This document shows positions 1-64,000 of a DNA stretch of 64,000 nt, one piece after another. The first letter of the stretch is position 1. Each line of letters starts with the position of its first letter. The position numbers and the translations under genes were made by a program. Under the pieces are notes generated by a model, which did no database searches, had not been told where the DNA came from, and saw only the letters and a program-made list of their open reading frames with translations. Origin of the DNA: Schmidtea polychroa. Taxonomy: Eukaryota. The stretch covers positions 26,724,001-26,788,000 of the forward strand of contig CM097885.1 of the NCBI GenBank assembly GCA_044892525.1. The letters are read 5' to 3'.

Positions 1-172
1 TAAGTAGTATTTTGATATATTATTTTTTAGCACAAAATCTTTTAGTATACGAATGCCCGATATCGTGGTATGATTTTTTTAAAGTTTGGCCAGCACTGCT
101 GGCCATTATACATTGTAAAACATCTGGAACAAAATTTGTGGCCAGTAGTGCTGGCCTACCGTCCGCAACCGG
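1..172. mobile_element. Probable right end of a piggyBac-like element or MITE
   Basis: Ends ...GCAACCGG followed by TTAA (173-176). Two subterminal imperfect palindromes GGCCAG-n5-CTGGCC (~88-104, 140-156). The left end lies outside the window. Confidence 0.4.
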
Positions 173-200
173 TTAATAAATAATATATGAAATCTTAATA

Positions 201-433
201 GTGGGTCACAGGTAATCCACATTTTACCCGTTCGTGCCATTTCCGACGCAACCCAAGACATAAAGACTTGTTTAATCATTCGATGCTCGTTGAGGCATCA
301 ACGTTGATAATATGTTGTATGGGCAAATACTGGCGAGACGTGAGTGTACCTCTGTACACTATAATCGCCGAGCATTCGAATGGGTTCATGGGCTGCCGAT
401 AAAAGGCCTGTACCCGACTTCAGTTAGGTCCCC
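201..433 (-). ncRNA. Structured 3' RNA module of the unclassified element, copy A
   Basis: Reverse complement aligns to 59439-59667. Stems GGG/CCC, AGTGTAC/GTACACT, CGTTGA/TCAACG and GGGTTGC/GTGACCC show compensatory or wobble changes. Confidence 0.7.
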
Positions 434-1968
434 TTACTTTATTCTCCATTGACGCGAACCTTAGAAGATCTGCTTCCCTATTGCTTTTAAATCTTTCACT
501 TGAAAAACGCGACCACACAATACACAAGTTTATTACTATATCCACACATTGTTTAAGTGACTGTCAGTCATATGAGTCAAGAACAAGTTGAGCGCCTCGA
601 GATTCGGGTTTCTTTGAAAGTAAAGTTAAAATTTACTTTTGAAATTTTGACAGGGATCTGCCCTTATTTTATTCATTTAAGCATGATGATCTGACCTATG
701 ACTTCAACTTATATGATTGATATTACTCTGGTATTTCTATTGTGTTCTGTTAGGAATTTGAGTCTAGAATAGTTTAAATGCTCGTTAATCAAATACTCAA
801 TCAAATACAAATAGTAAGTTTGATCTACAAAATTATTCCTCAGAATTGGTTCACAAATGTGATTCACAAAATGAAAAAATAATACGTTTGAGTTCAACTC
901 TTTTTACTAACTAAAATCGAGTTTTACTCGAAATAAATAATGGAATTAGAATTTCCTGAAAATCAAATTAGTTGAACAGAGTCTATGAGCCTGTTTAATT
1001 ATTTTGTTTCTAGGGAAAATGCCGTTTACCAAATTGTTTTACTGAGAGATATTGTTGCGTGATCCAATTATTTTGAAAGAGAGAAACCTATACAGAGGAG
1101 TGACATTGTAAAACAGTTGTCAGTTTGGTCGAGAACAGAAAAGAGAAGAACTCAAAGAACAGTCGATAAGAAAGAAGAGCTAATTGATCAATAAAAAGTA
1201 CTTAACAAAAATACATAAACGGTTTCCGTTTAGTATAACTACGTATAATATATCTTTAAAAAGAGTAGATCAATTTGAAGTGTAGTTAGCGATATTGCAA
1301 AATTGTTTTGAAATTGAATAAAATATTTTGTGTTGTTTTAGTCGATTATTTGAAACAAAGAGCACAAGAAGTCAGACTCTTTACCTACTTTACGATAGTA
1401 ACCCAACAGTATTTATTTTTCTTCCAAACAGTGAATTTCTCTATCCACTTATAGTGTAAGAAATCGTTGATTTTAAGTTTTTGCTAAGGCTCATAAACAC
1501 ACATTTATTATATGTATGAGTAATTTATATTATTGAATCTTTAAATCAATGTCATTTTTGTCATCAACAATAGCGTTTTTGTATATTGATCCAATAATAA
1601 TTTGTAAGTTTTAACTATAATACATAAACATATTTGATATAGGTTAGTTTTATTTTTATTGTTGAAACGCTAAATATGTAAATTACCCGCATCAATTTCG
1701 GTTTTGGTGTAAATAAAATTATACTAAAAATATAACAAGAGAAGTCTAATATACATATATTCTTGTTGAAATAAATAGAGCTCGAAAAATATAAATCTAT
1801 ATCAGAAAATTTTAAATGTTTATCTAACATACGTAAAATCACTAAAATATTTAAATAAATATGTAAACATGTATATAAATTTCTCTAAAATAATAATAAA
1901 ATTCTAATAATAATCTTCACAGACACCTCGATATAAAATATGATGCGTAATCAATCAAAATCATCCAA

Positions 1969-3411
1969 TTAAAATAATTCAGTTAAATCAACTTTTATAT
2001 TCGGTAAAACCTTCGATCCGACTAATTTACAAAATTCTTCAATCATTCCTATTAAATCCGAAGACAGCTGCGGAAGAAAGCGCCTTAATTTAAACGGCTT
2101 CCTCGAAACGATTACATTAATTAATTCCGACAACTGAGTTATTGATTTGTTTTCCAGACTGAATTTATCCGTTTCCGAGTCAGCAGCGAATCTAGCGAAT
2201 TTAGATTCGTCAAGAATTTTCTGACAAATTTTCACGTCGACCCAACTGTAAGTCATTGGACACAACAGCATAGATCCACTAAATTGAGCTTTGTATCGAA
2301 TTTTGGCACATTCATGTGCATAAGAGCCCAAATGATAGAATCTGAAATGAGGATCGGAATATTTTATTCGTAATTCATTGACGAAATTTATTTCATAGAG
2401 TGCAGAAAATATTCCCAAATTCAGGAATGAATAATCCGGATCATAGAAAAGATAAACAGACGACAAAGCGCTCGGAACAATATCGATAACTCCAACAGCA
2501 ATTAAATGGGTTCCATCTAGCCAATATTGCTGATGATATTGGCCTTGAGGAAGATTTCGTTTAGGACGATTTAAATCGATTATATCTGATGTTTTGTTGT
2601 GATAAATACCACCTTTGATAAGAAATCGTTCAAATTGTTTCATATCAACCTCACTGGGACGATCGTTATGAATTTTACACTGGTATTTAGTATATATTTT
2701 ATGTTCCTCGGATTTCGTTTCACTAAATTCCTTAACTTCCGGATAAGAACGAAGAGTTTTTATTACTAATGAATGTTTCGGTGACACTAAATCTGAATAA
2801 TCTAAATATTCTGAAAGCGACTTTGACTTTTGTTTCAGCTGCCTTCTTAATCGTTTCTGGTGATAATTCGCAAGTAATTCATCAAAAGGTTTATTTTCAA
2901 TTTCAGCTTGATGCTTCAATTTTGTTAACTTTCTATTGAAACGAATATGTTTTGCTTTCTTCGATTTATCGTGTTTAATTCCAGAGCCAAATTTTAAAAG
3001 TGAATTTTCGTTTATATTAACCGATGTATCAGTTACCGACGCTTCATCACCCTTAGCATTTATATTAGAGTTAGTTGATTTCTTTTTGACAATTCCTTCT
3101 TTACCTGAAATTAAAAATTTTCGGAAATTTTTTAAAACTGTTCGTTGAGATTTAGATAATTCAAAATTTGCTGCATCACATCGTATTATGTAAAGAGGAC
3201 AGCAGGTAGTATCATTTTTTTGTTTATAAAAATAAGTACCACATCTTCGCCAACCTCTATTCATTAGATTTAAATAAGTTTCAGGTTTCATGTTATCACA
3301 GAATATTTTAAAACGAAATTTCTTTGAATTTGGTACATTGCAATATTCGCAATGTTCACCTTCACTCTTTTTATCAATAATTACTGCATCGATATCAGCT
3401 GGAAAGCTCAT
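1969..3411 (-). CDS. ATE1: Arginyl-tRNA--protein transferase 1, divergent paralogue A (intronless, 480 aa)
   Basis: HCEYC...RGWRRCGTYFYK...TCCPLYIIRC N-terminal domain; HQQYWLDG..LIAVGVIDIVPSALSSVYLFYDPDYSFLNLG and LLCP.TY.WV C-terminal domain. Confidence 0.95.
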   Translation of the reverse strand: MSFPADIDAVIIDKKSEGEHCEYCNVPNSKKFRFKIFCDNMKPETYLNLMNRGWRRCGTYFYKQKNDTTCCPLYIIRCDAANFELSKSQRTVLKNFRKFLISGKEGIVKKKSTNSNINAKGDEASVTDTSVNINENSLLKFGSGIKHDKSKKAKHIRFNRKLTKLKHQAEIENKPFDELLANYHQKRLRRQLKQKSKSLSEYLDYSDLVSPKHSLVIKTLRSYPEVKEFSETKSEEHKIYTKYQCKIHNDRPSEVDMKQFERFLIKGGIYHNKTSDIIDLNRPKRNLPQGQYHQQYWLDGTHLIAVGVIDIVPSALSSVYLFYDPDYSFLNLGIFSALYEINFVNELRIKYSDPHFRFYHLGSYAHECAKIRYKAQFSGSMLLCPMTYSWVDVKICQKILDESKFARFAADSETDKFSLENKSITQLSELINVIVSRKPFKLRRFLPQLSSDLIGMIEEFCKLVGSKVLPNIKVDLTELF

Positions 3412-4523
3412 TACAAAAATTTCTTAAATTAAATTAATAACATATTCTTATTTTGAATTTATGTAACAATAACTTTAATAAAACACTGACCTTATTTGAG
3501 ATTACCGAAAAGTTTAATTATAGATTGAAATTTTGTTAAATTTAGATTAAAATTTCCGATTAAAATTATTTTATAAAAATTTTTAATATTTAAAAATCAA
3601 TTATTTGTCTTTTAAAATCAAAAGTGTGAAAGTTGATAGTAAAAGTGAATCGCAAGAGAACTTTAAATATATTTACTGGTCAAACAATAAAGCAAAATAA
3701 AAAATATTTGCAACAATTATTTTCTTTAAAAAACGGGTTGATAAAATTAAACGGCAAGATGGAAAAAAATTTGCGGCACTTAACATAACTACAAATTAAT
3801 TAAATATTTCAATCTCAATTTATTCATTATTATCTTCATAGTAACTGCTTTTTTGTGTCAGTTTGGTTCTTAGCTGATAATTATTTTCGTCATCTTGGCT
3901 TCAAATTGACCTTGATCCCGAAATACCAAATAATATTTCTTTTTTACCATTGCCATAATTAAAGTTATTTCGATTGGTTACTATGTAAGAATTGTATAAT
4001 AAGGCTGGTTAATTCTGACTAATTGCGTTTGTTTGTGCACACTTCTTTTCTGAGTGTAGACACGAGTGGTCGAGTTTGGATTTTATTTAGGTTTGATATT
4101 TTCGATTTTTGTTTGTGGAATTTGGATTTGTTGGAGTTTGTTTAAAAAGTAGGAATTTCTGATGTTGGATGATGAGGGTAGGCCCATCACCACATTTAAC
4201 CTCAACAGATATCATGAGACAGGGCCCAAGAGATACAGGGTAAATGTGTACGCCGAAGAGCGTGGATAAATAAATCCTCTCCAATGGCTCAACAATCCAA
4301 TTTCCCAACAATTCAACAATCCAATTCCTCAAACAATAACAATAACCAACAATCCAATTCCTCAAATAATAACAACAACTGTTAATATTGTCTGTGTGCT
4401 AAACTTTATCAAATTTTATTTTTATTGACATCGATCAACATTATTTTAACTTTATTGAATTACATTGTGTATAAATTTTTAGTTGTATTTTATTATAAAT
4501 TTTATGTACACGTATAATTTGTA

Positions 4524-4526
<3 letters not shown>

Positions 4527-4590
<64 letters not shown>
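4527..4590. repeat. (TA)n microsatellite
   Basis: Perfect TA run. Confidence 0.95.
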
Positions 4591-4594
<4 letters not shown>

Positions 4595-4599
4595 GGTAT

Positions 4600-5036
4600 T
4601 TAAAAAAAAGAAATTGATAAAAGAAGACGACATTGGATACAGTTGAGATACATAGATTGGTAAGAGAGAACAGTGAGAAAGCAGCTAAACGAATGAAAGA
4701 GATGGAAACAGAGAAGAGAACGAATCGATGTTTCACGGTGGGGGAGAAAGTATTAGTTCGGAAAGAACCACAAAATCGCGACAAAGATGGACTACAGTAT
4801 GAAGGTCCTTTTGTCATATCAAAGTTTTTGTCAGAACGCCAGGTGGAATTGAGTGACGGGACGACAAAGAAAGTCAGACGAATTGAATGGCTTAAGAGAT
4901 GGGCAGTTCCTTAAAGAAGGGGAGAGTTATGGAAAGTTGTTTGTTTTAATAATATTCGATTTAGCGTTTTTTTGAAAAATATATTTTAATTGCATTTATT
5001 GATTTTATGAATTTAGAAGTTGAAGACATCATAACT
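4600..5036 (+). mobile_element. Gypsy-type LTR retrotransposon 3' remnant (integrase C-terminus, PPT, short LTR)
   Basis: ORF 4633-4914 FTVGEKVLVR...YEGPFVI...RIEWLKRW resembles the Gypsy integrase C-terminal region. Polypurine tract AAAGAAGGGGAG follows, then AGTTATG(4925)...CATAACT(5036) inverted termini. Confidence 0.7.
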
Positions 5037-5776
5037 ATAAATAATAATAATAATTTTAAAAGTCTTAATTTTTACAAGTAATAATTAATTAAGGCCATAA
5101 TTTCATATTAATAATTAAGGCCAAGTTAAATGAAATGTTAATAATTAAGACCAAGTAAATGAAATTTAATTTAATTCACAAGGCCAAGTTAAATGAAATT
5201 TAATATCAGTCTGACGAGACTGAAATGAATAAAATTAATTCACATATAGAATCTAAAATTAATTTATTCAAAATATTTTAGTATATAAATGACTCACAAA
5301 ATCAGTGTAGTCGCCCAAAAATTTAGCGTTAAAACATTTATTCGAAGGTTAATCCTAAGAATATTATAAAACCAGAATCAGACAGAATCGATTCACATTT
5401 TGACCAAACTTACTAAGACACAGCACGCACTACATAACATAAAACATAACACACACATATATATATTTTGCAAGTAGTTTGAAAGAAGTGATCAAAGAAA
5501 TAATTGTTCAAGTTTACGAATTATTCTAGAACTGAAATTGTCTATAATTGGTAAATTTTAATTATAATAAATATTTATATACAGATTTGTTTTGATTTAT
5601 ACCCATATAAGAACCAGACAAGTTGAGTGTTTTCGAATATCGAGACCTCAACACTGATATTTTAAGTAAAAGTCTCGATTAGTGGAATTTATTTATTTTA
5701 TTTTCAAATATTTTGTGACAACGAAGATGAAAAAAGATGTTACTATGATTATTGATAATGGATGCGGGTTCGTTAG

Positions 5777-6237
5777 TGTTGATGGGTTATTGGGTCGTTG
5801 GTGAAATTTAAATTTAATGAATTATTTCTCTGATTCGAAGTGTGCCTTTCGTTGACCAACAAATAACAATTAACACTGGAAACTTTATTGAATATCAAAA
5901 ATATTTTTACAATGATACAATTGGCTCAACAAGCTAAGTACCGATTATGCAGTGCTTATTACAACACTATGGTGAGGAATAGCACACGCGTATAACCTTG
6001 ATTTTACAAATCTCTTACAACTGAGGAATTTAACAATTGATAATTTAACTGGTTGTTTTCTAGTTTGACTTTGATTTACTGACCGAACTTTACTCTGTTA
6101 TTAACTGAATAAACTCCTGCAGTGTATCTCTTTATTTCTGCTTTTCTCTTTAAGTTTCTCTGAATCAATTCTCTTCAAGTTCTCCAAATAAATGTCGTCG
6201 TTTTACCTCAATTATTCTGTCCTTTGTCGCAATATTA

Positions 6238-6240
<3 letters not shown>
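5777..6240 (-). mobile_element. Partial LTR related to 9277-10297
   Basis: Begins TGTTGATGGGTTATT; reverse complement aligns by eye with ~10050-10295. Confidence 0.55.

Positions 6241-6318
<78 letters not shown>
6241..6318. repeat. (TAT)n microsatellite
   Basis: Perfect trinucleotide run. Confidence 0.95.
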
Positions 6319-6319
<1 letters not shown>

Positions 6320-6616
6320 TTCTGTCGATATTTTTCTTAACCTTGTCAATATTGTAACGCTGCATTGAAATCTATAGTCAATTTAGTTGATTTTTTAAAA
6401 AGTTCTCTCAGTCCATTGCTGAAATTCTATTTATCGTCAGTTGTAAAATATTTCTTTATGACATATGTTGTTAAAAATGAATTCACGAATTTTCGTCTAA
6501 ATTCTTCTATAATTGATAAAAATATTCCGAATTTTTAAATGAAATCTTCGATATCAGATTCGAGTTCATAATTTTCTGGAGCTTTTATAAAATTGATCAT
6601 CCTAGTCGCCACATTA

Positions 6617-6848
6617 GTGGTGGCTTACAGGTAAGCATACATTTTACCTTTTTGTGCTGTTTCCAGCGTAACCCAGGACATAATAGTGTCTTACCACTTG
6701 ATATCCATTGAGTGATCAATGTTGGTACTGTATTAAGTAGGTGAGTGCCAGCAAAAAGTGAGTGCGCTACTTGCACTATAATTGGCAAGTACTCATTTGG
6801 GTTTACGGACTGCCAATAGGAGGTCTATGTCCGATTTACACTGGTCCC
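6617..6848 (-). ncRNA. Structured 3' RNA module, copy B
   Basis: All four domains present. CATTGA/TCAATG replaces CGTTGA/TCAACG (compensatory). GCTG-GAAA-CAGC hairpin. Confidence 0.75.
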
Positions 6849-7252
6849 TATCTCTGGATTGTTTTTCCCGTAGTTTATTTTAAATTAATTACTGCGAAAC
6901 CCGATACTCAAATCTTTGCTAAATTAACTTGAATGATCAGTATTTTTTTTATTTACTGGATTATTAATGACTAGAATTTAAAGTTCTTTAATTATTTTTT
7001 ATTTTTTAATTATTTTTAAATTTCTTTAATTAATTTTGTCCATTAATTACATTTTGATATTTATTTAGTATGTTTTGAATAATTTAAATTTTTATAATGA
7101 TTTAATCAATTTTTACATAGTTATTGGTGCCTTGAGTTGTGTGGGTGCCTTGAGGGATGTGTCATTTTATTTGTTAAAAATGTTAGGGGTAATTGTAAGC
7201 ACTAAATCGACTCCTCCCTAAACGCCTTCACGATTATTATACTTTAGATCAT

Positions 7253-7390
7253 CTGTGTACCCATGGCGACGACTATGTTGGTACTGTACACAGTGGCGGA
7301 AAATCAATGAGCAGGTGAGCTCTATTGCTAAAACTATTCCTCATTGTATTTTCCTTACGGGTTCTGGACTGCCGATAGAACGTCTTATAT
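7253..7390 (-). ncRNA. Structured RNA module, divergent subfamily copy C
   Basis: Reverse complement: TTCTATCGGCAGTCC..GAACCC; CAATGAG/CTCATTG stem enclosing AGTTTTA-GCAA-TAGAGCT-CAC; CTGTGTAC-AGTACCAA-CATAG..CCATG-G-GTACACAG. Confidence 0.6.
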
Positions 7391-8284
7391 CATTTTTCAT
7401 TGTCAATTTCTATTGTTAGATCATTGAAATGCCTTCATTTAACTATTGTCCTTATTTCTGGATGTTTCTATTATTTTCTTCAAAAATTTGAGCAGGGATC
7501 GGCCCTTATTCCTACGTTAATAAGTGTGGTTCCATATTCCCCATAAAATTTGAGTAGGGATCTGCCAGCATTCTCTAATCGTGACCTATTTGAGATTCTA
7601 ACCATTTGCAGAACCAATAGAATTAATCAAACTGAACCCTATCTACCGATGACTAGCCTTAGTTAACCTGTCACTACTTCTAACTCCTTCGCATTCATAA
7701 AAATAATGGTAACTGGCTCATTCTATGCTATCTATATTCAAACAAGGCTCCAAACTGTCTAAAATGACTCTATATTTCCTATCGACCCTATTCCTAACTA
7801 TGTCCTATAAAATGATGTACCAAACTGGCAAAAAATCTGCTGACCAACGACACAAATGTCATCAGTTCACAACTAATTCACTCAATCTAGGGCATCAAAA
7901 CGTAAAAATCATGAAAATTATTCATCAAACCAAAGTAATTAACAAATGGATAAATTATAAATATTACTAAATTTCATAAATAAAATAGGCAAATAAAAGA
8001 ATTTACTAAACACAAGAAATAACAGGACAAAATTAAATTAAAAATTTTATTAATTCCCTAAAACATTACATTGATTTATATTGATTATACATAAATTTAC
8101 AGTTTACATAAAATTACCAAAATTCAATTCAACTTATTAAACGGTCATAAAACTGAAAACTGCCTGGCTGAATTTGTTCAGTGAATTTGAATTGGTTTAA
8201 TTAGATTTTCCAGTTAAAAACTAGTTGTTAGACTGAATTTTCAATCAGTATTTATACTGATTTTTTGTACTCCTACTATATCCA

Positions 8285-9034
8285 ATTAGAACGCGAGAAA
8301 TTTTTAATTACTTTTGCATGCATGCATGTGTGTGCAATTATTTATTTTTAATTTAATTAGTTTAATTAATCAAAAATTTTTAATTTTTATTAATTTTTAC
8401 GATTTAGTTTCATAAATTTTATAAATTAAAAAATTTTAGTTTTATTTTAGTTATTATTAATTTCAACAATTTAGTTTTTATAAATTTTATAATTTAAATA
8501 AGTTGAGTTAGTTTTTATAAATTTTATAATTTAAATAAGTTTTAAATAAGTTAGTTTCATTGATTTAAACAATTTGGTTTTATAATTTTTATAATTTAAA
8601 TAATTTTGTTGGTTTTATTTTAGTTTTCATTAAACAATTTAGTTTTATCAATTTTATAATTTACATAATTTTACTACTTTTATTTTACTTTTTTATCATT
8701 TTATTAGTTTACTGTATATTTTAGTTTCAATTTTAAATTTATTCATTTAAAACATTTTCATATTATTAATTAATTTATTATCGATTATTTTATTTATTAT
8801 TAATTTATTTTATAGTTGTTAGATTTTTCGAATGCGATATTTCTCCTAATTGCGTTAGTGATTGCAACTTCTTGCGTTCCTTTATTTTATTATACGTGTT
8901 TTATTTATCCTCAATGTAAAATGCATTTTAGTTTGTCTTATTTGGTGTATGACCATGGATTTTAATTCAGCTTGGTGTGATTTTATGTTATGTATTTCCG
9001 ATTCATTAAAACAATTCTCGGTTCTAGCCCAACA
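8285..9034 (-). mobile_element. LTR-like repeat of the TGTTGGGCTAGAAC family
   Basis: Ends GTTCTAGCCCAACA and shares the TGCATGCATGCA block, inverted, with the 570-bp unit at 47704. Confidence 0.55.
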
Positions 9035-9049
9035 ATAGTTATTGGTATT

Positions 9050-9276
9050 TATTAGTAAGTACTTGGTTGTTAGTACTTGGTATCTGGTTGATAGAGTTTA
9101 GTTGTAGAAGATGACAAGAAAATAATGTATGTGTTGAATATTTTGTATTTAATTGCTATTATTTTTATGTGTTGCTAGTTGATTGTTGGTACTTGGTATC
9201 TAGTTGTAAGTACTTGGCTGATAGAACTTGGTATCTAGTTGTAAATACGTGTTGGTAAGTTACTGGTTGATGATAC
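9050..9276. repeat. Degenerate minisatellite (AGTACTTGGTATCTAGTTG-like), resuming at ~10302-10435 and ~14030-14130
   Basis: Recurrent unit visible on both sides of the LTR and hAT insertions. Confidence 0.6.
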
Positions 9277-10297
9277 TGTTGAGGATACCTAAATAACAAA
9301 GAAAATTACAAAGAAATAAATGAAATTACCTTGGGGGAAGATCACCATGACAAACGGGACGATCTATTGGAACTCAGAAAAGAAAACAAAAGTGAAAAGA
9401 AATTAAAAATGAGAAAGATAAAGAAAATAAAAAGAATTAAACAGGAAAATAAAAACCAATGTCAGTACTAATTAATTAGTACAAAAAGGAAAAGGAATTT
9501 TGAAATCGAGGGGAAAGGAAAACAACAATATCCTTATCTCGACAGCTTGCTAGTGATAACAGAATTAATGGGAAAAGGCGGTCAAACAAAAAAAGAAAAA
9601 GGGAAAATGACTTGACAGCTGTCAGAGATAAAAATGGAACAGTCGGGGAAAGCAGGAGAAAGAAAATGGAAAAACACTTGATTATCTGGAGTGCCACAAA
9701 AGAAGCAAACTATATAAAGGAAAACTGTTGAACAAAATGAGAGACAAAATTAGAAACAAAAGTGATGCGAAATTGAAACAAATTAGAAGACGATTTGAGC
9801 GACAATTTGTGAGAAATTTGGAGAGATAATTTGAGAAATAAAATTATTGGAGAAAATTAGACAACGTCGGACGAAATGTGATTGGAGAAACGATTGTGAA
9901 AAAGAATTGTAAAGAATAAATGTGAATAAAACGTATTGGAGAAGATTTGAATCAAATTTGTTGAAAAATTAAACGAAAAGAAGTTACTTAATTATTTGAA
10001 TAAACTTGTGAAGAAGGTAAAAGAAAACAACCGGCTCAAAGTGCCAGTGCATAAACCAATCAGTAATTGTGATCTTTTAATTCGGTGTTATACACAAGTG
10101 CTATTCTTCACCGAGTGTTGTAATAAGCATTGTATAGTCACCAAGCAGAGTGTTGAATTTATTGTCTGTGGAAAGAGAAAGTTTATTTGTGAATATCAAT
10201 AAAGATTTCTGTTGTCAAGTGTTATTTGTGAATCGGTTAAAGACACGCTTGGAATCAGAGTAACATTTAAATTTATCACCAACTCAATAACCCGAAA
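9277..10297 (+). mobile_element. Solo LTR
   Basis: TGTTGAGG start, TATATAAAGG at 9711, AATAAA at ~10198, probable 4-bp TSD ATAC (9273-9276, 10298-10301). The 3' CA is degenerate. Confidence 0.6.
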
Positions 10298-10716
10298 ATA
10301 CTAAGTTGTTGGTATCTTGTACTTGGTAGTTGAGACGGTATTGTTAACTGATTGTTTTTATATAGTAATAGGTTGATATTTGTTAATTTCTCGATGGGAT
10401 TTACTGTTGGTTGTTAGTACATGGTAGCTAGCTAGTTAATGAGGTAGGTTGGGGTTGAATGTGACCAGTGGCGTAGCGAGGGGGGAGGGGGGACAGTTGC
10501 CCCGGGCGCCACAATTTTTGGGGCGCCGGATTGAATGCAATATATATAAAATATATAAATATAGCCAAGCATTGAAAATCAAAGAATCACGCAACGTGTA
10601 GATTATACGCCAATTTGGATACAATAACATATATTAGAAATTTTTTTAAATATAATATTTTATTATTGATTATTATTAAAACTAGATTTTATAATTTTTT
10701 AGTTTTCGGCTTTTAG

Positions 10717-13200
10717 ATGCTTCCAAAAAAACTCTCCGGTTTTCAAAATCGCAAGGACAGGCAACGAGGGAAGCAGAAGTTGAAAAACAACGAGGCAGCA
10801 TCAAAAAGTTCTTTATATACAAGAATGGTTCATCTATACGTTCAGAACCCCACATAGTAGCTGAAAAAACCACTCAGAATATTTTAGGCAAGATTTCTGT
10901 TGATTCTGAAAATGCATCAGTATCGTCACCAGAATCTCTAACCTCTGGAGACTTCCATACATCCCACACATCTGCTAATGTAGCTAATATTCAATCCGTA
11001 CTTTCTTGCAACGACATCGGCTATTTAGAGTTTGACAAGAAATCACAACGTTTGACAATTTCCAGCCGGCTCAAAGACGAATTCATAGAGCGTGGATCAT
11101 CTGCGTTTCAAAACTAAAATGGTCCATTTGAATTTCGCGATGGACGTTCAATGCATTCATCGTGGTTCACCCGCAGGCTGGCTAATGGAAATGAGATAAA
11201 TCGAACATGGTTGCTTATTCCCCATTAAAAGGTTGTGCATATTGCTTCTGTTGCCTATTATTTCCCCAGTCAGTTAACAATCGGCGATCTGGATTTACGC
11301 TGCCAGAAGGTTTCAACAATTGGAAAAGACCAGAAAAAATGTCTTCACATGAAAATAGTCCATATCATCGCGCTTTCGAGTAATGGAATCGATGTAGAAT
11401 TGCTAGCCCAAATGCAAAATGAAAAAAGAAATGGCGAGATGTTCTGAAACGCTTAGTTAGTTGCGTAAAATTCCTATCATCGCAAAATTTGGCATTACGA
11501 GGCCACGCAGAGAGTATAGCAACAAATAATGGTTATAACGCTGGAAATTCTTTTGCTACTCTGAAACTTTAAGCTGAGTTTGATCCTCTACTTTCAAACC
11601 ACCTTGATCATGCAAGACAAAATCCGGGTTCTGTATCATACTTGTCACCACAAACCCAAAATGAATTTATTAGCTTGCTAGCGTCGGAAGTAAAAACGAA
11701 ATTTCTAAATGACATCAAGAAAAACAAATACTATGGTATTCTTTTTGACTTCACTCCAGATAAAGCCCACCGCGAACAGTTATCACGCGTGATAAGATAT
11801 GTCGATGTTGATTTTTCAAACAAAACTGTGACTATTAAGGAATCATTTCTGGGCTTTATTGAGCTAAATGCCAAAGATGCGGCCACTCTTGAACATATTA
11901 TTGTTGACACCCTTGAGACCGATAATTTAAATCTGGATGACTGCAGGGCGCAATGTTATGACAATGCTGCTGTAATGAGTGGGCATATATCTGGGCTTCA
12001 ACGAAGGATTTGTAATAGAAATCCTCTCGCAATATTTGTGAATTGCAACAATCATAGCTTAAACTTGGCAGGTATGCACTCAGCTAAGCAGAATGCTGTT
12101 GTTGTTACATCTTTCGTACAATCGAAGACATCTACTTTTATTTCTCACGCTCCACACTTCGATGGAACGAGCTTAAAAATGTAATCAGCGACACCGTTAA
12201 GCGAGAATGTGAGACCAGGTGGAGTGCTAGAGCAGATGCGGTCAAAGCTGTGCATAATGGAGTAAACGAAATTGTAGGATTACTCGAAAAATTGTCCGAT
12301 GATTACAGCCAAACTCAGGACACAAGGGTTGATGCCGAAAGATTGCTTTCAACTATTCTGGAATTTAATTTTCTTGTCTTATTGCATTTTTGGCATCAAA
12401 TTCTCGGTAACATTGACCGAGTTCAAAAACGTTCGCAGGACCCAACAATAAACTTCGAGGAAGCAGCCGCAGATATGCAATATTTGGAACTTTATATCAA
12501 CGAATCGAGATCGGAATTATGCGAAGAAGCCATTCAGAAAGCAAAGGAAATGTGCAATAAATGGGGAATTGCAGTAGAATGCCGAGTCAGTCGAAGAAGA
12601 CGAATGGCGGGGAGAAGTGCCCGATACGCAGGACTTTCTTTGGAAGAAAATATTAACAAAATAATGAAAAGCATTTTTGATAGTTTAAAGGTCGAATTTT
12701 CATCGAGATTCAAACGACTTCAAGACCTTAATTTTAAATTTGGCTTTTTGCTTAATGTTAATAATTTATTAAACATGAAAAAAGTCGATTTGAAACAAAA
12801 ATGTTTGTATTTAGCAAGCTTTTATGTCAGCGACCTTAATGGAACGGAGTTTTTCAATGAAATTTGCGATACTAAAATGTTGTTGAAAACTAGATGTGAT
12901 ACCTCGCTATCATCGCCAGTTGATTTGTTAAAGTTTATAGTCCTGTATGGTGAAGATGTTTTTCCAAATTTAAGAATAGCGCTGCAGATGTTATTACCGA
13001 TTGCGGTATCAATCGGAAGCTGTGAGCGCTCTTTCAGCAAACTGAAATTAATATTATCTTATCTACGGGCATCTATGGGCCAAGAACGTTTAGATAGTCT
13101 TGCATTATTAAGCGTAGAACGTGAAACTCTTGATAGTATCAATTTTGATGATGTCATTGATACATTTGCGGCAGTAAAAGCCAGAAAAATTTATTTTTAA
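10717..13200 (+). pseudogene. hAT (ZMYM1/DUF4371-like) transposase with stops and frameshifts
   Basis: LALRGH, SPQTQNEFI, YYGILFDFTPD..HREQLS.VIRYV, CRAQCYDNAAVMSG, C.NHSLNL, ETRWSAR and CERSFSKLKLILSYLRASMGQERL dimerisation motif, split across frames. Confidence 0.92.
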
Positions 13201-13246
13201 TAAAGAGATAAACAATATTTATTGCTTACTTTTAAAAATATTATTT

Positions 13247-13383
<137 letters not shown>

Positions 13384-14239
13384 GGGGCATTCTGAATAAT
13401 ATAACACTTTTTTTTATAATTTTTAAAAATTTTTCTGTTTTCCAGAGTTTTTCTAGTTTTGTTATATTTTTTTATTTTATATTTTATATTTTTTTAAAAT
13501 ATTATTTTAGAATTTATTAATATGCATTTTATATTTGGCGTTTTTACATATGTCTATTTTAATATCACAAAAAAATTTTTATAGTAAGCCCAGGGCGCCA
13601 AAAATATCCCTGCCCCCGGGCGCCAAGTACTCTAGCTACGCCACTGAATGTGACTAATACCCTTACGACCAGTACCATTGCGATATGTTGAATGTGAGCA
13701 GTAGTCATAGAAGGTCAAAATATCTTGTCGGATAAACTCAGACTATATATAATAAAACGAATTAACAATAAATATTTATTGAATGCAATTTTTACTTTGC
13801 AATAATACGTCAGTAGTAATCAATTAAAAATTAAGTAGATCTTTTGTGAATTAGAATTAGAATTCTGTAGTCTTTCATTGAAATTCTATTTAAATTATTT
13901 TCAATTCAACGTGGTGTTTTATAGTTGTTGACTATTATTCATTATTGATTGTAATTAAAAATATTTTTAAATTCTAGCAGAAATAAAAATTAATTTATTT
14001 AAAAAGTATTTGATAAAATACAATGAAGAATACTTAGTTGGTTGTTAGTATATGGTACCTAGTTGTAAGTATTTGGTGATTATTTATTAGTATCTAGTTA
14101 AAAATATTTAGTAGCTCGTAGTACCTAGATAGTATTAATTTTATTAAGTCTTTAATTGTTATTATTTTATGTAAAGGTATGTGATTGTTAGTACTTGGTA
14201 GCAAGTATCTGGTCGTTGAATTATTATTATTATTATTGT

Positions 14240-14871
14240 TGTTGGGTTTTCAGTTAATTTAAGTCGGTTACCTCTGACCCTCGTGTCCTTTAAATCAAAA
14301 CAATAAACGACCCAACGTATATTGAAATCAAAATATATTTTCTCTCGATAATACACAATCAATAATAAATAGTCCAACAGTTCGAGTCTGACCGATTCTC
14401 CACTCGGTGTTGATGCTTTGATAAAGATAATATTCACCTTTTATTTCCTTAGGTTCATTTGACCAACGCTTTCCTTTTTCACCCTTTTTATTCTTATTCC
14501 ATCTCTTCTTTTTCCCTAATCTCCTAAATTCGTTTTTACCTTTTCCTAAACTCAGTTTCTTCTTGTCCCTAGCTGAGGCAAAATGCCGGTTTGCTCTGAT
14601 TTTCCCATTCCATATATACTCTTCGAAATCAGAATGACAAATGGTTATTGCCGAACCAATCTCTCACTTGACATTCGCTTCCACATATCTGTTTCGGCTG
14701 TCACCCATAATGGTCCAACGAACAAAGATAATTAATGGCCCGTCCGGCCTTTCTACACGCACTATCTTCTCTATGCTATTTTTCCAATTAATCATTGTGT
14801 CAAGCTAATGGGTCCAAATCTTCTTTCTGTTTACTTTTCTTCTTGTTTACCCAGCTCGGGTTTCCTTCATC
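14240..14871 (-). mobile_element. Truncated LTR, same family as 20067-21086
   Basis: High-identity match to 20067-~20712, starting TGTTGGGTTTT. Confidence 0.85.
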
Positions 14872-15079
14872 GACGAGAACTATTACATAATAGTTTCATC
14901 GTTCGACACTGTTATGCAATAATGTCGAGTAAAAATTGTTGAAACCTTTGATTATATAATTATTCCCGTGGACATTTTTTTGCTTTTTTGATTACATAAT
15001 TGTTGCCGTACGCTCCAATGTTTTTTTCTGGGATTTTCAATACAAAAATTTTTTTTTCAATAGTAAATGGTGGTCCTCG

Positions 15080-15450
15080 CTAAAAAAGCATGGAATTATT
15101 CAAACTATAGTGAAGGGGTCTCCATGGTCCTGAGAATTTCAATGCAAAATCCGACTATCACTAAAAAAGCATTGAATTATTCAGACTATAGTGAAGGGGT
15201 CTCCATGGTCCTGGGATTTTCAATAAAAAAAAGGTAGTTTTAAATGAAAAAAGGTGGTAATGGTAAATTTTTGAATTAAAGTAAATTATGGTCTAAATTT
15301 TTAAATTAAAGTTAAATAAGGTCTGAATTTTTGAATTAGAGTAAATTATGGTCCAAATAAATTAATTAAGGTTTAAATTTTTGAATTAAAGTAAATTATG
15401 ATCCAAAAAATTAAATTAAAGTAATTAAGGGCTCAGATTTTTGAATTACT
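15080..15450. repeat. Two ~80-bp direct repeats followed by a degenerate AT-rich minisatellite
   Basis: CTAAAAAAGCAT..GAAGGGGTCTCCATGGTCCTG twice; TTTTGAATTAAAGTAAATTATGGTC-like units after it. Confidence 0.7.
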
Positions 15451-15479
15451 GTAAATAATTGTGAATTATTTTTCAAAAA

Positions 15480-15890
15480 TTTTGTATTTTTAAATTAGAA
15501 ATTTTTATTTTTATCACCTTTATTGGGTCGTTTGGTGGCCATGATGGAATTCACCATTTTGATAGATTTTTATTCGAAATTTTGATATAATTTCTTTTTA
15601 AGTAGGATTTTATGGAAATTTTCTTTTAAATTTTTAAATAATCGCTATTATTCGAATGTTTTTTTGGGTATATTTGAGTAGGTTTTTATGCAATACTTCT
15701 TGCTTGGGTTTTAATTTATTATTATTTGGATGTTTTTAATTTTTGTGTGTTGTGCTTTTCTATTTTATTTGTTTATTTGATGTCGATATATTTCATTTTA
15801 AGTAAACTTCATGCTGGGTTTGCGCGTTGTGTACCGATACATTTCGTTAAGATCCTAACTTTGGATCTAAAAATCAGTTCTAGCCCAACA
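15480..15890 (-). mobile_element. LTR-like repeat of the TGTTGGGCTAGAAC family
   Basis: Ends CAGTTCTAGCCCAACA; inverted similarity to 55575-56140 and 48845-49400. Confidence 0.55.
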
Positions 15891-16656
15891 TTAGCTACTA
15901 TAAATTTTATATAAACACATCCATAAAATAATAATCTTTCAAAATTTTATTTAAATAAAACACTTCTTTTCAATATTATTAAAACATGCAATATATTTCA
16001 GGAGTTTTCCGCGTCAAATATCGATATTTTCTAAAGTGCAAATTTCATTTACATCAACAACATACTAAATTTATTATTTTAAAATATGTTTTAAAGATAA
16101 TATTTAATTTTTAAATACATACTTAGATCAGAAATCCCTTAAAAAATTCCCGACAAACGAATTCAACAAAATCAATAATTCCACATTTCAAGGTCAGTAA
16201 CGTCAACATCTACATACGAAAAAACTTAGAATCACAAACGCAACGTAAAATATATTCAATGATATAAAATGTATATGCACACACATTATATATATAATTT
16301 AAAATTTTAGGAACGTTTCCATTAAAATAAAATTTGAAAATTTAATCTAACATACATAAAATCACTAAAAATATTTAATTGTAACTAAAATATTTGATTA
16401 GAAATATAATATTTACCATTCTGCAAAATTTATCGATCAAAAAAGTGTAATTTCAATTGAATAAGAACACAGCTCAAAATCAACCAATCAGGACAGCGCT
16501 TCAATATTTATTGAACCAGAATCGATTGAATATAATTTTCCCCGTAACGAAAATAATAATGATAAAAATCTAATAAAAATATTCACAACACAGCAACCAA
16601 CTCGATATAAAATATGATGCGAAAACAAATAGAATTAGTCAATAAAAATAATCCAG

Positions 16657-18087
16657 TTAAAACATAACTTTTATATTCGGTAAAACCTTCGATCCGACTA
16701 ATTTACAAAATTCTTCAATCATTCCTATTAAATCCGAAGACAGCTGCGGAAGAAAGCGCCTTAATTTAAACGGCTTCCTCGAAACGATTACATTAATTAA
16801 TTCCGACAACTGAGTTATTGATTTGTTTTCCAGACTGAATTTATCCGTTTCCGAGTCAGCAGCGAATCTAGCGAATTTAGATTCGTCAAGAATTTTCTGA
16901 CAAATTTTCACATCGACCCAACTGTAAGTCATTGGACACAACAGCATAGATCCGCTGTATTGGGCTTTGTATCGCATCTTTGTACATTGATGTGTATAAA
17001 AGCCCATATAATAGAATCTGAAATCAGGATCGGAATATTTTATTCGTAATTCATTGACGAAATTTATTTCATAGAGCGCAGAAAAAACTCCCAAATTCAG
17101 GAATGAATAATCCGGATCATAAAAAAGATAAACAGACGACAAAGCGCTCGGAACAATATCGATAACTCCAACAGCAATTAAATGGGTTCCATCTAGCCAA
17201 TATTGCTGATGATATTGGCCTTGAGGAAGATTTCGTTTAGGACGATTTAAATCGATTATATCTGATGTTTTGTTGTGATAAATACCACCTTTGATAAGAA
17301 ATCGTTCAAATTGTTTCATATCAACCTCACTGGGACGATCGTTATGAATTTTACACTGGTATTTAGTATATATTTTATGTTCCTCAGATTTCGTTTCACT
17401 AAATTCCTTAACTTCCGGATGAGAACGAAGAGTTTTTATTACTAATGAATGTTTCGGTGACACTAAATCTGAATAATCTAAATATTCTGAAAGCGACTTT
17501 GACTTTTGTTTCAGCTGCCTTCTTAATCGTTTCTGGTGATAATTTGCAAGTAATTCATCAAAAGGTTTATTTTCAGTTTCAGCTTGATGCTTCAATTTTG
17601 TTAACTTTCTATTGAAACGAATATGTTTTGCTTTCTTCGATTTATCATGTTTAATTGCAGAGCCAAATTTTAAAAGTGTATTTTCGTTTATATTAACCGA
17701 TGTATCAGTTACCGACGCTTCATCACCCCTAGCATTTATATTAGAGTTAGTTGATTTCTTTTTGACAATTCCTTCTTTACCTGAAATTAAAAATTTTCGG
17801 AAATTTTTTAAAACTGTTCGTTGAGATTTAGATAATTCAAAATTTGCTGCATCACATCGTATTGTGTAAAGAGGGCAGCAGGTAGTTTCATTTGCTGGTT
17901 TATAAAAATAAGTACCACATCTTCGCCAACCTCTATTCATTAGATTTAAATAAGTTTCAGGTTTCATTGTATCACATAATATTCCGAAAGAAGATTTCAT
18001 TTCCGTGGAAACGTTACAATACCCACAATGTCCACCACTACTACTTCCACAAATACTTACTGTATCAATGTCATTTGGCAAACTCAT
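16657..18087 (-). CDS. ATE1: Arginyl-tRNA--protein transferase 1, canonical paralogue B (intronless, 476 aa)
   Basis: HCGYC, YKP, TCCPLYTIRC and YYMGFY.H.C.KM.YK.QY motifs match canonical eukaryotic ATE1. Confidence 0.97.
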   Translation of the reverse strand: MSLPNDIDTVSICGSSSGGHCGYCNVSTEMKSSFGILCDTMKPETYLNLMNRGWRRCGTYFYKPANETTCCPLYTIRCDAANFELSKSQRTVLKNFRKFLISGKEGIVKKKSTNSNINARGDEASVTDTSVNINENTLLKFGSAIKHDKSKKAKHIRFNRKLTKLKHQAETENKPFDELLANYHQKRLRRQLKQKSKSLSEYLDYSDLVSPKHSLVIKTLRSHPEVKEFSETKSEEHKIYTKYQCKIHNDRPSEVDMKQFERFLIKGGIYHNKTSDIIDLNRPKRNLPQGQYHQQYWLDGTHLIAVGVIDIVPSALSSVYLFYDPDYSFLNLGVFSALYEINFVNELRIKYSDPDFRFYYMGFYTHQCTKMRYKAQYSGSMLLCPMTYSWVDVKICQKILDESKFARFAADSETDKFSLENKSITQLSELINVIVSRKPFKLRRFLPQLSSDLIGMIEEFCKLVGSKVLPNIKVMF

Positions 18088-18866
18088 TGCAAAATTTTAA
18101 ATATGCAACTAATTACGTAAATTATTTAGAAAATAAATTTATTGATAATTTAAAAAAAATTATTAACAAATTCTTAATTTGAAAATAAACAGCTTATGAG
18201 TTTAACAAAACACATTTATACATAAATTATATAAAATATAGATATTTTTATTTATTTTTTACAAATAATTTTGTAATAATAACTGAAATTAAATCTACTA
18301 AACATCTTTATCAACAACAAACACATCAAATATTATTTTCAGTTTTTACTAATCAAAATTTGATGTACAAAACTATTAAGAATCTGAATCAATCAAACTT
18401 TATACTTGGTTCGATCCAAATATCAGACGAAAAAGTTATTAAAATGATGAAATTGCCTAAGGTTTTCAATAACTATTCATCAAAGTATTCTATTATACTT
18501 CTTTCAGTTTCAGAAGCCCTAATAGAAAGGTTTTGTAATTATAAAATTTCGACATTTTAAGCTACTACTGCCTTAGTTTTACATTGACCAAACAGGAACT
18601 GGATGGTCGTAAATATTTGAATTTTCACTGACCACATAGCAAACATGTATGATTTTGTTGGTAAATAGATTTTCACATTAATTGTAATTTGTCAAAAGGA
18701 CATTTAAAGTAAATGAATTTGTAAAAAAATCAATATTAGACGAATTTACCAAAAATCGAAATCCATACAATTGGTCCATGAGTCAAAAGGGGTTGGGGAC
18801 CTCTGGACTAGACTAGATCTAGTTAGTTGAGTTTATTTACTATCTTATGCTATTGTGCCATCATTT

Positions 18867-19105
18867 TGGTGGGTTACAGGTAAATCACATCTTACTCTTT
18901 TGTGGTGTCTCCCACGTAATCCAGAATATTACTGATTCATTTTGCCATTTGACACCCGTTGAGCACTCTACACATGAGTATTCGACGTCGTTAATGTGTA
19001 GCCTGGGTGAATGTTTGTGAAAAGTGAGCATACTCCAGCATACTGTAATCGTAAACCATTCAGGTTTGTTCACGAACTTAATTAGAAGGTCTATGTCCGA
19101 TTTTC
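18867..19105 (-). ncRNA. Structured 3' RNA module, copy D (more decayed)
   Basis: GGTGGGTTACAGGTAA terminus; AGTATGC-TGGA-GTATGCT-CAC hairpin and TCGGACATAGACCTTCTA on the minus strand. Confidence 0.65.
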
Positions 19106-19499
19106 GCTTATCAATTCTCATCGTATCGCCTATCAGGTAATCTACTACTCTCCATTACGAAATTGAAGGAAAAACATTGACATGCAGCGAAAACCAATGC
19201 GGAGAATTATTTGTTAACGAGAATAAAACACTTTTCTATTTTCTCCAAATTAATTTCGACTAGGAGTAGTCATTTAGAAATTCTGAAATGAGCACATTAT
19301 TCTTAATAAAGGGAACAATATGAGAATTTTAATAAAAGATCAAAATAACAACTTATAAAAAATTACGAGAAGAATTACATACTAAATTACATCCACTAAT
19401 TAAAAAACCAGTTAAAGAAATAAGATAGCCTGAACTGAATTTTGGTATAAAGTGTATCGAGTATAAAAGTTTGAATAATTTGAAACAGTTGTTCCTAGT

Positions 19500-19842
19500 G
19501 AGGGTGGCTGTAGAAGAAGATTGAGGCCTGGAATATAGGATTCTGAATGGAGAAGGCAAATCGCACAGAAGGAAGATCGAGTCGAACGCAAAGTGAACAA
19601 GATAAAATTGAGCTCATACCCCTCAAAATTCGAGTGTGTCAGTTGGAGACGCAGGTCACCCAAGAGACCTTCGATCGAGACCTGATCGAGCACATACGGC
19701 CGGTAAGTCTAGAATTTTAGGGGTAACTAAGCCTCAGCGGCCTATCTCAAGGAAGAATAGGCCATGGACAGCAGAACGAGTACGGCTTCGACTCAAGGAA
19801 AAGCACGAAGTTCAAAAGGCAGAAAATAAATCATTAGCGTAG
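19500..19842 (+). pseudogene. Coiled-coil/basic ORF of the unclassified element, copy E (frameshifted)
   Basis: Translates to QSEQDKIELIPLKIRVCQLETQVTQETFDRDLIEHIRPVSLE then SRKNRPWTAERVRLRLKEK, aligning with 58858-59253. Confidence 0.7.
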
Positions 19843-19939
19843 TTTAAATAAATAAATTTAGTGTGATTCCTTGTCATTTATTTACTGAATGCCATGTTCC
19901 ATTGAGACAATTTTAACTAAGAGATGACAAACAGAGAAG

Positions 19940-21190
19940 CACCTAAAAGAAAGTCGGACATAGGGTTTCTAACGGCAATCTGCGAACCCGCTCAAGTGCT
20001 TACCGATTATAGTGGACAAGGTACGCTCATCTTTCGCAAGTACTCACCCACTCGATGCAGTTCCAATGTTGGGTTTTTGGTTAATTTAAGTCGGTTCCCT
20101 CTGACTCCTCGTGTCCTTTAAATCAAAACAATAACGACCCAACGCATATTGAAATAACAAATTCACAACCTCTTCTCATCACTTTACAATTAATAATCAA
20201 AGTTACGTTTGACCGGTTCTCCGCTCGGTGTTGATGCTTTGATAAAGATAATATTCACCTTTTATTCTCTTAGGTTCTCTTGACCAACGTTGTCCTCTTT
20301 TTCTGTTTGATTTGATCCTTTTCACTCTTTTTATTCTTATTCTATCTCTTCTTTTTCCCTAATCTCCTAAATTCGTTTTCGCCTTTTCCTAAACTCGGTT
20401 TCTTCTTACCCTAGCTGAGGCAAAATGCCGATTTGCTCTGATTTTCCCTTTCCTTATATACTCCTCGAAATCGGGATGACAAATGGTTATTGCCGAGCCA
20501 ATCTTTCACTTAACATTTGCTTCCACGTATCTGCTTCGGCTGTCACCCATAATGGTCCAACGAACCAAGATAATTAATGGCTCTTCCGACCTTTCTACAC
20601 GCACTATCTTCTCCTTGCTCTTTTCCAATTAATCATTGTGTCAAGCTAATGGGCCCAAATCTTCCTTCTGTTTACTTTTCTTCTTGTTTACCCAGCTCGG
20701 GTTTCCTTCATCTCTCGGGTTCTCCATTGGCTAGGGTTTCCCATTAGCTCGGGTTTTCTATTAGCCAATTAATTAATTAATTAACATTTTCTGTTTTTAC
20801 ACATTTGAATGCTTTTCGACCCTTCCTTGTTGACCATTAGCTACTCTATACCTGTCCCATTTTCCCAATTCGATTTCGATGATTTTACAATTTATTGATT
20901 TTTCTCGGATTTCCGGATTCTTGCCTTTCGTAATTGCTTTTGGCATTTTCTCATACTGCTTCCATCGTACTTTCCTTTACTATCACTTCCGTGCATGATC
21001 ACGCTTTTATTTGTCTTTTTTCCTTTACTTACTTTTTATTTAACCTAAATTTCATTTCAATTTATTTTAATTTTCGGACCTCAACACCAACGTTGATTAC
21101 TCAACGGGTATCGAGTGATACAACATTCTTTTATTCTGGGTTACGCTGGAAACACCACGAAAGGCTAAAATGGTTATTACCTGTAACCCA
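19940..21190 (+). ncRNA. Structured 3' RNA module, copy E, split by a solo LTR (19940-20066 plus 21087-21190)
   Basis: Removing the LTR and one CCAA restores CTCGATGC-AGTTCCAA-CGTTGA-TTAC-TCAACG-G-GTATCGAG. Confidence 0.75.
20067..21086 (-). mobile_element. Solo LTR (1020 bp)
   Basis: TGTTGGG...CCTCAACA termini; 4-bp TSD CCAA (20063-20066, 21087-21090); TATATAAGG and AATAAA on the minus strand. Confidence 0.9.
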
Positions 21191-21593
21191 TCAATTGTTT
21201 TCATATCTCAATCACCACTGTTGAAATATTGAATCATTTTGTGTAGTCGTAAATTTGTAATCATTTGCATTGATCAATAAAGTTTATATTGTTTGGAATT
21301 CGTAATTATTATCAATCAAGGAATACTTTGGAGTCAGATTAATAATTGTAAATCTCACATTTCAACGACAACCACAATAAATTGATACCCCTAAAATTGT
21401 GAGACCTAGAGGAGCATCTCATCTTCTCCGTTGGATCATTGTTATATGATACACTGATGAGAAAGAATACTGAATAAAGAAAAATATAAACTATTAATAT
21501 TTCCCTTTAAAATATTTCCCCTTTATTACAAAATTTTATAAATTTGTTTAATTATGGATCAACAGTTGATGAAACATAATTAAGGCAAATATC

Positions 21594-23174
21594 ATGTTCA
21601 GTAAAGTTATTGAAAATGAATGTGGAGTCTGTTATTCGGTAATTGAACAGACGAACCAAGTAAAACTTCTACCTTGTAATCATGGCTTATGTTTGGACTG
21701 CATCAAATCATGGGTACTCGAAAATGCAACTTGCCCCTTTGACCGATCGGAAATAATTAATATTTCAGTTTTTGACATCAGAGAAAATGGAGAAATATTG
21801 ATCACAACCACTGAATTAATATATGAGACTCTTTTGAATAACACAAGAAAAGTCATAAAAAAGTTTATGAAAAAAATCATTAAATTAATTGAATTATCAT
21901 CAATAATTCACTTAATAATCGATAAAGCAGTCAAATATTTCAATTATCTAAAAATATTCTACGATGAAAATATTTTACAGAAATTACTCACAGATGATTC
22001 CAAATCAGAAAATGAATCTCTAGAAATTTTTCTTGATAAAATATCTCAATTTCCATATCAACCAATGGATTATTTAGTGGGAAATTTCCAAGAGAAAAAT
22101 TTTAATTTGACCATAATAGTAAAATCAATGAAAAGCTTTGAACTAATCTCGTTGAAATATTTCCCAAAGGATCCAGTAATTTTTCAATATGCGACTGATT
22201 TCATGAATCTATTGGATAGTTTAGCGACTGTTCGGGAATTAGGCAGTCAATACAAAGAGATTATTGGATATTTTAATGATTTCCAAGCCAATCGGGGAAA
22301 TTCCATTTTATCCAATAGATTTTTCGCGAAGCATTTTTTTGACAAAATTGAAACTCTAAATTTGCTCCTTTTCACAACTTGCACTTATCGAGATTTCATT
22401 AAGTCTTTGATTTTGCAAATGTCCATGAAACAACTGAATATTGATTTGATGGATTTATTTGCAGATTCCATAGAGATTTGTTTGATATGCCAAAGGAGAC
22501 TGACAGATGAATTCCAAACGGTTGCCGGATGTAATCATAGATTTTGTAAACTTTGTGATGAGTTTTTCTTTTTGGACTCGATTAATTGTCCATTTCATGT
22601 CAATGTTGACAGAGGACAATTTGATAGTGACATTGAGTGTATCGGAAAAAGAATTCAATCAAAATATGAATTTATTATTGAAGAGTTGTCGAAATTCATT
22701 TTAAATACTTTAAAGTTTATTAAAATCAATCTACCAAATTTGCCCATTCAAAACATATTGCATGTCTTCCAATTATCCTACACTACGTTTTCAAAACAAT
22801 ACGAAATGTGTAATATTGAATATGAGCAGATCTTTCTTCTCTTTTCCATACTCATGCCCTTCCGAAACCGATATCATGGCATTCTTCCACACCATTTTGT
22901 AAAGACAATTGATGAGTTTGATTTCATTCTTGATCTTTTCCAGAATATCATCGAGGTTTGTATGGATAAAATGTTTGAACTTAGTCATTATGAGGGAAAG
23001 CAATTCAAAGAGATTAACAGTACCAAAATCGAAATGGAACCACAGAACTTTTCCAGTATTTTTCGTGACATATGTGAGGACTCTGTAGAGATTTATGAAA
23101 GACTGAAAAAATTAAAAATGAAAAAATCTGTGCTTGAAAATTTGAAGTTAATATCTCAGCTTGAATTTCTTTGA
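21594..23174 (+). CDS. Intronless double RING-finger protein, putative E3 ubiquitin ligase (526 aa)
   Basis: N-terminal CGVC..LLPCNHGLCLDCIKSW..TCPFDR and internal CLIC..GCNHRFCKLC..NCPFH, each followed by a helical region; AATAAA downstream. Confidence 0.85.
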   Translation: MFSKVIENECGVCYSVIEQTNQVKLLPCNHGLCLDCIKSWVLENATCPFDRSEIINISVFDIRENGEILITTTELIYETLLNNTRKVIKKFMKKIIKLIELSSIIHLIIDKAVKYFNYLKIFYDENILQKLLTDDSKSENESLEIFLDKISQFPYQPMDYLVGNFQEKNFNLTIIVKSMKSFELISLKYFPKDPVIFQYATDFMNLLDSLATVRELGSQYKEIIGYFNDFQANRGNSILSNRFFAKHFFDKIETLNLLLFTTCTYRDFIKSLILQMSMKQLNIDLMDLFADSIEICLICQRRLTDEFQTVAGCNHRFCKLCDEFFFLDSINCPFHVNVDRGQFDSDIECIGKRIQSKYEFIIEELSKFILNTLKFIKINLPNLPIQNILHVFQLSYTTFSKQYEMCNIEYEQIFLLFSILMPFRNRYHGILPHHFVKTIDEFDFILDLFQNIIEVCMDKMFELSHYEGKQFKEINSTKIEMEPQNFSSIFRDICEDSVEIYERLKKLKMKKSVLENLKLISQLEFL

Positions 23175-23332
23175 AGGATTTGAATTATTTTGTCGATCCG
23201 TCAACATTATTTATTACATAAAAAAATAAAGGTTTAAAATATCTTTTATATTTGATTTTGAATATTTTTCTATAGGTAGAATGAAATAATACCAAATATT
23301 TATTAATAATCACAATATTAATTTTTTCTTAA

Positions 23333-23563
23333 CCCTTTCTAAGGTGGTAGCAATATACTGTACACCATTTTAAACTAATAAAAACATCTAAGTGTAACGC
23401 TGTCGGTAATCATTTTTATTTTTGGTACAACTACTGACATATATTGAGCCACAAGAGAACAAATTTATAGTATTTGAAACCATAGATGTGTTTTCCCGCT
23501 ATATTTATTGAAAGCTGACAGACAAGTGTGTGTGACCTTTAGTTTCCTTTGCCTTAGAAAGGG
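23333..23563. mobile_element. piggyBac-type MITE (231 bp)
   Basis: TIR CCCTTTCTAAGG/CCTTAGAAAGGG flanked by TTAA on both sides. Confidence 0.9.
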
Positions 23564-23799
23564 TTAATATAATATTTTTATTAATAGTATAAAGGTGATG
23601 ATTTCTTGGTAGCCGCATTAATTAAATTTTAAACAATTAAATATATTATTTGCAGCAAAAGGCTAAAATTATCATTTAATTGTTTAAAATTTCTATTAAT
23701 ACAAATTATTTCTAATAATTTTTGAATTAAATGTTCATATTAAACTCTGTTCATATAAAAATAACTAAAGTATTACATAATCAGTTATCTTAGTTGTAT

Positions 23800-25300
23800 G
23801 AATCCTACGTAATTGCAATGGAATTGTGGAATGGTTCTTTTTGAGGTATAATTATTGAAAACTAAATTCTTTCCAAATTAATCAAATTTGATATTTTTAC
23901 TGTTTCATTGGAGAAAATACAGTTTCTCCAGATCCTTTCCAACGATGTGCGTTTCATAAAAATTACTTTTCACCATTACTCTTTCAATAATAAATAGGGA
24001 AAGGTCATTTTCAAAACTAAAATTAATAGTGAGGTCTTCCATGTCACTAGAGCAACTGACCAGGTTGGCCTTAATTTATATTGAAAAACAATTTCCCAAT
24101 CCTGATGTAAATTTAAAGTATTTCAAGAGTTTTCTATAAGGAGGTCTCTTTTGGAGAACAGAACTTAATATATGCGGTTCTTTTATCTTTAGTTTCAATA
24201 AAGTATTAACTTCATATTTACATTGTTTCTACATATTTAATATGTCTTCTTTTCTATTTTTTCTAAATATTGGGTTCTTAAGGGAATGAAAAAAAAATTG
24301 GTCAGTACATCATCAAAATCCTGTGTGATTGAGGTCTTTCAACTTCTAATAAAAATAATTTTAGAGCCATATTGACTTCTCTCTGCAGTGTATTGCAAAA
24401 TAATGTTTGAACTCTTTTTGATTAACAAATATGATTTCATGGAAAGAGGAGTCATGCAATAGTTACAAAAATGAATTAGTTCATTGCAAAGCGATGGGTG
24501 CAAAAAAGCTTCGGATTTTAATGAATTTCATTTAAACTGACATTTATTCTTTAAATATCTTCCTGCCAGTCTTATTCAGAAGCTATCATTAAACTGAAAA
24601 TCATTTCCGTTCAACTGAAAAACATCATTTTTAACAGATATCTTCTAGCGTCGAGAAAACAACAAGTAGGAGAATCAATCTCCATGCTTATTTAAGAATT
24701 ACGTTTTCTTAGTAAAGATTGTGTATTCAAGGCTGTAACGATTAAAAATAATATTTTGAAGACACAACTCAAGATTCTTTAATGGGTGATCTGTCAAACC
24801 GAACATTACGTCAAAAATTACTAGGGAAATTTTATATCGCTCAAGCTCTTGATTTTAAGCGAGTTCAATTAAACTCTTGGAAGTAATACTTTCAGTTAAA
24901 CTCAGTAACTGCACCAGTTAAAATTTTATCCTGTATTAAATGGGGATGAGCTATGAAACTCTATGTCAATTATGTGGTGCCAAGTTTCACAAGAGAAGTG
25001 AATTTTATTGTCCCCTCAAAGCAAAATTGATTGACGCTATTCATCCTTTAGAAAGAATAGTTCTTAACTTTGTTGGTCCAAATGTATCAATTTCCGTCAA
25101 TAAATACTTATAAATGATGGTGAAAGAATTTTCTAGCTTCATTTTTGTCTTTACATGTTCGGACATAGTTGCTTCAACCGCTATCCACAAAATTTACAAA
25201 GGTACTCAATTGATGTCCATATATCTATCCAATTTCTTGGAAATTTTCACATCGCTCATTCTAGAACCATCCCTTACAACATTCGAGGAAATGTAATAAA
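23800..25300 (-). pseudogene. Heavily decayed Gypsy-like pol remnant
   Basis: Only short minus-strand motifs across frames: FVDSG.EATMS (protease-like), VMFGLT (RT-like), LLHDS and HRWKGSG (integrase-like). Confidence 0.4.
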
Positions 25301-25838
25301 TGAGCTCCAAAGTTCCATATTATGAAAGTCAAACTTAGTGATTTTGTTTATTAATTAAATAGACTAGGTTTTTATGAATTAATTTGTTAATTAGTTTGCA
25401 TTTCTTAAATAATATTGCATACGAACCCAAAATCGATTTAAAATTATTATATTCATGTTCAACGTTTCATTTTCTATCTGCCAGAAAAATATTTATTTTC
25501 AATATTTATATATATTTTAATTAATTTTGCACTTAATTTTTATTTGCGTCGTTTTACAAATTTCACCGCTGATTTCTTTTCAATTGACATTGTATTTATT
25601 ATGAATCAGTAAATATAGCTTTTAAATAAATACAATGTCTTTTTGTATAGAAAATATTAAATCAAAAATTTTACGGAAAATGATTATGTAATCATTGGAA
25701 TTGTTTCCGTAAAATTTCTTCAAAAATTATAAAATAACGAGTGATTACGACATCACCAATAAAAATGCTAATCCTTTCCATATAAATTTTAGACCGCTAT
25801 ATAAGGTTAAAAATTTATGTTAATTTACAATAAGCAGA

Positions 25839-26665
25839 ATGGAAAATGAAAAGACAACCTCTTCTTCAGGATTTTCTTCCGGCTACCAATCGAACGATTT
25901 GAATGAAATCGAAAGGAATTTCATAAAAAACAATAATTATAACGTAGAAATAATAAATTTAACCGATTTTGATATGAGTGTCAATCAAAACTCCAAGCTT
26001 TATCAAACCAAACACAAAAAAGAGAAAAAATATAAAGATGAGAGCACATCTGAATATAGTCCAAGTGAAACTGACGATGATGATGAAGATGATGATGATG
26101 ATGATGATGAAGATGAAGATTGGGTGCCAGTTAAAGAAATTAATAGAAAAGTCTACAAAATTTCCAAAAATAATATAAATTTGAAAAAAACAAAAAGATC
26201 AAAAATTGATAAATTTGATAATAAAATTAAGTCGGTGAAATCAAAATTTTATTTTGAATTAACAGATGCTCATTACGATGCCATCAAAGTTGCAATGGGA
26301 TATTCCTACAAAACGAATGGGACAAAAATGGAAATGTGGCAATTTCTGTTGTTTTTGTTGAACCAACCGACAGATTCTGGCATTGATTTTGGACTTTGTT
26401 GGTTGGAGAAAAGTCAAAGAATTTTCAAAATTTTAAATGCCAAAAAGTTGGCACATTTGTGGGGAATACATCAGAAAAATACCAATCTCACATACGAATC
26501 TATGTCGAGAAATATGAGGTAAGTATAACTGTGGGGTTGAATAAATTTGAAACAGTATTTTTTAGGTATTATTACAGCTCAAATATTTTAAGAAAGCACA
26601 CCCAAAGATTGTCCTATCAATTTTCTGAACAAACTGAAAAATGGTACAGTAAAAATTTCCATTGA
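25839..26665 (+). CDS. ETS-domain transcription factor, ELF/ESE/E74-like; exons 25839-26518 and 26566-26665
   Basis: MWQFLLFLL..W.EK...IFKI.N.KKLAHLWG..KN.NLTYESMSRNMR^YYY..NILRKH.QRL.YQF. A 47-bp GTAAGT...TTTTAG intron (26519-26565) joins the two ORFs in frame. Acidic N-terminal tract. Confidence 0.92.
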
Positions 26666-28083
26666 AACTTTCTTTTTTTATGTAATATATTTTTGAATAA
26701 ATTAGAATTTTTTATCATCGCCTTTAAATATTATTAATCATTCTTTGTGGTTTAAATCTCTTCGGAAATTATGTGTTATTTATGATTTTATACGGTTTAA
26801 GGTAATTTTCTTATCACTCACTATTGTTGACAGTTAGTTTCTGATGATCAAGATCTACATCTAATTCCGAAAGTCAAAAGTTTCTATAATCTAAAAAAAA
26901 ATCGATAGAATTATAATATAGGAACACACAAACTTATCTGTGTGCAAATATTTAATGTTCCTAAAGTTAAAAGTTTTATTATAGGAATTGAGAAAGTAAC
27001 AGAAAAATAATTTTACATACAAACACAGCACACATAATATAAAATACACGCAAATTTAATGCAGAGTTTTTTATTCCGAAAGTTAAAAGTAATTAACATA
27101 TAGTTAACATATCATTATTTTTAATATATTAAAATTCATGGTGGAAAAAGTTTGGATTTTCAACTGTACTTTGAAAAGGATGACAAAAAATCGTAAGATC
27201 TATTTATAAAATATTTTTGAAGGTAATATTTCTTTAGATTTTTAGATATTTCTTTGAAAACACTTCCTTTTTGCGAAGGTGAATATCTGACAATGTAAGA
27301 TTTATTCATTTGATTACAAATAATTAAAATATTTTACAGCATATCAGACATTTCTTGTCAAACGCTTTTGTGTGAAGGTAACATTTATAATATTCAACAA
27401 GTGCCATCGACATCTTTGGAATTGCAGAAAAAATTTCGAAAATCGTAAATTTTAATGACTTATTTAAAAAAATAATATTTTCACAGAATTTCAGAAAATG
27501 ACAAAATTCGTCTTATCAATGCTGGAGAAAGATGATTACAAAAACTTAAAAAAGTATTTTATCCATATACGCTGCTTCTTTCCTAAATGTCTTAAAAAAA
27601 TTAATGTGTTTGGTGATTACTTTATTTATTCACAGTTAAAATAATATCTAACTTACATTTTATTGAAATAATTCCAAATAAATTCATAAAATGTCATAAA
27701 ATTCCTAAAAAACACCTGAAATTTAATTATCAATATTTTATATTATAAATGCTGACTACAGGTAATATTTAAGAACTTGAATAATGATCTCATAATTATA
27801 TAAGATCAAAATTCAAGTCTTAAAATTTATTTAAATTAAAAAAACTCAATTGTTGAACCATTAATAAAATTGAATAAATAAAGTAGAAATGAAAATAATT
27901 CTCATAAATGGTGAGTCATCCAATGATGAACACACCAACATGTATTATAAAGACTTTTAACTTTCGGAATTAGGTGTATCGTATGACCTTTAACTCATTT
28001 GTTTTATTCACTAGGATTCTTAACTGCTGCCCCCTTTGTTTATTGAATTTAGTCACCACCAAAATTACACTCGGTTTCAAAAG

Positions 28084-28839
28084 TGTTGGGGTTCAATAAA
28101 AGAGATACAAAATTGAGGTGAAAATCAATGAAAACACCAAATTCATAATAATAAATGTAAAATACAAAGATATTAATTAAAATAATCAAAAAAACAAAAA
28201 TTGAATAATTTCGGGGAAACTGGTATGGGCGGATGCCAAATTATGAGACGAGTTCAAATATAATAAAATAAAATCAATGGGGGGTCCCTAGAAAGAATAA
28301 ATTACAAAAAACAAAAATTAATTAAAAATTAATTAACTAATCGGAAGCCCGAGCTAATGGGAAACCCGAGATAATGGGAAGCCCGAGATAATGGAAAGCC
28401 CTTGCGTCATGGGAGAGCCTAAATGGTAGATCAAAGGGGAAATTAGATCGGTCGACGAAAATTAAATTAGGACAATGAAAGAAAGAGATAGGAGGAAGCC
28501 CGGGAAATTTGATATGAAGGGTTTGACGAATTAAATCAATTGACGGGTCAAGTATAAAAGGAACCAGCAAAGAAACATTATTGCCAGTTGGTCGAAGGAA
28601 AGTTAGTAGGATTAAACGAGTGAGTAAAAGGATTTAGCAGTTGTGATAATTTGAGATTTATTGTATCATTGAAAAGTGCAGATCAGAGTTATTAAAGATT
28701 GAAATTGTTCAATAAAGAGTGTGATCAACCAGTGTACTTGTATTAGTCTTGAATAAAATTATTGTGTTGGGTTATCTTGATTTTGATAAAGAACACAAAG
28801 GAGTCAGACCGTGATACCGACTTGCACATAAACCCAACA
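28084..28839 (+). mobile_element. Solo LTR (756 bp)
   Basis: TGTTGGG...CCCAACA termini, 4-bp TSD AAAG, TATAAAAG at ~28553, AATAAA at ~28710 and ~28752. GGGAAACCCGAG repeats are shared, inverted, with the 20067 LTR. Confidence 0.88.
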
Positions 28840-29759
28840 AAAGTAAAAATTTTAGTAAAGAGTATTTGTGTGTACACCAACTATATTTTCGTTTTCATCA
28901 CTTGTCTCAATTTTCATATTATGATTAATTTTACACAACGTTGCATTTATTAAAAACACTATAATATCAAAAATTCAATAAATTATATTATAAGATACAT
29001 GTGCCAAAATATTTTTGCAGTTACGCCTGCCCATTTATTATAGGATTTCAGAAATGGTAGAAAAAAAAATGAAACATACATACACGATGAGTGCAATTTC
29101 TATAATAAATCAAATATGTAAACAATCGATAAAATACACTACCTAAATAAGATAAACCCATTTTAAAGAAAATATTTGTTGAAATTATTGCTAAAATTCA
29201 TTTACACCATATTAAAAAATATTGTATCCACGGCAACATTTGACTCTTTCCACTTTGTTATGTGGCTCCCATACTTCTAAAGACTATAATCAATTTTTCG
29301 CTCAAAAGCTTGAGGATATTTTCAAAATCTTTATTATTAATTTTTAAATTTAGAATATTTTTTACATTTTCCTAATTCGTTGTTTTTGTGCTTAAATTTG
29401 AGTATATTCATTTTTTGAAGGTTACTGTTTTCACAAGAAATTTTAACACAATCTATCTTAACTACAGAACTCACCAGCCTTATGCAATTACTATTTATTA
29501 AAGTAAGCTTGAATACAGTGGAATCTTGTTTTAGTGTTGTGTTTAAAATAGAGATGGGTTGCCAAATGCAGACTCCAGGTGCAGCGAAACTTAGTGCAAC
29601 TGGTGAAAGATTGGCCGAAATTACGGTAACTATAGGATAGAGTGTGGGACACCCGGGATTATTATCTTTTTTCTTCCCCCCCCCGCTATTATGATTGATG
29701 AAATGAATTGATTGCCAATTTCATAGATTACCACAATGTTATACAATATCTTCTTTCAG

Positions 29760-30211
29760 TGTTCAAACTGATGGAAAATATGCGCCAAGATCGAGAACGG
29801 ACGCCAAACTAGGTCAAAGAGCTTCGAAAAATACTTGTCAAGTTCAAGGGAGGTTGCCGGGAATTGGAAGGCACCTGATTTAGTGCCGCAGAAATGCAAA
29901 AGCGCCTGAAGCTTATCCAACAGCTACAGCTTCAGAGCACCCAAGATCAAACCGAGATATCGGCTCTCTGCCTGCAAATAAGGGGTTTAGAAACGCAGGT
30001 GCGCCAACAAGCGATAGACAAAGACTTATCCGCCCAGATCCAACAATTGGCAGGAATCACAGTCGCATTCAGCGTCTCTGAGCCACCTGTTCAATCAAAA
30101 AAGAAGATCCGACCCGGCAAGGAAGCTCTGGGAGGCTTAGGCAAGCCAAACAAGCAAACATATCAATTTCCAGATTCCTATAAATGGCTAACATTCAAAC
30201 ATTTGTTGTGA
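29760..30211 (+). pseudogene. Coiled-coil/basic ORF of the unclassified element, copy F
   Basis: After TTCTTTCAG: FKLMENMRQDRERTPN*VKELRKILVKFKGGCRELEGT*FSAAEMQKRLKLIQQLQLQSTQDQTEI; two in-frame stops. Confidence 0.75.
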
Positions 30212-30359
30212 CAATTTTCATTATTGTGAAATTTTAAAAATAGTAATGATAACTTAGTATTATGTTTATGTATAGTTACAAATTCATTTATTTGGGTAAT
30301 GAGATGGAAATAAGAAATGAGATCCGGAAACACAATGTAAAATAGAGGGAGTAGAAAAT

Positions 30360-30544
30360 ATCGGACACAGGCCTGGACAATTATAGTATACACAGTATGC
30401 TCACTTTTTGAGAATACTCCAACCCTTGATACATTGCCAATGTTGATCAATCAACGGGTATCAAGTAGTCAAACTTCTATTGTATTCTGGGTTACGCTGG
30501 AGACTGAGCAACAAGGTAAAATGTTTGATTACCTGTAACACACC
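30360..30544 (+). ncRNA. Structured 3' RNA module, copy F (internal deletion in domains 1-2)
   Basis: AGTATAC-ACA-GTATGCT-CAC; CTTGATAC...GTATCAAG; GGGTTACGCTGG..AGGTAA..TTACCTGTAAC. Confidence 0.72.
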
Positions 30545-33500
30545 GTTATAAATCAATAAAGATATCGATGTTTTTTTGATATCTTTCTTGATTCATGATT
30601 TTCTCCACCTTTTATTCTCCCAAGTAATTTACTAGTAATTACTAGTAATACTAGTAATCTTTCTTTGCTGTTCATCTGTTATACAAATTACGTCCAGTTC
30701 TAATTTACTTTAAACAGGTTAATGATACAAATTACAAGTTTCACAAAATTTACTGTTTTGATAAAAAAACGAATGTATAAAAGCCTGCACATCTACGTCA
30801 TACCAAGCGTCAAGCCAAAGATGGCACTTCGTGCGCATGAAGCACTCGGCCTATGGAAACGCCTCCAAGTCTATTGACCTATTCTACTTCATTAATTATC
30901 GCGTTTGTAAATAACTCCAAAATTTGATCCGACCACATCTGAATCTCATTAAAATAAGCTCTATGTGTTCTACAAACTGCATGGTGGCCCCTTGACCAAG
31001 TTCAGCCTTTTAGTCATGTTTTTATTTAACTATGATCGTTTATCCGCTTATGAAATACGACTGGACCGAGCAACGTCTGCTCTGTAAAAAATTGCAATTT
31101 TTCATTTGGTGTCACCCCTCTGAGATGGGTCGCATCCGCCTAACGACTCCACCGTCTTTCATCAATGAATGTTTTTTATTAAGTTTTTGGTTTCATAATA
31201 AAATAACATTATGAAAAATGGTTGGAGCTCATGTATGGAATTTTTTTAAAATTTTTTTACCAAATTAATTTCGGTATTAAGTATTTGAAAAAATATTTTT
31301 CTTTAAAACTTTAAAGCTTTTTCCGAAAATAAAATTTCAACAAATACTATTCAGCAAAATAATTGTTTAACAAAAATTTCGAATTTTCAAATAATTTAAT
31401 GAAAAAATAATATAAATATACAACTAAGTTAAATTTAATTTACAAATTCTAATATAATTTGTTTTACTAAATAATCAATTTGATATATAATTTTCTAAGC
31501 TTTTTAGCATTAACTTCAGTGGTTCAATATTTTATTCATTTTCTTCAATATGATTGATACGATTTTCGTTGAAACAGCAATTTATTTTACTCATAAGATT
31601 TCTTTCAATCAGGATATTCTATATAGAATAATAGATACACCCAATGTATTTATATCTGGTTAATATGGATCACTTATTAGAATGTTCACGTTAGTATTTT
31701 TTAAATTTATTTATGATATATTTCATTCATTTTTAAAATTACCAATTGCATTTATTTTATTTTTATCTGGACTTGAGTACCAATCATTTTTAAATAATGC
31801 GTGTTCATAACAACATATCGGAATTTTCCCAATATTTTTTCTATTTGGCTCCAAACCGAAAAGTAAGCTTATGTAAAAGAAACTCATGTAGATAGAAACA
31901 CTTTAATTAATCATTCATGATTCACTATGATTAAAAGTCAGATTCAATTTTTTCAAAATTTTGAATATACGAGGTGAGATATAAGGGCTATATATCCGAT
32001 TTCAACATATTCATCTACCTTTTATTATATGTCTTAATAATATGTTTGTGAATGAAAAATTGTTGATCCCATTTGAGCCACCAATAAAGTTTTTCTTGGG
32101 ACAACTGGGTATTTGTATTTTTACTAATGAATAATTAAATACCAAAATAATAGTAACTTTAAAATTAGTTAACAAATGTAAATTAATGTCACCGTTCGAA
32201 AAATTCTTAAATTCATGTTTTCCATTCAATGTCTACATTTTTTACCAAAATTTAGTATTTTCCTAAATTTACTTTATTGATTTCTGATCTCTATAATAAA
32301 GGATTTAACGAGACACCTTTATTACCACTAAAAACTACCTATAGATATAGCACTGATATCATTCTTCTTGACATAACCGCAATATCGGTATTGTTTTTAC
32401 ATAGTTTACATATACTAACAACCAAAAAATGCTTCATTTCAATTGAAAGGTAGGTATTTGCTGTAAAATTTCATTAATCCACTCTCGGCACCTAAATTCA
32501 TACATTCCCGTTTCAAAATTATCATTGGTATCAATTTTGCATCATTTATAAACAGTGAAAGGTTTTTCCTTTTGGTTAATAGTTTTTTCATTCAATCTAC
32601 GTTTTTATTGCCCACACGACTTTCGTTTGTATTTCTTATTTGACTAAGCCAATAGCTGTTATTTAACATGCTGAGAATTCATAATCTGTATATAACCTGG
32701 TTATAAACTGTATCTTTGTAATCTTAATATTTTTATCAATTTCTCTAGTTTTGACCTTCTAGGGGTGCTGATCTCTCTAACTCAGTATGACTTATCGAAT
32801 GACCAGAATATTAGGGGTAAAGCTTCACATGCAAGTCGTCCCAGCTTTCAGGGCACAGTTGCAATAGGCTTTTGGGTCTTACTGGGCCAGCCCAACGGGT
32901 GGTCGAGACCGCGTTGTATGTCGGCCAGCATATCTTCGCTACAAATTCCAAACAATAATGTGACAAATCGCATTTGTTAGCCCGCTGTCTCATATCGTTG
33001 CAGATAGGCGTCCGATACGCCACAAGCTATCGAGAACCAATTCCTCGAATGATGTCTACCTTTGCTATTCATTTGGTAAGCTTCGGAAGTCATCCAAAAA
33101 CCTGAAAAAAACCCCGAATTTTTGGGGCTGTTTCATAATCAAAATCATCAAAATGCATTTAAATTGAAATCATAATAAAACACATATTAACATATAATTT
33201 ATATTTAAAGAAAGAGATGTTTACGATGATAGCATACTAATAAAATATTTCGAAATAATTAAAAATTACCTCGCTATCGATAATAAGATAAAATGACAGT
33301 TACAAATAATGCTGAGTAAAATCAAGCTGATTATGATAATAGTGGTGTGAATAATTTAGAAGTTTTTAGGTAAGTTTTTAGGTATTGTTCTCGACTGGTG
33401 GAGCGCGTTATTTATACGAAATTCGGACCAATCAGAATAGGTCAAACTTCATTGGTTGATGCCCGAATTTCTTTATTTTATTTTGTTAAACAAATGTATT

Positions 33501-33677
33501 TTTTATTTAATTAACTTATTTATTTTAAGATTTTATTTATTATTTATTTAATCCATGTCTTACTTTTTGTTACTTAATGCGTTTCCAAAATTTTATTTCT
33601 GCTTTTAATTCTTATTTAAGTTTTTGTTTATTTAATGTTTAATTGGTGTGTTTTCCCTTATTGTTTTAATTGAACTT

Positions 33678-34073
33678 TGCGTTATTAATGCTGTGTTGCG
33701 CGTTATCCCAGTCTTTCTAGTTTCTTAATTATTTTTAATTAATTATTTGGCCTCTGGTTCAATACTAGCCACCACCGAAGCTATTGTTGTAGTATTTGTT
33801 CGTCTTTTCAATGTTTGCAACTGGTTCCAATTCCGACCATCAATATACTTCATTTTTTTATTAGTAAAATCAATCATAGTTAAAATTGGATTATTTATTA
33901 ACATATTAATAAATAATTGTAAATTGAGGACTAATTTCATTTTATATGGTTATTATCAATATCAAAAAAGTTCATTTAACTCTAAAATTTACAAATTTGG
34001 AGAGATAGGCATAATAAAGTTATTTTAAGAATATTTAGTAATTTATCATAAAATATATTAATAAAATGAAAAT
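33678..34073. repeat. ~400-bp segment near-identical to 42151-42546, resuming after 37330
   Basis: Direct sequence match; this copy is interrupted by the MULE. Confidence 0.9.
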
Positions 34074-34429
34074 GGTGCACCCCTAAAACATCGATTTCTA
34101 AAACATTACTGCGAAAAAACAGATTTCTAAAACATCGGCTATCAATTATATCGAATACTGATATATCCTTAAACATTGACTGTCAAAAAATCCAGCTCCT
34201 AAAATCTACCAAAAAACTATTCCTGTGGTCGCGTATTTGACTTAAATAAAATTAAGGTTTATAGAAAATATAATTTGTCGATTCCATTTTCTTTTTTAAT
34301 TAATAATAAAAAAAATTAAATAACTCAAAATTGTGAATGAGGGCAAAACAAATTGAAATTAAAACTTGTTTTATTATTCAAATACCGATAAGTAAAAAAT
34401 ATTGCCAATTTTTAGATTTTTTATTTTTA

Positions 34430-35895
34430 CAGGGTTTCAAGTCGTATTATGACAAACATAACATATTTTTTGAATATTTTAATATAATCTTTGACAATGT
34501 TAAATACATTAATGACAATATTAATAAAATAAATGCCAATTTAAATAATATTAATGACAATAATACATATATTAATGTAATATATTACAAAAAATGTAAT
34601 GACAAAAAAATTAAGTGACATTTAATTAAGAATAATTTCTCCCTCAATACATCTTGGTATATATGACCCCATATTTCGCACATAATTACTACAGTCTTGT
34701 GAAGATATTAGGGTACTTCCATTTTCAATTGCTCGCATAAGATCATCTTCATTTCTGGGGTTGGTTCTTTTGGTGATTTCCTTCCATTTGCTGAACATGT
34801 TCTCAATAGGATTGAGAAAAGGGGAGTACGGCGGAAGAAATTTTACAGTTGTATTTTCATTATTTATAGCGCTTTTTTTATAGGACTTTTATGGAACTTA
34901 ACATTATCCATTATGAATACGCATCTGTGAATCTCTTTATCAATTAAAACTTCCTTTAGCTCTGTTATATATTTGATAAACTTCTCTTTATTGAGGGCCC
35001 GATTAAAAGATTTATAAAACAATAACCCATTTTTGTTCATTGCACATGCTATAGATATATTTCTTGATCGTATGGTCGGTACATTTAATGTTGCAGGAGT
35101 GCCTATTTGTGATCTTCCTCTTGTTGTTCTCATAGAAACGTTGAATCCCACCTCATCAATAAATATTAATTCTTGTTCTGAATATATACTTAGTATAGAA
35201 GAGAATTTAAGTGCATATTCTTTTCTTGTTTCAATTACTTCTGTTGAATTTCTTCTCTCTGGAATTAAATGAAGTCTTTTCATTGAATAATGAAAACGAG
35301 ATAATAAATTATATACATAAGTTGTGGATATTCTAATTTGAAACTCTGTAAATACCTTTTCCGCTAAAAATTTCAACGATAATTGGCAGTTATTATCAAC
35401 CCACTCTTTTACTTGATTTTTTTGATCCTCTGTCAATTTTTGTGGATGATCGCCGCCTCTCTTATCAGCTTCCACCACTCCAGTGTTATGGTACTTCTTC
35501 AAAATACCATAAATTGTAGTTCTTTTTATTGATAAAATTCGAGAAATATCAACTATTGAAGTCCCGTCATCGTATGCTGTAATAACACGATCTCTATCAG
35601 CATTTGAAGTTGTACTATTTCTTCGTTGTACTCGAAAAGTGTTACGGATAGCTGGTTCGGCAGTGTTATCACTTTCGACTACTATTTCTGTATTATTTGC
35701 TATGGAAGCAGGAAATTGACTTATTTGTCGAGCCATGCATAGAATGTCTAAAAATATATTTATAATGTCATTAATAAAGCTTTTATTGTTATTAATTTAG
35801 TATATATTGTCAATAATAGATTTAATATTGTTTATTATCTGGTTAATATTGTCAAAAAATATATTATGCTTGTCAAAATACAACTTAAAACCCTG
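34430..35895 (-). mobile_element. Tc1/IS630-type transposon nested in the MULE
   Basis: TA TSD; imperfect TIRs of more than 40 bp starting CAGGGTTT(C/T)AAGT. Confidence 0.93.
34622..35736 (-). pseudogene. Tc1/IS630 DDE transposase, one frameshift near 34870
   Basis: HTH region, IFIDEVGF, FIMDNVKFHK, then in a shifted frame FLPPYSPFLNPIENMFSKWK. Confidence 0.9.
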
Positions 35896-37484
35896 TATAA
35901 ATGAAATGTAGGTGCAAAATATATATTAACAATTGCCAGCCCAATAATTTAGTAGGAACCAAGAACTACGGCAATTTTATTTAAATAGTCAACTTTGTTA
36001 TCAGAAGAATGATAGCTGTGACACATTGTAAGAGTTTTTTTGAAACTAAAATACCAGTCTTCTTTCTTCGCTTATAAGTCTCGGCCTCCACTTCTGCCAA
36101 ATAAGACATGGTCTTCTTTGCTTCAACTTGAAATTGCTTGGAAAGGTTCCACATGTTTGCCCTTGAGCAACCTAGAGATGCATGAAAAGCTGCATTTCAG
36201 GTTTCAAAGCGATTGTTTATGCGCGGTCGTCCCTCCATAGTCCTGTCAAACTAATGGGGTTATCTGGCGTAATTCTTTACAGTGATGAAGCTGCTTGACC
36301 AATCAATCTTGTCATTTTGTAGGATTCAATGTAAGTTGGCTCAAAGTATTGACGCAATGGCTCAAATTGTTGCCTACATCATCCAATGGTACAAAACAAA
36401 GGGATTTTAAGTAGTCGACAAGTGTTCTCATTTCTGGATCAGCAATATATTCTTAAGTCTCAGTTCTCCAACTTTCCGCCAAATAGACTGTAACAAGTGA
36501 AAGTAGCAAAGAGCAGCTTCAGCAATTGGAATTAGTTGATTGACAGCTTTGATGAATGCCTTTTCAAAGTCACAAGCGATATAGCTTGATGACCATTATA
36601 AGTCATGAACTGCTCATGACAGTTAGTGTCACGCTAGCTCCAGCATTCTGGTGTAAGTTTGAGAAGTTTTGTTTTTGAGAAGCAGAAAGACAAGAGGTAC
36701 TGTGCATTCCGAACTCACTTCTCCATGAAGGCTGTACAGTTGGTAGAAACTATCCACTGGAACTGATGCAAATGTCCCATCTCCAAAGATAGTATTGCGC
36801 GACAGTAGCTTTTTTAAAAATTCCCGAGTTGAAACCCTAGAATTCGTTCAGGATCATCTTTTCCAGAGTCAATGAGTAAAAATTGTTGTCTTGTTGCAAA
36901 GGTAGTCCATCGGTATTCTTCTGGTACATGAAAATTAATTGATCGAGGACGGCATCGCTGGTCACTTAGCTTAGATTTTTTGTAAACAAGAAATTTCCTC
37001 ATTAATTAATGTTGGAGCACAGTGAACTGCTAAACCAGATAAAATTGTTCTTGTTGGAACCATCTGTGTTGCTTGAATTTTAGCATAAAATCTCCATTTG
37101 TCATTTGTGAATGTGAATGTAAATTTCTTCCATGACGAAGCTATCCACGCGGATCCTGAATTAACCTTCCTGGACATCCACTCCAACACTGTTCGTACTT
37201 CCAATAATTAATTGAATCAGACTATCTACAATGAAGATAAATAAAAATTCAGAAATTCGATTATAAAGCAAAGCTGTTTTAAAAGTCAATGTTTTAGAAC
37301 TCGTTTAAATGGGGCGACCCGAATGAAAATATATGATGAATAATATAAAAACAGTAAATTTCAGTTAAAAATTATTAAAACTTATTTTAAATTGTGAAAA
37401 ATCAAAAAAAATTGCAAATCAATATTTCTTTCTGCTCATAGAAATAGTAGATTACCAAAATTATTAATTACCAAAATATAGCAT

Positions 37485-37538
37485 ATGAAATCTACTGTAT
37501 GAAATCTACTGTATGAAATCTACTGTATGAAATCTACT
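37485..37538. repeat. 14-bp tandem repeat (TATGAAATCTACTG), about 4 copies
   Basis: Directly visible. Confidence 0.9.
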
Positions 37539-38069
37539 AAATCACACTGTTTATATTTTTTTACATATAGATTAAAAGCTATTGAGCACACAGCTCTAAC
37601 TGGTAATTATAATCCATTGTATTTTCATCCTGGAAATGCAGCATTTTCAACAATATACGTTTCCGTCGTCTGGCATTATACGTTCTCTTTCGTAATCAAA
37701 TATTAAATTAATTTTTAGCTATATGAAATATCATTCTCTTGACATTATTCGCGGAATATTCATAGTTTTCACAAATATATTCTGCTACAAAGAAACATTT
37801 TTCAAATCTTTCATTTTTGTCTTGATAACATTATTTTTGGATATTCTGTATCATATTTTGCATGCATTATTTGGGAATGTCTCTCCCCATCTCCTTTCTT
37901 TGGAATTGCTATAGATGAGACAAACATTAAACTATTAGACATAATGAAAAAATAATCATGTTCTCATTTATCGCGACAATGGGAAAAATTACTTTTTTTG
38001 CGACGCTGATGATTAGAACTGGAGAAAGTTAATATGGAATAATATCACTCCAGAAAAACTTTTTTAAAA

Positions 38070-39190
38070 CAGCTAAAATGGTCATGATCCCTAACTGAAC
38101 TAATTAAAGATTTATTGCACAAATAAAATGATGTGCTGTTTTCAAATTCTATTTGTTAGGTGTCGGGAATTATCATTTTCTTCTGATAATTATTATAAAA
38201 ATACTGTGTCTCTATATACTTATCAATTCAGTTTCAGTAAGAAATTGATTAACTCAATCTAAACCGACAAAATATTTATAAATTTTTATGCCGGTAAAAT
38301 TATTAATAAAAAGCAAACCAGCAGAAATGTGCAGATGACGTTGAAAGTACCTGGTGTCCTTATGTAAGATAGCCTCAAAGTCGGTGTAAATAACAAATGG
38401 ATGAGTGACGGTTTTACTCCAATCAGTAAATTCAGGATATTTGTTTTTGGATAATGTGTAGAAGGTAGTACCCAACTGATTTTTATCACAAAGACCCCTA
38501 TGTCTATTAAGAGTCATTTCTAAAACCGTTTAAACACCTAGGACACCACTGGCTACAAATAACAGGAGTGATTGAACTATTCCTTCAATTAAGGAATCTA
38601 TTTAGATCTGTGATTGCGACATAATGATAATTATTCTTTTTTCGATTAATAATAAATTTATAGGTTTTGCTTGCTCCTACTATCTTACTTCGGTAAATTA
38701 TATCAATAAAGGGAAATATCTACATTTACAGTAAAGGCATTAATACTATAAGCGGGATTATGATGTTCAAATTTACTTATATTTGTCAGTTTCATCAGAA
38801 TATCATTAGGGTCAAATTTAATTTGAAAAAGATTGTAGAACGTGGGACGATTTCTATATTGTTTATTTACACTTTCATATTTAATAATTGATAGGAAACT
38901 ATACAGAAAACAAAAGTGGTCATTATTAACTACATTTATAAGACAGCTTAAGTTTTTAATGATTTTGGGATTTCAATAAAGCTATAGCCACTTTCTGAAA
39001 ATTTAGTGAGAACAAAGCTTATGTACTCGATTTTATTGATAGTCCAATTACTACCTTTCTCATTTATTTGTGTTATTTTCTTATTTTAACGATTGATACC
39101 TTCACCAATGAAGGTATCGCTCCAAACTCTGGCGGAATTTGATATTACGAAAGATTGTAACTCATCTTTCTCAAATTTCGCTTTAAGACA
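38070..39190 (-). pseudogene. Maverick/Polinton pPolB N-terminal region, decayed
   Basis: EKGSNW, INVVNNDHFCFLYSFL, YHYVAITDLNR, WCPRCLNGF, PFVIYTDFEAIL, YLCNK..VRDHDHF motifs across frames. Confidence 0.78.
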
Positions 39191-39676
39191 AAAAATTGAA
39201 TTTTACAAGATTTTAATTTATTTATAAAGAATTTTAATTTATTTAATAAAATGTCTAGTACGGAGACAATTTTTAAAGACAAATACGAAACGTCCATCAT
39301 TAAAATAATGTGATTATTATTTAAACCGAAACCTATTTTCTATTATTATTATTATTATTAACAATCAACGATAGTGATTATCTCGGTAACTTTTGGTTTT
39401 TTATTTGATATAAAATTTAATTCTTCATTATTTTTTCTTTTATTCATTTTAATAAAAGTAGAAATTTGATCATTTAATTTATTAACTTGTTCTTTTGGTT
39501 TATTTAATTATTTTCATTTATAATTTTATTATTTTTTTTATTATTGGCGGTATTAGGTATTTTCATATATATTTTTATTATTAGTGTTATTGTTACAAAT
39601 TTTAAGTTCAACTTACGGTCAAATATTTAAAAAATTTTAAATTTGAACCTGACCATACCCTCGAATGTTCCAAGGT

Positions 39677-40300
39677 TCAAAATACAAATAACGCCGTATT
39701 TGTATTTTTATAATTTTTGAAAATTTTATCTTGTTTAAATTTAATTGCTCTAAGTGTTTTTGATATTTTAACCTCTAATTTAATAAATAGTTGCAGAAGC
39801 CTCCAATGAAGAACGTAGTTCCTCTTGGGGCTGTGTGTAAGCAACAGCTTCTCAACTTTCGAACCGGGTACACACATCTTTTCAGCGACAATGGTAAGAT
39901 CATCCAGTTTATCGTGAATTGACGTCGGTATTTCTAAATCCACTTCTATGGTATAACCATAATCAAGCAGATCTAAATCTACCGCTGTGCACTCAACAAT
40001 TATATTATTTAATAAATTGTCATCTGTAACCCATTCAAAGTTATTGCATGGTAATGGTTGACTTAAAGCCCAACCATATAAATTATTTATATCTATGTAA
40101 AGCAATGCGATATCCGGGTCTGTTTTTACAATGTTTATTTACAAAAGTTAATCCGCCACGAATACCGCCCTCGAAAAAGTTATACATCTCCATATCGGTG
40201 AGGAGCTCAATTGGAGAGTTTAATGTTAATAATGCGGAATTCCAAGACATACCTGGAATTCCTAAGAAATTTAATGGCTCTAGCCGGTTATGAGCAATGG
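39677..40300 (-). pseudogene. Maverick/Polinton protein-primed family B DNA polymerase core fragment
   Basis: FLGIPGMSWNSALL, FFEGGIRGGLTFVNKH, LLYIDINNLYGWALSQPLP, GYTIEVDLEIP..IHDKL, NYVLHWRLLQ. Confidence 0.88.
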
Positions 40301-40309
40301 ACTTATCCT

Positions 40310-40775
40310 TCTTTTCAATTAATGATAAATTGATAGGTATGGCTCCTACTATCTTACTACTGTTTATTATATATTCATAACTGCGTCTTCATCAGAAATG
40401 TCTATCAAAGCCTTTTCGTTGTAAGTAAGAACATTAATACTATAATCGGGATATTGTTGTTCAAATTTACCTCTATTTGATAGTTTCATCGGCATATCAT
40501 TAGGATCAAATTTAATATCAGAAAGATCGTAGGAAATGGGACGATTTCTATATTGCCTATTTAAACTGTCATATTTAATAATTGACAAGAAACTATACAA
40601 GAAGCAGAAGTGGTCATTATTAACTACATTTATAAGACAGCTTAAGTTTCTTAGTGATTTTGGGGTTTCAATAAAACTTCTGCCACATTACTTTTGCCAC
40701 TTAACCGGCTTATTTCAGAAAATTTAGAAAAACAAAGCTTGTGTTATCGATTTTATTGCTAGTCCAATTACTACC
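40310..40775 (-). pseudogene. Second copy of the pPolB N-terminal segment (paralogous to ~38650-39060)
   Basis: High nucleotide similarity to 38780-39060. Confidence 0.8.
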
Positions 40776-40987
40776 TTATTATAATAATTATTATTACTAA
40801 TAGTACTATTAATATTAACAATTTCATCATCATTGATAACTTTTGATTTTTTAATTGGTATTAAATTTATTTTTTCTTATTTTTTCTTTGTTTCGTTTTA
40901 ATAAGATTATTTATTTGCTCATTTAATTTATTTACTTGGTCTTTTGAATTATTTATTTCGTTTACATCATTGTTATTATTATTATTG

Positions 40988-40989
<2 letters not shown>

Positions 40990-41060
<71 letters not shown>
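40990..41060. repeat. (TAT)n microsatellite
   Basis: Trinucleotide run. Confidence 0.95.
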
Positions 41061-41061
<1 letters not shown>

Positions 41062-41621
41062 AGCTAAAGAAAAGGTATTTCATAGAAGATTGAAATTGTT
41101 GGAGATGGGACCTATGCTTATTAAAAAATTCCTTATATGATATAACCTCAATAACTTCATATTTAGGGCATAGGATGTAGGTGACATCGTTATATCTAGG
41201 ACTATAATAGCTTTCCAGTATATTATCACAGTTTTTATGATATCGACTATTGCAAAAATTTGGTATTTCAAACCTATGAAAAAATAAACTTTATCATAAA
41301 ATGTTTAAAAATATTAATAACATTTTTATAAAATTATCGTTTTAAATATATTTATAAAGTTTAATATATTTTTCATAAGATATTATTCAAAATTATCTTT
41401 TTAAATAGTATCTTATAAAAAATATATTATAAAATAGATAATTTAATTCGTTTTCATAAATAAATCTTATTTTCATAAATAATACCATAAAATCTATTGA
41501 AATAATATGAACCAATCTTCAGTTTAAATAATTAAAATAAATTTTGATTAGAAATAATATACAAAATTTATTATTATTATTAATATTATTCTTTTCATAA
41601 TCTTCTTTTCATAAATATTAC

Positions 41622-41765
<144 letters not shown>

Positions 41766-42150
41766 TTAAAAACTTCAAAGCTTTGACAATAAAGAATAAA
41801 CTCTTACATTTTCGCCCTTTCGAAAGAAGAAATTTTCCAGCATCAGAACCAGCAGAAGTATTATTACGTTTCTATCTAAAAGCATATTAATAATAATACT
41901 ATGAGTAAATCAATATTTAGAATTTCTTCGTTAAATGATTTTACCTTGAATATTTTTGGCAGTACATTTGTGAGCAATACCCATAGGGATGACGTAACAT
42001 GTATTTGTTACGTCATCAATGACGTCGCGTATCTTTGCTCCCGGGTCCATACAATACCCTACTTTTGTATAATGCGTTAAAATTTTTTTTTGTTACTTAA
42101 TTTTATTTAATCATGTTTTCAATATTTTGTGTTATTTCAATTCGACTTTG

Positions 42151-42680
42151 TGCGTTATTAATGCTGTGTTGCGCGTTATCCCAGTCTTTCTAGTTTCTTA
42201 ATTATTTTTAATTAATTATTTGGCCTCTGGTTCAATACTAGCCACCACCGAAGCTATTGTTGTAGTATTTGTTCGTCTTTTCAATGTTTGCAACTGGTTC
42301 CAATTCCGACTATCAATATACTTCATTTTTTTATTAGTAAAATCAATCATAGTTAAAATTGGATTATTTATTAACATATTAATAAATAATTGTAAATTGA
42401 GGACTAATTTCATTTTATATGGTTATTATCAATATCAAAAAAGTTCATTTAACTCTAAAATTTACAAATTTGGAGAGATAGGCATAATAAAGTTATTTTA
42501 TGAATATTCAGTAATTTATCATAAAATACATTAGTAAAATGAAAATATGTGATGAATAATATAAAAGTAGTAAATTTAAGTAAAAATTATTAAAATTTTA
42601 AATTTTGAAAAATCATTCACCGAGACAATGGAAAACTTATTTTGCAACGATGATTAGGACTGGAGAAAGTTAATATATAA
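42151..42680. repeat. Uninterrupted copy of the 33678 segment
   Basis: Matches 33678-34073, then 37331-37400 and 37960-38035. Confidence 0.85.
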
Positions 42681-42709
42681 ATATATAAACATATACTTCC
42701 GATCACAAA

Positions 42710-43460
42710 AAAAACTTTTTATTCACGTGGATTGCCTTCACTTTGCTCATATCACCTACTTTATTAAAGTTATTTTTCCTACAATCTTGCCATCTTCATT
42801 TATGCAATTTTTGAGTTCTTAAAACTTCAGATTTTTTGTCCTTAATCTAAATTAATGTTCTGTGGTGTACAGCCTTCAAATTTAAAGCAGTTCCAAATAA
42901 GGGAATACCATCATTTCTTTTTTGAACAATCCATGCATGAGGGTAATCGTCAACATTTTGATTTTTTTTCGAGTTAAGACAATTGATTTCAGTTTTATCT
43001 CTTCTGTCATTCAAATCCTTACAGTTCCTTCAGAGATGTCGTATTCTCTTGTTATATTTGCTTTCGAAACTCCACTCCTTAATTTAACAATAATGTCACG
43101 GCTTTTCTGTGAAAACATCATAAATATTATAATTAAACATTAATCAAATATATGCAGGAACTCAATACATACACAATTACTCAATACGCAGTAACAATAC
43201 TTACCGATGTCACATGGATCTGTGCAAACGTGTTTGAACTTATTGCGAACATATCCCGCGTTATAACCAACTACGTGGTATAACGAATATACTACATATA
43301 TCGAGTTACGTGACACAACAATATGAAACTTGTACATTACACAACTTTTTCCTTGAATACTGAAGCTTTTGTCTACAGCAAAAATAACAAATAAAAATAT
43401 TTTACATTAATATTTATAACTGTACTCTGTTTGTTGTCAGTGTTCGGTTGTTTTAATAAT
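42710..43460 (-). pseudogene. pogo/Tigger-like (CENP-B HTH) transposase 5' remnant
   Basis: Minus strand KSRDIIVKLRSGVSKANITREYDISEGTVR and QKRNDGIPL.G..L.LKA; second copy at 63430-63985. Confidence 0.6.
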
Positions 43461-44044
43461 AGTTAATAGAACTTTCATAAAAATTTTATAATAAAAATAA
43501 TCGTTTTATTAGAATGATTTAGTCTGAATGTCGTTTATTCGTATTTTTGATGTCTTCAAACCAGTGCCCCTGTCTATGTTCAATTCAAGTACTTCGTTTC
43601 GAAACCTTTTGAAATGGTTTTTTAACAAAATATATTAATACAGTCTTCGTATTCAATTTCATTTTTAAAATTCCTCTGTGGATTAGGCTTTTGTGAATCG
43701 AATGAGTTATACATCTTTGAAATCCGTCGAGAAGACTAATAGGTAAATTAAAAAAGAACTTTTTTCCAGTTATGGTTTAGTTGGTGAGTGCCATTTTCCC
43801 ATATACACAATATACCATTAAAATTTAAAATACTTTAATATAAATACTAAATTGCTAACAGTTACTATATTTTTACAGTTATTAACCGATAATAGCCATG
43901 CATTTGTATTACATTGCCATTATATTACATTGTATTGTTATATTATATATAATATTATAAATATTTCAAGTTAATACAGATGAAACTTAGAAATGTGTAA
44001 TACCGAGTTTAAAACAGCTACGGTGAATGGCATGTTTTGTATTA

Positions 44045-44260
44045 CCGTATTTTAGCGCATATAACGCGCACGTTATACGCATTTTTACAAACCGTGCACC
44101 CCCCATGCGCGGTATCTGTGGGTGCGCGCTTTATGATTTATATTTTACACGTGGCGGCATTGCCAGTGGAAATATTTTTATGATGTGACAGTAACCCTAC
44201 CATCGGTTTTATTGTTTATTGTAATCAGATACCGTGCGCGTTATATGCGCTAAAATACGG
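44045..44260. mobile_element. TA-target MITE (Tc1/mariner/pogo type, 216 bp)
   Basis: Perfect 28-bp TIR CCGTATTTTAGCGCATATAACGCGCACG with TA on both sides. Confidence 0.93.
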
Positions 44261-44699
44261 TACATGAGTTTAATTTATCATAATATCAAAATATTTAAAA
44301 CAGAAAATATTAAATAAAACCAAATGGGCCTAAGCTGAGAATTTTAAAAATAAAATTATTGATCATGACTATATTAAAATATTAATCAAGGTTAAAATGG
44401 TTAAGAACTTAATAAAATAGGCTTTAAATAAATATAAATAAATTATGGTTTTAATATTTAATTTCTAATGTAAAGTAAGGAATTCCTTACAGCGATATGA
44501 TGTCTCCTTTCGAAATTTTTTCTAAGAACATTGTTTTCATGATTAACTCTTGATATAATGGTAGCCGATCGCATATTTCTTGGTCCACCATGTAACGGCT
44601 TATAAACTTTGTTGGGTAGTCGACTAGGTCAACAAACGTTCACTCGTTACCAGGGGATGACGGTCAAATCAAAAAAAAACAAACATACACCATTAGTCG

Positions 44700-45294
44700 A
44701 CTGTTAATCAAGAACCCACATGACTATTTTCTCACCATGACACCCATGATTTGCATCATGTTGGTGCTGTGCCATAATGGCGGAATAAGATGAAGCAGGT
44801 GAGCCCCTGCCTTGGGACTACTCCTTCACCCTATCTCGACTTCTCCGTTTCCTGACGGACGATAGAAGGACTTACGTCTTGTTCATTATTCGAATCAAGG
44901 TTATTTGGCTTCATTATTAATTACCCATTCACTTTTACTCGGTTTAACAACACTACAGAAAAACTTCGGAAAAACAGAACTACCACCTCTGCGTAACTGT
45001 TAATCAAGAACCCACATGACTATTTTCTCACCATGACGCCCATGATTTGCATCATGTTGGTGCTGTGCCATAATGGCGGAATAAGATGAAGCAGGTGAGC
45101 CCCTGCCTTGGGACTACTCCTTCACCCTATCTCGACTTCTCCGTTTCCTGACGGACGATAGAAGGACTTACGTCTTGTTCATTATTCGAATCAAAGTTAT
45201 TTGGCTTCATTATTAATTACCCATTCACTTTTACTCGGTTTAACAACACTACAGAAAAACTTCGGAAAAACAGAACTACCACCTCTGCGTAACT
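44700..45294 (-). ncRNA. Tandem 296-bp duplication carrying two divergent-subfamily copies (G, H) of the structured module
   Basis: Units at 44700 and 44996, two differences seen. Minus strand has CCTTCTATCG, AGTCCC..GGGGCT-CAC and ATGGCAC-AGCACCAA-CATGA..TCATG-G-GTGTCAT. Confidence 0.7.
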
Positions 45295-45449
45295 CAACAT
45301 TTATTCGAACACATTTAATAGCATAGCCCATCACATAACACACAAGTACGCCTCATAGGTCACTGCAATACATCGGACTTATGCGAAGAAAATTCCGTAA
45401 CAGTTAGCTCATTCGTTCGACATCAACAGTTCAGATTTCATACGTATTA

Positions 45450-46165
45450 TCACAAAGTCGATGGGGAAGCTTCTGCGAAAATCGTGTCGAGGTCGAAGAA
45501 GTCTCTCGCATTCTCTTCCCTGTCAGTACTGGATGACGGAATTAGACGAAACGGAAACTGCGATAACGCTGTTATTTCGGTGGGCGCCTGTTGATGCATC
45601 AGAATGGCTTCGGCTACTAGTTTCGTTTCTCGCTCAGCTTGAAGCAACTTTTGTTTTTTATTCCGTTCGGCCCGCGTTGGTTGGCGGCGCTTAAGAGTCT
45701 TCTTTAGTACCGGAGAAGGGACCGGATTTAAGGGTACACTTGGCTGACACATGTGATGCGAACGTCAGATATCGTGGGAGATAAGAGCTCGTTCACGCAA
45801 CTCCTACAGACTTTATCTTCAGATTGAATTGGGTTCGCTGGCTGGTGATTCTTCCGAGATTGGTATAGAGGCGATCTTTTTCGTGATCGTTGCCTGCACG
45901 TAGACCTTGTTTGCTCCTTGACCAGCAGTCGCAACGACCGGCTCTCTTCAATCAGACTATCGCGACAGTGCTCGGTTCGCGACAACTTCATCCGCATTCC
46001 CTTTATTTGTGCGGGCGTGAAATACGTTCCTTCTAGGTGATCAACTTTCTTTAGCAAACCGATTTGGGTTTGTAGGGTCTTGATTATTGAATTCTTGTCA
46101 GCGCACGAGAAGCATGACGAGAAGCATGGCCGAAGAGGTGTCGCAGCTGTTGGGTTCTTTGACAT
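45450..46165 (-). pseudogene. Distant homologue of the coiled-coil/basic ORF (two overlapping frames)
   Basis: LKKVDHLEGTYFTPAQIKGMRMKL versus LKGKCREFEGTWFSPEAMKKKTAQI; basic KRRQPTRAERNKKQKL versus KRKRLGRNIREKLKKARL. Lies 5' of the RNA module on the same strand. Confidence 0.55.
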
Positions 46166-47698
46166 TTCTTAAGTGAACAAGTAGGGATGGTAAATTTATG
46201 CAACAAAATTATATGTAGTAAAGTTCTATAATAATCGTTTTCCATGATCGTTGATAACAAAGAAAATGAATTCCCCATACATTCGCACCGGAGGGATCTC
46301 GCATTGTTGATGATGCTAGGCTCATTAACCAAAACAAAATCATATTTTAATTTGCCAGTTTAGGAAATGTTTAAACGAATTATATGATTGACCATGCATA
46401 AAATATTTAAATAATTCATCTAATCTACCATTCTTAAAATATTTAAATAAATTATGCAATTCAATCATTCTGAAAAATATTCAAATAAAATTCAATCATT
46501 CTTCAATCATATTCAAATCATATTCAATCATATTCAAATAAATTATATAATCCAATCATTTAAATGAATCTCATATTTCAATCATTTACGAAACGTTTAA
46601 ATAAGTTATATAATTTTAACCTATTCGCAAACCTTTAACTAAATTATACCATCACAACCACCCCTAAATCATTTGAAGGCATTACATCATCGTAACTATA
46701 CACAAACTATTTACACGAACTACACAATCTCAACCACTCATAAACGATTTAGAGAGATTATATAAGGTGAACTATTCCCCGAAAATACCTTGAACTCTGA
46801 AAATCATTTTCTTTATTCACGTACTGAAGACCATAAAAACTATACTGAAAACTACCATCTCTCTAATGGAAACAGACATTTTGAAAAAGCTTCCTATAAA
46901 GATCGATTAATGAATAATATGAAGACATTAATGAAGACGACTTTCAAATATGGTGAAAATTATAATAATTCTAAATCTAATAATAATTATAAAGTTTAAT
47001 AATTTAAATATTGAAAAAGAATATATTTATGATGAAAATTTTAATATTATAAATGAAAAGAATAAAATAAACCTCGAAAATAATTTTTCCCAAATAGAAT
47101 ATGAATTCAGTAAATTCAAGGAAAATATTATTAAAAATTATAATAAAATCAAAAACTTGTTTAAATCTCCTTTTTTTAAATCACAAAGGAAAAAATTTCT
47201 ATAATAAATCAAACATGCAAACAATCGATAAAATACACTATCTTAGAAAGATAAGCCCATTTTTAAGATAATAAAATTATTGCTAAAATTCATTATTTAT
47301 AATTATTTAATAAATTTCAAAATTAAAAATAACTTACATTTTTTGAAATAATTTTGCCATTAAAATCCACATAAATAATATAAAATCTGGACAATAATTT
47401 GTAGAATTATTACTATTCTATTTTATGCAATTCTTACCAACAAACTGTATAAAACTTTAATCAAAATCAAAAAGGTGTAATAATTTTTTATTGTTTTTAA
47501 TATTTAACTTAGCTCGTAAATATTTAAATATGAATTTAGGATTCTAACTACGATTTATAATTTATGGTTCATTTATAAAATTCATCTGTAGAGTGGGTTG
47601 TTGTGAATCGAATGAGCTATAAATCTTTGAAATTCGTCGAGAAAATTAATATAAAATTTAAAATGGACTTATTTTCCGGTTACGGTTTAAGCAATAAG

Positions 47699-48965
47699 CA
47701 TCATGTTGGACTAGAACTGATATCTAGACCCAAAAAGCTCGTATATCTGACAAAATGTGGTGGTACACAATATGCACACCTAGCAATAAGTTTAGTTAAA
47801 TAGCAAACATAAAGCACCAAACATAATATCTAAATACATAAATTTAAAATTTAAAATAAATTATCTAGTAAACTGGTGAAATGATAAAAAGTAGAATAAA
47901 AGTAGTGAAATTAGATAAATTATAAAAATTTATAAAATCAAATTTAAGTTAAATCAATGAAACTAAAATAAAATAAACTAAACTTATTTAAATAGAACTT
48001 GTAAAACTAAATTAAAATTAGCAAAAACTATTTAAATTATAGAATTATAAAAATAAATCTTAAAAATTAATAAAAAATAGAATTTTGATTAATTAAATTA
48101 ATTAAATTAAAAAATAAACAATTGCACACATTCATGCATGCATGCAAAAATTAATCAGAATTGTCTCGCATTCTAATACACCAAACACTCACCAAGTTAT
48201 TTACCAATTGTAATTGGTTGTAAATCATCATCATCATAAAGCATCAATTTATCATCAACAAGTAATTGCATCATGTTGGGCTAGAACTGATATCTAGACC
48301 CAAAAAAGCTCGTAAATGTGACAAAATGTGGTAGTACACAATATGCACACCTAGCAATAAGTTTAGTTAAATAGCAAACATAAAGCACCAAACATAATAT
48401 CTAAATACATAAATTTAAAATTTAAAATAAATTATCTAGTAAACTGGTGAAATGATAAAAAGTAGAATAAAAGTAGTGAAATTAGATAAATTATAAAAAT
48501 TTATAAAATCAAATTTAAGTTAAATCAATGAAACTAAAATAAAATAAACTAAACTTATTTAAATAGAACTTGTAAAACTAAATTAAAATTAGCAAAAACT
48601 ATTTAAATTATAGAATTATAAAAATAAATCTTAAAAATTAATAAAAAATAGAATTTTGATTAATTAAATTAATTAAATTAAAAAATAAACAATTGCACAC
48701 ATTCATGCATGCATGCAAAAATTAATCAGAATTGTCTCGCATTCTAATACACCAAACACTCACCAAGTTATTTACCAATTGTAATTGGTTGTAAATCATC
48801 ATCATCATAAAGCATCAATTTATCATCAACAAGTAATTGCATCATGTTGGGCTAGAACTGATATCTAGACCCAAAAAAGCTCGTAAATGTGACAAAATGT
48901 GGTAGTACACAACATGCACACCTAGCAATAAGTTTAGTTAAATAGCAAATATAAAGCACCAAATA
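47699..48965 (+). repeat. Tandem ~570-bp repeat (2 units plus a partial), each starting at an LTR-like TGTTGG(G/A)CTAGAACTGA end
   Basis: Unit starts at 47704, 48274 and 48845; units near-identical. Confidence 0.92.
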
Positions 48966-49440
48966 AACAATAATAGTTAGGAGAAACTAACAAAAAATAA
49001 AAACATGGAAATTAAAATAAAATCTAACAAATGCAAGAAAATTGACTCAAACAACAGAGAAACATAAAAATACAAAAAAAACAGACTTGAATAAAGTCAA
49101 AAGATAGTAGAAATGCTAAATTCTAGATAAAATTCCAGAACAATTCATAAAAATGGCGAAATCCATCATGTAAGCCATGAAAATCAACTAAAGTTAATGA
49201 AAATAAATAAATTAATTGTAAAAATAAAAATCCAGAAATAGAATTCAGAAAAAACAACATTAAAATAAAAATTAACTTTAATTTAATATGGAATGTTCTC
49301 GAAATGCCCAAATCCATCATGGAGTCAAATTTAACAAAAAATAATTAAAAAATAAAAATTATGGCACTAAAATTGCCATTAAAATCCTTAAAAGGGTAAA
49401 ATAGAATATTCTAAAATTAACAAAAATAATTAAACTTCAT

Positions 49441-49677
49441 CAACAATTATTCATTTATACAAATATAACAGATCCTATTATTGTCGGTGATTCAAATGTT
49501 CCCCTATTGAAATCTGTATGGATTGAAAAATATGAACAGGATGAAGTTGTGCAAATTCAAATTGAAAATCCATGTATTTAACTACTTCAACCTCATGTAT
49601 AAACAATATAGAAATAAATATACGCGATGATACAAAAGATACAAAAACTCATCTAACTCTACATTTTCGAAAAATAG
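49441..49677 (+). pseudogene. Maverick minor capsid (penton) C-terminal fragment
   Basis: QLFIYTNITDPIIVGDSNVPLLKSV..ENP..INNIEINIRDD..THLTLHFRK, frameshifted. Confidence 0.75.
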
Positions 49678-49688
49678 CGATTATTAGT

Positions 49689-49898
49689 ATGTAAAGTGGT
49701 AGTCAAACAGGTGGAGATTTACCATATTTTATCGGGAAACAGTATGGATCTGGCTGGTTGCGAACCATTGGTAGATTTGCACTTCCAATTCTTAAACGTC
49801 TTGGTAGTTTTGGAATGAAAACTGCTAAAGATGTGATAATGAATGATCAAAAAATGACTGATTTCTGAAAACAAATGCCATGGCTGAAATAGGGAAAT
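49689..49898 (+). pseudogene. Maverick small core/cleaved virion protein fragment
   Basis: SQTGGDLPYFIGKQYGSGWLRTIGRFALPILKRLG: QxGG/QxGxG protease-site-like motifs plus an amphipathic helix, directly after the penton fragment. Confidence 0.68.
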
Positions 49899-51800
49899 TA
49901 TTCACAAATGTGAGACCACCACGTATACCACCATTGAAAAAATTGTTTATTTCGATGTCGACTAAAAGCTCTATGGGTTCCCTTAACGTCATGAGTGCCG
50001 ATGCCCAACTCATTCCGGGAATACCAAAGAAATTTAGTGGCTTCAATTTATTGTGCGCTATTGATCTTGCTCGAAACTGCTGGAGTACATCGGCCAGTAA
50101 ATACACGTCCAGCTTTAAATATATTTTCATGTAATCCAGTAAATTTTGACAACCGGTTTCTTCCCAAATTTTCATCTGCTTTCTGATATTCTTCTTGTGT
50201 TACTTTTTCCAAAATCGGTGGCAATTCCGTCGTGTTTTCCAAAATTTCGCTTTAGCTTTTCGCATGATTATAAGGGAAAATCCCTTTTGTTTCTACCAAT
50301 GTTCCACCAAATACTGAACGAGTTAACGGTAATCCACTCAATGTCTTAACCGCCTTTGCCAACGAATCATTGACAAACTGCAAACTGTCAATGAAACGCA
50401 CGGTTAAGTTTTTTATTCTCACCATCAATGATAAAAAATTTTCCGTTGGAATACAATTTAAAGACCAATGTGTAAATTCATTGAGCCCGTATTTCAAAAT
50501 ATGGTGTAAGTCATATCCTTTCAGATTATGAAATACTACCAGTAATAAATATCTTATTTGTCTTGATAAATTGCAGTAAAATGGTCATGATCTCTGATTA
50601 AATATCTTTTATTGCACAGATAACACACTCGCGCCCTATTATATTCGATCAGTTCAGCTGCTGACATTATCATTGTTTTCCTTGCGTTTCTATAATAGTA
50701 TGGCAAAACTACTTGCTGCCCCAGTTGTTCGATTTTTGCCAAAAACTCCACAATACACTGATGAATTGATGATATTGACTCCCAAGTGAAATAATTTATC
50801 AAAAACAGCCCCGCTGCTATTGGTAAATGAATTCGGCGTAAATAACGTATGGTTGAGTGACTGTTTTGGATCAATCACTAAATACCAAATCTTTATTTTG
50901 AGGCATCGTGTACATTGTAGTACCGAGCATATTTTTGCTGCAAATTGCTTTGTGTTTTTTTAAAAGTCATATCTTTTCTAAATCCATTCAGACATGTTTC
51001 GCACCATTTGGACTGAATCCGAACTGGGCAATCTTCGCTCTCATAACAATTCATTAACCACTGCAGATTAGTAACAGCAGTATAATGAAACTTTTCACCT
51101 TCTTCCAACATTAGCAAATAGATCGGTGCTACGCCCTCTACTTTAGTTCGATGTATTATATCCAAATTCGGATGTTAAGAAACGGTTTCCTCATGATTTT
51201 CATCGATGTTCAAAACATTTGTGCAATTTTAACTGAAAACATTGATTGCCAGTCCTGGATTAATTCGCTCGAGTTTCCTTATGTTAGATAACTGCATAGG
51301 AAAATCTTCCTCGTCATACAGCAGTTGATCCATATAATCTGCATAATTCTCAACTCGTTGCCTATTTGTTTGAATTACATCCAAATGTTTAATACAAAGT
51401 ATGCTATAAAGAATGCATAAATTATCTGTTTTTTTAATATTAACTATGTCATGCTTATTAGCTAAAGTCTCTGGTGTCTTCAAGTGTCTATGTCCGCTTA
51501 GTCTACTTATTGGATGATATTTTGTGACAGTGAAAATTATTTCTAACACTTTGTTCACAGTCCAACTGCTTCCCTCAACAGTTCGAACATTTATTTTTTC
51601 GTATAATTTTTTAATAGTTAGCTCAAGAAATGTTTATGAATATTCCGTTGCTTTATTTGAAATCCACGCAGTTTTTGTGCCCCCATCTTTAATAAATTCC
51701 ATATTAACTCCAAATTGAATTTTTGCGTGACCGAGTTTGTTTAAAGCATTTCTCAATGCAAGTAAAATAGGAACTGATAATTCAATGCCTTTTCATATTA
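49899..51800 (-). pseudogene. Maverick/Polinton pPolB (N-terminal, EndoVII-like, exonuclease, start of polymerase), decayed
   Basis: EGSSWTV, DNLCILYSIL, WCETCLNGF, CYLC..RDHDHFT, VVFHNLKGYDLH, RFIDSLQF, KGIFPY, YLKLDVYLLADV, GGIRGGLTFVN. Confidence 0.9.
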
Positions 51801-51944
51801 TATCTTTCAATGTTTAATTTTATTACTCTGTGACCGATTCAAATCATCTTCGATCACTTGATATTTATTACGAGTCATGAAAGAACCCAGAAAATTCAAC
51901 TATGCCTGTTTGCTATACATTAATTGTATACATGATTGTTATTT

Positions 51945-52361
51945 TTAATGAAATATAATTTGCCTTTCACCATCTTCTCCATGGTCTTCCTCACGATCTT
52001 CTCCACCATCTTCTGGCCCATCTTCAGCTCCATCTTCACGGTCTTCCTCATGATCTTCAGCTCCATCTTGAACATTTTCATCGTCATCAGAAATTGTTAT
52101 AACCTCAGTAATTACTATAGGTTCTGGTGCAATAATTTCAGTTTCCTCAGAATTTGTTATAATTTCTTGATCGGAATTAACTGTTTCATTAAATGTTTTT
52201 ATTAATGTTGAAAAAATTTCTTTTTTATTGCTTTTAAAATAGAACAAATGATTTTTATATTGATTATAAAAATCAATATATTCGTTTAAGTTTAGTGTCA
52301 TGCATATGGGACATGTGTAATATTTTTTATTATAGTAAGTTTTACTATAATAATTATCCAT
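51945..52361 (-). CDS. Hypothetical protein with CxxC and acidic repeats, probably a Maverick accessory gene
   Basis: 138-aa ORF (YTCPIC; EDGAEDHEEDREDGAEDGPED) immediately upstream of pPolB on the same strand. Confidence 0.4.
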   Translation of the reverse strand: MDNYYSKTYYNKKYYTCPICMTLNLNEYIDFYNQYKNHLFYFKSNKKEIFSTLIKTFNETVNSDQEIITNSEETEIIAPEPIVITEVITISDDDENVQDGAEDHEEDREDGAEDGPEDGGEDREEDHGEDGERQIIFH

Positions 52362-53502
52362 AGCATCGTGACAACCAGGCCCATGATCTGTCCTTTGACA
52401 ACAATCGGGGTATAGTTGACCTGTGTAAAATATTAGGTTTACAAATATTTTTCATCTTTATTTATAATAATATCTTTAATGACAACTTATAAATTATATT
52501 TTTAAAATTATGAAATAAAATTTTTTAAGTTAATCAGTTGATAACTATTATTAAATTTATTTTCAAAAATATTATTAAAATGTAAATTTTTCCAAATAAA
52601 ATAATTAAAAAATAAATCGATAATTATTTTTATTTTTTTTATAAAAACCTAATAAAATCTAAAATATAGATTACTTGAAAAAAAATATATCGTAGTTATT
52701 AAATAAATTATCCGATCACATATTTCAATTGTAAAACACTAACATTTTTCTTTTTTGTTCTTCCTGCGAGACTTGTTGGATAATTTTTGGTTGGCATTTG
52801 TCGAAATACTGGGCATGTTTGGGTTTTGAATGGCATTGTTCATTAAATGTGTTTTTATATTTGAAATCATATTTGAATTGTGCATAATAATTTGATTGTT
52901 TTCTGAATATATAATAATATTTTGAATAGTAATATTAATTTAATTTACTTTCTTCATCAATATCCACAGACAAAAAATTGGATCGAATAGAAGCGGAAGT
53001 TGAAGCTAAAACATCTAATAGGAAAATATTAATAAAGTTTTAAAAATTAAATTTATTTTACTTTGCTGTTTGTTTCCTAAACGAGCTTTTTTCGGATTCC
53101 CAATGAAAAAGTCACACATTTCCTAAAACAATAATAAATTCAAGTTTAAAAATAAAAATAATAAATTTACTTTTTCGCGAAATCGATTCTCTTTAGTCAT
53201 GAATTGTTGATTGTTCATATTTTGAAATTTTCTAAAAGTGAAATTAAAAGTAATGTTTATACCTAATATCAAAAAAAAAGATTTACTCACCGACCAATCG
53301 AAATTGAGTATTTGGTGAAATGATAAAATTAGAAAAAATTAGAAAGACATGACTACTAAAATTAAACAAGGAAATGACGAGTATTTTTAACAAAGACAAG
53401 ACTAAGTCATCAAATGAATAACAAAATAAATGTGCAATATAAACAAATGAACAAAGACACATAATACATAAAATACATAAAAACGGAGATACATACAAAA
53501 AA

Positions 53503-54186
53503 ATGTTTGAAATATTAAAGAACTTGCTACCAAATTTGGCACCTGAAAGAATATTACTAGATTTTGAGAAAGCAGCGATGAATGTAGCCAGAATTGCATT
53601 TCCACAGACTGATATGAGAGGCTGTTTTTTTCATTTGGCCCAAAGTATAATAAGAAAAATTAGTTTTGTTGGTCTAAAAACTACTTTTGAAAACAACCTG
53701 GATATGAAACTAAAGCTGAAATCATTAGCAGCATTGTCATTTGTGCCTCCATATGAAGTTAGATCAGTATTTACTAAGCTTGCAGCAACTTATCCGGAAG
53801 AAGAGAATTATAGTGAAATACTGACATATTTTTTTGGCACATATATTGAGGGTGTTCTCTATCCGCTGTTCTCTATTGAATTGTGGAATCATTATGATGC
53901 AGCTTTGGAGAAATCACCGAAAACAACGAATTGCTGCGAGGGATTTCATAATGCATTGAATTCTTTATTCCACTGTAGTCATCCCAGCATTTGGTTTCTA
54001 TTTGATGGATTGCAGCGAGATATAGCTTGCCATAGATTGACACTAGCTAACGCAGAAACGGGTCGTCCTGAAATTAAAAATAGGAAATACCAAAAATTAG
54101 CTGATTCGGTATCTACTATTGTGCAACAATATAGTACAACAGAAGATAAAATTGTATACTTAAGAAAGTTGGCTAATTTACAATAA
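53503..54186 (+). pseudogene. MULE transposase C-terminal half (5' part missing)
   Basis: ILLDFEKAAMN, GCFFHLAQS, LAALSFVP, LWNHY, PKTTNCCEGFHNALN..HPSIW. The first catalytic Asp region is absent. Confidence 0.88.
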
Positions 54187-54210
54187 ATTTAAAATGTATA
54201 TTTGTATTAA

Positions 54211-54559
54211 GTGGTGGGTTACAGGTAATCTGAAATGTCTACCTCCTCATGCTGTTTCCAGCGTAACCCAGAATACAATTGACAGAGATGACCTCCCAAT
54301 CGGTGTCCTGTTGGTGTACCTTGGTCTCCAGCTCCTTCACCCTCAGGCGGAGAGCCCCGCAACTCAACCTGGTCCTGAGCACTCTGGAGTTGTAGTTGAG
54401 CAATCTGCTTCATCCGCTTCTTCATTTCTACTGGCGGAAACCAAGTACTTTCGAATTTGTGGCAATGGGCCTTGATTCAAGTCAGCTTGGCCCGGTATTC
54501 ATCCGTCTGATGTTGCGCCCGTTCTCTGTCCGCCCGCATATCTTCTAGGAGTTTTAGCA
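54211..54559 (-). mobile_element. Unclassified element copy I: coiled-coil exon fused by deletion to the terminal RNA domain
   Basis: After TTTTAG: LKLLEDMRADRERAQHQTDEYRAKLT*IKAHCHKFESTWFPPVEMKKRMKQIAQLQLQSAQDQ, then CTGGGTTAC-GCTGGAAACAGC..AGGTA..TACCT-GTAACCCACCAC. Confidence 0.78.
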
Positions 54560-55574
54560 CTAAAACAAAAACAACATCAATATCTTCTCGCATTATCGTC
54601 AAGTGTTCACGCCTTATTACACATAAAAATAATAGCAATTAAATACAAAATATTCTTCATCACATACACTATCTTCTTATCAAAATCTAAAAAGTCAACC
54701 AACTACTTACAACCAACAACTATGTTCTAACAAATTGATCTTTAAAAGAAAATACTCATCACTTGAAAAATTGGATGACAAATTAATTGAACTCAAGGTA
54801 TCAATAACTTGGTAAAAATTGATTAAATTATTGTAAAACTTAAATTATTCAAAACATACTAAATAAAAAAATGTAATTAATGGACAAGAAAGAACATTAA
54901 ATTTGAATCATTAAGGTACTTGCAAGATTTTTAAGATACTGGATAGTAAATAAAAAATACTAATCATTCAAGTTAATATGAATCAACTAAGTTAATAAAT
55001 AAGATCTAGTAGATAATTGATTTAGATTGAATAAATAAATTAAAATAAATTAGTTTTAATTATTTTTTAAAAGTAATACATGTATAGTCAAATCTAAAAA
55101 TCTAAATTATACACAAAATTCAGTATAAATTCATTACAATTATCAAAGTCGTCAATCTACAATAAAAATAATTATCATTAAATTCCAAGAGACTGATAAC
55201 TAATGATAACATCTAACAAACCAGTAAATTCATTTAAATGGCAATAATTGGTATATCAAAGTGAATTCTCCAATAAAATCATCTAAAAAGCATCAAATTT
55301 CCTTGAAATAACTATCCTTAAAGATTGATATTTTAATGATAAGTACCCGTAAAAGATCATATATTCCCCTCAGACTAATAAGATTCCTTAAAATCCTTTT
55401 AAATGACTATAATTATATCTTTAATTCCTATTATCATACATATTTCACTATTGATAAAACCAGTTATAATTAAATTTTTGTTCTAAATGTAAATCACTCT
55501 ATTTGAAATTTAAAATAAATATTACTGTACAATATAACTGACTAGGTCCCATTGAAAGATTAAATTTATCCATT

Positions 55575-56140
55575 TGTTGGGCTAGAACTGACTTCTAGAC
55601 CCAAATTTTCAATTGTGACTGAAATGCGTAAGTACACAGCATGCAAAAAGCAAAAAGTATAGTTAAATATTAAAAACTACACCAAATAAACAATAGTAAT
55701 TAAAGGAAAAAACAACAAAAACCTAAACACAGAAATTAAATAAAATTATACCAAAAGCAAGAGGTTATGCAAAATAGAACTTGAAAATAACCAAATAAAC
55801 ACAGATAAACATAAAACAGACTCGAATAACTTAAAAGACGATAAAAATCGAAAAATTCCATAAAAATGGCGATGACCATCATAAAAGTCACAATAAAATT
55901 TAGGAAAAATAAATAAATTAGTAATAAAAATAAAAAATATTAAAAAGAAATTCATAAAACATCAGTTAAAATAAAAATTAAATTAAAAGTAATATGGAAT
56001 GTTCTGGAACCGTTCCAAATCCATCATGGACGTAAAATTAATGAAAAATAATTAAAAAATAAAAATTTAAAAATAAAAACAAAAATTATGGCACAAAAAT
56101 TGCCATTAAAAATATCAAAATCGCGAAATAAAAAATTCTG
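55575..56140 (+). mobile_element. LTR-like repeat of the TGTTGGGCTAGAAC family
   Basis: Starts TGTTGGGCTAGAACTGA; collinear with 48845-49400. Confidence 0.6.
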
Positions 56141-57339
56141 GAATAAAAAGAATTCGAGTTTGTTTTAATGCATCAATACATACACGTGTACAAAATAGGT
56201 ATATATACTGACACGTTTCAGTCAGAATTAATCATTATTTTATGCCAAAAATTTCTTTTTGTCAACAGGATATCGATAGTAAGTATTATTGTGTCATTTT
56301 TTTTGTGTACTATTATTTGTGTATTATTACTATTAACTCATCTATGCTAAAAGAGATTGTTAACGATTTTATATTTTTGATTTTTCTTAGATTAACTTTT
56401 TGAGCGATGTACGAATTGATATTCCTGCGTCGTTGTTCAGTCCTGCATTCGATTTGGAAAATTTCATAGGGCATGCCAACATGCATTATCTATATTATAT
56501 TAATCGATATTATACAGCTTTTTTTGTTCGGGTCAGTCAAAGGTCGAACTACTTCATGGTCCTGCCATGGAGTTAGGTCGAGGAAACCCTCCGCCTGACT
56601 CTTTGTATTTATTTAAGCTCAACCGTAAATGGTCGACTCAGCACACAACACTAAGGTTTGTGGAAGTGGTCACAGTGGGGCCATGGAAGCAATATTCTTC
56701 CCGACCTTTTACGTAACATACATTTAAATTCAACATTTAAAATCAGTACAACGAAAAATACCCTAAGGTCGATAAATTGAGTAGAACTCATACCTAAATT
56801 GACACAATTATGCAAATCACAGTAATGTAGATGGTTGACCAGTTATGCTTAGATATATGCCGAATTAGGTTTTCGTAACAGTAATTTATAGTAAGCATAG
56901 TAATAGTAAGGATAAAAATATTCGGCATATGTATAAGTAGAACTTAATAGGTCTTGGAATTCCTTTAGTATAAAAGTAGATATTATGATTCTAAAAAATT
57001 AATCTATTAATCGATTAACCTAAGCCCCTACTTAAAATATTTAGAAATGTATAAGCACTTAACTATAATTTTCCCTGCCAATTATGAAATATAAGTTGCG
57101 AATAAGGTTAATATTTTAGACACGAATTATATCGATCCCGAAAATATAACTATGAATGGGTAAATTTCGAGTGTAAGTTATGGATCGGAAATAATGATAT
57201 ATAGAATTTGAGTGTCGGAATATGCTCATAGCTAACAATATATAACCTATATATACGTGGAACTCGCAATTAGTTACGAAATAAACCTGAAAAATCTGGG
57301 AACCTGCGTTGGATAATTCATAAAAGTTGCATAAAATCG

Positions 57340-57815
57340 AAATTATAAAATATAAAGTTATAAGTTGGAAAATCTAAAGTTATAAATCTTAAAAAATAAA
57401 ATCATAAATTATAAAATTTAAAGTTATAAATCCTAAAATATAAAGTTCTAAATCGTGAAGTATAAAGTTATAAATGATAAAATATAAAGTTATAAATTAC
57501 AAAATCAAAAATTATAAATTAGAAAATATAAAGTTATAAATCCTAAAATATAAACTTATAAATCGTAAATGTAGAGTTATAAATGGTAAAAATATATAGT
57601 TACAAATCCTAAAATATAAACTTATAAATCGCAAATGTAAAGTTATAAATGGCAAAATATAAAGTTATAAACTTATAAATCGTAAATGTAAATTCATAAA
57701 TGATAAAACATAAAGTTATAAACTTATAAATCATGAATGTAGAATTATAACTAGTCAAATACCAAGTTATAAATTATAAAAATAACGTTATAAATCGTAA
57801 AATATAAAGCCATAA
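57340..57815. repeat. ~19-bp AT-rich minisatellite (AAAATATAAAGTTATAAAT-like)
   Basis: Many degenerate tandem units. Confidence 0.85.
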
Positions 57816-58158
57816 ACTGAAAAAAATCAAATATTAGGGAGTATAAAACGCACTTTTATCCATCATGAACCATCAAATTGTAAGTTGAAGATAAAATTAT
57901 AAGTTGTACTTACTTATATATGAAATACTTATAAATGTAAACTACAAGATTAATACGATAATCCCCATCCAGGTATAAATATAAATTATAAAGGTTATGA
58001 TTAACTATTAACGGTAACTACAAAATATAAATAACTATAATAGTTTGCCCTTGACATAAAAGTTTTTAGCCATAAATTACAAATAGATAATAATTATAAG
58101 GTCATTATAATATCATGGTTATTATTACTATTATTATTATCATCTTTATTATTATCGC

Positions 58159-58195
<37 letters not shown>

Positions 58196-58783
58196 GTATC
58201 ATTACTAGTATCATTAATATTATTGTTACTATTAATATCAGTAGTCATATATCACTTAGTTATTATTAGTAATGTGGTTATTTGTCGTATATAATTCAGT
58301 TATATATAGTTACCGTACATCAGTGTTATAAAACCAAAATCATTGACTCTCGACTAAGAAGGAGAAGACGAGCTCCAAGAGGTGAACCTCGAGAAGACAG
58401 CGGGGAAAATAACCGCCAAATATGGAGCTGCAAATCAGGGCAGAAAGGGAGGGGGTGCCCCTGGAAGAATTAGAGGAGGCCGAAGTACCCCCGAGAAAGA
58501 GAGGAAGGCCCCGCAAGCATCAATTGTGAACAAAAGCCGACAACTGACGTAGTACAATAACTTCTTATTTAGTGGGTGTGATTTACTTTGGTGTCTTAAT
58601 TAATGATTAAAATTGACTAGGGCTTATTATTAAATGAAGTGTTTTCCTTTTAAATCGAGTTGTAAGTAACAAGTATATCAATGTCCTAGCGACACATTAC
58701 TAGTATTGATTAATAAGTACAATTATTCGTTGTTCCAGCTCTTTTAGTATGTGTAAAATTAATAACACCCTTTATGTTTTCAG

Positions 58784-59253
58784 TGTATAAGTTAATGGAG
58801 AATCTTCGGAAGGATCGGGAGTAGGCCCAACAACGTGCCGACGAACTCCGGGTCCGAGTGGACAAATTGAAAGGAAAATGTCGGGAGTTCGAGGGGACCT
58901 GGTTTAGTCCCGAAGCGATGAAGAAGAAAACAGCCCAGATCCTCCAGCTGCAAACACAGGCCGCTCAGGACCAAATGGAGATCCGCGCCCTGAAATTGCA
59001 GGTGCGGGCGCTCGAAACCGAGCGAAATGAGCAGTTGGTGCAGGTGGCCGTGGCAGGACAAATACGGCCACTGACCGTGGAACTCGCGGCGATATATCCC
59101 CCAGCCGCCGAAAATAAGCCCAAAAGAAAGCGGCTAGGACGGAACATTCGTGAGAAATTAAAGAAGGCCAGGCTAGCCGAGTACGAAAGGCAAGTGACCT
59201 CATCGCAAACGTCTACGACGGGACTAACCGGTCCTACCAACCGGCCAAGTTGA
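58784..59253 (+). pseudogene. Coiled-coil/basic ORF of the unclassified element, best copy J (one TAG at 58822-58824)
   Basis: TTTTCAG acceptor (AG 58782-58783), ATG at 58795. MENLRKDRE*AQQRADELRVRVDKLKGKCREFEGTWFSPEAM...heptad repeats...KPKRKRLGRNIREKLKKARL. GC-rich island. Confidence 0.8.
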
Positions 59254-59438
59254 ACTTTTATTCCGTGTTATGTATTTCTGTAGTGTGTTTTATATACCTT
59301 GTAGTACTAAAATAATATTTCTTTTGCTTGTTGTTAAAATAATACATATTTTGTAGCGTTAAAATAATGTCTGATATATTTTATAATTGCTTGAGAAAGG
59401 AGAATTTGCGCATAAAGTTGGGAAAACAATTTTGATAA

Positions 59439-59667
59439 GGGACCTGAGAAATCGGACACATACCTTCTATCGGTAGTCCGTGAACCCACGGAGTGCTCGA
59501 CAATTACAGTGCAAGTAGTGCGCTCACTTTTTGCGAGCACTCACTCTCTTGATACAGTACCAACGTTGATCGTTCAACGGGTATCAAGCGGTAAACAATG
59601 TTGCATGTTGGGTTACGCTGGTAACAGCACTAAAGAGCAAAATATTTGACCACCAGTAACCCACCAC
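59439..59667 (+). ncRNA. Structured 3' RNA module, reference copy J
   Basis: D1 CGGAC-ACA-TACC-TTCTATC-GGTA-GTCCG; D2 GAGTGCTCG..AGTGC..GCGCT-CAC..CGAGCACTC; D3 CTTGATAC-AGTACCAA-CGTTGA..TCAACG-G-GTATCAAG; D4 GGGTTAC-GCTG-GTAA-CAGC..GTAACCC; AATAAA at 59672. Confidence 0.78.
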
Positions 59668-60444
59668 ATTCAATAAAATATATTTCTTCAAATGATCATT
59701 TTTTACCGATATTCAAACGATTTAATTACTAATTAAAATCAATCGATAGATTTCTTCCAATAAAGATCAATTTTATTTAGTTGTCGATGTTTTAAGTCCA
59801 TATTTTTCAACTTTTGTCATTCTCCGCCTAAATAAAGATAAAAATAATTTAAAGTTGAAGTCAATCCCAATTATCTGTAAAGATTTCATTGTCAAAACCA
59901 AGTAAATCGATCATTATCCCTACTTAATAAAACATTGTTCTAAATTAATTTACTGTGCATTAATCACAACCTAATAAAACGATATAATTTCATATTATTA
60001 TTGATTCATAACTGACTTATGTATTGGAATTTCCCTTAAAACATTGATATTTTACCAACATCATCCTTTAAAAATCATATATTCCCACCTTATACGATCC
60101 CTCATTAAATCTAACCGATTATAACCCCTTTAAAGATCATATATTCCCATCTTCACCGATCTCTCATTAAACCCAACCGACTATTTTCCCATCTAAACCG
60201 ATCTCTCATTATATCTAATCGATAATATCCCATCTTAACCGATCTCTCAGCAAATATTTCAGTCAACATGAAATTCTTAGAAAATTATTCAATATCCTCA
60301 TCAAAATTTATCCTATCACTTGATTATTGTAAAAACTCTAATTATTAACCTCATTGAAAATAATTTTTATTTAATATTAAAAAAACATCCAATTATCAAG
60401 AAATTAATTAAATTTATCTTAGAATTAGCATTAAATTATTAAAA

Positions 60445-60750
60445 ATTCACGAAAATGATAGATATCCACAAAAATGATAGAAATCCACAAAAATAATAGA
60501 AATTTACAAAAATCAAAGAAATTCACAAAAATGATAAAAATTCATGAAAATGATAGATATCCACAAAAATTACTGATATTCACAAAAAATTATGGAAATT
60601 CATGAAAATGATGGAAATCCACAAAAAACGATAAAAATTCACAAAAATGATAGAAATCTGCAAAAATAATAGAAATTTACAAAAATCAAAGAAATTCACA
60701 AAAATGATAAAAATTCATAAAAATGATAGAAGTTCATAAAAATTATTGAA
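60445..60750. repeat. ~20-bp minisatellite (TCACAAAAATGATAGAAAT-like)
   Basis: Degenerate tandem units. Confidence 0.85.
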
Positions 60751-61319
60751 ATTTACTTGAATATTTACTAAAACCATCAACTCTAAAAATTATCAATGAA
60801 TACCTTAAACAAATTTGCCTAAATAATCATTCAAATAAAAGAATTAAATACTCTTACGACCAGTACCCTTGCGACATATGGGGACAGAATATATTGTCGG
60901 ATAAACTCAGAGTATATATAATAAAACCAATTAACTCATTCAAATTTTTCATTGAATTAGTCAAATTATCATAATTTCGATAAAAATCTTATTCTAAAGT
61001 GGTAAGCAATTGTAGAATAAAAATGAAAAGAGAAATATTCTTTAAACTTTGATAAAATTAGCAATGAAGGTGGTAAGAATCTTCATTAAAGTGAGGAAAT
61101 TATTTATTACTCGATGATAAATTCAAATGGGTGAAAATAATGGGTAGAATAATTCATTAATGGATCATGATAGGTAAATACTGAGAATGGGCATAGATAA
61201 GAAGAAAGTTGATATATTAATTGAATTTATTTAAAATTATTTCATAAAATTCATAAATTTAATAAAAAAAAACTTTTAAAACAAATATTTGTGGGGATGT
61301 TTTAAGTGAATAATTAATA

Positions 61320-61510
61320 AAAATCGGCGGAATATAATTGATTAAATATGGGGGTGGGGGTTATAAGTGAATAATTAATGGAAAATCGGGGGGATATTAG
61401 TGATTAATTAATGGAAAATATAGAATCGGGGGGATACAAGTGATAATAATTAGTGGAAAATAGAGAATCGGGGGGGATATTAGTGATTAATTAATGGAAA
61501 ATAGAGAAAA
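61320..61510. repeat. Degenerate ~40-45-bp tandem repeat with G-runs
   Basis: AATCGGGGGGATATTAGTGATTAATTAATGGAAAA-like units. Confidence 0.7.
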
Positions 61511-62714
61511 TAATATATTTATATAATATGACCCTTGCTAATACAAATAAGGATAGAAAATATATGATTCACAAAGGAAGTTACAATACAATTGCAAGTT
61601 TAATAAAGAAAGATGCAATTCAGATGCAACATTAAAGTCATTCAATAATTGTTTTAAAACATCATATTAATAATAGTAAGGCTGTTTAATAATAATAATA
61701 ATTTAAATAGTAATAATATCAATAATAATAATTATTTTTTGAAATAATAACAATAATTAGAAACTAAAATTGTTTGAAAAAATATAATAATTGTCATAAG
61801 AATTTTTTGTATTTGTACTTAGAAAAATTCGATGGAAATAAAGTTAACGAATCCTGTCAAGTTATGAAAAACTCCTTATCCCCATTTCATGGCAACTTTG
61901 TCAACAGAAGATGTTAAAGTTTTAAAGAAGATGTTTACGAAAATCAATAATGATATCCAAGTAACGAATACAGTGTTTTTCAATGTTCGTCAAGCTCGAT
62001 TTTATGATTCAAGAAATTTCAAGAAATTATGTTTAAGGAGAATGAAAACTTGTATGTCACAATAAAGATTCAAGGATTCAAAGTGGACCAAAACAATATT
62101 TATTCTCCAATACGGAGATTACAACGTGCAAGACATGCTCTTGGTTTTTAATAGATTTTTTAATCAATAAATTTTTAATCAGTTATCTGTTATTGATTTA
62201 AAAATAAAATAATAATAATAATTAATAATAATAATATTTAAATAAATTGAAAGATAATAGGATAGAAAAAAAATTAACAAAGACAGCGGCAATACAGTTG
62301 GAAGTTTAATAAAGAAAGATGCAATTCAGATGCAATATTAAAGTCATTCAATAATTGTTTTTAAAAAATAATATTAATAGTAGTAAGTTTGTTTATTAAT
62401 AATAATATTTTGAAATAATAATAATAATGAGTCATAAAAATTAGGGGGGTAAATGTCTTGTTTTAACTTAGAAAATTTTTTTCACCTGACATGATGGGTT
62501 TGAACCGATGTAGAACAAAGTCCATGAGTCATACACAGACATGATACACCCACGTGAAACCTGACTCACCCTCTACACGATGAGTCATCACTGGAAAGTG
62601 ATGAGTCATAGTTCTTTGTGCCAGCGGGCTCACATCTACCTACTTAGTGTCAATCTCAAATCGCCATTAGCTTCTCCTTTTATAATTAAAAATAATTTGG
62701 AGATACATCTTAAT

Positions 62715-62870
62715 ATCTCCTTCACATTTAATTCTCATCACGCGTAGTTTTCCGTCTTCTCCAGGTGTCCTTTCGATTACCCTCCCCATTGGCCACTTTC
62801 CATTCTCATTCTTTTTGTCTAATAGCCACACTGTTGACCCTGCCTGAACATCATCTTCTAAGTCAATCAG
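62715..62870 (-). pseudogene. Bel/Pao retrotransposon C-terminal (DUF5641-like) fragment
   Basis: VQAGSTVWLLD...GKWPMGRVIERTPGEDGKLRVMRIK. Confidence 0.75.
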
Positions 62871-62889
62871 AATACAATTGATATTCCAA

Positions 62890-63155
62890 GAATGGTATTT
62901 CAAAAGGCCAAATTTCGAGATATGATGTAGATCAAAACCCTTTAAATTATGAAAGATAACAGGAAATTTATGTCTAATTTACCTTGACAGATTGCAATCT
63001 TTGCAAGCTTCACCAAGAAATAAACCGATAACTGAACTAACTAAAAATTTATTTCTCAAAAAAATGATCTGCTGTTTTCAAATTCTATTTGTTGAGTGTC
63101 GGGAATTATCATTTTCTGACAATTTTTATAAAAGTATGGTGTCACTATATACTTC
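62890..63155 (-). pseudogene. Further Maverick pPolB fragment
   Basis: PVIFHNLKGFDLHHI, ACKDCNL; nucleotide match to 38090-38220. Confidence 0.75.
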
Positions 63156-63429
63156 AGCGCTGGTAATACCACCTACTAAAATTACTTGCGGAGGAAGGCT
63201 AAGTGACTTGACTGAGGACTTGAAGTATTACGGTTAAAGGTAATCTGCCCTACATAAAATATATGGCACATGGGGAATATTTTTGGTTTATAATTTATCA
63301 ATTTGGGCTTATCATTTGAAATAGTCGAATTTAGTTGGCAATAAGAAGTTTCCGAATTGGATACCCACTAGATAAGATTACCTCCAGGACCGTTGAATTA
63401 TATACCGATCAAAAAAGATTTAAGTTACC

Positions 63430-63985
63430 TTTTTTTAAACTTTTTATTCGCGTGGTTGCATAGTCCAGTTCATCTTCACTTTCCTCATAGCACCTGCTTT
63501 ATTATTGCCGTATAAATAACTTATTTTCTCTACCCTCTTGTCATATTTATTAGTGTAATTTTTGAGTTCTTAAAACTATAAAGTTGTCCTTATTCTAAAT
63601 GGCTGTACTGTAAAAATCATTTTTCAGAATTTTTCAGTCTTCTAATTTAAAGCAGTATCGTCAACATACTGCTTTTTTTCGAGTTATGCTAGCTTATCAA
63701 GAATTGGATTCAGTTTTATATCTTCTGTCATTCAACCCATTACAGTTCCTTCAGAGATGTCGTATTGTTATGTTTACTTTCGAAACTCCACTCCTTAATT
63801 TAACAATAATGTCACGGCTTTTCTGTGACAACATCATAAATACTATAATTAAGCACTATTCAAAATATATGCAGTACATTACAAAACTTTCCCCTTGAAT
63901 ACTGGAGCTTTTGTTTACAAATAAAAAATATATTTTACATTAATATTTTCAACTGTACTTTGTTTTGTTGTTCGGTTGTTTTCTT
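63430..63985 (-). pseudogene. Second pogo/Tigger-like remnant
   Basis: Collinear match to 42710-43460. Confidence 0.6.
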
Positions 63986-64000
63986 TTGCAATGTGAAGTG

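Follow-up and report, generated by a model that had tools for sequence, protein, structure and literature searches.

The DNA analysed here, a 64,000-nucleotide stretch of the Schmidtea polychroa genome (henceforth the window), is AT-rich and abundant in transposon remnants. It holds two intronless copies of ATE1 (arginyl-tRNA-protein transferase; 1969-3411 and 16657-18087, minus strand), which share 93% DNA identity, have open frames and diverge most at their N-termini; a 526-aa intronless gene with two RING fingers (21594-23174, plus strand); broken remnants of Polinton/Maverick-type DNA polymerase B (38254-40687 and 49825-52451, minus strand); and a match to the precursor of mir-753, a microRNA of planarians, above the gathering score (27766-27827, minus strand). 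The feature under study is a structured module at the 3' end of a solo LTR, repeated elsewhere in the window (Table 1). It consists of a core of three domains (D1, D2 and D3), common to five LTR lineages (A to E), and a terminal domain (D4) which is lineage-specific. We show that this repeated module forms the final ~230 nt of LTRs belonging to Burro-type giant gypsy-like elements and their shorter derivatives.

Table 1. Module copies, LTR features and RNA domains in the window.
Feature	Position	Strand	Detail
Solo LTR with the focal module, 4,092 bp	55575-59666	+	starts TGTTGGG, ends CCCACCA
Left 4-bp target-site duplication	55571-55574	+	CATT
Right 4-bp target-site duplication	59667-59670	+	CATT
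Focal module copy	59439-59666	+	3' end of solo LTR
D1	59453-59480	+	short basal stem, asymmetric loop, CC/GG stem
D1 apical loop	59465-59471	+	7 nt, UUCUAUC-type
D2	59491-59542	+	long stem, conserved 4x6 internal loop, 6-bp apical hairpin
D3	59548-59588	+	8-bp outer stem, 8x1 internal loop, inner stem-loop
D4, lineage-A terminal domain	59610-59662	+	GGG-led stem pairs with CCC of LTR end; GNRA-capped arm
Lineage-A copy, LTR end	200-433	-	BLAST/nhmmer
Lineage-A copy, LTR end	6617-6849	-	BLAST/nhmmer
Lineage-C core D1-D3	7246-7401	-	nhmmer, motif scan, model R1
Lineage-A copy, longer D3 apex	18867-19112	-	BLAST/nhmmer
Lineage-A copy, split in D3 loop	19942-21193 (19942-20071 plus 21082-21193)	+	BLAST/nhmmer
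Lineage-A copy, part of D1 deleted	30347-30544	+	BLAST/nhmmer; related LTR ORF upstream, 29738-30211
Lineage-B LTR end	44610-45291	-	ends CCCAACA at 44610; 296-nt tandem duplication
D4 only	54212-54281	-	joined to LTR ORF remnant 54354-54545 via internal deletion
Small LTR ORF, 3' remnant	58422-58529	+	AT-hook-like basic motif at end; tblastn; whole in L042
LTR coiled-coil-like protein, basic tail	58723-59253	+	in-frame stop near 58822

Module copies and LTR boundaries

The initial annotation had described a multi-copy module of about 230 nt, and every window copy listed there was recovered by BLAST/nhmmer or, for the diverged ones, by nhmmer, a motif scan and the model R1. Specifically, a 229-nt query retrieved 7 further pieces within the window, and a three-motif pattern gave 4 window matches against 0.00 expected (100 shuffles). 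The lineage-B duplication holds D1-D3 twice (cores at 45025-45184 and 44729-44888, minus strand), and these two cores and the lineage-C one are in the training set of the model R1 that also finds them. The split copy, previously placed at 19940-21190, is real, with the correction that its split is caused by a nested 1-kb LTR (20067-21086) with a CCAA duplication. This nested LTR and a second stretch (14240-14871), both on the plus strand, represent a ~1-kb LTR-like family that starts with TGTTGGG and has no core match.

When the 781-Mb assembly was searched, a two-motif pattern (D2 and D3 motifs) gave 5,175 genomic matches against 0 for the controls. Another degenerate core, with most of D2 deleted, was found by model R1 at L020:2178-2286 (plus strand; E 4e-5). 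The strict module pattern had 0 matches in viral contigs; looser patterns in viral and metagenome contigs produced chance matches only, among the matches listed (80 of 120 and 80 of 119 loci scored), and on those listed loci model R1 found nothing under E 0.65.

The solo LTR of the window aligns at both ends with a 4,080-bp solo LTR at locus L042 (88-89% identity), and LTR termini are of the TG..CA type with short inverted ends (TGTTGGG ... CCCA(C/A)CA). Similarity among the 30 best genomic copies ends abruptly past CCCACCA. Across twenty 10-kb loci, the shared LTR start TGTTGGG lay 4.1-6 kb upstream of the end (8.0-8.2 kb in two loci, with inserts), and a 5' end was recognisable in 18 of the 20. 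A perfect 4-bp target-site duplication flanked 14 of these 20 long loci (L035 and L036 being one insertion counted twice), was absent from 4, and the other 2 had no recognisable start. Same-strand core pairs 13-36 kb apart, read by eye, correspond to two direct LTRs around an internal region, and internal samples from three loci (L058, L059 and L040) overlap as a two-LTR layout expects.

No polypurine tract was found before TGTTGGG in the single 3' LTR seen (L040, from a probably non-autonomous family); 7 nt ahead of this LTR there are a small hairpin and a G/C palindrome (L040:5945-6000, minus strand). These elements, whose primer-binding site is separated from the 5' LTR by 7-8 nt, may depart from the usual modes of plus-strand priming and end processing. 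At loci L001-L030, a module with 93-96% identity follows at least four distinct LTR bodies, a pattern pointing to frequent recombination near the R/U5 region.

Fold of the core and covariation of its stems

Loop sizes in the core are fixed, namely 7 nt at the D1 apex (6 in lineage D), 4x6 in D2 (the 3' side beginning with CAC, 59525-59527) and 8x1 in D3, where the internal loop of the focal copy is AGNACCAA/G (59556-59563 and 59580). The loop motifs had been described as nearly constant, and this is true of the three loops with one exception: the third base of AGYACCAAC is free, and 232 further genomic matches, apparent LTR pairs included, have a purine (A or G) at this position. The initial annotation had also proposed four domains; D1-D3 are present in all families, but the D4 junction with its GNRA hairpin is limited to lineage A, to which the focal copy belongs, and even there its third arm is variable or deleted. 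Lineages B and D close with longer, different terminal domains, and pairing of GGG with the CCC of the LTR end is found in A, B and D. The core sits 100-150 nt from the LTR end, at a near-fixed distance to the primer-binding site (PBS). Single-stranded columns showed no conserved mutual pairing of three bases or longer, and neither a pseudoknot nor a palindromic loop was seen. RNAalifold preferred a different D3 register, in which GYACC pairs with the 3' arm; this register was rejected because the third base is free in amplified subfamilies and lineage D is unable to form it.

Covariation was assessed on an alignment of 19 cores from the five lineages (9 A, 5 B, 3 C, 1 D and 1 E), which left out near-identical young copies and four partial copies. 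Lineage representatives are 46-59% identical, except for C and E (72%). Helix registers were anchored on the loops by eye, with one lineage-specific offset in D1, and the D3 3' arm of lineages D and E was placed manually. Each of the D2 and D3 stem variants quoted in the initial annotation is present in the sequences, and 455 of the 494 anchored stem cells pair. Pairing of each stem with its own arm ranged from 0.87 to 0.95, compared to 0.45-0.86 when arms were swapped between lineages (D2 outer 0.45, D3 outer 0.63, D2 inner 0.71, D3 inner 0.72); D1 was barely affected by the swap (0.83-0.86), since its stems are conserved in sequence. Slid registers reduced pairing to 0.31-0.39. For the five representatives, 120 of 130 pairs formed, against 95.0 +/- 3.5 (maximum 109) in 20,000 shuffles that ignore relatedness. 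A 15-pair count, likewise ignoring relatedness, gave 93% paired cells and 45 double-changed cells against 18.8 in shuffles. The shuffles were not beaten in two of the five measures, namely how many pairs show a double change (80/500) and how many pair types occur (415/500).

The focal copy (235 nt) folded better than shuffles on either strand, with z = -3.09 for plus and z = -2.28 for minus. Along the LTR, the 160-nt segments covering the core reached z of -4.1 and -4.7; among 11 other LTR segments one reached -3.8 (inside the LTR ORF) and one -1.68, the rest being above -1. The former marks a second well-folding stretch, at 58775-58934, inside the LTR ORF start. Compensatory change across lineages supports the earlier suggestion of an RNA selected for structure, and the lineage comparisons show D1-D3 stems kept by such change, with three fixed loops, across five LTR lineages. 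The G-T wobbles, which had been used to argue for one strand, turned out to be a modest guide (40 G-U against 19 A-C/C-A cells, with 14 of the G-U cells coming from one conserved pair); the PBS and the ORFs are a firmer guide to the strand.

Element class and place of the core in the transcript

In 5' LTRs, the module end is followed, after 7-8 nt, by an 18-nt PBS for tRNA-Pro(UGG). We found the PBS after the module in 2 of the 30 best copies, both continuing into shared sequence (8-nt gap), as well as in lineage D and in a 26.3-kb-spaced element (G000:C1:260940/287257), in which the LTR end and the same PBS lie 140-150 nt past the upstream core. Genome-wide, the pattern of LTR end plus PBS had 557 matches against 0 for a reversed control; seven of these sites fall in the first 17 Mb, and in 6 of them a core match precedes the site by 89-145 nt. 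The complement to tRNA-Pro(UGG) spans all 18 nt in locus L049 and 17 of 18 in L026 and L030, and the primer was identical, tRNA-Pro(UGG), in all families checked. Genes for this tRNA form a tandem array with a 475-bp period (G000:C1:130901009-130948091; 1,047 pattern matches genome-wide), many copies of which carry a change in the T-stem.

On the other side of the core, six of 10 copies, drawn from different subfamilies, have AATAAA 120-195 nt upstream of the D1 loop, compared with 0.69 expected for this bin, which was selected after viewing the data; four other bins contain it in 0-1 copies. The exact hexamer is missing in four of the ten (the focal copy, C, D and a further A copy). If AATAAA serves as an ordinary poly(A) signal, the core falls in U5, a location which we consider probable; a location in R is possible but distinctly less so, and one in U3 is improbable.

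Burro elements are, by the available text, gypsy-like, longer than 30 kb and present in thousands of copies, have env homology (PMC6431247), and are expressed and PIWI-repressed, with de-repression in smedwi-2 RNAi animals (PMC8532177). The elements studied here share with Burro/GYPSM1, as the available text presents them, thousands of copies, multi-kb LTRs and lengths of about 30 kb; module pairs 24-36 kb apart (D-like lineages and A) plus one LTR of 4-6 kb give such a total. What is available of the two papers concerns proteins only and does not mention LTR RNA structure, PBS or LTR ORF (PMC6431247, PMC8532177). A difference from Burro is that the full copies nearest to the focal LTR, a young family, have ~10.7 kb between their LTRs and appear to be without pol. 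About 6.5 kb of this interior was seen across two copies, and comprises a non-coding start, a Gag-like frame and a 490-aa frame. Neither of the two remaining gaps (2.4 and 2.0 kb) could accommodate pol, which makes the family probably non-autonomous. The Gag-like frame had no Pfam or PDB match; Atlas leads were DUF4939 (19% of a cluster) and DUF7041, and the frame in L059 has a possible resemblance to the start of a gypsy capsid. The 490-aa frame (L040:8123-9592, minus strand) shows by eye an apparent signal peptide and membrane segment, with no Pfam family over the cut-off; it is possibly an env-like or other accessory protein. A search for RVT_1 gave no link to module pairs among the 150 candidates listed out of 12,744.

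Two small proteins are encoded in the LTR itself, upstream of the module (58422-59253 in the window; L042:5464-6602, minus strand). The AT-hook-like ORF matches Pfam AT_hook in its L042 copy with E 0.065, under the cut-off. The coiled-coil-like protein has a Lys/Arg-rich basic tail and, in lineages A, B and D, relatives located 5' of the module; it had no Pfam family over the cut-off and 3 unnamed relatives in 1.84 billion proteins. When the LTR ORF was compared with 126 candidates none scored, and no viral locus matched. By tblastn the ORF was absent from the lineage-A LTRs L031-L036, L038-L041 and L043-L050.

Candidate functions of the core

The core may be a cis-acting signal of the 5' leader, involved in packaging and in primer-tRNA/RT initiation, a proposal which we regard as having about an even chance of being right. 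With the poly(A) site just upstream, the core would lie in U5 and thus be present once per genomic RNA, at the 5' end beside the PBS. It would there fold into a scaffold recognised by Gag nucleocapsid and RT, and this recognition could lead to RNA packaging, the setting-up of primer annealing and minus-strand initiation, with the terminal stem holding the integrase attachment end next to the PBS. An RT-recognition or packaging signal had been among the original suggestions; the position of the core, flanked by a likely poly(A) signal on one side and the tRNA-Pro PBS on the other, fits, and we keep this as a candidate role. The scaffold reading is favoured by analogy with retroviruses and Ty elements, and by retention of the core in the derivative with the ~10.7-kb interior, where no room was seen for pol, as would befit a cis signal served by helper proteins.

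Regarding these analogies, sequences upstream of the HIV-1 PBS pair with the anticodon loop, anticodon stem and T arm of the primer, according to the available text of PMC11251516. Likeness to the HIV-1 U5/PBS region (A-rich loop, C-rich region and PAS) seems to be one of layout rather than of sequence or fold, and lies in structured RNA upstream of an 18-nt PBS and in a short exposed motif that here could pair with the primer anticodon loop, a proposed contact; by contrast, the motif here sits inside an internal loop (8x1) that is 100-150 nt away from the LTR end, and the primer is tRNA-Pro(UGG). For Ty1 and Ty3, the accessible parts of the literature describe extra D-arm and T-arm primer contacts and a structured 5' end involved in primer packaging, initiation and Gag binding (PMC5371799, PMC4974528, PMC11381356). 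In those elements (Ty1 5' pseudoknot, CYC5/CYC3) the RNA ends interact with Gag and the primer and are required in cis, as is proposed here, but the same texts describe split PBSs and a pseudoknot, whereas here there is a full 18-mer PBS and no pseudoknot was seen.

The weakest step of the proposed mechanism is a second primer contact made by ACCAA of D3, which could pair with the anticodon UUGG (4 bp) or with UGGUCU of the D-arm (6 bp, with the free third base bulged). CCAA arises by chance in 60/840 and 60/280 shuffles of the two D3 loop variants, and the best-energy register between D3 loop and tRNA is equalled by 20/840 and 7/280 shuffles of the 8-mer and by 258/2,520 and 52/630 shuffles of the 9-mer. 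That best-energy register (GYACC with tRNA positions 36-40) was itself rejected, as the third loop base is free in amplified subfamilies. A full 8-nt D-arm complement had 0 matches among tRNA-Pro genes, the loops of D1 and D2 showed no tRNA complement above chance, and UUGG likewise occurs where the PBS and U3 begin. At 100-150 nt from the LTR end, the core is further out than the A-rich loop of HIV is from its PBS.

We also considered, as a rather unlikely possibility, that the core is a T-box-like tRNA reader, i.e., that it achieves RNA-only capture of its own primer tRNA-Pro(UGG). The D3 internal loop would then display the proline codon CCA plus A to the anticodon loop of the tRNA, the UUCUAUC loop of D1 would act as a T-loop touching the tRNA elbow, with D2 as a spacer, and genomic RNA would select and hold its primer before the 3' end passes to the PBS. 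T-box Stem I is bacterial, its codon is preceded by GAA, on the 3' strand of an S-turn, and it has a K-turn and interdigitated T-loops. The likeness consists of an internal loop in which AGUA-like bases adjoin a codon plus A for a single tRNA, and of the 7-nt UUC-led loop, which resembles a T-loop. To our knowledge, an RNA-only primer-capture device is not known in eukaryotic mobile elements. A separate idea, that of a tRNA-like 3' end (7-bp stem plus ACCA), was dropped, given that ACCA is the LTR attachment end and differs in other lineages; it is also contradicted by the RNA continuing into the PBS.

Comparison with known RNA families bears on several of these readings. At the gathering score, Rfam (15) matched nothing in the window except mir-753, outside the module, and over 9 loci at E <= 10 there was nothing relevant over the module (best E 8.7); models for hammerhead, twister, twister-sister, pistol, hatchet, hairpin, SECIS, T-box and IRES families were without match.

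Proteins typically bind at large asymmetric loops set on stable stems, and the core could instead be a TAR/Rex-response-type element, whose fixed loops would bind a basic LTR-encoded (or host) protein and so boost elongation or the export of unspliced RNA; we consider this unlikely, but give it appreciable weight. The coiled-coil-like ORF with its Lys/Arg-rich tail could supply the partner in lineages A, B and D, where it lies upstream of the core. HTLV RXREs are, by the available text, stem-loops of 226-254 nt in U3/R or R/U5 with an arginine-rich protein partner (PMC3504254), resembling the ~230-250 nt of structured LTR RNA and the basic element-encoded protein available here; in RXRE-1, according to the same text, a stem-loop spans the distance between the poly(A) signal and the poly(A) site, whereas here there are three separate domains with fixed internal loops. 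However, the most abundant young lineage-A LTRs retain the core without the ORF (supply in trans being possible), no similarity of the LTR protein to Rev, Rex or Tat was found, and the distance from core to PBS is near-fixed. The HTLV-1 precedent (PMC3504254, available text) extends to an improbable scenario in which the core lies in R and aids 3'-end formation or the first strand transfer, its fold bringing AATAAA of U3 to a distant cleavage site. The lineage-B duplication starts 8 nt past AATAAA (28 nt past the start of TATTAAA) and covers D1-D3, as might be expected if aberrant strand transfer duplicated exactly R, and none of the four copies with a known end has AATAAA between D3 and the LTR end. 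The duplication is nevertheless a single event whose ends share AG(T) microhomology, so that slippage would explain it as well; the separate D1-D3 hairpins would leave the 100-170 nt between hexamer and core unfolded, and a G+T fraction of 0.5-0.7 right after AATAAA is compatible with ordinary local cleavage.

Hammerheads define RNA ends in retrozyme LTRs and Penelope-like elements, and fixed loops on covarying stems could likewise belong to a new self-cleaving ribozyme defining RNA ends, as the initial annotation had proposed; on the present evidence this is very improbable. HDV-like ribozymes are nested double pseudoknots with a 7-bp P1, P2 and P1.1, and their P3 of 3 bp and L3 of 7-8 nt starting U-(U/C)-C are resembled by the D1 apex (2-3 bp, 7-nt loop starting UUC). 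Set against this consensus, D1 has 2 firm pairs with a flexible third, and its loop is without the usual G near the end. An HDV-like fold was rejected: the basal stem has 3-5 bp, and the 4-5 nt between basal stem and apex are without a covarying partner. Hammerheads in other giant retroelements lend the ribozyme a precedent (PMC6431247, available text), but neither the window, at the gathering score, nor the 9 loci, at E <= 10, yielded an Rfam ribozyme, and, if the core is in U5, a cut would strip cap and R from the PBS-bearing RNA and presumably be harmful. Control of leader translation (IRES-like or ribosome-shunting) for a very long polyprotein has a similarly slim chance; it would suit a structured leader and the stretch of at least 1.5 kb after the PBS that has no sense ORF of 70 aa or more in both copies seen, but any Gag start is 1.5 kb or more away from the core, the IRES families in Rfam gave no match, and no pseudoknot was found. 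Finally, the core might have no RNA-level function at all, its likeness being due to descent, its motifs being DNA elements (promoter or integrase sites) and its pairing a by-product. Many copies are indeed recent and not independent, the pairing controls ignore phylogeny, two covariation measures stay within shuffles and registers were set by eye. We still hold this to be highly improbable, since lineages about 50% identical exchange stem sequences while pairing and loop sizes stay, and nine of the 11 other 160-nt LTR segments have z above -1.7, compared with -4.1 and -4.7 for the core.

The initial annotation's claim of novelty stands with regard to Rfam, but only in part with regard to transposon ends, as the module is the terminus of a described class, the Burro LTRs. 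Searches of the published literature turned up no description of this structure; the original Burro description, its supplements and Repbase/Dfam may note the LTR ends. The structured motif is real and undescribed, probably an LTR leader cis element in a known element class, for which analogy suggests the functions weighed above. Well-mapped structured cis signals are available for a few LTR elements only (HIV-1, HTLV, Ty1 and Ty3). The conserved fold is not evidence for a new ribozyme; it offers a direct test of RNA-level primer capture. It is also a sensitive marker for annotating all Burro-type LTRs, non-autonomous ones included. A compact fold that covaries across roughly half-identical LTR families, and of which an abundant, expressed class of elements in a regeneration model animal carries over 5,000 copies, constitutes a natural mutagenesis set for RNA and primer recognition by giant env-bearing gypsy elements.
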